From: Thermoproteota archaeon | GTDB lineage: Archaea > Korarchaeota > Korarchaeia > Korarchaeales > JAOZGB01 | Assembly: GCA_037917685.1 (NCBI GenBank) | Contig: JAVCBU010000019.1 | Span: 1 to 32,172, forward strand | Direction of reading: 5' to 3' | Length of the DNA stretch: 32,172 nt | Part shown: piece by piece, positions 1-32,172 of the stretch | Numbering within the stretch: position 1 is the first letter of the stretch | Layout: every line of letters begins with the position of its first letter | Translations under genes and position numbers: made by a program | Notes under the pieces: generated by a model | Database searches by the model: none | Told to the model about the DNA's origin: nothing | Seen by the model: the letters and a program-made list of their open reading frames with translations, nothing else

Positions 1-129
1 TACTCATCCCCTCAGCACACTTTCAATCCCGTTTAAGCCGGTTTTGCTTTTGAAACGCCATTGTCTGCGGTCTCTCAGGGATCCATGTTCAACTTTCAAT
101 CCCGTTTAAGCCGGTTTTGCTTTTGAAAC
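1..129 (-). CRISPR. CRISPR array A, leader-proximal end (continues beyond the window edge)
   Basis: Two identical 37-bp repeats at 20-56 and 93-129 (CTTTCAATCCCGTTTAAGCCGGTTTTGCTTTTGAAAC on +) with a 36-bp spacer at 57-92 and a partial spacer at 1-19. The AT-rich leader to the right and the GAAAG 3' end give minus orientation. Confidence 0.96.
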
Positions 130-490
130 CCCCAGCATTATATTTGTTATTGTTATTTTTAATTGTTTGTAATGCCGTTGTGTGGCTAACTGTTGCGGAT
201 ATCGCTTTCTGCGTGAGGTCTTTATAAAGATATGCACATGGTGCTTTAGGGCTTATATGCTGTGAGGGGTTATTATTCTTTCCCGATTTTTAACTTGGTT
301 TCTCATGGGTTTCTATTTTGTCGTTTATCCTTTCTATTTTGCTTGTTTGCGGTGTTTCGGTTTTTATACTTTTTATTCGTGTTTAATTCTGGTTTAAGGT
401 TTTTGGTTGGTGTTTTCGGGTTTCCTCCGTTGATTTTCAATGTTTACACTTGGCTGGTAAGGCTTGATTGTAGAGGTGATATGCACATTT
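130..490 (-). promoter_or_regulatory. CRISPR leader A
   Basis: Low-complexity region. Its reverse complement aligns with 31660-32025 (shared TTAAAAATAACAATAACAAATATAA, GCGATATCC, TGTGCATATCTTTATAAA, GCCAAGTGTAAACAT). TATA-like TTTATAAA at 221-228. Confidence 0.88.
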
Positions 491-879
491 GGCAAACTTC
501 TTATTATGTTGTGTAAGGCATAGAAGCTGCCTATTTTTGATTGTTAGCCTTGACCATAATGTTTTAGACCGTAGAATCGACTAGGCGCGCCCTGAAGTAA
601 GGCTATTCTAGGGAGTACATGGATATTTTATTTTTGGGGATGCTGGCTCCAAGCTTAAGAAGTGGACTCGTATGATGCTGATAATCTTCTATGAGCTTGG
701 GAGATCAAACCCAGCTATGCACATCCTAATATACGGGTTATAATTTGGTGTTATTTTACTTGTATTGAAGCTTTGACAGGTTTATAGAGTGGACGGCCTC
801 CGAGAGCTTGGTAGAACCAGCTATTTTATCGCTTTGATTTTAAGGTTTCCAGTAGGCTTGTTGGTTTTCAGCTTGGGAT

Positions 880-1065
880 GGGCTTGCGTGTTGCCTCTAC
901 TAGGTTTCGGCTGCGGTGTGTTTCTGTTGTTGTAGTTATTGAAAGCCCATCTGTGCTTGTGTGTTTCCTTTACTAGGTTTTCAGCTACAGTCCAGCTCAA
1001 CGATACCCTTAACTTCATCCCAGCGGGTGCTTGTGTGTTTCCTTTACTAGGTTTTCGGTTGCGGT
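880..1065. repeat. Three imperfect 38-39-bp repeats separated by two unrelated 35-bp segments (73-74-bp period)
   Basis: Copies at 880-917, 953-991 and 1027-1065. GTGCTTGTGTGTTTCCTTTACTAGGTTTTC is identical in copies 2 and 3. Intervening segments at 918-952 and 992-1026. Confidence 0.8.
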
Positions 1066-1157
1066 TGTGGTTTATTTTGGGCTGTGTCCTTCTTTTGGGT
1101 TAGGCTTGCGGAGAATATGAGGGTTATGCCTAGGACGATGGTTGTCATTATTTTTAG
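1047..1157 (-). pseudogene. Displaced 3' end of the membrane protein gene that starts at 2998
   Basis: Reads LKIMTTIVLGITLIFSASLT-QKKDTAQNKPQPQPKT*. The first 20 codons are identical to those encoded at 2747-2806. Confidence 0.65.
1097..1157 (+). repeat. 61-bp perfect direct repeat, left copy
   Basis: GGGTTAGGCTTGCGGAGAATATGAGGGTTATGCCTAGGACGATGGTTGTCATTATTTTTAG, identical to 2746-2806. Confidence 0.95.
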
Positions 1158-1163
1158 ACGGAA

Positions 1164-1348
1164 CTTTCAATCCCGTTTAAGCCGGTTTTGCTTTTGAAAC
1201 AGCGTGGGCTTAGACTGCAGAGCGTCATATTGCTACCCTTTCAATCCCGTTTAAGCCGGTTTTGCTTTTGAAACACACATGGTACCCACCGGACAGGCGT
1301 TTTCTCGGCCACTTTCAATCCCGTTTAAGCCGGTTTTGCTTTTGAAAC
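1164..1348 (-). CRISPR. Leaderless mini-array (3 repeats, 2 spacers)
   Basis: Perfect repeats at 1164-1200, 1238-1274 and 1312-1348, with 37-bp spacers at 1201-1237 and 1275-1311. Only 41 bp separate it from the glycosyltransferase stop, and no leader homology is visible. Confidence 0.95.
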
Positions 1349-1389
1349 AATAGAGAGCCCCCCTGTGCCTGTGTTTGGAGGGTTGTCTG

Positions 1390-2064
1390 TCAGATTTTTT
1401 CGTATGTTTTTAGGCAGGTTTCAGCCGCGTGTTCGGGGTGGTGCTGTCTGGGGAGGGGTGGGGATATGCGGAGCCCGTTCCAGATCACGGGTGTCCCAAC
1501 CGCCAGTGCTTCAAGGGCTGTTTTCGACAGGTACCATGGCTTTGTCTCCTTGTAGTATGGTAGTGAGGCTAGGTGGCCTGGCATCCTGGTGTACGGTACT
1601 GGCTGGAGGCTGCATCTTTCAGGTTTGACGTTGGGGTTGAATAGGCTTGTGTCCACCGGTGTAGGTATTAGGGTTGCATCTTGGAACACTGAAAGCAGGT
1701 CTGGGGTTGCAACAAGTATCCGCCTTTGGAATCTCCTGAGCATGGTGATCATCCATGCGGGCATTCGGCGTGTCTCCGAGCCGTGTAGGTGTAGGAACAC
1801 GTTTCTACCTGTCGCAAGCAGTAGGAGGAAGAGCTTGGGGATACCGTGTACGTGTACTATATCTGCGTGCTTCGAGGCTTTCAAAGTATAGGTGTAGAAC
1901 CTGGCGGGGGACAGGTTGAGGAGGACTGTCCCGTAGTAGCAGTCTATGCTGTAGGGGTCGTGGCCTGCACGTTTTACAACGGTTGAACTGTGGCCCATTG
2001 AACGTTGCTGCCTTGAAATGATGGCTGCAACCCCAGCCATATCCCAGACATGTAGTATACGCAT
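1390..2064 (-). CDS. GT-B fold (family 4-like) glycosyltransferase, compact
   Basis: MRILHV N-terminus, ADIVHVH, HLHGSE, IPTPVDTSLFNP and C-terminal ALEALAVGTPVI motif typical of GT4. Confidence 0.75.
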   Translation of the reverse strand: MRILHVWDMAGVAAIISRQQRSMGHSSTVVKRAGHDPYSIDCYYGTVLLNLSPARFYTYTLKASKHADIVHVHGIPKLFLLLLATGRNVFLHLHGSETRRMPAWMITMLRRFQRRILVATPDLLSVFQDATLIPTPVDTSLFNPNVKPERCSLQPVPYTRMPGHLASLPYYKETKPWYLSKTALEALAVGTPVIWNGLRISPPLPRQHHPEHAAETCLKTYEKI

Positions 2065-2088
2065 CTCAGGAACCCTCCTATCCCCTCC

Positions 2089-2502
2089 TCACATCTCGAG
2101 GTAGCCTAGCTCTCTGAGCCTGCGTCTAACCTGAGCCATGTACTTCTCATCCTCCCTATAATCCGGCTCCAGTAGGTATTCTCCCCCTCTAAGCCTCTTC
2201 TCCCTCTCATACTCCTCCCTCGTCATGGGTATACCGAAGTGCGTGGTGTGGAAGCAGTTGGGGCACTTCCAGGCCTGGTCATCCCTCACAGGGTGGCCGC
2301 CAGCGAGGTGTGAAAACCTGAACAGCACGGGTGTCCCGCAGTATGGGTACCGTGGCTTTATCTTCATCCTCGACACAGCCCTCTCAACCAGTATGGCCAG
2401 GCTGTCAAGCCCCGCATGGTAGCCGTTGCCCAGCTCCCTAGCGTCAACACCGAGCATGAGAAGCCTAACCCTCCGAAGCAGCTTCCCAAGTCTTATAGGC
2501 AT
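2089..2502 (-). CDS. Hypothetical Zn-ribbon-like protein
   Basis: YPYCG...WKCPNC (the first CxxC appears to have C>Y). GGAGGT RBS before the ATG at 2502; the ORF track start is 2517. Confidence 0.65.
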   Translation of the reverse strand: MPIRLGKLLRRVRLLMLGVDARELGNGYHAGLDSLAILVERAVSRMKIKPRYPYCGTPVLFRFSHLAGGHPVRDDQAWKCPNCFHTTHFGIPMTREEYEREKRLRGGEYLLEPDYREDEKYMAQVRRRLRELGYLEM

Positions 2503-2617
2503 TTCAACAACCTCCATCCTCCCCTCTGTGTTCCAACTGCCATGGTTGCGGGCAAGCCGTATTTCTGGATGAACAGCCTGTACCCGGAGACTACGAAGGC
2601 TGTTGCAACCCTCCTGT

Positions 2618-2748
2618 TCATATCAATCCTTCCACCCATTTTTCATCATTATCTTGTCCTCCTGGGTGAAGGGCATGTTGAGGTAGTGCTGTAGTGATGT
2701 GAGCTGGGTGTGGCCCTGGCTTAGTGCTATCAGCGTCACGTGCTCGGG
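2618..2748 (-). pseudogene. C-terminal fragment of a tyrosine recombinase/integrase
   Basis: A frame absent from the ORF track reads PEHVTLIALSQGHTQLTSLQHYLNMPFTQEDKIMMK. This fits the box II GH...Y catalytic motif of archaeal site-specific integrases. A 1-nt slip in an A-run appears to give KWVEGLI*. The fragment is truncated at the 61-bp repeat. Confidence 0.7.
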
Positions 2749-2998
2749 TTAGGCTTGCGGAGAATATGAGGGTTATGCCTAGGACGATGGTTGTCATTAT
2801 TTTTAGGGGTTTATATATGTCCATTGAGAGGAAGAGGGCTAGTGCGCAGACTGCTGTGACCAGGGATAATCCGTACATTACTATGTGTGGCTTTAGAACC
2901 TCTCTTATGTCTCTCCCGGTTTTTCTTGAGGCGTTTGCTAAATATCCTAGGTAGAATAGTAGGGCTAGGATTGATATGCCTGCTACTAGGCCTAGCAT
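2618..2998 (-). CDS. Small membrane protein (about 3 TM) with a chimeric C-terminal tail from the insertion
   Basis: ATG at 2998 overlaps the upstream TAA (TAATG). Three hydrophobic segments. The tail after SASLT is read from integrase DNA in another frame. Confidence 0.65.
   Translation of the reverse strand: MLGLVAGISILALLFYLGYLANASRKTGRDIREVLKPHIVMYGLSLVTAVCALALFLSMDIYKPLKIMTTIVLGITLIFSASLTRARDADSTKPGPHPAHITTALPQHALHPGGQDNDEKWVEGLI
2746..2806 (+). repeat. 61-bp perfect direct repeat, right copy
   Basis: Identical to 1097-1157. Lies inside the membrane protein CDS. Confidence 0.95.
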
Positions 2999-3189
2999 TA
3001 TAATCCCCTCTCCTCGAAGTACTTGCCGAACGATGCGAACATTGCAGCCATTAGTATTAGGATGGCGAGCTTTCCCAGGTCTGAAAGGTATTTTATGTAT
3101 CCTACTGCGAGGTATAGGACTCCGCTTAGGCACATTAGTATCCCGAAACCGTACAGTGCGTAGGTTTTAAGCTCGCCCAAGCCTATCAC
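2998..3189 (-). CDS. Small 2-TM membrane protein
   Basis: 63 aa with two hydrophobic helices, translationally coupled on both sides. Confidence 0.65.
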   Translation of the reverse strand: MIGLGELKTYALYGFGILMCLSGVLYLAVGYIKYLSDLGKLAILILMAAMFASFGKYFEERGL

Positions 3190-3668
3190 CTATTCAGGGA
3201 TGCCTGCAGCAGGTATTCATCGACTGCTGGAGCCCTGTAGACTGTTAGGTATAGGGATCTCTGAAAATAGTTGGTCTCTATCTTTAACACATAGTCCTTA
3301 CCTGGATCTAGTTCTTCGGTGTCCAGCGACCATTCGACCTCGATAGTCTGGAAGGGCCCTGCTGACCTGTTTGTAGAGAGCAGTGTTAGAATCCTCCTCT
3401 CCCCCACGAACAGGGACACCTTTAACTCAACCCGGACCCTGCTGAAACCATTATTCGATATTTTATAGGTGAAATACAGGCTCCAACCATGCTCAACTCC
3501 CATATAGCCCGGAGAATCCTTCTCAAATGTTATCTCATGCCTCCACCCTCTCTCCGTCACGTATAGCGTGTCGTGGACCCCAAGCACAGCATCGTAAAAG
3601 AACACCAACACAATCCCTACCATACACAGCAAACCAATATACAGGCTATTCTCACCCATGCCACTCAA
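3186..3668 (-). CDS. Membrane-anchored protein with probable beta-sandwich ectodomain
   Basis: N-terminal TM followed by alternating beta-strand patterns (YKISNNG, VELKVSL, EVEWSLDT...PGKDYVLKIET). Confidence 0.65.
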   Translation of the reverse strand: MSGMGENSLYIGLLCMVGIVLVFFYDAVLGVHDTLYVTERGWRHEITFEKDSPGYMGVEHGWSLYFTYKISNNGFSRVRVELKVSLFVGERRILTLLSTNRSAGPFQTIEVEWSLDTEELDPGKDYVLKIETNYFQRSLYLTVYRAPAVDEYLLQASLNR

Positions 3669-3889
3669 GTCACAGCCACAAATAATTAAAAGTTTTACAT
3701 CCCCACAGCAAGCTTACAACCCACTAAGGCAGGGGAGAGGCAGAGGTGGAGGGGTGGGTTCGATATGGGTGTTATCGGGTTTGTGCTTGCCTTCTTGAGG
3801 GGGTTATTTTGCCCTCCTGTTGTCTTCCAGGTTGGACGTTTCTACTGCCCAGTTTTCAGGCTTTTACTCTCATGTTTCTGCGGCGTTGT

Positions 3890-4288
3890 TTAGTATTCTA
3901 TGACTTCGACCCCGGCTTTCTCCGCCTCGCTGGCCTGTTTCCCGTCGCATGTCACCAGTGGCAAGGCCTTCTCCCTGGCTAATGCTATGTAGAGTGCGTC
4001 GTAAACTGTGATGCTTGTTTTCAAGGCTATCTCGAAGGCCTCGTCTATTATCTCCGCCTGGTCAACGGTTGTGATAACTTTTCCAACTACGAGTTTCAAG
4101 GCCTTATACTTCGTCTTCGCGTCGTCGATGCTTATAACACCTTTAAGCCATGCTTTCCATATGCTGTTCGCCGCCTCCTTAGCTACCAGTGTAGGACTCA
4201 CCCCCTCCCTGAGGTGTTGGGCTACCTCCTTCCACCCCGGCTCCTTTAGGACGTATTTTGAAAGGGCTGAGGCGTCAATGACCTTCAC
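3890..4288 (-). CDS. vapC: PIN-domain toxin (VapC family)
   Basis: VIDASAL, E-x-x-N, ITVYDALYIALA and LVTCD motifs. Overlaps the upstream antitoxin. Confidence 0.92.
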   Translation of the reverse strand: MKVIDASALSKYVLKEPGWKEVAQHLREGVSPTLVAKEAANSIWKAWLKGVISIDDAKTKYKALKLVVGKVITTVDQAEIIDEAFEIALKTSITVYDALYIALAREKALPLVTCDGKQASEAEKAGVEVIEY

Positions 4289-4502
4289 GGTCCTCCCTCA
4301 CAGACTCGGCTGAGAAGCCCTCCGGGACACCCCCCGTCCCACCTATCATCCTTGTAGCCTCCGTCAAGGCCTCCTCAGCCTCCAACTCCCTTATCCTCCT
4401 AACAATGTACTCCCTTAACTCCCTGCTCCAGTTAACCCTTCCCCTAAGCTTCCTCATTCTCTCCTTAACCTCAGCCGGAACCTTCAAGGTAACAACACTC
4501 AT
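4275..4502 (-). CDS. vapB: VapB-type antitoxin (RHH/CopG-like)
   Basis: 75 aa, MSVVTLKVPAEVKERM...VNWSRELREYI...SVREDR, directly upstream of vapC. TATA-like TTTAAG about 30 bp upstream. Confidence 0.85.
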   Translation of the reverse strand: MSVVTLKVPAEVKERMRKLRGRVNWSRELREYIVRRIRELEAEEALTEATRMIGGTGGVPEGFSAESVREDREGH

Positions 4503-4605
4503 AATACCCTAAAGTTATACCCTACCATACTACTTAAATTTCTTACTAGGAGAGTGCTAATATCCGGGAAACCAACTCTAACCATGAAACACAGAAATGC
4601 TCGAT

Positions 4606-4642
4606 CTTTCAACCCCGTTTAAGCCGGTTTTGCTTTTGAAAC
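4606..4642 (-). CRISPR. Solitary CRISPR repeat (1 mismatch)
   Basis: CTTTCAACCCCGTTTAAGCCGGTTTTGCTTTTGAAAC, 36/37 identical to the array repeat. No second intact repeat nearby. Confidence 0.9.
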
Positions 4643-4783
4643 ATAGCTCACACCAGCCATGGTAAAAGCTGGTGAAAGATTTCAGCGCGCGATTCAGCTC
4701 AGTACAACTCTTCGGAATAGATACGGGAAATCTTATCCTCTCTCCTCTAAAAAGTTTTCGCGTGCGTGAAGCCTGGCAGATGC

Positions 4784-4867
4784 CTAGCCGAAGCTTTTAA
4801 CCTCCGATCTTAGGTCTTCAGGTAACTTTTTGATTTCTCGGGCTAAACCTCTTTCGTTCATCTTCAT
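4784..4867 (-). pseudogene. Possible truncated DUF2281-like antitoxin remnant
   Basis: MKMNERGLAREIKKLPEDLRSEVKSFG* resembles the N-terminus of that family (IxxLPxxLxxEVxxF). Confidence 0.25.
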
Positions 4868-4897
4868 TCAATTGGTATTCTCTGAATGCTTTGGCAT

Positions 4898-5434
4898 CTA
4901 GCTGGCTATTAGTTCTTTAATTACCTTCTTTAAGGTTAGATCGAGCTTTTCAAAAGTGGTACAGAATATATTTTCATCTAAGTCTTCCTTTAAACAGTCA
5001 TTTTCCCCTAAATAGCAATATACAAGCTTAATCCTTAATTTCTTCTCTGTAAAATTAGTTATTATGTTTGAAAGATCTTTTGGTAGTTTTTTACTTTTCG
5101 ATACTTCTATTATAAGCCAGCTATCTACATCTGGAAGCCAGAAAACGATGTCAACCTCCCTGTTTTTAATGCTTATGTTGTGGGTGGCAACACCATTAAC
5201 AAGGTTAAAAATTCTATTTTTAGAGTATAGGAATGCAAAGATTTCAGATATTGTATACAGTTGATCCCAATATACGGGGTTTAAGACTAGGCATTTCTCA
5301 AACTTTTGTTTAAGGCTGTTAGTGCAGGTTTCTCTATGCAAGTCGAAGTCTTCATCATCTAGGAATATTTTATCGCAGCTTTTGCAATGGTAGATTACAT
5401 CATTGATCAGAAGACCTAAATCCTCATAATCCAC
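4898..5434 (-). CDS. Zn-finger + PD-(D/E)xK-like nuclease domain protein
   Basis: YHCKSCDKIF...DLHRETC (C2HC finger) and REVDIVF...WLIIEVSK. Visibly more AT-rich than its neighbours. Confidence 0.6.
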   Translation of the reverse strand: MDYEDLGLLINDVIYHCKSCDKIFLDDEDFDLHRETCTNSLKQKFEKCLVLNPVYWDQLYTISEIFAFLYSKNRIFNLVNGVATHNISIKNREVDIVFWLPDVDSWLIIEVSKSKKLPKDLSNIITNFTEKKLRIKLVYCYLGENDCLKEDLDENIFCTTFEKLDLTLKKVIKELIAS

Positions 5435-5590
5435 TAAAGGAAAAGTAAGGAGATAAGTTTTCCCCGGCTAAGTAATCTACTATGTCTTTGGGGTTAAGAG
5501 GATTTGGGAATCTATTTTCGATGAGATAGTTTAAAAAGGTCAGTAGGAGCTTGTGTCCGTCTGCTGAGATGGGTAGGGCCATTTTTGAAC

Positions 5591-6478
5591 TCACTTTAGG
5601 AGGTGTTCTGCGTATTGGTTAATTGTGAGTTTCTGTATATGTTCTGGTTTTTGTAGTAGGGCTTTAATGTTTGCGATTTGTTCCTCTATGGTTTGTGGTT
5701 GTGGTTTGATTTTGAGTATTGTGGCGGTGCTTTTCTCCGGGTTTATGATGAGGGAACCGTATCCGGCTGTTTTTAGTCCTCCTACTTGTATTCCTTTTTT
5801 CAATGTGTATTTTAGAATGTTTGCTAAGAGTTTGGCTTCTGGCTGGCCTGGTGTTATGTTGTCTGCTATGATTTTTGTGCGGAATGTTAGTTTGGGTGAT
5901 GGGGGTATGTACTCTATTATATAGAGTTTTCTGGGGTCTACGGTTCTTGTTTTTCTTGAGATTGCTGTTGAGATGTATGTTTTTATCGTCCATTCTCCCT
6001 GTGGCACTGCGTCGTGGATTAGGAGTTTTGAGGCTATTCCCTTTGCTCCGAATAGCCTGCATATTGGGCAGTGGTATGCGAGGTATAGGTCTACCCTGTC
6101 TTGGGGGCTTAGCTCATCCACCTGTTCGGATGTCCAGATCTGTTTTAGCCATTGTTCTGCTTGGTGTAGGTGGGTTTTCAGGTCTATTTTGCTGTTTTCC
6201 CTTTTGATGTGGGTGTCTTTGAGGTGGGCTTGTGTTGCTATGTCTGTTGTTGGGTCTCCATACTTCATTGTTTTTGCTATTCTTGAGGCTAGGTGTCTGA
6301 GTGTTCCTTTTAGACTTTCTGCGGGTATTATTGGTGTTTCTTTTCCGTTTACTGTGAGTGTTAGGAGTTTCTTCCTCGGCCCTTCCTGGCCTGCCCCTAT
6401 GTGTAGGGGTGTTTGGGGTGTTAGGTGTAGTTCTATTATTGTTCGGCTTTCTAGGGCTGGGTTAGGGTGGGAGTTCAT
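5591..6478 (-). CDS. cas7: Type III RAMP, Cas7 group (Csm3/Csm5-like)
   Basis: TPLHIGAG, IIPAESLKGTLR, CPICRLFG and G-rich loop QVGGLKTAGYG. Confidence 0.88.
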   Translation of the reverse strand: MNSHPNPALESRTIIELHLTPQTPLHIGAGQEGPRKKLLTLTVNGKETPIIPAESLKGTLRHLASRIAKTMKYGDPTTDIATQAHLKDTHIKRENSKIDLKTHLHQAEQWLKQIWTSEQVDELSPQDRVDLYLAYHCPICRLFGAKGIASKLLIHDAVPQGEWTIKTYISTAISRKTRTVDPRKLYIIEYIPPSPKLTFRTKIIADNITPGQPEAKLLANILKYTLKKGIQVGGLKTAGYGSLIINPEKSTATILKIKPQPQTIEEQIANIKALLQKPEHIQKLTINQYAEHLLK

Positions 6479-7547
6479 AGCCGTACACCTCCAGGATGTT
6501 TAGTCCTAGCTGGTTGAACTGGGGTATGCCCTTTAGCTCGGCTTCTAATAGCTTGTTAGGGAGGTCTGGGTTTTCCTCCTCTATGTGGTAGAAGTATAGG
6601 GTGCCTGGTGCTGCTGCTGTGATTGCTATCTTTGGTAGGTTTGTTCTCTTACTGTATCCTGAGACTGTTTCTATGCCTGTAAGTATGTAGTTTTTACCTG
6701 TGTAGTGTATTGGCTTTGGTTTTACCCGCTTTATTTTTAGGTTTGGTTCGGGGCTTACTGTCAGCTTGTCCTTCGAAGCTGTTATTTTGAATGTTGGTGA
6801 GAGTGCTCTTAGGATTAGGGTTTTTCTCATGTCCTTCAGGGTCTCTTCTATCTCCTTTTTCCTCTTCTCGGTGTAGTCTGGCTCCTCTCTTATCTTTACT
6901 CTTGCTTTTCCAAGCCCTCTCGATGTTCCTCTACCGATTCTAACCGTTATTTCCTCTGCTTCTAGTAGTTGGGATAGTTTGTCCTCGGGGTCTACTATTA
7001 GGCTTTGGAATTTTATCCCGGGTGTTAGGGCTATGTAGCTGTAGAATAGTCCCACTTCTGAAGTTCCCAGTATTCTGTTTATTCCCACTGAGTGGGTGAC
7101 TGTGTGTTTGAGCTGTACGGTTTTCATCTCCGCGCCGGTTTTTATGTAGGGTTTTCCCCCTATGCTTTTGAGGGCTAGGGGGTGGTTGTTTGGGCATTTT
7201 GTCTGGGATGTCCAGCTGTCGAGGTTGAAGGCTGCCATTTTCCTTCTGCTGTCGAGCTGCGGGTCTATGAAGGTGGCTCCGCATATTTTACACTTGTAAG
7301 TTAGGCTGTGGGATGGCTTTGCTAGGACCCCGTCTACCATGGGGTAGGCTGGGTGGAATGTGATGACTGGCTTCTCAGCCTCTCCCCGTACTTTCTCAGG
7401 GTTTTCCGTGTAGGTGCTTCCGAGGATTGCCCCTCTGACTGTGGATCCTGGTAGGTAGGTTCCGGTGTGAGATAGTATGTTTCCCTCGGAGTATGTTGTC
7501 AGTAGTGTGGGGGATTCCAGGGTTATCTCGGCCTTATATACTTTCAT
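6462..7547 (-). CDS. csx10: Type III-D RAMP Csx10 (Cas5 group)
   Basis: YLPGSTVRGA, FHPAYP, CKIC/CP insert, RIGRGTSRGLG and C-terminal PGTLYFY...GLN. Confidence 0.8.
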   Translation of the reverse strand: MKVYKAEITLESPTLLTTYSEGNILSHTGTYLPGSTVRGAILGSTYTENPEKVRGEAEKPVITFHPAYPMVDGVLAKPSHSLTYKCKICGATFIDPQLDSRRKMAAFNLDSWTSQTKCPNNHPLALKSIGGKPYIKTGAEMKTVQLKHTVTHSVGINRILGTSEVGLFYSYIALTPGIKFQSLIVDPEDKLSQLLEAEEITVRIGRGTSRGLGKARVKIREEPDYTEKRKKEIEETLKDMRKTLILRALSPTFKITASKDKLTVSPEPNLKIKRVKPKPIHYTGKNYILTGIETVSGYSKRTNLPKIAITAAAPGTLYFYHIEEENPDLPNKLLEAELKGIPQFNQLGLNILEVYGYELPP

Positions 7548-8190
7548 CTTTTAGCTCACCCCATATTAGGCTTATAACTGGGTCTGATAGTAGGGCGTCG
7601 GGTATGCGGCTTTTCGGATCTATTTTCACGGATATCACGCCCGCCCTTCCTATTCTCTCATAGTTCATCTCGACTATTGCTGCTAGGAGTAGCCTCGCCT
7701 CTTCGAGTGTTAGGTTTTCGGCTTTCAGGTGTACCGTGAACCTATTGCCTATTGGGAGGTAGCTCACTGTGAATAGGGCTCCCTCCTCCGCTGTTCTTGT
7801 TTTGTCGTTTATTTTGACGTGGGTTTGTATTTCGGCTTTCCTTCCGTTTAGGTATGTGTCTTCAACCGTTACCTTGCTTGGCCTCCCGGGCTCTCCGAAG
7901 ATCTGGCTGTCTATTGTCCCCATGATCTTTTCGGGGTGTGGGGAGTGTGAGACGTTTGTGCGGCCGAGTAGCCCCGCAACCTTTATGAGGGAGGTTCTCA
8001 GCACTCCCTTTAGGCTTGAGCCTGGGATTGTTAGTGTTGTCGTTCCGTCGGCGTTCATGGTGTAGTGGAAGGGTATGTCCGACTCTACCTTGGATGAGAG
8101 CCCTCCTATCCCTATGTTCAGCTTTTTCTCAGCTGTCACATGAAGATATAGATCTAGGTTGTACCTTTCCATCTTAGAGACCTCCTCCAA
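7534..8190 (-). CDS. csm3: Type III RAMP, Cas7 group (Csm3-like)
   Basis: LNIGIG, SDIPF, IPGSSLKGVLR, IFGEPG, VKINDKTRTAEEGALF. Shortened G-loop (RIGRAG). Confidence 0.85.
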   Translation of the reverse strand: MEEVSKMERYNLDLYLHVTAEKKLNIGIGGLSSKVESDIPFHYTMNADGTTTLTIPGSSLKGVLRTSLIKVAGLLGRTNVSHSPHPEKIMGTIDSQIFGEPGRPSKVTVEDTYLNGRKAEIQTHVKINDKTRTAEEGALFTVSYLPIGNRFTVHLKAENLTLEEARLLLAAIVEMNYERIGRAGVISVKIDPKSRIPDALLSDPVISLIWGELKDESI

Positions 8191-10795
8191 GTATTTTTAT
8201 TATGTGGTACTGGTCTATGAGGTTGAATCTTAGCTTCTGCTCCCTCTGATCGAGGCATAGTAGGTTTTTCACCATCTCTTTCATGTAAGGCTTCCCTCTC
8301 TCCTCCTGCCTTTTTGCGTGGAGGATTTTTATCCTTATCGAGGTGTCTCCTATGAGTGTTGTGTGCATCACGTCTAGGATGCTGTTCCTCAGATCCCTCA
8401 GCCTTTTCTCGCCTTTTAGGATCCCGATTGTTGTTAACGGCTCTTCCGCCTTGCTGAGGTCTAAGTGTTGGATTATCATCTCTAGGAGCCTGAGTATTGA
8501 GTCCGGGTTTCCCTTAGAGCTTAGCGTGTATGGTTTTTTAAGCTGGCTGCTCATGCCAGAATTGTATTCTATTGTCATTACATGCTCCAGGGAGTCGGGG
8601 GTCATTACTCCACCGTCAGCTGTGTAGAAGGCTATGGCTCCTCTGAATGTGCTGCTTGGCTCGTCAACTCTGCTCTTGTGTATTTCATATGCTTTCTCAC
8701 GGCTTCCCCTCTTCGCTATTTCGTCGAGGAGATAGCCTGCTGAGTCGTATAGTGGTATGATTGGGTGTTTTGGCTTCCCAACGGCTATTCCGAAGCTTAG
8801 GGTTGACTTGTACCCCATCTGCCTGTAGTAGTTGGATGCCATGTGAAGTGCGAACTGGACTGTTAGGTATGAGGGTAGTATTACTGTTCCATCGTCTCCA
8901 CCCATGTACATCATGCCGAGGACTGTCCTCCTCCAGTCTTCTATGCTTATATTTTTGAGCTGGGTGAGGAAGCTTCTGAAGGCTTCCTTAATGCTTCTAT
9001 CCACTCTTATGGACCTTTCAACCATGTCTGTTATCGAGGTGCTTGAGGCTATAAGCTGGGACATCATGTTTCCGTCGAACCTAACAACAGCCATGGCGGG
9101 GTACTCTGAGACCTCTCCAAGCCGATCCCTTTCGACGCCTGCGATGTACTCGAGCATCTTCTCCCCGAGTCTGTCGCTCCATTCTAGGCCTATGTACCTG
9201 CATTTCCACTTGAAGTGGTAGTTGTAGCCTACATTCTTCTTCCACAGGCATTTCTCGCAGACCTGTTCCTCCTGCTGGGAGGCGTACTCTGACTGGCACC
9301 ACTTGCACTTCATGTATATGTTGGGGGATAGCTTACCCCAGCCTGAGGTGAACTTTGAGATTGAGATCTCCTTGTCTATCGTGGTGTTTACCTTGAAGAT
9401 TGTGTCGTATATGGGTGAGGATCCGTAGTTCAGCCTGATGTCTAGCTCTTTAGCCGCTGTTTCCACCACCCCGTCTAGTACGGTGTTGGAGATTTGGGAT
9501 GGTAGTATTAGTGTTATGTTTCCGCCGCCGTAGGATATGACTGTTTCGGCTGGTAGTCTGAACTTCTCGGTTAGCATGGAGGGTATGGACACGTAGACTG
9601 CTAGATCTACTATTCTGCTGCCTCCTACGAGTGCTGGGAGCTTATTGCTTCTTATAAACCTCTGTATCCCCGCGACGTCGAGCCTGGAAATCCTCAGCTT
9701 TTCAGTTACCCTTCTCCCTTCGGTGGTGAATATTGGGTTATCAAGCCCCATGCTGGACATGTTTCTGCAGTAGTCTTCTGTTAGCCTGAGGGTCATTTCG
9801 AAGCCGAGTGCTTCCCAGAAGTCCCAACCCCATAGGGCCTCTTCTCTCCCTACACCCTTCTCCCTACAGTACTCCTCCAGTTTCCCCTCAAACTCAGACC
9901 TCAGGCTTTGGGAGAGAGCTTTAGGGAATAGTGTTTGAACCCTGTCTATGTTGCTTGCTATTTTATCAGCCTCTCTAACCATCCTTCTCAGCTCCTCATA
10001 GCCCTCTATCTTCTCTCCTGAGATAAGTTTCGCAGCTTTGTCCACTATTTCCTCCGCCTCGCCCTCTATGAAGTCTTTAAATATGTTGTACAGGGTTTCG
10101 GCTGAGACCTTGTGGTGCTCGTGCCACCTCCTGATGTTGAACTTTCCTATGTCATGGAATATTGAGAGCAGTCTTAAAACCGCTATCTTCAGCTGCGTCT
10201 CAGGGTTCCCCATGAAGCTTGCAAGATTATCTTGCGGATTGTAGTTTTCCTCTATGAAGATGCAGGACGATATTGCGGAGACGAGGAGTAGATGTAGAAG
10301 TAGAGATGAAGTGTTTGAACCCGGCCTCGTGTCAGCCGGGAACATTAGGCATTCGAAAAGCCTGTTCCTAACATTGTCTGCGAACAGTCTGTTTGAAGGT
10401 GCCTCGGGGATTAACTTTATAACATCCTCGCTTTGGATGTATCGCTTCAGGCCTTCACGCGTATATGGCGGCTCGAGCACGTCCGGGATCCTAACTCTGG
10501 GCTTTGAATAGTAGTATAGTGCGAGTTGTGGTGACAAGACTACGCCGGGGACAGGGTCGAAGTATAGGAGCCCTTTAAGGTAGAATACTAGTGCGTCTAT
10601 GTATGCGTTTAGACCTTGGGCGTCGCCTATTCTATCTTTACCCCCGTTGGTGTAGTCTTCAAGAAGCCTTCTCATCATTCCCACCAGATCTCTAAGCATG
10701 TTCTCTCCTTCCTCTGCATCTACGATCTTGTAGTAGGCTGGTCTCCCGTTAGCCCCTGGGATTGGGATTATGAAGCCCTTAGCTACCCTCTCCAC
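8174..10795 (-). CDS. cas10: Cas10 with HD nuclease and intact Palm cyclase motif
   Basis: PADTRPG, SSLLLH, FHDIGK, EADKIAS, DVAGIQRFI, CKWC/CEKC, FDGNMM and YMGGDD. Confidence 0.95.
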   Translation of the reverse strand: MERVAKGFIIPIPGANGRPAYYKIVDAEEGENMLRDLVGMMRRLLEDYTNGGKDRIGDAQGLNAYIDALVFYLKGLLYFDPVPGVVLSPQLALYYYSKPRVRIPDVLEPPYTREGLKRYIQSEDVIKLIPEAPSNRLFADNVRNRLFECLMFPADTRPGSNTSSLLLHLLLVSAISSCIFIEENYNPQDNLASFMGNPETQLKIAVLRLLSIFHDIGKFNIRRWHEHHKVSAETLYNIFKDFIEGEAEEIVDKAAKLISGEKIEGYEELRRMVREADKIASNIDRVQTLFPKALSQSLRSEFEGKLEEYCREKGVGREEALWGWDFWEALGFEMTLRLTEDYCRNMSSMGLDNPIFTTEGRRVTEKLRISRLDVAGIQRFIRSNKLPALVGGSRIVDLAVYVSIPSMLTEKFRLPAETVISYGGGNITLILPSQISNTVLDGVVETAAKELDIRLNYGSSPIYDTIFKVNTTIDKEISISKFTSGWGKLSPNIYMKCKWCQSEYASQQEEQVCEKCLWKKNVGYNYHFKWKCRYIGLEWSDRLGEKMLEYIAGVERDRLGEVSEYPAMAVVRFDGNMMSQLIASSTSITDMVERSIRVDRSIKEAFRSFLTQLKNISIEDWRRTVLGMMYMGGDDGTVILPSYLTVQFALHMASNYYRQMGYKSTLSFGIAVGKPKHPIIPLYDSAGYLLDEIAKRGSREKAYEIHKSRVDEPSSTFRGAIAFYTADGGVMTPDSLEHVMTIEYNSGMSSQLKKPYTLSSKGNPDSILRLLEMIIQHLDLSKAEEPLTTIGILKGEKRLRDLRNSILDVMHTTLIGDTSIRIKILHAKRQEERGKPYMKEMVKNLLCLDQREQKLRFNLIDQYHIIKILGGGL

Positions 10796-11111
10796 GGTTC
10801 AACACCTCTTTTAACCTTAAACCTCCAAATTTGGGTAGCGAGTCATGGGCGTAGTAGTTGTCTATAAGCTTGTTAACCTGCTTGGTGGTGAGAGGTACGA
10901 TTCTGTACTGACCGTCCTCCATGAGCCATGCCAGCCCGCTCTCACCGCTGATAGCATAGCCTAAGACTCCAAGATCTTCAGGCAGGCTATTTTCTTCTAG
11001 GTCTACGAGCTCGGTGGCCATGTCCTCGCGTACTACCATTATTAAGGGATACTTTTCCTCCATGATCTTCTTTTTTAGATCTTCAAGGCTTCCCATCATT
11101 TCTCTACACAC
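10779..11111 (-). CDS. Small type III-D subunit (Csx19-like by position and size)
   Basis: 110 aa, between a RAMP and cas10 and overlapping both. No diagnostic motif recognised. Confidence 0.55.
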   Translation of the reverse strand: MCREMMGSLEDLKKKIMEEKYPLIMVVREDMATELVDLEENSLPEDLGVLGYAISGESGLAWLMEDGQYRIVPLTTKQVNKLIDNYYAHDSLPKFGGLRLKEVLNRGEGS

Positions 11112-12057
11112 CCGGCTGGCCTATCGAGCTCCAGAGCCCGCTCTTCACGAGTGTATCCCTGGCTTTTGCTGTCAGCTGGCTGACCCCTATCCCCCCCAGC
11201 ATTTTTGTAAGGTGTTCTTCGAACCCTATTAGCTTGAATTTTAGAGGTCCAAGCACGTATCTACCCTTGTATTTAGTGTTCCCTATGGATGGTTGGAACC
11301 TGTATTTATACATTCCAAGGAGTATAGGCTTCCCATGTATTATCCCAAGTCCTAAGAGGAGTAGGCCAAGGTCTAGGTAGGACATGTTTACCCCGGAGAT
11401 GCTGAGGGTGAACCTTGAGCCTGGTACTGCTGCCTCAACCTCAAGGTCTTCAAGTCTTACCACGTCTCCCTCCGTCATCGCCGCGTCGGAGAAATAGACC
11501 CTTGATCCTAGGTTGGGGTTGCCGAAGAGGTCGCAGACGTAGCAGGCGGCGGCACCCCTACATTGATCCCTCACGTAGGTGGCATCCTTCCCCCACATTG
11601 CCTCGTGCCCCTTAGATGGCTGGACTGCTGGTGAGGGATCCTGAATTATGTAGCATGAGAACGAATGCAGACGTCCACCCATCTCGAAGGGCTTAAGCAA
11701 GTGCTCTATCCTTGAGCGTATCGCCCCCTTCAACGAGGAGCCTGGGATGAAATACGTTCCATCCACGTATCTCGGGAACTCTCCCCTTAGACGCTCATAA
11801 GCCAGAATCTCCCTAACCCTCTCTATGAGTTCCTCCTCTCTAATCTCCCCCTTAAGGTAGCTCTCAGCTATGTTTACGGCTTTTAAACGTACTTCCCCGA
11901 TATTAAGTATTGTTGTTGCGGAGGCTGTTGCTAGATAGCTATCCGCGGGGATGGAGGCCTCCAGTTCTAAGATAATGTTAAACCTATCCGGGAGTGTTCC
12001 ATCTCTCGGCGTCGGCCTCCTTCTTATAACCCTTACCGGCTCTCTTAACATATTCAT
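11104..12057 (-). CDS. cas7: Type III RAMP, Cas7 group with insertion
   Basis: FIPGSSLKGAIRSRIE, ACYVCDLFG, SRVYFSDA. Helical insertion near the N-terminus. Confidence 0.85.
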   Translation of the reverse strand: MNMLREPVRVIRRRPTPRDGTLPDRFNIILELEASIPADSYLATASATTILNIGEVRLKAVNIAESYLKGEIREEELIERVREILAYERLRGEFPRYVDGTYFIPGSSLKGAIRSRIEHLLKPFEMGGRLHSFSCYIIQDPSPAVQPSKGHEAMWGKDATYVRDQCRGAAACYVCDLFGNPNLGSRVYFSDAAMTEGDVVRLEDLEVEAAVPGSRFTLSISGVNMSYLDLGLLLLGLGIIHGKPILLGMYKYRFQPSIGNTKYKGRYVLGPLKFKLIGFEEHLTKMLGGIGVSQLTAKARDTLVKSGLWSSIGQPGV

Positions 12058-12886
12058 CCCACGCTTTAATACTATTCTTCAAAAGCTCCCCGGCTGTACC
12101 CCCTACCGGGATCTCTGTATCATACTTGTCGAGCGGTTCAAGTTTACTGATCTCTGATAGAGTTACAGGACCCTCATCACTGTAGATGATTCCAGAAACA
12201 CCTTCGGCATGGATTTCAACGGTTCCAAAGCCCCTTGACTTGAATCCCCCTATTTTAACGAGCCCGACGTTTATAAGCCTTAAAACAGTGGAGAAAAGGC
12301 CAAGCCCATAGTTTGGTATATTCTTAAAGGTTACTGTTCCCTTGAACACGCATCCAGGCTCAACATACTCAACCGTGTACAATGCCCCCCTCCTCACCTT
12401 TCCACTCCTTCTATCTATGGCTATACCTGTCTTTACCCCTCTAGCGATTCTACTTGGATCCTCAGGGTATGCCTCTCCGAGAAAGATGTGTGACAGGTAT
12501 CCTGCCGACCCATATAGCTTGCATATGAGGCAGTAATTTCTCAGAACACCTTCGATCTGGCTTACATTTCCACCCTTAACAGCTATTTTAAGTTGGTTGG
12601 AGTATAACTGTTTGCATTCCTCTCCAGCCTGGCATATGTTCTTAATGTTGGAGGAGCGTGCAACAAACTCTGATGCCGACCTAAAGACTCCCTTAAGGCT
12701 GCTACCAGGAATGTAGGGTGTATCAGTCCCGCCGTAGTTTATAGTGATAACAGGCAGGTCTATCGGTGATGTGGGGCTTACACCCTTTCTAGAGCCTATT
12801 CTTAAAGGGCTCTTGAGAGTATAGGATAGTTCAAACTGGAGCTCCCTAAATATTCTAAGATGAGAGTACCATGGCACATTCAACAT
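11984..12886 (-). CDS. csm3: Csm3 (Cas7) backbone RAMP
   Basis: SPLRIG, IDLPV (catalytic Asp position), YIPGSSLKGVFR, CLICKLYG, IGGFKSRGFG. Confidence 0.92.
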   Translation of the reverse strand: MLNVPWYSHLRIFRELQFELSYTLKSPLRIGSRKGVSPTSPIDLPVITINYGGTDTPYIPGSSLKGVFRSASEFVARSSNIKNICQAGEECKQLYSNQLKIAVKGGNVSQIEGVLRNYCLICKLYGSAGYLSHIFLGEAYPEDPSRIARGVKTGIAIDRRSGKVRRGALYTVEYVEPGCVFKGTVTFKNIPNYGLGLFSTVLRLINVGLVKIGGFKSRGFGTVEIHAEGVSGIIYSDEGPVTLSEISKLEPLDKYDTEIPVGGTAGELLKNSIKAWDEYVKRAGKGYKKEADAERWNTPG

Positions 12887-13623
12887 TTACCCCCTCCCAC
12901 AATCTTGGGTATTAGCTCCTTAACGCTTGAAGTTGAAATTTCACCGTCCTTAAACTCCTCCTTCACTATATCCGCAATCTTAAGCTTTACGAAGCCAAAC
13001 CCTATGCTTCTCCCACCGCCCACCTGGATTCGGCCCTCTGAAAGGAGTCTGAGAATGTATCTAAGTATCCTTGCCCTAACACAATCCTCTTCTAGGTTTA
13101 TGCCTTCAACTCGCATCTTAAACGAGAATTCGTGGCCTGGAACCACATATTCGATATCGAAGAGTTTTTCGTGGTGATGTCCTCCTGTAACCCTGTTTAT
13201 CGCAACCCTAGTTCTCGTCTCTGAAACCTTCTCTGGAGGCCTCCCGGAAAGCCTTGCATCCATAAATGTCACATGTGAAGCTATGGTCGGCCCCCCGAAA
13301 ATCCGGCATATAACGCAAGGCTCACACTCATCTTCACCTTTTCTCTCCTGCCACGTAAGCTCCCCTTCATCACCTTTTGGATCTAGGATGTCGCATACAC
13401 GCTCTCCAAGCGACCTGGCGTACCTCTCAGCTTCCGACCTCAACACCCCTTTAAGTGTGCTACCAGGAATTAATGGTAAGCCACTTTCATCCCTTACTAT
13501 AGGGTTGTCTAGGGTTCCCATGGGACTATTTCTCCCTGAGCCCACAGCTAGGGGTGTTATGTTCATTAGAGTTCCCTTAATCTCATAAACCGTTAACGGC
13601 TTGTCAAAGTCTCCACAGGACAT
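12880..13623 (-). CDS. csm3: Csm3 (Cas7) backbone RAMP
   Basis: TPLAVGSG, LDNPIVRD, IPGSTLKGVLR, CVICRIFG, VGGGRSIGFG. Confidence 0.92.
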   Translation of the reverse strand: MSCGDFDKPLTVYEIKGTLMNITPLAVGSGRNSPMGTLDNPIVRDESGLPLIPGSTLKGVLRSEAERYARSLGERVCDILDPKGDEGELTWQERKGEDECEPCVICRIFGGPTIASHVTFMDARLSGRPPEKVSETRTRVAINRVTGGHHHEKLFDIEYVVPGHEFSFKMRVEGINLEEDCVRARILRYILRLLSEGRIQVGGGRSIGFGFVKLKIADIVKEEFKDGEISTSSVKELIPKIVGGGKC

Positions 13624-13627
13624 TCCA

Positions 13628-14023
13628 TCACCTAGTTAAGCCTGTTATGAACGAATCGATAAGCTGTTTGAAGCTTCTTACATCCCGCGGAACTCTTAAT
13701 TTGCTATCGTAGATCCATTTTAAGATAGTTAGGTACTTCATAACGGCCGCCCTCAATTCCTCTGGATTTTGGGAAAACCTTTCATGGATATTTCTAAGCG
13801 ATCGCATCATCTTCACACCCACCTGCCTTTCTATCCCTCCTCTACCTATCTGCCTTGCAATATACATCAGTAGCAGCCTTAGGGCGTCGTTAGGGTTGCT
13901 CTCCCCCTGAAACACCGACAGCAGGTTGTTCATGGTAGTTTTATGGATATCAGTGATATTCACGCTGTCAGCTGCTGCTATATCATAGATTTCCTCCTCC
14001 ATAAACTTCCTGAACTCCGACAT
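13628..14023 (-). CDS. csm2: Type III small subunit Csm2 (Cas11)
   Basis: 131-aa all-helical protein (LLLMYIARQIGRG...YLTILKWIYD), first gene of the RAMP operon. Confidence 0.75.
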   Translation of the reverse strand: MSEFRKFMEEEIYDIAAADSVNITDIHKTTMNNLLSVFQGESNPNDALRLLLMYIARQIGRGGIERQVGVKMMRSLRNIHERFSQNPEELRAAVMKYLTILKWIYDSKLRVPRDVRSFKQLIDSFITGLTR

Positions 14024-14043
14024 TTCAAGGCAGTTCGACTTCT

Positions 14044-14056
14044 ATATTTATTTAAC
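14044..14056 (-). promoter_or_regulatory. Putative TATA box of the type III operon
   Basis: TTAAATAAATAT on minus, about 25-30 bp upstream of the csm2 ATG (leaderless-type spacing). Confidence 0.5.
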
Positions 14057-14123
14057 TGTTTCCTCAAATTTTTCTCTTTTAAGGCTAAAAAATGGGAATT
14101 ATTGGGATAAACGTGGAGGTATG

Positions 14124-15347
14124 TTAAGGTTTTGGGATCATGGTTGCTCTTTCATCCTTTGAAAGTATATATGTAGCTATGGCCGAGTGTAGTGTTGTCC
14201 CTCCGTAAATGTATACTAGGGGATAGCTTCTAGCTCTTTGGAGTATGTATTTTATGGTTTCTTTAATCCTTATCCTGTCAGTTCCAGATGAGAGTATTAT
14301 CTTTCTAGCTCCTCCAGTCTCCTTACTGTATTTCAAGGCTATATACGTAGAGAGTAGTGATAAAGGTGTTGCTACTAAGATTAACTCTCTTATGCTCACA
14401 TCTTTCTCTTCAAGCTTGGATGTTATGGCTGTTAAGTCTAGGGGGCTGGTCTGCTCCGTGCTCTCTATTGCCAAGATGATTTCACCAGGTGGGACATGCT
14501 TCTCGATATCTTGAAGTATTTTTACGAGTTTAGCGAATACTCTCCCGAAAGTTTTGTCTCCTATAGTGGTTATGCCACATCTGCACTCGCCAATTTTAGC
14601 TGTGTACGTTGGCTCACCACCCTCACTCCTCTCTAATTCTAACTCTATGTGCCCGTTCACGTTCAGATGTAAGAGTGTAAGCAGGTTTATGCTTTCTTCC
14701 CTGAGTTTGTCAACTTCACAGTCTTTAACCTTCCATATTGTTGTGGTTAGTCCTCCTCCGTATACTGTTGGTGGGATCTGGGTTGCAACGAGCATGCTTG
14801 AGGCCAAGGCTGCGAGGCTTCCATGTTTCTCACTGTCCTGCTGCTTGTACTCCTCTGGAATGTTTATGCCTAGGTGTGGTGCTATGTCTTGCATGAAGTT
14901 GTACTGTGCTACTACGAATTTCTGGCTCATTCCGAACCTATGGATCCCAGTGGTCAGTGCGTGGAAGGTTAGGGGGGTGACATGGATTGTTTCAGCCGGC
15001 CTTTCTGTCAGTTTTCCAGATTTTAGGGCTTTATGGATATAGGGGCTTTCGTATCCCTGCCTATATGTGGTTTTTACTTCGTCTACGCTGAGACTGAAGA
15101 GTGGGTTGGCATTAATGTATTCTATTGTTTCGGGGATCCTGGCTCCCCTTTCTCTGTCCCTTAAGTCGACTGTTATGTTCTTCGTGATGCTCCCCGTTTT
15201 GGGGTCTATTTTTAGGTTTAGTAGTAGTTCAATGGTTCTTTGCTGGTGGAGTGTTGTCCACAGTAGGTTTGTGGTGAGTTTTACCCATTCATCTATGTCT
15301 TCTGGCTCTGTTAGGCTGTATGTTAGTTCTACAGCCTCCTGTTTCAT
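14124..15347 (-). CDS. Uncharacterised protein with a C-terminal CARF-like domain
   Basis: IILAIESTEQTSP...RELILVATPLS...LVYIYGGTTLHSA fits the CARF beta1 / llxT / (T)GG pattern. The N-terminal ~280 aa are unrecognised. Confidence 0.55.
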   Translation of the reverse strand: MKQEAVELTYSLTEPEDIDEWVKLTTNLLWTTLHQQRTIELLLNLKIDPKTGSITKNITVDLRDRERGARIPETIEYINANPLFSLSVDEVKTTYRQGYESPYIHKALKSGKLTERPAETIHVTPLTFHALTTGIHRFGMSQKFVVAQYNFMQDIAPHLGINIPEEYKQQDSEKHGSLAALASSMLVATQIPPTVYGGGLTTTIWKVKDCEVDKLREESINLLTLLHLNVNGHIELELERSEGGEPTYTAKIGECRCGITTIGDKTFGRVFAKLVKILQDIEKHVPPGEIILAIESTEQTSPLDLTAITSKLEEKDVSIRELILVATPLSLLSTYIALKYSKETGGARKIILSSGTDRIRIKETIKYILQRARSYPLVYIYGGTTLHSAIATYILSKDERATMIPKP

Positions 15348-15348
15348 T

Positions 15349-16650
15349 TTAGTTCACCCTTACTATCGTGTATTCTACGTTTAGCTTTGCCTGGAAGTCT
15401 GCTAGAAGTTTATCCGGGTTTGTTTTCGTCTCTGATAGCCATCTTAGGAAACTGCTGGTTAGTCTGAGCTTTGGTATTGCAACGTATAGAGGTCTTTCCC
15501 CCATTTTTTTAATGGTTGCCACCACCGCTTCCTTGGGGAACTCTGAGACCACTATGATCTCCGAAAAGCCCATTTTTTCAAGATCCTCGGCGAAGGCACT
15601 CCAATCCGGTTCTTTTGCTGGGTTAATGGGTTCAGAGTAGACTTTAAGACCTTGTTTTTCAAGTTCCTCTTTGATCTTTTCAGCTGCTTCCCTAGATTCC
15701 TTCCTGCACGTGTGTACTACGGTTATGGTTGCCTGAGCTTCAGCTTTCCTGTTGGAGATCCATTTGTGGATGCTTTTGGCTGTTTTCACAGCAAGCGGTG
15801 CGGGCAGGGTGGGTGTTAGGACTGCTATGCTTATATGATCATCTGGCGCCGGCCCGCCTATTTCCTGAGCGTCTGTTTCCTGAGTGTCTGTCTCCCCAAT
15901 TTCTCTGAACTCTATGTTTTGGCTTGATTGTTGTGGGTATACTATTTCCCATTTCCGCTTTGTCGTATTGTTTCCAAATACTATGAGTTTCGCCCTTGTC
16001 TCCTCTGCAAGTTTGGGTATTGCCTGAGGGGCTGCGTATAGAATTGCTATGTTTAGGTAGTTGTTGAACTCCGAGTCTTCTTCGAGACTCGCTGTGTCCT
16101 CGTACATGCCCCTATACTGTTCTAGTAGGTTTTTTAGGGTGAGCGAGGGTTTAGTGTCTCTTGTGGTGTGGGATGAGACTGGCATTCCCGCCCTTCCAAG
16201 GTCGGCTCCAAGTGTGATTGAGAGTGTGTGGAGCTGCGGCGGGGGGATCAAATATTTTCTTAGATCCTTCACTATTTTCCCGGGCTCTCTCTGGCCTGCC
16301 TCCTCCGGATCTATTGGCCCCGCTTCTTCATCGTCTCCAAGTTCCACGCCTATTTTCAACTGTAATCCGTTAATCTCCAGTATTAGAAACCAATCTATCT
16401 CAAGTTGTGCCGGGAATGCTGCGACTAGGTCGGGATGGAATAGTTGGAAGGATGGCTCGATAAGCCTTATCTTAAACTCTGAATTTTGGATGTCCATCAT
16501 TCTATATGTGTATACGCATATTTTTAAGCGTTGTTGTATAGTATCTTGTGTAAGGCTTGTTTGGAGGAGGGTGGCCTCATGACCGAGGCCAGGGAACCCG
16601 GCAACTGGGTTCCCCTTCCCTCCTTCTCCTATTTTAAACATGGCTAGCAT
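15349..16650 (-). CDS. Uncharacterised protein: restriction-endonuclease-like N-terminal motif + CARF/Rossmann-like domain(s)
   Basis: EIDWFLIL...IGVELG...KDLRKY, then ISIAVLTPTLPAP...TVVHTCRKESREAAEKIKEEL. Start codon uncertain. Confidence 0.5.
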   Translation of the reverse strand: MLAMFKIGEGGKGNPVAGFPGLGHEATLLQTSLTQDTIQQRLKICVYTYRMMDIQNSEFKIRLIEPSFQLFHPDLVAAFPAQLEIDWFLILEINGLQLKIGVELGDDEEAGPIDPEEAGQREPGKIVKDLRKYLIPPPQLHTLSITLGADLGRAGMPVSSHTTRDTKPSLTLKNLLEQYRGMYEDTASLEEDSEFNNYLNIAILYAAPQAIPKLAEETRAKLIVFGNNTTKRKWEIVYPQQSSQNIEFREIGETDTQETDAQEIGGPAPDDHISIAVLTPTLPAPLAVKTAKSIHKWISNRKAEAQATITVVHTCRKESREAAEKIKEELEKQGLKVYSEPINPAKEPDWSAFAEDLEKMGFSEIIVVSEFPKEAVVATIKKMGERPLYVAIPKLRLTSSFLRWLSETKTNPDKLLADFQAKLNVEYTIVRVN

Positions 16651-16665
16651 ACTTAAATACTTTGT

Positions 16666-18150
16666 GTGGTTTTGATTTCCGTGGGCTACCCGCCTGTTTC
16701 GCTGCTGTATTTTGGGAGGGTTGCCGTTTTGAAGTCTGCTCCCAGGGTGGAGGGTTCTGGGTGGATTATGGGCAGGTACGCGTCCAATTTCCTGCGGGAG
16801 GTGGAGAGCCGTGTCTGTGGATGTCTTTCTAAATGTGATGTGTCTTTTAGCATGCTTCTGAAGAGGGTTCCTTTGATAGGTTTTTCGGGTAGGATTTACT
16901 CAGAGTTTCTTGGTGCTTTTAGGTGTCCAGAATTCCCCCTGGTTGAGGTTAGGGTTTACTCCCCTGGCGTTGTCTCTGTCTGGGTTAAGGTGGTTTCCTA
17001 TCTCAGTGACCTCGACGTGCTTTCAAGGGTTTGGGCCACGTTCTGCAGGAAGGTGGCTAAACCGTTTGTCTCCAGGGTTTTTGGAGGAGACGGGTTTCTC
17101 CGTGGTATTGGCATGCCAGGTGTCCTGCGATTTCAGGGTTTCTGCACCACCTTTTACTCGTTTGTACACTTAATCGGAGGCCAAAGCCTTAAGGCTACAT
17201 CCGGGAAGGTGTTGTACTGTCTTGTAAATCCTCTTGGCTGCCAGAGTGTGAGTGAGGAGTATATTGTGAAGAACCTGCACGTCGAATCCGGCAAGTACGC
17301 TGGCGACCGCTTTGCATATTATCAGACTGGCATCCTGTTTCAGATGGCTGGTTTCAGAGGCAAGAGGAACAAGATTACAAGGAGGCGGGTTAGAGAAATG
17401 TACAAGCTTTCCGCCGATCTTGCTCTTGCAGCTCAGGCGTTCTACGGCGGCATTTCAAAGCCAGACTTCGACAATGACACCCTCTATAAGAGTTTACTGT
17501 GGCTTTCACCCCATTTCTGGAGTTCAGACTTTTATGTCAGGAGAAGATCCTTCCTCTCAGCCTACAGGCGTATAGCTAAAGGGATAAAACTTGATGAGTA
17601 TTTTAATAGGTACAGGCGATTCTTAACCTTGTTCTCCGACTTAAAGGTTAGGAAAACAATTGAGGAAATCAATTCCACAGCCTTGAAGCTTAGGATAGAG
17701 CCTCCTATTCCAAGATTCCCAGCTGGACGTGGTCTCTCAGGTGTTTCGAGGGTTCTAGTTGAATGTTTAATCTATAAACATCTTATTGAGGAGTCTCTGA
17801 TCCCCGAGGGAAAGGTTGGGAAAGCTCTTTTCAAACTATTGTATGGGGAGGATGTATCCAGCTACGAGGCTAACATCAGGAAGTTTAACGCTACATACAT
17901 GAGGAGAAAGCGGAAAGTTGGACTGTGTGTGACGGAGCTTTCAGTATCAACCGGGAAAAGCAAGGCTACACTCTACGAATTTATCAACCATGTCCATGAG
18001 TATACCCGTGGTATGCTTATGGTTGATGAGGATACATTGGGGAATAGGAAAGTTAAGGTTTTAAGGGTAAACACTGAGCACCAGGATGTCAGGAATCTAC
18101 TCTGGATTTACAATTCCAGGGTTAGGGAGATTGTTAGGAGGCTACGATGA
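16666..18150 (+). CDS. Uncharacterised protein with a C-terminal winged HTH
   Basis: 494-aa ORF ending GLCVTELSVSTGKSKATLYEFINHV...GNRKVKVLRVN. The true start may be the ATG at 16768. Confidence 0.65.
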   Translation: MVLISVGYPPVSLLYFGRVAVLKSAPRVEGSGWIMGRYASNFLREVESRVCGCLSKCDVSFSMLLKRVPLIGFSGRIYSEFLGAFRCPEFPLVEVRVYSPGVVSVWVKVVSYLSDLDVLSRVWATFCRKVAKPFVSRVFGGDGFLRGIGMPGVLRFQGFCTTFYSFVHLIGGQSLKATSGKVLYCLVNPLGCQSVSEEYIVKNLHVESGKYAGDRFAYYQTGILFQMAGFRGKRNKITRRRVREMYKLSADLALAAQAFYGGISKPDFDNDTLYKSLLWLSPHFWSSDFYVRRRSFLSAYRRIAKGIKLDEYFNRYRRFLTLFSDLKVRKTIEEINSTALKLRIEPPIPRFPAGRGLSGVSRVLVECLIYKHLIEESLIPEGKVGKALFKLLYGEDVSSYEANIRKFNATYMRRKRKVGLCVTELSVSTGKSKATLYEFINHVHEYTRGMLMVDEDTLGNRKVKVLRVNTEHQDVRNLLWIYNSRVREIVRRLR

Positions 18151-19713
18151 CGATACCCTTTCCAGGGAAGTGTTAAGCTCCTCCAATGTCCTGTCGATGT
18201 CAAACATTTTCTCCCTGGGGTTGTAGAGGTTTAGTGGAACCTGCCAGCCCGATGATTCGGCGCTTATCACAGGCTGAAACAGTATGATCTTGTCCTTTAG
18301 CAGGAGTCTTGAAGCATTTACAACAGCCCTGGTTAGGTAGGGCTTTGTGTAGATTATCCCCCATATCCCATCGAACTGGCCTCTGACATATGTAAGTAGG
18401 ACTGTGGAGACAGATGAAAAGGTGTTTGATACGGTTCTAAAAAGTTCCTCCCGCTCCCGGAGTAGTATTATGGATGGGTCTCCCAGGGCTACCCCCGTCG
18501 GGTATACAACATTGTATAAGACGTTTTCTTTCCGGAGTTTCTTTATCATGCTTCTAGTCGTCCAGTAGCTTAGTCCAAGTTTTTTACAAAGCTTAGAGGG
18601 CGATGACTCTCCTGAACAGTGAATCATGTTTATCAGTTTTAGCTCGTTCATGGTTGGCTTGTAGTAATGACCTTCAAGCTTAGGCCGTGGTTTTATCGGT
18701 AGATGGGTATAGTATCTCTCGCACATCTTTAGGAGTACCTGCTCCGGGCTTATATCCTCTATGAATATGCTGTAGCTCTGCCTAACAACAGTGGAGAGTT
18801 TTAGCGAATCGTATTTTTCTATGATTTCCTGTAGCTTCTTGTTGTAATCGTAGGGTAGCAGGATTGATATGAAGGTTGGATTGGCGGATGAGAGTTGGAA
18901 TATGCGGTATGTGAAGGGGAACTCAGCGAAAACCTCCATGTATCTGTTACTATTCTCTTCTATTATCAACAATAAGGTTATTAGTCCGATCTTTCTGAAA
19001 TTCACATTTATAAAGCCTGTTATCAGGTTCATGGCTCTAAGCCTACCTATACACCTGTATACGGTTGACTTGGCATGCCTGGACATCTTAACTATATCCT
19101 TTACCTCTATGGAATGATGGCGGCTTATTAGACTAAGAATCCTCGTTTCCGCCTTTGAAAGTGAGGGTGTAAGATAGGATTGAAAGTTTAGGATGACCTC
19201 ATAGTATATCTTGAAGTCTAGGAATGGAAGGACTTCCGCAAATCTCCTCAGAAGCTTTACGCATGATAATACTGCGTCTAACCCTTTACTTGCGATAAAG
19301 CTCTTCATGATTTTGACTCCATAGTAAGGCTGGAGGAGCGGGATGAACACTGGCATAGAGCTTTCCTCCCACCACTTCTCAACATCATCCCTATGGCCTT
19401 CGTGAAAGTAGGCATATGCCCAGGCAAGGTCCGAGTATTGTGGAACCTGGTCCCACTTGTAAGGAATATACTGTCTGAAAGCCTCCCTACGCAGGGTAAA
19501 ACTGACGAGTCTACTGTCAAGCTGGGATGATATTGCCATCTTCTTACCCGAATACTTAACCCCGGAGTAATAGCCTTTTTCAACAGGAAAATTCTCTACT
19601 GTTATCTTTTCTGGAATATGCCTTATTGGAGTTAGATTCAACAGTTTACCCGCCTTTACAATTTCCTGTTTGAAAAGCACGTATAACCCTTTATCTCGCA
19701 ATTTGGGAACCAA
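18142..19713 (-). CDS. Large transcriptional regulator with two Lrp/AsnC-like wHTH modules
   Basis: LSKAETRILSLI...AKSTVYRCIGRLRAMNLI...NFRKIGL and NELKLINMI...LGLSYWTTRSMIKKLRKENVL, each followed by a beta/alpha domain. Confidence 0.75.
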   Translation of the reverse strand: MVPKLRDKGLYVLFKQEIVKAGKLLNLTPIRHIPEKITVENFPVEKGYYSGVKYSGKKMAISSQLDSRLVSFTLRREAFRQYIPYKWDQVPQYSDLAWAYAYFHEGHRDDVEKWWEESSMPVFIPLLQPYYGVKIMKSFIASKGLDAVLSCVKLLRRFAEVLPFLDFKIYYEVILNFQSYLTPSLSKAETRILSLISRHHSIEVKDIVKMSRHAKSTVYRCIGRLRAMNLITGFINVNFRKIGLITLLLIIEENSNRYMEVFAEFPFTYRIFQLSSANPTFISILLPYDYNKKLQEIIEKYDSLKLSTVVRQSYSIFIEDISPEQVLLKMCERYYTHLPIKPRPKLEGHYYKPTMNELKLINMIHCSGESSPSKLCKKLGLSYWTTRSMIKKLRKENVLYNVVYPTGVALGDPSIILLREREELFRTVSNTFSSVSTVLLTYVRGQFDGIWGIIYTKPYLTRAVVNASRLLLKDKIILFQPVISAESSGWQVPLNLYNPREKMFDIDRTLEELNTSLERVSSS

Positions 19714-19859
19714 ACATCTTGGACTTAATATTCTGAGATATCTGAAATGATTTTAAAATTTATTATCCAAGTATAGGGATTCCCAACATCTAAAGAACGT
19801 GTATAAACATCCTAGCTAAAGCCCAGAATTCACCCCTCCTCTCTTACTATGGAGGCAAG

Positions 19860-20036
19860 ATGAAAGTCACAACCATACTTCTAATACTGATAGCTGCCAC
19901 CGCAGTCTCAGCAACTGTAAACCTCGTTGTCTGCCCGATACCCCCACCAATACCTCCCAATCCACCCGATCCTCCAGGTCTAAAACCTGACAACCCTGCT
20001 CTACCAGCCCACAACCCACATCTAATACCAAAATAA
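19860..20036 (+). CDS. 58-aa putative secreted proline-rich peptide (below the ORF-track cutoff)
   Basis: MKVTTILLILIAATAVSATVNLVVCPIPPPIPPNPPDPPGLKPDNPALPAHNPHLIPK*. GGAGG at 19851-19855, signal-peptide-like N-terminus, terminator-like element downstream. Confidence 0.6.
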   Translation: MKVTTILLILIAATAVSATVNLVVCPIPPPIPPNPPDPPGLKPDNPALPAHNPHLIPK

Positions 20037-20040
20037 TCCT

Positions 20041-20066
20041 ATTTTCCCCCCTTTTTTTGGGGAAAT
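20041..20066 (+). terminator. Putative terminator (TTTCCCC/GGGGAAA inverted repeat enclosing a T7 run)
   Basis: ATTTTCCCCCCTTTTTTTGGGGAAAT just after the peptide stop. Confidence 0.5.
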
Positions 20067-20078
20067 TTAGGAGCAGTA

Positions 20079-20086
20079 TTTAAATA
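20079..20086 (+). promoter_or_regulatory. Putative TATA box of the type I operon
   Basis: TTTAAATA ending 24 bp before the ATG at 20111. Confidence 0.55.
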
Positions 20087-20110
20087 TGGTTTTTAATGGT
20101 GAAACATTAG

Positions 20111-22135
20111 ATGGCAGCCTCCTATGTCAGGACAAACCTTGGGAAATGGGGGAAGCAACGCCAGACTTTTTGGGAGCACGGCTACCTAACACATGTATTC
20201 CGTAGAACCTTGAACTATCCTGCAATAGTGACGTTGAAGTCCGCTGTAAAATGCGACGATATGGAAAGGCTGATCGACAACTATCTGTCTCTAACAACAG
20301 TTGAAGACTACTTTCACGACTATGACAAACTATACGTGCCAGCTGAAATGTTAAATCCTGTCGATATAGCTAGGTTCAAAGATCACGGTAACATAGATTC
20401 TGAAAGGAACAGGAAGGCCCTTAAACTACTTATTGAGGACTTGAACACCCAAAGATTCATACATGTTAAAAACATAGAAAGAGATATAGATATCGTATTC
20501 GCAATTTCAGAGGGGTTTATCGAGAGGGCTTTAAGGGCTGCAAACTTTTCGCATGAGGGTGACCGGACACCTGAGAAATTTTCTATGGTTGCCGGTGTGC
20601 TTAAGGAGTTTGTAGAGGCCCACGGCTGCCTTGTTGACAACGCCTATTTTATCGATTTTGCTAGGATCCATATGTTCACCCTGAGAGTCGCAGATTCTAT
20701 AGCATCAGCCTACAGGAAGCCAGCTTTCAAAAGCGATGTAACCGAGTATCTAAATATAATAGACCAGAAGCTTGGAAAATACGTATTTCATGTTTCTTCG
20801 GTATTGTTTAATCCTGTTTTTATCGAGTCCTTAAGGTACGATGTTACAAAGGGGTACTTTTACGTTTACAACAGGGTCTACAAAGCGCTGGACAGCTGGA
20901 TAAAGGATAAGGGCATAATAGTTGAGGATAGGCTGTCGCTGATAGTGGCATTATGGCTTGGGCCTGAGGAGAACGGGATCCAAGGGATGGCTTCTCAAAT
21001 TGCTGGTGAATTATACCTTACAGACGTTCATGAAGACATATTTCACTGCGAGGAACAGATAGTTGACCCTAGAGCAGATCCTACAGGTTTTGACAGTGAA
21101 TTAAGGATGAAAATACTGGAACTAATGCTTAAGTACCCGCCCGTAGAGCATGCAGACCTAATGCCTTGTAACTCGTGCGGTAGACCAGTTGTCGGTAGGC
21201 TCTGGAAAAGTATAACAGAATTGGGAAACTATATCGGGGATGAAGCAAAAAGCAAGGCTAAGGAGGCTGGGGAGATGAGGAGCCTTGAGACAATGGGAAA
21301 TCTCGGCTACATTAAAACTGTTTCGGAAAGGCTCTATGGTATTAGCTCATCCCAGATTTGTAACTCAAGTATTCCCCTCTGTAACTCGTGTAGCAAGTTG
21401 ATCAAGGTATGGGCTGAAAACTATACTCTTCCTAGGAAGGGCGAGATCTTATTCACCGTTTACATACCAGAGGTAAATAGGGACTCGTACAGGACAACGG
21501 AGGACATGAAAATCACAGGGGAACAATCAGACATGCTGGCATCAATCCTCTATAGCTACCATCTCAAACAGCTTCTTACGACCTTAATCTATAACAGCCT
21601 GGAAGTTAGAGCCTCGGAGATGATTGGTGTTTCAGCGATAACTATACCCGTCCTCTTTTTGTCAGAGGTAACAGAGCCTATAGAGCAGGTGCTGAAAGTT
21701 CTAATGGATAATGATCTGCTGAGGGTGAAGCTTCCTGATAGTGTTGTTGAGTATAAGCCTAACTTCGGCATGAGGATAGGGGCAGGTCCGATGTCGGCTG
21801 ATGGGAAAGTATGGGATCACTCGGTACTGCCGGGGGTATACGATGTAGAAACCTATGTTAGAAGGATGAAAAGAGCGAAAAAGCTGTATGATAGTTTGAA
21901 TATCCTTCCGAGATCGAAGAGGGAGGATTTCTTATCCTATCTCTTCGCCCTTGAAGGATGTAATAATAGAGTAGCTCCCGCTATAGGGAGGCTTTTCAGG
22001 ACTGTACCAGAGGGGAAGGAGAAAGCTGTAAGGAAGCGTATTGATGGATTCTGCGAAGTAGCTGTGGAGGCTGCCAGGAACCCGGGGAGCGTGTATGATT
22101 TGAGGATAATTCTATCAAATATTAGAGGTGGGTGA
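20111..22135 (+). CDS. Type I-D-like large subunit with N-terminal HD nuclease (divergent, short Cas10d-like)
   Basis: Cas3-HD-type motifs TFWEH, FHDYDK, KDH, SHEG and RVADSIAS, plus the Zn-binding pair CNSCGR / LCNSC. First gene of an operon with an HD-less cas3. Confidence 0.7.
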   Translation: MAASYVRTNLGKWGKQRQTFWEHGYLTHVFRRTLNYPAIVTLKSAVKCDDMERLIDNYLSLTTVEDYFHDYDKLYVPAEMLNPVDIARFKDHGNIDSERNRKALKLLIEDLNTQRFIHVKNIERDIDIVFAISEGFIERALRAANFSHEGDRTPEKFSMVAGVLKEFVEAHGCLVDNAYFIDFARIHMFTLRVADSIASAYRKPAFKSDVTEYLNIIDQKLGKYVFHVSSVLFNPVFIESLRYDVTKGYFYVYNRVYKALDSWIKDKGIIVEDRLSLIVALWLGPEENGIQGMASQIAGELYLTDVHEDIFHCEEQIVDPRADPTGFDSELRMKILELMLKYPPVEHADLMPCNSCGRPVVGRLWKSITELGNYIGDEAKSKAKEAGEMRSLETMGNLGYIKTVSERLYGISSSQICNSSIPLCNSCSKLIKVWAENYTLPRKGEILFTVYIPEVNRDSYRTTEDMKITGEQSDMLASILYSYHLKQLLTTLIYNSLEVRASEMIGVSAITIPVLFLSEVTEPIEQVLKVLMDNDLLRVKLPDSVVEYKPNFGMRIGAGPMSADGKVWDHSVLPGVYDVETYVRRMKRAKKLYDSLNILPRSKREDFLSYLFALEGCNNRVAPAIGRLFRTVPEGKEKAVRKRIDGFCEVAVEAARNPGSVYDLRIILSNIRGG

Positions 22136-22136
22136 G

Positions 22137-22649
22137 ATGTGTGAGGGTTTACTTCCTTCGTCCGCTTGGGACTTGTTTGAAAGGCTTGATAAGATTGAGG
22201 AGTTAGATGAGGATCAAATAGCCTTCACGGTCGCGGGAGTCTTAGCGCTTGCAAGCCATAGTGCAGGACTACTCTCGTCAAGCAGCCCAGGCGAAAACTT
22301 CTCATTGTTCTTCAGCTTTACGTCATCTATAGATGAAAAACTTGATCCAAAGAGGACGTTTAGAAGGCTATGCGGCTCATTTCTCAACTATTCGATGGAC
22401 AAGATAAAGAAGCCGTTAAAGGTAACCCCATGTGTCGCCGACAAGTCCATCAAGAAACTAATGGTTAGCCTTGAAAGGGCTTTGACGAGAACAGACGATA
22501 ATACGGCTAGAAAGGTGGTTAAAGGCATGCTAGGCGTAAGAGACGCGGCTTACCTGTATGTTTACATGCCCGTTGAAAAGCTGAAGGAGATATTCAAGGA
22601 CGGGAGGCTTGTTTTAAACTGCCCAAAAAAGGATGAAGGAGGTGATTAA
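22137..22649 (+). CDS. Putative small subunit (Cas11-like)
   Basis: ~170-aa helical protein between the large subunit and cas7. GAGGTG RBS before the ATG at 22137. Confidence 0.55.
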   Translation: MCEGLLPSSAWDLFERLDKIEELDEDQIAFTVAGVLALASHSAGLLSSSSPGENFSLFFSFTSSIDEKLDPKRTFRRLCGSFLNYSMDKIKKPLKVTPCVADKSIKKLMVSLERALTRTDDNTARKVVKGMLGVRDAAYLYVYMPVEKLKEIFKDGRLVLNCPKKDEGGD

Positions 22650-22650
22650 T

Positions 22651-23958
22651 ATGAGTTTGGAAGAACCTGTCCTAGATAAGATCCCGAAAGGTATCGGAAG
22701 GGAGATAGGACTTTACAAGTCCATCCCAGCTGTGAGAGTGTGGGGTGTAATAAGCTTTGAGAGGGCTTTCAGCGGAAACGAGGCTGCCACGATAAATGAA
22801 GCCTTCACAGACATGGAGACCTTCCTCATAGAAAGGGAGGGGGACAAAGGCCTGGAATACGAGTTAGATGCTAGGGCTAGGGTTAGAGCTACAAAGTTTA
22901 ATTATGTGCGTGAAAGCTTCTTTAGACAGTGTATTCGCAGGATTATGGAGCCATACCTTGAAGCACTCTCAAACGGCGGCGATACCTCAGTCTACGATAA
23001 AATAATAGAGGACGCGAAGGCCATACTTCCAACTGATAAGCATAAGGAGCAGTTCAAGAACATTATTTTGAAGATGGCAACCTGTGCACCTTACGATCCT
23101 TGTGGAGCTTGTCCAGCATGCATCGCTGAAGGTGCAGCAGCTTCGACTGCTCCAACCAAGGGATCCCTACCCTTAAACTGGGAGAAGAAGTATAAGGAAA
23201 CAGACTTTAAAACGTTTTATACAGTTAAGTCAGCCGCCTTGGATCTTGGGGTGCCTGTTGGAGGCCAGATCTTAGAGCCGAAGCTTACGGAGACCATTGT
23301 AAGGAATAGGGTTCCTAGACCCGGCACAGCGGAGACGGAGACCGGAGCGCTTAAGGAGAGAGGTATGATGTTCTTTAAAGAGCACATGTTCAAGGGACCC
23401 GGGTACTTTAAGACGACAATTTTCAACCCTACTAGGTTAGAGCTTGGTTTCTTGGCGTATGAGCATCTGGTTGAGGATGTTAGAAAGGGGGCTAAAACAT
23501 CCTCTGGAGCTGGAGTCTGGGACCTATATAGGAACAGCAGCGGAGAGCCACTAATAGTGGTTGACGAAATCCTTCGAGTAGAAGGCTTTCTGACGCATCC
23601 GCCTCCACCATCGGTGCCTGTGGAAGTGCAAAACCTTGAAACAGGGCTTAAGAGATGCTTCTACGATGTAATAGGTGAGGGTAGGGGGGATGGGATAAGC
23701 GGGGTTAAAGAGTACAGGAACGACGAGGGAAGGGTTGTTTTAAGAAGGTACGTGGGAGAAAAGGCGATAGAAAGGCTGAGAACATATATCAAGGAGCTGA
23801 GGATTTTCGAAGTCGAATCCGAGGAGGAACGCTTAGAGACGTTTAAGGGGCTTGTGGAATACGCTGCCGAGGTTATGAGGTATATTCACAGGCCTGCGGC
23901 TGCAAGGGAAGAGCTTGAGCGTAGAGAAAAGCAGGGGAAAGGCCGAGGGAAGGCTTGA
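22651..23958 (+). CDS. cas7: Divergent Cas7 (Csc2-like)
   Basis: CAPYDPCGACPACIAEG (Csc2-like CxxCxxC), RNRV, RKGAKTSSGAG loop. Perfect GGAGGTGA RBS before the ATG at 22651. Confidence 0.65.
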   Translation: MSLEEPVLDKIPKGIGREIGLYKSIPAVRVWGVISFERAFSGNEAATINEAFTDMETFLIEREGDKGLEYELDARARVRATKFNYVRESFFRQCIRRIMEPYLEALSNGGDTSVYDKIIEDAKAILPTDKHKEQFKNIILKMATCAPYDPCGACPACIAEGAAASTAPTKGSLPLNWEKKYKETDFKTFYTVKSAALDLGVPVGGQILEPKLTETIVRNRVPRPGTAETETGALKERGMMFFKEHMFKGPGYFKTTIFNPTRLELGFLAYEHLVEDVRKGAKTSSGAGVWDLYRNSSGEPLIVVDEILRVEGFLTHPPPPSVPVEVQNLETGLKRCFYDVIGEGRGDGISGVKEYRNDEGRVVLRRYVGEKAIERLRTYIKELRIFEVESEEERLETFKGLVEYAAEVMRYIHRPAAAREELERREKQGKGRGKA

Positions 23959-23974
23959 CACTAGGGATCAGCAT

Positions 23975-24856
23975 ATGCTTGCAGCAGTTATTCACGCTGT
24001 AAACGTTGACCCGGTATGTTGCACAGAGACTACTTCCAAGATAAACATATTCAAACCGTCACACGTGATTTATAGAACGGCGGTTGCAGGGGCGATGCTT
24101 AGGGTGGTACTACTCTCAAAGGGTGAAAACTTCTATACATTTTTTAACAGGTGGGTATCTTGTAGAAACGCGAGAGAAGAGATTACTAAGGAGTATATTA
24201 GCCTTCTCAGGGAGCTTCCGAAAGTCTCGGTTACAGACGGCATACTGTTGAGGGAGAGCTCGATACTACCTGAGAATTATAACTTAATACTTGATGGCAC
24301 CGCGACAGCCCTTGGATCGATAAAGAAAGCGTCTCTAGGAAAGCTGGCGGGGTACCAGATTGTCGGCGTTCCCCATCTAACCTTCAGAGCTGTTCCAAAC
24401 CTTCTAAAACATTATTTTAGAGCTCCGGGTGCGGATTGGAGATTCATCATCTTCGGCCAAGAGGGTGAGCTTGCTGAGGGGGCGAAAATTCTACAGATAG
24501 CCCTTCGGGAAGTAGGCTTGGGTGGGAAACACTCCTTTAGGGGTAGGTTCATCATTAAGAGCATAAAGGAGGTGGAACTGAAACCTATCATGGAGCCGGT
24601 TATGGGAGAACTATGTCAACCTCTTATATGCCGGGACGGCAGAGTTGAGCAAACGCTGAAGAGGCTTAGGCTTACGCCCGTGAGGTTTAGAGCAACCACA
24701 CGATACTCTGGAATAGCGCCCTGTAGCAGGATAGTTCCGGCTCTTGAAGGCGTGTTCAAAGCAGAGACTGGTTATCAGATGGAATTCGAGGGTAAAACCC
24801 TTATTGTTACAGGGGAAGATCTTAATTGGCCTCACCATCTGGAAGCATCAGCCTAG
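23975..24856 (+). CDS. cas5: Divergent Cas5-group RAMP (Csc1 position)
   Basis: IYRTAVAGAML helix and G-rich loop VGLGGKHSFRGRF. Lies between cas7 and cas3. Confidence 0.6.
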   Translation: MLAAVIHAVNVDPVCCTETTSKINIFKPSHVIYRTAVAGAMLRVVLLSKGENFYTFFNRWVSCRNAREEITKEYISLLRELPKVSVTDGILLRESSILPENYNLILDGTATALGSIKKASLGKLAGYQIVGVPHLTFRAVPNLLKHYFRAPGADWRFIIFGQEGELAEGAKILQIALREVGLGGKHSFRGRFIIKSIKEVELKPIMEPVMGELCQPLICRDGRVEQTLKRLRLTPVRFRATTRYSGIAPCSRIVPALEGVFKAETGYQMEFEGKTLIVTGEDLNWPHHLEASA

Positions 24857-26901
24857 TCAACCATGGGGCATACTACGAGCCCCAAAGCAAAAGAAGCCTG
24901 CTGAAAATTAGGGTTGGCCCTGTAGAGCTTGACTTATCTAAATCGCAGGCTAACGTGCTCTCTAGGATCGTAGACTACGCGGATGAGTACCTCCATAGGC
25001 CTGTAACAGTTCCACTGTACATATCCTCTGAGACAGGAGCGGGTAAAACAGAAGTTGCTCTTGACGCTGCGGCTCTCCTTGCAGCCAAGCTCTCAAAACA
25101 TCTTAGAATAATCCATGCGGTTTACGTGGCTCCTACAAGGCTCTTATCAGGGCAGGCCGCCTCAAGGGGTAGGCTTCTAGAAGCTAAAATGGGATCTGCC
25201 CTCCCAAACATAGAATGCTACCACATACACGGGAAGCTTGAATACGACGTAAAGGGGGAGACGATAAGGAATGCATTCTCGATGGCTGAGGACAAGCATA
25301 TAATGATATTTACAAATCCACAGATGCTTTCATCCCTAGCTACTCAAACTAAAAGAAGGTATGGAATTCCCGATAGAACCGGAAAGAATAGGCTTATAGA
25401 GGCACTGGCCGAGCCAAACCTATATATCATCGACGAAGCACACTTCTACAGTGGTAAAACCTTCACACGCCTCCTTATACTCCTATACGAGATACTGTCA
25501 TGGAAGGTCGTCGCCTCGGTGACGAATCCCACGTTCCTACTTTTCCTAAGTGCAACCATGAATCCAACCCTAATAGAGGCTCATATGAACAAACTATTTA
25601 AGATTCTCTTTAACGGCGAACTCACACCTCCTATAGCCGTAAACATCCCTCTACATAATAGAATGCTTAAAATCACGGATAAAGAAGCTGGCGAGAAGTG
25701 GATTCAAATGTCAGAGGCTGAGTCCACGAAAAGGGTAGTCCAGCTACTTGCAAGTGAAACAAGCAACATAAGCGACCTGGCGGTGGTATACTCTGACAAC
25801 ATTAACCTTCTAATAACCATCCAGAGAATGATTGAATCGTACAACGTAAAAACTGCTATACTACATTCCCAAATGCCCAGGGCAACATACAACATGGAGC
25901 TGGAGAAGCTTAAGGATAAGGATACACAAGTTCTACTCATCACAAGCCTAGGTGAGATTGGCGTAGAATTCGAAGCATACGACAGAACAGTAGAACTAAT
26001 GTTCTCCATAAACTCTCAAAGCATCGCGAAAATAGTTCAAAGATTAGGGAGACTAGCAAGGAGATACAGTACTAAGGGCATATTCTACAATATTGATCTC
26101 CCCTGGATAAGAGTAAAAACATCAAACAGGTTTTCCAACAAGCACAGACACATCAGAGTAGGGGGAGCTCTCTCAAAGAGACTTCCAAAATTCCTCGATA
26201 AAGCTATGAACATGTCAGATGAATTCTTCACCTCGTATATCTCCCCAAAAGCCGACAAACAATTCCACCAAAACCTTAAGGAAAAAACACGTCATGGAGC
26301 AAAGGGTAGAATCCCCCAAATCTATATTATCGCAGGCTTAGAAGTAGAAAACGTTGAAAGCGAAGACGATAGGATAACTCTTCCAATATCAAAGATTTGC
26401 AGGAAAATAGTTCCAATAACAAAGGATGAAAGCATAGAAGTATTCCCCGGGATAGGTGGCGGGTTCCTGTTTAGAAGAACAGCTGGCAAAGTGAAGGGTA
26501 GAAGATTTTTAAACATTTTTATCCGCAGTCTTAACCGAAAGGAGAGAATACTAAACTTTGAAAAGTGGCTTAGAGAGATTGGTGTTCAGATCATAATATA
26601 CTCGGAAGATGCAACTTTAGAACTAAACATGCCTAAACTATCCCACAATATAATTTTCCACAGTCCAATTCTAATACTTCACTTCAAGAGAAACATACTA
26701 CCCCCCGGTGACATTTCACAGGCAGATGCCTACAACATCCTGTTAGAAAATCTTGAACCAGCAACGCAAGACCTAGACATAATAAGAGAGAGCAACAACC
26801 CGGACAGCATAATACTCTACGAGCCAGCTCTAATAACATCGAAAGAACCTTCTATAGGCGCGGTAGAGAATGTATATCACATGTTGGTTGGTGAAAAATG
26901 A
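24826..26901 (+). CDS. cas3: Cas3' SF2 helicase lacking an HD domain
   Basis: SETGAGKT, YVAPTRLL, IIDEAH, LSAT and QRLGRLAR. No HD motif. Confidence 0.85.
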   Translation: MASPSGSISLVNHGAYYEPQSKRSLLKIRVGPVELDLSKSQANVLSRIVDYADEYLHRPVTVPLYISSETGAGKTEVALDAAALLAAKLSKHLRIIHAVYVAPTRLLSGQAASRGRLLEAKMGSALPNIECYHIHGKLEYDVKGETIRNAFSMAEDKHIMIFTNPQMLSSLATQTKRRYGIPDRTGKNRLIEALAEPNLYIIDEAHFYSGKTFTRLLILLYEILSWKVVASVTNPTFLLFLSATMNPTLIEAHMNKLFKILFNGELTPPIAVNIPLHNRMLKITDKEAGEKWIQMSEAESTKRVVQLLASETSNISDLAVVYSDNINLLITIQRMIESYNVKTAILHSQMPRATYNMELEKLKDKDTQVLLITSLGEIGVEFEAYDRTVELMFSINSQSIAKIVQRLGRLARRYSTKGIFYNIDLPWIRVKTSNRFSNKHRHIRVGGALSKRLPKFLDKAMNMSDEFFTSYISPKADKQFHQNLKEKTRHGAKGRIPQIYIIAGLEVENVESEDDRITLPISKICRKIVPITKDESIEVFPGIGGGFLFRRTAGKVKGRRFLNIFIRSLNRKERILNFEKWLREIGVQIIIYSEDATLELNMPKLSHNIIFHSPILILHFKRNILPPGDISQADAYNILLENLEPATQDLDIIRESNNPDSIILYEPALITSKEPSIGAVENVYHMLVGEK

Positions 26902-27185
26902 AGACGATAGTAATCTACGACATCTCGGATGACAGGAAGCGGACCAAGCTAAGCGACCATCTTAAGGGCTACGGGCTTAGTAGGATCCAGTATAGTGGGT
27001 TCTACGGCCTTTTGAACAGCCATGACAGGCATGTGCTCGTGCTTGAGGTTGGCAGGTATATTAGTGGTTCGAGGGACAGCATTTATGTTATCCCGCTCTG
27101 TGACCGCTGCTCCAGGCTTGTGAGGATAGTTACTGATAGGGTTAGGGGCTTGGGGGAGGCTGGGGCTGTGGAGTATGTTGAGTAG
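26898..27185 (+). CDS. cas2: Cas2
   Basis: IVIYDISDDRKR...RIQYSGF...IPLCDRC. Confidence 0.95.
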   Translation: MKTIVIYDISDDRKRTKLSDHLKGYGLSRIQYSGFYGLLNSHDRHVLVLEVGRYISGSRDSIYVIPLCDRCSRLVRIVTDRVRGLGEAGAVEYVE

Positions 27186-27194
27186 GGTGCCTGG

Positions 27195-28130
27195 GTGGTT
27201 TACTTCCTGAGCGATGTTGAGCATAAGATGCTTCTCCGCAGCCTGCTGCCGCTAGCCAGGGAGATGGGGGTTTCGGAGGATGTCCGGGGCTGGAATTGGC
27301 ATCGGGGAGGCCTTAAGCCCTACTACCGTGACGTTTCCATCCCTATGTACAGTGTTGTCTCGAGCTACTGTCCTACGCATAGGGACGTGTATGTGAATAG
27401 GGTTGAGGGGGTTAAGGGTAGGGTTACTGAGCCTCTCGCGCTTGGCGTGGCTGTCCACCGTGCGGTTTCAACTGTTATCACCTCTTTCCAGGAGGGGAAG
27501 AGGCTTGACTTCGACCGCTGGTATGAGGATGCTTTGAGGGAGCGTAATGTTAAGCGTAGGTTTGAGGAGGTTAAGCGTAAGACTAGGCTTGTATGGGACT
27601 ATGTCTACCTTCAGTGTGAGAGCCGTCTTGCTGAGCGCATATCGCTCCAGCCCTATAGTAGTAGGAGGGACAGCCTGGCCACGGCCATCCCCTTCCTTGT
27701 GGAGCATAAGCTTACCGGGGAGCTTCTAGGCCTGTCTGGGCTTCTTAGCATAGACTGCTACGACTATCTTCACGGGATTGTCTTCGACTTGAAGGTTTCG
27801 GATGAGGAGCGTGTCGAGTACCGGCTTGCTTCTACGGGCTATGCCCTGGTTTTGGAGAGTGTCTATGAGGTTCCGGTTGATATTGGCTGCGTTGTCTACG
27901 TGAAGTTTAGGGGTGGCAAGCTCCATGTTTCGAGGGATCTATTCTTTATAGGTACTGAGCTTAGGAGCTGGTGGATGGAGGAGCGTGACCAGAGGCTTGA
28001 GATGGTGGCGCAGAGGCGTGACCCTGGGCTTCCAAGGATGTGTCCGAGGGACTGCATATACCTCTACCATTGTAGGGGGCTTGAGCCTGGGGTGGAGGCT
28101 GACCTTCATGTATCGGAGGCTGGTGGTTGA
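27195..28130 (+). CDS. csa1: Cas4-family protein, Csa1-like
   Basis: EDVRGWNW, YCPTHRDVY, D...VFDLK, GYALVLES and C-terminal CPRDCIYLYHC Fe-S cysteines. Confidence 0.85.
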   Translation: MVYFLSDVEHKMLLRSLLPLAREMGVSEDVRGWNWHRGGLKPYYRDVSIPMYSVVSSYCPTHRDVYVNRVEGVKGRVTEPLALGVAVHRAVSTVITSFQEGKRLDFDRWYEDALRERNVKRRFEEVKRKTRLVWDYVYLQCESRLAERISLQPYSSRRDSLATAIPFLVEHKLTGELLGLSGLLSIDCYDYLHGIVFDLKVSDEERVEYRLASTGYALVLESVYEVPVDIGCVVYVKFRGGKLHVSRDLFFIGTELRSWWMEERDQRLEMVAQRRDPGLPRMCPRDCIYLYHCRGLEPGVEADLHVSEAGG

Positions 28131-29136
28131 CGGCTACGGCAAGTTCATCGGTAGGAAGGGCAACTGTATAGTTGTGAGGGAGAAGGGGCGGACTATCCTC
28201 ACCGTGCCTGCTGAGAAGCTTCGCATGGTCCTTGTCACCGGGCGTGGAAGCCTGAGTTTCGACGCTGCGAGGCTTCTATCGGAGCATGGTGTGGACCTTA
28301 TAATAGTCTCAAGGTATGGGAGGGTGGCTGGGAGGCTTTCAACCCCTGTCCTGAGGACCGTCCAGACTAGGAGGCAGCAGTACTACGCGTACAACGACTG
28401 GAGAAGCGGCTATCTCGCGAGGCAGTTCCTCCTGGGTAAGGCTAGGAACCAAGCCGCCATACTTAGAACCCTAGCGAAGGCGAGGGCTGAGACGAGCCCT
28501 AAGAATGCTGAAACGCTTAGGAAGGCCTCCAGCAAGGTGTTAGAGTATGTTGGCATGATAGGGAGGGTTAGGGCTGTCCCTGTGGAGAAGATAAGGGAGA
28601 GGCTTATGGGCCTGGAGGGGAATGCAAGCCAGGAGTACTGGCAAGCCATCAAGACGGTAATCCCAGCTGGCTACAGCTTCCCCGGCAGGACAGGGAGGTA
28701 TGCCGGCGACCCTATCAACGCGATGCTTAACTACGCCTATGCGATTCTTGAGGGGGAGGTGTGGAGGGCGGTGCACTACGCTGGCCTAGACCCGTACGGC
28801 GGCTTCCTACACGCTGACAGGCCTGGAAGGGCGAGCCTAGTCTACGATCTGATGGAGGAGTTTAGGCCTCACCTCGCTGACAAAACGGTTATAACACTCG
28901 TAAGCCAGGGGGTGGTGAGGCCTGGCGACTTTGAGTATGAGGCTGGACGCTGCATCCTAGGGCAGAACGCTAGGAGGAGCCTTGCGGAGACAATGGAGAA
29001 GAAGATGGAGTCCTACACCCACCACCGGGACAGGAGGATAAGGTGGACAGACCTAGTCCTTAAGCAGGCCATACAGATCGCGAAGTACCTGAGGGGGGAG
29101 GAAACAGAGTATAAGCCATTCCACCAGAGGTGGTAG
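28108..29136 (+). CDS. cas1: Cas1
   Basis: LMGLEG, NAMLNYAYAIL, GLDPYGGFLH and SLVYDLMEEFR. ATG at 28108 with GGAGG upstream. Confidence 0.97.
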   Translation: MYRRLVVDGYGKFIGRKGNCIVVREKGRTILTVPAEKLRMVLVTGRGSLSFDAARLLSEHGVDLIIVSRYGRVAGRLSTPVLRTVQTRRQQYYAYNDWRSGYLARQFLLGKARNQAAILRTLAKARAETSPKNAETLRKASSKVLEYVGMIGRVRAVPVEKIRERLMGLEGNASQEYWQAIKTVIPAGYSFPGRTGRYAGDPINAMLNYAYAILEGEVWRAVHYAGLDPYGGFLHADRPGRASLVYDLMEEFRPHLADKTVITLVSQGVVRPGDFEYEAGRCILGQNARRSLAETMEKKMESYTHHRDRRIRWTDLVLKQAIQIAKYLRGEETEYKPFHQRW

Positions 29137-29402
29137 GGGTGCCGGAGGCTGAAAGTTCAGCCTACAGGGTTGTCAACGTAGACCTCCATTCGCCAAGGAC
29201 TTCGAGCTTCTAATATGCGAAATCTTCCAGCATGGGTGGCAAGCATAATATCAACCCTGAGAGAGGAGGAGAATACAGGCTGAAAAAGGGAAAAAGCCAA
29301 AATGAGAGTATTACTGAGAACTTCCCTTCTAAGAAAGTTTCCAGCCAGCTACTACCATCCAGAATTCATTAAGAAAATGGTTGCGAAAATAGTTCCCAAG
29401 CG

Positions 29403-29990
29403 ATGAGGGGGATGGAGGTAACAGTCACGGTGACAGACATAGTCCAGTACAACTACTGCCCCAAAAAAGTCTACTTTCTGAAAACCCTAAACCTAAGGAT
29501 CCCTCCAAGGAGGAAGATGGAGTATGGCAGGGAAATCCACGAGCAGGAGATGAGGAAGCTCGAGAGGAGGAAAACAGTCTACGGGATACCCAGGGAGAAG
29601 GTTGAAAGGGTTGAGCACAGCCTACACCTTGAGGACCCCGAGCTCGGCCTAGCCGGAACCGTGGACACCGTGGTAATAATGAAGGATGGAACACCAGTCC
29701 CAGTAGAGGCTAAGTACACAGACCTCCCGAAAATAACATGGAAGATAAGGAAGCAGCTCGCAGCATACGCCTTACTCCTCGAAAAACACTACGGGAAAAC
29801 AGTGAAGAAGGGAGTAGTATACTTCCCCCTTCAGAGAAAGCTTCTAAACACAGAAATAACCCCCATAGACAAACTGGCCGTCAAGAGAGACATCCAGAAG
29901 ATAAGACAGCTCATAAAAAGCGAGAAAATCCCCAGGAAGGCGGACAAGAGAAAATGCGGATACTGCGAGGCAAGAAAATACTGTGTTTAA
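29403..29990 (+). CDS. cas4: Cas4
   Basis: YNYCPKK, GTVD, PVEAK, QLAAY, KCGYCEARKYC. The start may be at 29412. Confidence 0.95.
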   Translation: MRGMEVTVTVTDIVQYNYCPKKVYFLKTLNLRIPPRRKMEYGREIHEQEMRKLERRKTVYGIPREKVERVEHSLHLEDPELGLAGTVDTVVIMKDGTPVPVEAKYTDLPKITWKIRKQLAAYALLLEKHYGKTVKKGVVYFPLQRKLLNTEITPIDKLAVKRDIQKIRQLIKSEKIPRKADKRKCGYCEARKYCV

Positions 29991-30298
29991 AAGATCCAAG
30001 CACAAGCAACATGGAAAGCATCAGTCAGAACACCATCAGTTAGACTCAAATAAAATTAAAATCTAGTATAGTAGAGTAGTGCCAAAGTAGAGAGAAATTT
30101 TGATTCGAATGCTTGATGAAATCCATCCGTTGATAAATACTTTAAAGCTTTGAAGAGTGATGAGACAGCTCGTGAGTGTGATTCTATCCTTACTTTCCCT
30201 AACGGGTAGCCCGCTGGGCTACCATGCTAACTTACCAGCTCCCTTAATTTGGAGCCTCATGGAGCGTGCTAGGGAGATTCGTATACAAAATTTTATAG

Positions 30299-30315
30299 TT
30301 ATACATAATGTATAA
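30299..30315 (+). promoter_or_regulatory. Putative antitoxin operator (inverted repeat)
   Basis: TTATACAT-A-ATGTATAA, immediately before the RHH gene start and next to TTTTATAG. Confidence 0.55.
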
Positions 30316-30318
30316 GGA

Positions 30319-30603
30319 ATGATGAGCGTTGTTGTTCCCGTTAGGTTCAAGAGGAAGGAGCTGAGGCTCATAGATGAGCTCGTTAAATCTGGACTTTTTA
30401 GGAGTAGGAGCGAGGCCATAAGGCTTCTTGTCCTTAAGTCGGCGGAGGAAATGAGTCCTTACAGCATGGACGAGGAAGTGATCAAGGTGGTTAGGGCGAT
30501 GCTCAAGTCGTTAAGGGAGGACAGGGATTCTCTAAAAATAATCTCCCAGAAGACTGCAGCCGAGATCATTGGGGAGGTGAGGGAAGACGAAGATATACAT
30601 TGA
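30319..30603 (+). CDS. RHH/CopG-family antitoxin
   Basis: VVPVRF...IDELVKSGLFRSRSEAIR motif, upstream of a PIN gene. Confidence 0.85.
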   Translation: MMSVVVPVRFKRKELRLIDELVKSGLFRSRSEAIRLLVLKSAEEMSPYSMDEEVIKVVRAMLKSLREDRDSLKIISQKTAAEIIGEVREDEDIH

Positions 30604-31138
30604 TACCAGCGTGATAATCTCCCCATACAAGCCTGGAGATCCCTTTCGTGAGGAGTCAACTTCCATCATGCTGAGTAAGGATCTAAGAAAGATTGGATCC
30701 CCGGCCTCAATTGTTGAGCTTTTCTCGGTCATTTCCAGGCTATACTACTCGGATCAAATCCTTATTTCGAAAGATTTAAGGGAATTACTGGATAAACTTC
30801 CTGAGGAGAAGAGGATCCTAGCAATGGTAAGCTCCATCACGCTGAGTTGGGGAATGAAGTTTCCTAAAATCGGATTAGAGCCTAAAAGGCTCTCCCTCGC
30901 TGGCGTAGATGTTTTGCTCCCCCAGTTCATGGTTGAAGCCTGTAAGCTCTCAGCAAGCCTCAGACTTAGGACAATGGATAACATTCACATGGCCTTCGCA
31001 AAGCTAGTAAATGAGATAGATGGCCTAGATTACTTGATCACCTCTGATGGAGAACTGTTGAAGAGAAGGGCTTTGATTAAGAAAGTTTCGGGGTTGGAGA
31101 TTATCTCTCCAACGGAACTCATGAGCTTGACAACCTGA
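30581..31138 (+). CDS. vapC: PIN-domain toxin with no canonical start upstream of its first catalytic Asp
   Basis: The frame open from 30581 reads GKTKIYIDTSVII...VELFSV...LRTMDNIH...LITSDGEL. The first canonical start (GTG 30611) lies after IDTS. Confidence 0.8.
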   Translation, partial: GKTKIYIDTSVIISPYKPGDPFREESTSIMLSKDLRKIGSPASIVELFSVISRLYYSDQILISKDLRELLDKLPEEKRILAMVSSITLSWGMKFPKIGLEPKRLSLAGVDVLLPQFMVEACKLSASLRLRTMDNIHMAFAKLVNEIDGLDYLITSDGELLKRRALIKKVSGLEIISPTELMSLTT

Positions 31139-31659
31139 TATGATGACTTCTTTCCTCAAATCGCTAGAACTGAAGGTCTTACGTTACCTAGCTGAAAGCT
31201 ACACAAAATATTCTTAATCAATGTCTGCATGGCGAGAGGATTATCGCCCAAATAAGGCTGTTCATCTTTGATTTTTAGGAGAAACTTCTTCAAAAGTTTT
31301 CTGGAATTCCCAGCCTATTAAAATTCCAGCAATGATTAAGATTCGGCATCATCTGGATGCAATGAAATGCCATTCTCTCTTATTATTTCTCATCCCCCAC
31401 TCGTGTGGGGATAAGAAGCCGCCGGAGAGGTAGACTTCCTGGTTAGGAGGCCTGACCGCCCTACCACTAAACCATAACACTTCACCTGAATGTCTCTTCA
31501 CACGTAATATACGGAGTATCTTCCAAGACGAAGCTAACTTCGCAAAATATCCTTTAAAGAAATGTGATTCACCATGATCAGGCCCTAAACGTAGACGAAT
31601 ACACTTCTTTATCCGAAATATCATGCTTTCATGTTTCAAATGGCGTAGCAAGTAAAGCG

Positions 31660-32025
31660 AGAATGTGTGCATATCGCCCCGCCACCAACATTTCAACTGC
31701 CAAGTGTAAACATCAAATCATGTTGGAAAAACCCCGGAGCATACCAGCCGACCCCCAAGACCAGAAACAAACATAAATAAAAACAATCCAGCCATTCCCA
31801 TGACTAACAAACAAAACATGAAAGAGCAACAACAGAATTTAAGGACATGAAGACCCCAAATGTAAAATTCAAGCATAAAACAATCCCCCACAACCACCTA
31901 AGCCTAAAAGCTGGGTGTGCATATCTTTATAAAAACATCGCGCAAAGAGCGATATCCACGATAAACAGCCACCACAACAACACCACAAACCATTAAAAAT
32001 AACAATAACAAATATAAAATCGGGG
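31660..32025 (+). promoter_or_regulatory. CRISPR leader B
   Basis: A/C-rich and homologous to the reverse complement of 130-490. TTTATAAA at 31926-31933. Confidence 0.88.
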
Positions 32026-32172
32026 GTTTCAAAAGCAAAACCGGCTTAAACGGGATTGAAAGTCCATGAAGCTGCCTGCGATACAGCAGTCACCCCTACG
32101 TTTCAAAAGCAAAACCGGCTTAAACGGGATTGAAAGAGTATGTTTCTCTGGGGGCGGCCGTCATAGTAGAAG
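32026..32172 (+). CRISPR. CRISPR array B, leader-proximal end (probably continues beyond the window)
   Basis: Repeats at 32026-32062 and 32100-32136, a 37-bp spacer at 32063-32099, and the next spacer from 32137. Confidence 0.96.

Follow-up and report, generated by a model that had tools for sequence, protein, structure and literature searches.

A gene pair at the head of a type III-D operon

Two open reading frames (ORFs), here called A and B, lie head-to-tail on the minus strand of the window (the whole stretch of 32,172 nucleotides analyzed), 100 bp upstream of csm2 in a type III-D CRISPR operon (see the table). An earlier sequence-only reading had placed ORFs of 407 amino acids (14124-15347) and 433 amino acids (15349-16650) just upstream of csm2, separated by 1 bp, and we recovered both at these positions on the minus strand with that spacing. 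The motifs it had quoted from the 433-aa translation (EID, IGVELG, KDLRKY, NIAILYAAPQAI, and LIVFGNNTT) were all present. The length of A, however, required revision: the ORF itself is as described, but its first 50 codons are probably not translated. Two close homologues start at about residue 51 of the 433-aa ORF, a TATA-like box (ttaaaaatat) that may be the promoter element of gene A precedes the ATG at 16500, and the first ATG of the longer ORF lies just 15 bp from a divergent gene at 16666. Because of these three observations, we consider the 383-aa product of 15349-16500 to be most likely the true A protein, and residues of A are numbered from M51 throughout. Downstream, the operon encodes a Cas10 protein whose translation contains MYMGGDDGT and FHDIGK.

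Features of the A/B locus and of the adjoining type III-D operon
Feature	Positions	Strand	Details
Gene B (P0001)	14124..15347	-	407-aa ORF
B, CARF domain	14127..14486	-	Residues 288-407; invariant E298, Q299, D304, T327, P328, D357, G383
B, N-terminal domain	14487..15347	-	Residues 1-287; mixed alpha/beta, then helical (AF2 secondary structure)
Gene A (P0002), from 51st codon	15349..16500	-	383 aa; longest ORF (433 aa) runs to 16650
A, CARF domain	15352..15843	-	Residues 220-383; invariant S269, E320, K323
A, middle segment	15970..16080	-	Residues 141-177 (NYLN, KLIVFG); predicted packing on B CARF domain
A, N-terminal nuclease-like core	16336..16476	-	Residues 9-55; E15, D24, E34, D36, E53, G55 (alignment)
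TATA-like box ttaaaaatat	16518..16527	-	18-27 nt upstream of ATG at 16500; read from sequence
csm2, type III-D small subunit	13628..14023	-	First gene downstream of pair; PADLOC Csm2 CAS-III-D, E 1.3e-14
cas10 with HD domain and intact GGDD cyclase motif	8174..10795	-	Pfam Cas10-Cmr2_palm2 1.3e-13, HD 1.9e-6
Remaining type III-D effector operon	5591..13623	-	Csx7-type RAMPs and Csx10-like protein

Strict pairing and recurrent type III CRISPR neighborhood

A search for B with hmmsearch over 928 ORFs from 27 sources yielded 28 matches. A was encoded directly upstream on the same strand in 24 of these, and the other four B genes were found at contig ends; pairing was thus strict in all 24 places having upstream DNA, a count that includes near-identical copies (L018, L019, and L020; L022 and L023). 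Gaps between the two genes ranged from -77 to +1 nt, and one A copy was split. Because the arrangement recurs in every related locus with upstream DNA, the pairing of A and B is far beyond chance. Among 43 genomes of the phylum, the same four contained both families, in each case at shared positions. Overall the family is rare, with occurrences in 4 of 401 genomes sampled and, for B, 18 representatives among 1.84 billion proteins. Every named member of the ten clusters looked up was annotated as "hypothetical protein."

Cas10 was encoded near the pair in 16 of 19 distinct loci (the window, L006, L007, L014, and 12 of 15 further loci), and type III genes of subtypes III-A, III-B, and III-D were present in 17 of the 19. 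Locus L036 carries Cmr4, Cmr5, and Cmr6, and the two remaining loci, without type III genes, are contigs under 4 kb. Co-occurrence with Cas10-bearing type III loci, as the sequence-only reading had anticipated, was thereby confirmed, with the GGDD motif retained in the window. By recurring next to type III cas operons of several subtypes, the pair fits the pattern of type III CRISPR ancillary genes. In addition, a tandem gene for Csx3/Crn3, a cA4 ring nuclease, adjoins the pair in 12 of the 19 loci. In the window and its nearest kin (G011 and G018), Csx3 is absent from beside the pair, which is accompanied by a conserved helix-turn-helix (HTH) protein; alongside A and B, the window copy has two conserved genes as companions, C and the HTH protein D. 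A search of the window's 95%-complete genome for Csx3 gave no match, a weak negative in that control genomes gave none either. Csx1 was likewise not found in this genome, and one further CARF protein is encoded on another contig. The pair had been proposed as the best candidate output of the type III system here; it keeps that rank but, given the additional CARF protein, is not the sole candidate receiver of the signal.

Domain architecture and predicted complex of A and B

Neither A nor B matched any family in Pfam or NCBIfam (E ≤ 0.01) or in PADLOC (E ≤ 0.001), and comparison with PDB chains by sequence returned nothing meaningful; in these four collections, then, there was no sequence match to a described effector. 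No CARF family in Pfam was detected at E ≤ 1 across 19 A and 21 B members, which gave scattered weak matches, and a word-index search with alignment A5 returned three close A homologues and nothing else. In the predicted models, both C-terminal domains are Rossmann-like alpha/beta folds that superpose on solved CARF domains, bearing out the earlier assignment of both as CARF-like. CARF proteins occupied the first 16 rows of the fold search for B (including VC1899, which we take to be a CARF protein) and the first 8 rows for A, with other Rossmann folds ranking lower in each case. The best structural match to A was the ring nuclease Crn1, and universal-stress-protein (USP) folds fell merely about 2 Z units below CARF for this protein.

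A begins with a PD-(D/E)xK-like N-terminus, continues through a helical middle, and ends in the CARF domain. Its AF2 monomer model had a pLDDT of 59.7 overall and of about 80 over residues 222-383; at the N-terminus, three strands and a short helix were modeled at pLDDT 30-60. This region contains the acidic E...D...E pattern of PD-(D/E)xK proteins (strands 2 and 3 plus a Glu of the helix or strand 1). E34, D36, and E53 were invariant in 19 of 19 members of the family alignment, and E15 and D24 were kept by every member with an intact N-terminus. The ExK lysine is absent from the window's A, which reads ELG, in agreement with the earlier remark that G stands where K is expected; lysine was present in 11 of the 19 members, and the other 8 had G or E. 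Weak matches to NERD (PF08378) were seen in three of 19 A members (best E, 0.083).

The AF2 model of B was of high confidence (pLDDT, 90.6; pTM, 0.91). The approximately 280 unrecognized N-terminal residues noted earlier correspond to a 287-residue domain that is without a Pfam, NCBIfam, or PADLOC match. R137, Q148, T201, and R269 are invariant in this domain, and H105 and K109 nearly so. When the whole B model was compared by Foldseek with viral structures and the PDB, no match was convincing (TM under 0.3), and a protein atlas search with B, either whole or residues 1-285, gave no usable match.

Complex prediction for A with B gave ipSAE values of 0.88, 0.86, and 0.86 in three runs, compared with 0.00 for the best of three controls; 58 of 80 solved complexes attained the mark used for this score, as did 2 of 110 mismatched pairs. 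The models contained 202-213 contacts at partner pLDDT 85-86, and the runs shared at least 88% of contacts. On the A CARF domain, the interface spans residues 319-328, including E320 and K323. On that of B it spans residues 327-329, 347-360, and 381-386, including T327, P328, S354, D357, G383, and T385. The CARF domains are thus predicted to pair with their post-strand loops forming a pocket and with invariant residues at the interface. Outside these domains, residues 20-27 of A face residues 136-138 and 202-203 of B. The lowest-error contacts joined A168-173 to B335-352, with the LIVF segment of A lying on a CARF strand of B. A second Rossmann-like unit, proposed earlier for this part of A, was rejected: the stretch consists of low-confidence helices alone in the monomer model, and the LIVF segment contacts the partner in the complex. 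The heterodimer through CARF domains suggested by the sequence-only reading is therefore supported by a controlled prediction (ipSAE, 0.86 versus 0.00), part of which could reflect remembered CARF dimer geometry, because solved structures include many CARF homodimers.

A candidate heteromeric receptor-effector

We propose that A and B are two subunits of one heteromeric ancillary receptor-effector of type III CRISPR systems, probably sensing cA4, a reading we favor with some confidence. Its computed support comprises the CARF folds, the obligate pairing, the neighborhood of type III genes and Csx3, and an A:B interface running through conserved CARF loops. According to this model, A and B would be co-translated from overlapping or abutting genes, and their C-terminal CARF domains would pair to create an asymmetric heterodimeric pocket. 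The pocket would bind a cyclic oligoadenylate (cOA) made by the neighboring GGDD Cas10. We regard cA4 as the likely ligand because the A/B family usually accompanies the cA4 ring nuclease Csx3/Crn3; for the window copy this argument is indirect, since Csx3 was not found beside the pair or in the genome. Ligand binding would then rearrange the two N-terminal domains, the parts that may carry the output: the PD-(D/E)xK-like acidic core of A and the N-terminal domain of B, whose R137, Q148, T201, and R269 belong to a domain touching the "PD" loop of A in the model. Four elements of this model are putative: the binding of cOA, the specificity for cA4, ligand activation, and the output, whether nuclease or other.

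To our knowledge, nearly all characterized CARF proteins are homodimeric or internally duplicated, a precedent for a different arrangement in which A and B form separate CARF homodimers with their own tasks in one operon. For example, A might act as a nuclease switched on by cA4, its domain order reversed, and B might serve as a second effector, a regulator, or a ring nuclease. The structural proximity of A to Crn1 is consistent with such a division, as is the failure of hhalign to detect homology between the A and B families (probability, 0.4). However, strict pairing (24/24), overlapping genes, and the shared distribution of A and B argue against independent roles, as does the predicted heterocomplex, which outscored its controls and whose roughly 200 contacts reach beyond the CARF domains. 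A was also modeled poorly alone and better in complex, although the two models come from different programs and are loosely comparable. We consider separate homodimers unlikely.

The C-terminal domain of A also raises the question of signal damping or regulation in place of a toxic effector. The pair might be a heteromeric ring nuclease, a cOA sponge, or a sensor relaying to the HTH protein, with the nuclease-like fold inactive at least here. The A CARF domain resembles Crn1, in which Ser and Lys form the catalytic pair, and one residue of each kind is invariant in A, located in loops that follow strands. Eight of 19 family members, this copy among them, do not have the canonical lysine in the nuclease-like motif, and the pairs of the window, G011, and G018 have the HTH protein and no Csx3. 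Against these points, a dedicated ring nuclease, Csx3, already stands beside the pair at 12 of 19 loci, an arrangement that points to the pair as the threat from which Csx3 shields the cell; moreover, the invariance of E34, D36, and E53 in A and of R137, Q148, T201, and R269 in B is as expected of working sites. A damping role therefore seems to us improbable. Least probable of all is a role apart from cOA, with the C-terminal domains serving as generic Rossmann-like or USP-like nucleotide-binding modules of type III accessory subunits, maturation factors, or mobile defense island cargo. CARF membership was not found at the sequence level in Pfam, NCBIfam, or PADLOC, and the module moves among III-A, III-B, and III-D loci. 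Nevertheless, CARF proteins head the fold lists of both domains, and cOA receivers would be expected to show just such linkage to Csx3, the cA4 ring nuclease, and to a cyclase-competent Cas10.

The proposed receptor-effector differs from each of the known systems that it resembles. Can2/Card1 nucleases (Crf4 family) are cA4-activated CARF plus PD-(D/E)xK proteins built as single homodimeric polypeptides, CARF first and nuclease last. In contrast, CARF comes last in both A and B, the nuclease-like motif of A is N-terminal, and the predicted pairing joins two unrelated polypeptides. B has a different N-terminal domain, neither protein showed sequence similarity to these nucleases, and the window copy does not have the motif lysine. 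Can1 (PDB 6sce) combines two non-identical CARF and two nuclease-like domains in one monomeric chain, whereas A and B are two genes with another domain order, and the B N-terminal domain is not recognizably nuclease-like. The Crn1 ring nucleases (Sso2081 and SSO1393), homodimeric CARF (plus wHTH) proteins of small size, have no 220-residue N-terminal part, and no sequence match to NF040581 was obtained. Cam1 is a homo-oligomer with an N-terminal membrane helix; A and B instead carry large soluble N-terminal domains. A C-terminal CARF domain does have precedent: in Cam1 (8t64) and one Csm6 (9w3u), it comes late in the chains that were matched. In the openly available portions of the literature outside subscription journals, including PMC6546367, PMC12669027, and PMC12409355, neither the A/B family nor a heterodimeric CARF effector encoded by two genes was found to be described.

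A bolder version of the proposal is tentative and, in our view, doubtful as a whole. A and B would be the first heterodimeric CARF receptor, in which one cA4 is held by the CARF domains of two genes. A would contribute its E/D/E core, and B its R137, Q148, T201, and R269, to a composite N-terminal active site, and the 287-residue domain of B would be a new effector fold. The window copy may even have been rewired to a different output, because the lysine has been lost and C and the HTH protein D replace Csx3.

Since the A/B family is absent from the profile libraries with which type III loci are annotated, loci that carry it are now scored as ring nuclease positive and effector negative. Its source in thermophile-type archaeal records means that the proteins should suit biochemistry and structure work. 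So far, type III signaling has been understood through a homodimeric or internally duplicated CARF sensor controlling a fused, known enzyme. If the proposed reading is true, separate proteins can also produce the asymmetric sensing known from within Can1, and the type III repertoire would gain another effector domain.

Sequence, pairing, and distribution of A and B

The sequence-only reading placed two head-to-tail genes, 1 bp apart, just upstream of csm2, and ORF calling reproduced this arrangement: A lies upstream of B with a gap of 1 bp, and csm2 follows 100 bp downstream on the same strand. The 433-aa ORF reported for the upstream gene exists as stated, but we read its start 50 codons later, at the ATG at 16500, giving a protein of 383 aa (15349 to 16500) from whose first residue positions are numbered here. 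This reading takes into account the start of both close A homologs, which falls at residue ~51 of the longer ORF, a TATA-like box upstream of the ATG, and the mere 15 bp that would separate the longest ORF from the divergent gene at 16666. No described effector matched A or B across its full length by sequence: neither protein had matches in Pfam or NCBIfam (E ≤ 0.01) or PADLOC (E ≤ 0.001), and nothing meaningful was detected among PDB chains, family profiles included. Homology between the A and B families was likewise undetectable. An index of 5.8 billion clusters contained only two relatives of each protein, and searching all 1.84 billion representatives with a B-family HMM (HMMER) returned 18 proteins at E ≤ 0.001 (11 at ≤1e-10 and 2 at ≤1e-30). 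Named members of the ten clusters looked up were all annotated "hypothetical protein," except for a single 99-aa fragment with the label FrlB-like. No description of the two-gene module was found in the literature searched.

Related loci were gathered from whole genomes, a species-genome collection (3 loci from 36 candidate stretches), and metagenomes (23 loci from 62). Across 928 ORFs from 27 sources, HMMs for A and B detected 28 B genes and 26 whole or partial A ORFs, counts that include near-identical copies (L018, L019, and L020; L022 and L023). Of these B genes, 24 directly follow an A gene on their own strand, the distance between the two ranging from −77 to +1 nt; at locus L025 it was 303 nt because A is split there. 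Each of the four B genes without A begins at a contig end. Within the phylum of the window, B was found in 4 of 43 genomes, and precisely these 4 also encode A, at matching positions; in a wider sample, B was present in 4 of 401 genomes. The public records with the pair bear the names Candidatus Methanodesulfokora washburnensis and Candidatus Geocrenenecus huangii. The A-B pair is obligate.

A was split into two ORFs in some copies (L002, L016, and L023, all on G027:C171; L022; L025), with an in-frame TAA in one of them and B intact in these loci; gene decay or misassembly may account for the splits. The A homologs of L026 (494 to 1762) and L027 (419 to 1690) carry an N-terminal extension of ~60 residues beginning with a Cys-rich CxxCxxxxC motif, which may be an over-call since the ORF caller opens each frame at the earliest start codon past the preceding stop.

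Features of the window and related loci
Feature	Location	Strand	Details
37-nt CRISPR repeats	19-1351, 4605-4645, 32026-32136		short blocks
Type III-D effector operon	5591-14023	-	several Csx7-type RAMP genes, Csx10-like gene
cas10	8174-10795	-	HD domain, second palm domain
csm2	13628-14023	-	131 aa
B (P0001)	14124-15347	-	ORF, 407 aa
A (P0002), longest ORF	15349-16650	-	ORF, 433 aa
TATA-like ttaaaaatat	18-27 nt upstream of ATG at 16500		read from sequence
Gene C	16666-18150	+	494 aa, family unknown
Gene D	18142-19713	-	523 aa, two winged-helix regions
Second CARF protein (L041)	G000:C15:228-644		cut by contig end; PF09651 at 2.5e-28, TIGR02619
ATPase regions between cmr3 and A-B	L006 6406-8850; L017 11253-13750; L032 8555-10975

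Type III neighborhood and candidate ligand

In translation, the Cas10 of the window retains intact GGDD (MYMGGDDGT) and HD (FHDIGK) motifs and therefore should make a nucleotide signal. We scanned 81 of 163 ORFs around 15 further loci, taking larger ORFs near the pair (at L033 to L038, chiefly the largest ORF plus whichever followed B). Cas10 was detected at 12 of these 15 loci by Cmr2 or Csm1 models (E of 1e-23 to 1e-46); L036, a 4.9-kb contig, encodes Cmr4, Cmr5, and Cmr6, and L026 and L027 are contigs of <4 kb. With the window, L006, L007, and L014 added, Cas10 was near the pair in 16 of 19 distinct loci and type III genes in 17 of 19, spanning subtypes III-A, III-B, and III-D. Of the 43 phylum genomes, 21 encode Cas10, among them all 4 with the pair. 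The expected association of the pair with Cas10 loci was thus borne out. Between cmr3 and A-B, several Cmr loci encode an ATPase of the AAA/ABC type, with a weak MADS3-like match, along with two short unassigned ORFs.

The 37-nt CRISPR repeats flank the region, and a lone degenerate copy sits at 4605. In the gaps that separate repeat blocks, another unit, of 29 nt, occurs three times (879 to 1054) at the same 73- to 74-nt period. A perfect 61-nt duplication occupies 1097 to 1157 and 2746 to 2806. Farther along the plus strand, four consecutive ORFs (674, 173, 441, and 313 aa; 20111 to 26901) had no Pfam, NCBIfam, or PADLOC matches and lead into a gene for a Cas3' helicase (691 aa), beyond which Cas4-like, Cas1, and Cas4 genes lie at 27195 to 29990; a very divergent type I effector module is the probable identity of this stretch.

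In 12 of the 19 loci, a ~215-aa gene with two Csx3/Crn3 domains adjoins the pair; at L028 and L035, which are among the others, the contig stops straight after B. Crn3 is a cA4 ring nuclease. PMC12409355 reports a complete-genome survey in which ring nucleases in effector-containing loci went only with cA4-dependent effectors; the same survey counted 31 loci with a ring nuclease and without a known effector. Given the adjoining Csx3/Crn3 and the company that ring nucleases kept in that part of the survey, we propose cA4 as the ligand of the pair.

Csx3 is missing beside the pair in a subgroup made up of the window and its closest relatives, G011 and G018. A search of the 95%-complete genome of the window found no Csx3, although the control genomes were silent too. 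Genes C and D are conserved neighbors only in this subgroup. C shows weak similarity to the gene that comes third, after B, in the A-B-C operons of G011 and G018; in the window it is inverted. D matches its G011 counterpart at an E value of 1e-63, and its HTH resembles those of CasR/Csa3. In G018, which has two A-B pairs, a Csa3-like CARF-HTH gene (TIGR01884, E of 1.2e-12; L014, G018:C8, 12407 to 13093) separates them.

Predicted folds and the A:B complex

The AlphaFold2 model of B, built from a 21-sequence alignment, had a pLDDT of 90.6 and a pTM of 0.91. Residues 1 to 287 are predicted to form a mixed alpha/beta portion followed by helices, and a Foldseek search of the whole model against PDB and viral models gave no convincing match (TM < 0.3). 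Among 39 B-family sequences, R137, Q148, T201, and R269 of the N-domain were invariant and H105 (36/39) and K109 (34/39) nearly so; E298, Q299, D304, T327, P328, D357, and G383, in CARF loops that follow strands, were also invariant. As a monomer, A was modeled poorly (pLDDT 59.7), with residues 222 to 383 better at ~80. Its invariants across 19 sequences were E34, D36, E53, N147, S269, E320, and K323.

The N terminus of A reads E15 ... P-D24 ... E34-x-D36 ... E53-x-(K55) across three predicted strands, and as a sequence pattern these acidic residues are those of PD-(D/E)xK nucleases. The spacing resembles that of archaeal Hjc-type enzymes. The sequence-only reading had noted G where K is expected, and ELG is indeed present in the window: K55 is kept in 11 of 19 members, the remaining 8 having G or E at this position. 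Some restriction enzymes, BamHI among them, are acid-for-lysine variants. The sole profile hint was a weak NERD match in 3 of 19 members (best E of 0.083). Given the missing lysine, classical nuclease activity of the window's copy is uncertain.

We predicted the complex of full-length A and B, each with its own alignment, alongside three controls. The pair scored ipSAE values of 0.88, 0.86, and 0.86, versus 0.00 for the best control, in line with the proposed heterodimer; of 80 solved complexes, 58 reach the ipSAE mark, as do 2 of 110 mismatched pairs, a calibration that is only a rough guide here because custom alignments were used. The models contained 202 to 213 contacts, 177 to 180 of them confident, with a pLDDT of 85 to 86 for the partner and 73 to 76 for the other chain, and runs agreed on at least 88% of contacts. 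The model may partly recall the CARF dimer geometry of solved homodimers. The predicted interface joins both CARF domains through loops bearing invariant residues, comprising 319 to 328 of A (E320, K323) and 327 to 329, 347 to 360, and 381 to 386 of B (T327, P328, S354, D357, G383, T385). The lowest-error contacts are predicted between A 168 to 173 (the KLIVF stretch) and B 335 to 352, including strand 347 to 352, from which we infer that this stretch of A would add a strand to the sheet of B. In the model, the "PD" loop of A (20 to 27) touches B 136 to 138 and 202 to 203, beside invariant R137 and T201/T202, which suggests a single functional site, possibly common to both N-domains.

Proposed action and classification

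The pair had been put forward as the best candidate output of the type III system. It is the best candidate receiver of the Cas10 signal in this genome but not the only one, because one further CARF protein (L041, with a weak match to the ring-nuclease model NF040951) is encoded elsewhere in it; Csx1 was not found there. In the mechanism that we propose, target RNA binding would lead the GGDD Cas10 to make cOA, and A and B, produced together, would form a heterodimer or higher assembly whose two unlike CARF domains would bind one ligand, probably cA4. Binding would rearrange the N-terminal domains and switch on the output, which may be a metal-dependent nuclease in A, some activity of B, or a joint product of the two; Csx3, where present, would reset the signal. 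This scheme draws its fold, pairing, neighborhood, and interface from computation, and we infer ligand binding, specificity, and output.

In its proposed action, the pair would work most like Can2/Card1 and Can1. A-B differs from Can2/Card1 in domain order, subunit composition, and sequence; Can1 also has two unlike CARF domains, whereas in A-B these are split between genes. Since the pair falls outside Can2/Card1, only resembles Can1, and had no profile-library match among classified CARF families, we class it as a putative CARF-type type III ancillary effector, of a variant not described in the literature searched.

What the first reader, a model, noticed from the sequence alone, without database searches (positions are those of the whole stretch)
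20111..26901. Highly divergent type I-D-like effector module, possibly a new subtype variant
Seen: the order is HD-large subunit, small subunit, cas7, cas5, helicase-only cas3. The HD nuclease sits on a 674-aa large subunit. Cas7 is long (~435 aa) with four clustered Cys and replaces the Csc2 CxxYG/RYGA motifs with CIAEG/RKGA. Cas5 is ~290 aa, and Cas3 helicase motif V is atypical (TSLGEIGVEF). Established: HD on the large subunit with a Cas3' helicase defines I-D, whose Cas10d is usually considerably longer. Inference: a deep-branching I-D relative that standard profiles may miss, relevant to the type III to type I transition.
Basis: partly seen in the sequence, partly recalled or inferred. 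Interest (0 to 1): 0.78.

Follow-up and report, generated by a model that had tools for sequence, protein, structure and literature searches.

The report
Rare, deeply divergent type I-D-like CRISPR module
This archaeal locus encodes a working-looking CRISPR interference machine built like subtype I-D (nuclease on the large subunit, separate helicase), but four of its five proteins are so diverged that no curated profile library recognises them.

Summary
The five co-directional genes at 20111-26901 are real. They sit between a divergent regulator and cas2-csa1-cas1-cas4, on a contig that ends in 37-nt-repeat CRISPR arrays on both sides.

Only the last gene is recognisable, as an SF2/Cas3-like helicase without an HD domain. 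The other four proteins have no hit in Pfam, NCBIfam, PADLOC or PDB sequences.

The family is tiny: 19 Cas7-like proteins in 5.8 billion. The large-subunit profile matched 9 relatives among 1.84 billion cluster representatives. Gene order is kept in all 8 distinct loci seen, from archaeal MAGs and a Gemmatimonadota MAG. Two of these loci have arrays directly after the helicase.

Evidence for I-D kinship:
- Its Cys cluster and R-K-G-A motif align with the Csc2 CxxCPxC..YG and RYGA motifs.
- The large subunit has a non-permuted HD (H, HDYDK, H, H, D), a CxxC...CxxC pair and no GGDD.
- The large subunit plus the 173-aa gene total 847 aa, the size of an archaeal Cas10d.

The parts
20111..22135 (+). 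Large subunit, Cas10d-like (674 aa). It has an N-terminal Cas3-type HD nuclease (H23, H69-D70, H92, H148, D195), then a CxxC(353/356)...CxxC(424/427) putative zinc finger. There is no GGDD and no Cas11-like tail.
   Evidence: for the motifs (12 of 12 members); nearest language-model clusters are named Csc3/Cas10d (weak evidence); no profile or PDB hit.
22128..22649 (+). Putative small subunit (Cas11-like, 173 aa). It is a stand-alone gene between the large-subunit gene and cas7.
   Evidence: Conserved in this position in all 8 of 8 distinct loci. No similarity to any profile, PDB chain or the Cas11d region of Cas10d. Assigned by size and position only.
22651..23958 (+). Cas7, Csc2/Cas7d-like (435 aa; an upstream ATG at 22633 would give 441 aa). 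It carries an invariant four-Cys cluster and an R-[KR]-GAKTSSG motif.
23975..24856 (+). Cas5-like RAMP (293 aa from the Met that aligns with the homologues' starts; the longest ORF starts at 23915).
   Evidence: family alignment; 3 of 6 members weakly hit Cmr6 (E 0.0095); nearest language-model clusters are Csm4; weak Cmr6 rows. No Csc1 hit.
24826..26901 (+). Cas3'-like SF2 DExH helicase without an HD domain (691 aa), with a roughly 270-aa C-terminal region of unknown fold.
   Evidence: DEAD, ResIII, Helicase_C; cas3_core 49.3 bits, below the 102 cut-off. (motifs). (hhalign to canonical I-D Cas3', prob 99.6%, E 1.7e-23). (the only PLSDB tblastn hit is an I-D Cas3'). See also for the caveat.
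26898..27185 (+). cas2
   Evidence: PF09827 E 1.3e-16; TIGR01573. Its start overlaps the helicase stop by 4 nt.
27195..28130 (+). csa1 (Cas4-family nuclease)
   Evidence: PF06023 E 2.9e-75; TIGR01896.
27985..29136 (+). cas1. The longest ORF is listed. The Cas1 domain starts at residue 46, so the true start is probably later.
   Evidence: PF01867 E 1e-81; TIGR00287 279 bits. No subtype-specific Cas1 model reaches its cut-off.
29403..29990 (+). cas4
   Evidence: PF01930; TIGR00372 120 bits.
32026..32172 (+). CRISPR array cut by the contig end. It has two 37-nt repeats GTTTCAAAAGC...GGGATTGAAAG and 36-37-nt spacers, with an A+T-rich leader upstream (about 31700-32025).
1..132 (-). Second array with the same repeat, reading outward on the minus strand and cut by the contig end. 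Its leader (133 to about 200) resembles the right-hand leader.
1164..1348 (-). Three further copies of the same repeat (a small array).
18142..19713 (-). Divergently transcribed regulator (523 aa) with MarR/Csa3-like winged-helix domains. It is conserved next to the module.
   Evidence: MarR, HTH_24, CasR/Csa3 models; homologues sit in the same place in L001, L003 and L020.
16666..18150 (+). Conserved 494-aa protein of no known family that travels with the module in archaeal loci.
   Evidence: no hit; homologues in L001, L003 and L020. In L001 and L003 the homologue lies directly after cas6.

Best explanation
This is the interference module of a rare, deeply diverged lineage of subtype I-D-like CRISPR-Cas systems.

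Proposed mechanism, inferred by analogy with Synechocystis and S. islandicus I-D:
1. Pre-crRNA from the 37-nt-repeat arrays is cut by a Cas6 encoded elsewhere in the genome. This leaves the 8-nt ATTGAAAG 5' handle.
2. Several Cas7 copies, one Cas5, the Cas10d-like large subunit and copies of the 173-aa small subunit assemble on the crRNA into a Cascade-like complex.
3. The complex finds a PAM-flanked DNA target and forms an R-loop.
4. It recruits the HD-less Cas3' helicase.
5. The Cas3-type HD nuclease at the N-terminus of the large subunit cuts the DNA.

Shown here: the genes, their conservation as a block, their linkage to arrays and adaptation genes, the HD, zinc-finger and helicase motifs, and the Cas7 fold with its best likeness to Cas7d.

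Inferred: complex composition, DNA targeting, the PAM, the nuclease role of the HD domain, and the Cas11 identity of the small protein.
For: 1. Operon of five abutting genes followed by cas2-csa1-cas1-cas4 and an array.
2. The same block appears in all 8 distinct loci as far as their contigs reach: the window, L001-L005, L020 and L023. The order is LS-SS-C7-C5-C3 in archaea and C3-LS-SS-C7-C5-cas4 in a Gemmatimonadota MAG. These are the two orders seen in 10 canonical I-D loci.
3. L003 (at least 34 repeats) and L004 (5 repeats) have 37-nt-repeat arrays ending GATTGAAAG/GATTGAGAG directly after the helicase. cas6 lies next to the module in L001, L003 and L005, and on another contig in the window's own genome.
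5. The CxxCPxC-x2-G and R-x-GA-x-S motifs align to the Csc2 motifs. The four-Cys cluster is also present in 3 of 10 canonical Cas7d.
6. Large subunit: H, HDYDK, H, H, D in Cas3-type order aligns to H / LHDYDK of Cas10d. It has one CxxC...CxxC pair, as do 4 of 10 canonical Cas10d. No GGDD occurs in 12 of 12 members. The domain order matches S. islandicus Cas10d (PMC7689449, passages).
7. 674 + 173 = 847 aa, against 817-1070 aa for canonical Cas10d.
8. No separate Cas3 HD gene in the 95%-complete genome.
9. No canonical Csc2 in the genome.
Against: - No significant sequence or profile similarity of the large subunit, small subunit, Cas7 or Cas5 to canonical I-D proteins. hhalign probabilities were 6.2%, 0.2%, 2.5% and 0.3%. 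hmmsearch in both directions was negative.
- The Cas7 structural lead of I-D over I-E and type III Cas7 is only 1-2 Z units, and the model is of middling confidence (pLDDT 68).
- Cas5 looks more like type III Csm4/Cmr6 than Csc1.
- The helicase is not set apart from housekeeping SF2 helicases by Cas3 models. cas3_core gives 50.1 bits, against 58.7 for another helicase of the genome. My canonical I-D Cas3' HMM gives 61.3, against 62.2 for a 1032-aa helicase on another contig. The I-D-specific model TIGR03158 reaches 41.5 bits, below its 69.1 cut-off.
- The small protein shows no similarity to the Cas11d region, no better than control windows.
- The large-subunit fold was not predicted.
- Failure of curated profiles is common even in accepted I-D loci. 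In 9 PLSDB loci, Cas10d is annotated 'hypothetical protein' in 6 and Cas5d in 4. The HMM misses for these two proteins are therefore weaker evidence of distance than the Cas7 miss.
Confidence: 0.7

Rival explanations
1. This is an independent lineage, worth its own subtype. [quoted passage not shown] It would keep cas11 as a separate gene and a Csm4-like Cas5, and would have captured an SF2 helicase on its own. The likeness to I-D would then be grade, not clade.
For: - No profile-level similarity to any I-D protein except the helicase core.
- Cas5 neighbours are Csm4/Cmr6.
- cas11 is a separate gene, as in type III.
- The helicase is no closer to I-D Cas3' than a housekeeping helicase is by HMM score.
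- In the window the module sits next to a type III-D module and shares its repeats.
Against: - The Csc2-specific motifs and the four-Cys cluster are shared with canonical Cas7d.
- The two best structural matches are the two I-D Cas7 structures.
- The HDYDK motif is identical to that of Synechocystis Cas10d.
- Both I-D gene orders recur.
- Canonical I-D itself is described as a type I/III hybrid with type III-like Cas7 and Cas5 (PMC10212523, passages).
Confidence: 0.2
2. This is a type III-derived or type IV-C-like effector: an HD-bearing Cas10-like large subunit with Cas11, Cas7 and Cas5. It would act without Cas3, and the helicase would be an unrelated accessory or neighbouring gene.
For: - Cas3 models do not separate this helicase from other SF2 helicases of the genome.
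- Type IV-C is described as having an HD-bearing Cas10-like subunit (PMC12669027 passage; PMC13676074 abstract only).
Against: - The helicase gene is present and adjacent in 6 of 6 loci whose contigs reach that far. It overlaps its neighbours and moves with the block to the other end in the bacterial locus.
- cas3_core aligns over positions 5-320 of its 358.
- The only PLSDB tblastn hit is an I-D Cas3'.
- The HD motif order is the Cas3 type, not the permuted Cas10 type. The order was seen here; the rule comes from PMC10212523.
Confidence: 0.06
3. This is a divergent type I-A or other Cas8-based type I variant. The 674-aa protein would be a Cas8 that has fused with Cas3'' (HD).
For: - Csa1 and a Csa3-like regulator, both commonly I-A-associated, are in the locus.
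- A split Cas3'/Cas3'' is typical of I-A (recalled knowledge).
Against: - No Cas8a, Csa5 or Csa2 profile hit.
- The gene order matches I-D, not I-A.
- Large-subunit language-model neighbours are Csc3/Cas10d (weak).
- A zinc-finger pair between two mid-protein regions is as in Cas10/Cas10d.
Confidence: 0.04

Closest known systems
Canonical subtype I-D (Synechocystis sp. PCC 6803 Cascade, PDB 7SBA; S. islandicus Cas10d, PMC7689449; T. pendens Csc2, PDB 4TXD)
   Same: - A Cas3-type HD on the N-terminus of the large subunit, with a separate HD-less helicase.
- The gene orders cas10d-cas7-cas5-cas3' and cas3'-cas10d-cas7-cas5.
- The Cas7 fold and the Csc2 Cys-cluster and RYGA-type motifs.
- A CxxC...CxxC pair and no GGDD.
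- 37-nt repeats ending ATTGAAAG.
   Different: - No I-D profile recognises any of the four Cascade proteins.
- cas11 is a separate gene.
- The large subunit starts about 50 residues closer to HD motif I.
- Cas7 is about 100-120 residues longer (helical insert before the Cys cluster and a helical C-terminal extension).
- Cas5 is about 40-80 residues longer and looks Csm4-like.
- cas6 is not in the window's locus.
I-D lineages with a stand-alone Cas11d gene
   Same: The large-subunit gene lacks the Cas11 domain and is followed by a small free-standing gene placed before cas7.
   Different: Those notes say that a curated profile already covers their Cas11d and that their Cas10d/Csc2 are recognisable. 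Here 0 of 4 small-subunit homologues hit any PADLOC model, and the other subunits are unrecognised too.
Type III systems (for example the III-D module in the same window, 5591-14023 on the minus strand)
   Same: - Separate cas11 after the large-subunit gene.
- Zinc finger in the large subunit.
- Csm4/Cmr6-like Cas5.
- Cas7 with type III-like features.
   Different: - The HD motifs are in Cas3 order.
- No GGDD.
- A Cas3-like helicase is part of the block.
- There is a single cas7 gene.
- The neighbouring III-D proteins are readily recognised by the same libraries.
Subtype IV-C (HD-bearing Cas10-like large subunit with Cas11, Cas7 and Cas5)
   Same: An HD on a Cas10-like large subunit, and a compact four-protein complex.
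   Different: IV-C has no helicase and as a rule no adaptation genes (PMC12669027 passage, and recalled knowledge). Here a helicase is conserved in the block, and adaptation genes or arrays abut it.

Membership tests
Subtype I-D | HD nuclease of the Cas3 (non-permuted) type fused to the N-terminus of the large subunit | tested here: met
   H23, H69-D70, H92, H148 and D195 are invariant in 12 of 12 members. They align to H / HD of 10 canonical Cas10d. This is motif-level evidence only, as no HD profile passes.
Subtype I-D | Large subunit with a Cas10-like fold: two degenerate RRM/palm domains flanking a zinc finger, with no active GGDD | tested here: inconclusive
   There is a CxxC...CxxC pair in mid-protein and no GGDD in 12 of 12 members. 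The domain budget fits S. islandicus Cas10d.
Subtype I-D | Large subunit belongs to the Cas10d/Csc3 sequence family (TIGR03174 and PADLOC models) | tested here: not met
   0 hits. hhalign to a 10-sequence Cas10d profile gave probability 6.2%. hmmsearch was negative both ways. The profile found only its own family in 1.84 billion representatives.
Subtype I-D | Cas7 belongs to the Csc2/Cas7d family by sequence profile (TIGR03157) | tested here: not met
   0 of 18 members hit Csc2, and 2 of 18 weakly hit Cas7b. (probability 2.5%) and 114 were also negative.
Subtype I-D | Cas7 resembles Cas7d in fold and signature motifs | tested here: met
Subtype I-D | Cas5 belongs to the Csc1/Cas5d family | tested here: not met
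   No Csc1 hit. The weak neighbours are Cmr6/Csm4. The fold was not tested.
Subtype I-D | Separate Cas3' helicase lacking HD | tested here: met
   An SF2 DExH helicase with no HD motifs. It is adjacent in 6 of 6 loci that reach that far. No Cas3'' gene is found in the genome.
Subtype I-D | Helicase belongs to the I-D Cas3' clade (TIGR03158) | tested here: inconclusive
   41.5 bits against a 69.1 cut-off. hhalign to canonical Cas3' gave 99.6%. A housekeeping helicase scores the same with my Cas3' HMM. The single PLSDB hit is an I-D Cas3'. No tree was built.
Subtype I-D | Cas11d made from an internal start inside cas10d | tested here: not met
   A separate 173-aa gene follows the large-subunit gene in all loci. 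Its Cas11 identity is itself unproven.
Subtype I-D | Effector gene order cas10d-cas7-cas5 with cas3' at either end | tested here: met
   compared.
Type III | Cas10 with a permuted HD and, usually, an active GGDD cyclase, with no Cas3 helicase | tested here: not met
   The HD is in Cas3 order. No GGDD. The helicase is conserved in the block.
Subtype I-A | Cas8a, Csa5 and Csa2 with a separate Cas3'' HD gene | tested here: not met
Subtype IV-C | HD-Cas10-like large subunit without a helicase or adaptation module | tested here: not met
   The helicase is conserved. Adaptation genes or arrays abut the block.

The most novel reading that the evidence does not exclude
The family is a subtype-level lineage that branches between type III and canonical I-D and preserves the pre-fusion state proposed in the literature. 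That state has a Cas3-type-HD Cas10 core, a still separate cas11, a Csm4-like Cas5, a Csc2-like Cas7 and a newly recruited helicase. It would then be a living intermediate of the type III to type I transition, rather than a secondarily split I-D.
Probability: 0.25. Interest if true: 0.75.

Novelty: new variant of a known kind. Interest (0 to 1): 0.55.

Why it matters
Subtype I-D is the proposed bridge between type III and type I CRISPR systems, and it is also used as a genome-editing nuclease. This is a lineage that keeps the I-D logic but lies outside the reach of every curated profile, and it occurs in both archaea and bacteria. That has three consequences:
- Current typing tools under-count I-D-like systems.
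- It adds a distant second point for inferring which I-D features are ancestral, such as a separate versus an embedded Cas11, the Cas7 zinc cluster and a Csm4-like Cas5.
- It offers a compact, probably thermostable Cascade with an unknown PAM.

Profiles built from alignments A1-A5 would let annotators find the rest of the family.

Tried and rejected
- **Complex prediction** (large plus small subunit) was not available.
- **Foldseek against PDB** with the Cas7 model gave no match at E <= 0.001. All listed weak rows were Cas7-family chains.
- **Large-subunit profile against 1.84 billion representatives.** The only non-family hit, P0041 (E 3e-4), is a repeat protein. I rejected it (hhalign probability 4.8%; no Cas family).
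- **PDB sequence and profile searches** for the large subunit, small subunit, Cas7 and Cas5 found nothing meaningful.
- **Small subunit against the Cas11d region of Cas10d and against the window's III-D Csm2.** No signal above the control windows.
- **PAM.** One full spacer (32063-32099) had no exact match in viral contigs. I did not pursue this further.
- **Rfam.** No family matched in the window.
- **Metagenome scan.** It added only two new loci, L020 and L023. The other two were duplicates.
- **Neighbourhood of the Gemmatimonadota genome.** Only 3 genomes are held, which is uninformative.
- **Literature.** Searches, and passages of PMC12669027 (main text plus 3 of 4 supplement files), PMC10910872 and PMC10212523, showed no description of this family. 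The Zenodo profile set of the 2025 classification could not be seen and may already hold it.
- **Trees.** No Cas3 or Cas7 tree was built, for lack of typed reference sequences from other subtypes.

Full report
**Observation**

The window is a whole 32,172-bp contig of a 1.81-Mb, 95%-complete archaeal genome. Five co-directional genes occupy 20111-26901:
- a 674-aa protein;
- a 173-aa protein, overlapping the first by 8 nt;
- a 435-aa protein, or 441 aa from an upstream ATG;
- a 293-aa protein, or 313 aa by the longest ORF;
- a 691-aa protein.

The 691-aa gene's stop overlaps the start of cas2. After it come csa1, cas1 and cas4. An A+T-rich leader then precedes an array of 37-nt repeats (GTTTCAAAAGC...GGGATTGAAAG), which runs off the contig. 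The other contig end carries the same repeat in the opposite orientation with a similar leader.

**Surroundings**

- A complete type III-D module lies on the minus strand at 5591-14023. It comprises a III-D Csm2, several Csm3-like RAMPs, a Cas10 with HD and palm domains, and a III-D Cas5. Pfam and PADLOC recognise it easily.
- The silence of the same libraries on the plus-strand module is therefore not a general property of this organism's proteins.
- A 523-aa double winged-helix regulator (MarR/Csa3-like) is transcribed divergently from the module. Upstream of it is a 494-aa protein of no known family.
- No cas6 is in the window. A Cas6 is encoded on another contig.
- The genome has no canonical Csc2 and no separate Cas3 HD gene.

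**How isolated the proteins are**

- Pfam, NCBIfam and PADLOC give no hit at all for the first four proteins.
- Scanning every family member separately gave only faint RAMP signals. Two of 18 Cas7 members hit Cas7b at 2e-4, and 3 of 6 Cas5 members hit Cmr6 at 0.0095. None of the 12 large-subunit or 4 small-subunit members gave a Cas-relevant hit.
- PDB sequences are not matched by single sequences or by profiles.
- A word-indexed search of 5.8 billion proteins found 19 Cas7-like proteins including the window's own. One carries an organism name (a hypothetical protein of Candidatus Nitrospira bockiana). The same kind of search found 11 large subunits.
- A full HMMER scan of 1.84 billion cluster representatives with the large-subunit profile found 10 proteins. 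Nine are family members and the tenth is spurious.
- A pattern scan of one genome for each of 185,579 species found five loci: four archaeal MAGs and one Gemmatimonadota MAG.
- Within the window's own phylum, as held here, 5 of 43 genomes carry the family.

**Is it a CRISPR effector?**

- The five genes stay together in all 8 distinct loci as far as the contigs reach. The archaeal order is LS-SS-Cas7-Cas5-helicase. The bacterial order is helicase-LS-SS-Cas7-Cas5, followed by cas4.
- In L003 and L004 an array of 37-nt repeats ending GATTGAAAG/GATTGAGAG begins directly after the helicase gene. These repeats have a stable hairpin.
- cas6 lies beside the module in L001, L003 and L005.
- Together with the adaptation genes and arrays in the window, this makes a functional class 1 interference module the only reasonable reading.

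**Which kind? Evidence for I-D**

1. *Architecture.* There is an HD on the large subunit and an HD-less helicase, and no Cas3'' gene is found anywhere in the genome.
   - The invariant H23, H69-D70, H92, H148 and D195 are in the Cas3-type order. Per the I-D review, this order distinguishes Cas10d from type III Cas10 (PMC10212523, passages).
   - hhalign puts EH and FHDYDK opposite the H and LHDYDK of canonical Cas10d.
2. *Domain budget.*
   - S. islandicus Cas10d is 847 aa. Its domains are HD 1-186, cyclase/RRM 187-425, a zinc finger with C429/C432/C478/C481, palm/RRM 491-623, thumb 624-719 and Cas11 720-847 (PMC7689449, passages).
   - Here every one of 12 large subunits has exactly one CxxC...CxxC pair in mid-protein and no GGDD.
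   - 674 + 173 = 847 aa. The 'short Cas10d' is thus most simply a Cas10d core whose Cas11 part is a separate gene.
3. *Cas7.*
   - The family's invariant C-x5-CGxCPxCIxEG and R-[KR]-GAKTSSG align with CxxCPDCxxYG and RYGAQxSxTG of canonical Cas7d.
   - The four-Cys cluster occurs in 3 of my 10 canonical Cas7d (Synechocystis, Nostoc, Chlorohelix).
4. *Gene order.* Both orders found in the family are the two orders found in 10 canonical I-D loci. One of those is from an archaeon of the same order as the window's genome.
5. *Language-model neighbours.* The nearest clusters to the large subunit are named Csc3/Cas10d (0.94-0.95). The recognition value of 2134 lies under the tool's 2300 mark, so this is only a lead.
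6. *Helicase hit.* The helicase's single tblastn hit in 72,556 plasmids is an I-D Cas3' (E 8e-3).

**Evidence against, and limits**

- Profile-profile comparison with alignments of 10 canonical Cas10d, Cas7d and Cas5d is not significant (probabilities 6.2%, 2.5% and 0.3%). The small protein shows nothing against the Cas11d region beyond control windows.
- HMMs in both directions find only the helicase.
- The helicase itself is not told apart from housekeeping SF2 helicases by Cas3 models. Its Cas3' role rests on conserved position plus general similarity.
- Cas5's faint neighbours are type III (Csm4, Cmr6) rather than Csc1.
- The Cas7 structural margin is modest.
- Curated profiles also miss Cas10d in 6 of 9 and Cas5d in 4 of 9 accepted I-D plasmid loci. 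A miss for those two proteins says little. The miss for Cas7, which is named in all 9, says more.
- The fold of the large subunit, the small subunit and Cas5 could not be predicted, and no trees were built.

**Mechanism proposed**

This is by analogy with I-D (PMC10212523, PMC7689449).
1. Cas6, supplied in trans, makes crRNAs with an 8-nt ATTGAAAG handle.
2. Cas5 caps the handle, Cas7 forms the backbone, and the large subunit with copies of the small protein forms the belly and reads a PAM.
3. R-loop formation recruits the helicase to the HD domain, which nicks and then degrades DNA in an ATP-dependent manner.

The Cas7 Cys cluster is probably a structural zinc site. Every step after 'the genes exist, are conserved together and are array-linked' is inferred.

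**Comparison and novelty**

- The system works like I-D and shares its defining architecture. It fails every sequence-family test for Cas10d, Csc2 and Csc1, and it has cas11 as a separate gene.
- Earlier notes of this scan (unchecked) say that a stand-alone Cas11d is already common in archaeal I-D lineages and is covered by a curated profile. The split alone is therefore not new. That profile does not see this family.
- I found no description of the family in the papers searched. The profile set of the 2025 classification was not visible to me.
- I therefore file it as a new variant of a known kind: a deep I-D-like lineage, possibly deserving its own variant or subtype label.

**Verdict**

| Item | Assessment |
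|---|---|
| Observation | Confirmed |
| Interest | Moderate (0.55) |

The boldest reading not excluded is that this is a surviving pre-fusion intermediate between type III and I-D. It needs the large-subunit fold and rooted trees.

Noticed in passing
window 5591-16650 (minus strand): A complete type III-D module (Csm2-IIID, several Csm3-like RAMPs, an 873-aa Cas10 with HD and palm2, a III-D Cas5) shares the repeat with the I-D-like module. Two upstream ORFs of 433 and 407 aa (15349-16650 and 14124-15347) have no family hit. They are conserved, with their order, in the 80% relative L020.
   Followed up: partly
window 4606-4642 (minus strand): A solitary copy of the CRISPR repeat with one mismatch (GGGGTTGAAAG) lies between the end of the III-D operon and a small RHH-like ORF plus a PIN-domain gene (3890-4288). 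This may be a cr-like RNA or a toxin-antitoxin arrangement of the kind described for stand-alone repeats.
   Followed up: partly
window 879-1065: Three degenerate direct repeats of period 73-74 (TGGGCTTGCGTGTTGCCTCTACTAGGTTT and variants) lie between the two left-hand arrays. They are unlike the main repeat. They may be a decayed array or a leader-associated repeat.
   Followed up: no
window 16666-18150; L001 4138-5574; L003 4148-5680; L020 2297-3778: A roughly 480-510-aa protein family of no known family travels with the module in four archaeal loci. In L001 and L003 it lies directly downstream of cas6. It may be an accessory component.
   Followed up: partly
G000 contig C14:227465-228133 (minus strand; locus L007): The only Cas6 candidate of the genome is on another contig, far from any repeat (TIGR01877 at 42 bits, under the cut-off; PADLOC Cas6 E 6e-18). 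It would have to serve both the III-D and the I-D-like modules in trans.
   Followed up: partly
PLSDB loci L011-L019: In 9 accepted type I-D plasmid loci the RefSeq annotation calls Cas10d 'hypothetical protein' in 6, Cas5d in 4, and Cas3' a generic DEAD/DEAH helicase in 2. Profile coverage of I-D large subunits is poor in general.
   Followed up: yes
window 30611-31138 and 31349-31696: A weak PIN-like ORF (E 4.9e-4, under the cut-off) and a weak AbiEi-like ORF on the minus strand sit between cas4 and the right-hand array leader.
   Followed up: no
L001 17361-19832 (minus strand): An 823-aa protein downstream of the module in a related locus matches homing-endonuclease models (E 3e-25). It looks like an intein-containing or mobile gene rather than a Cas10.
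   Followed up: no
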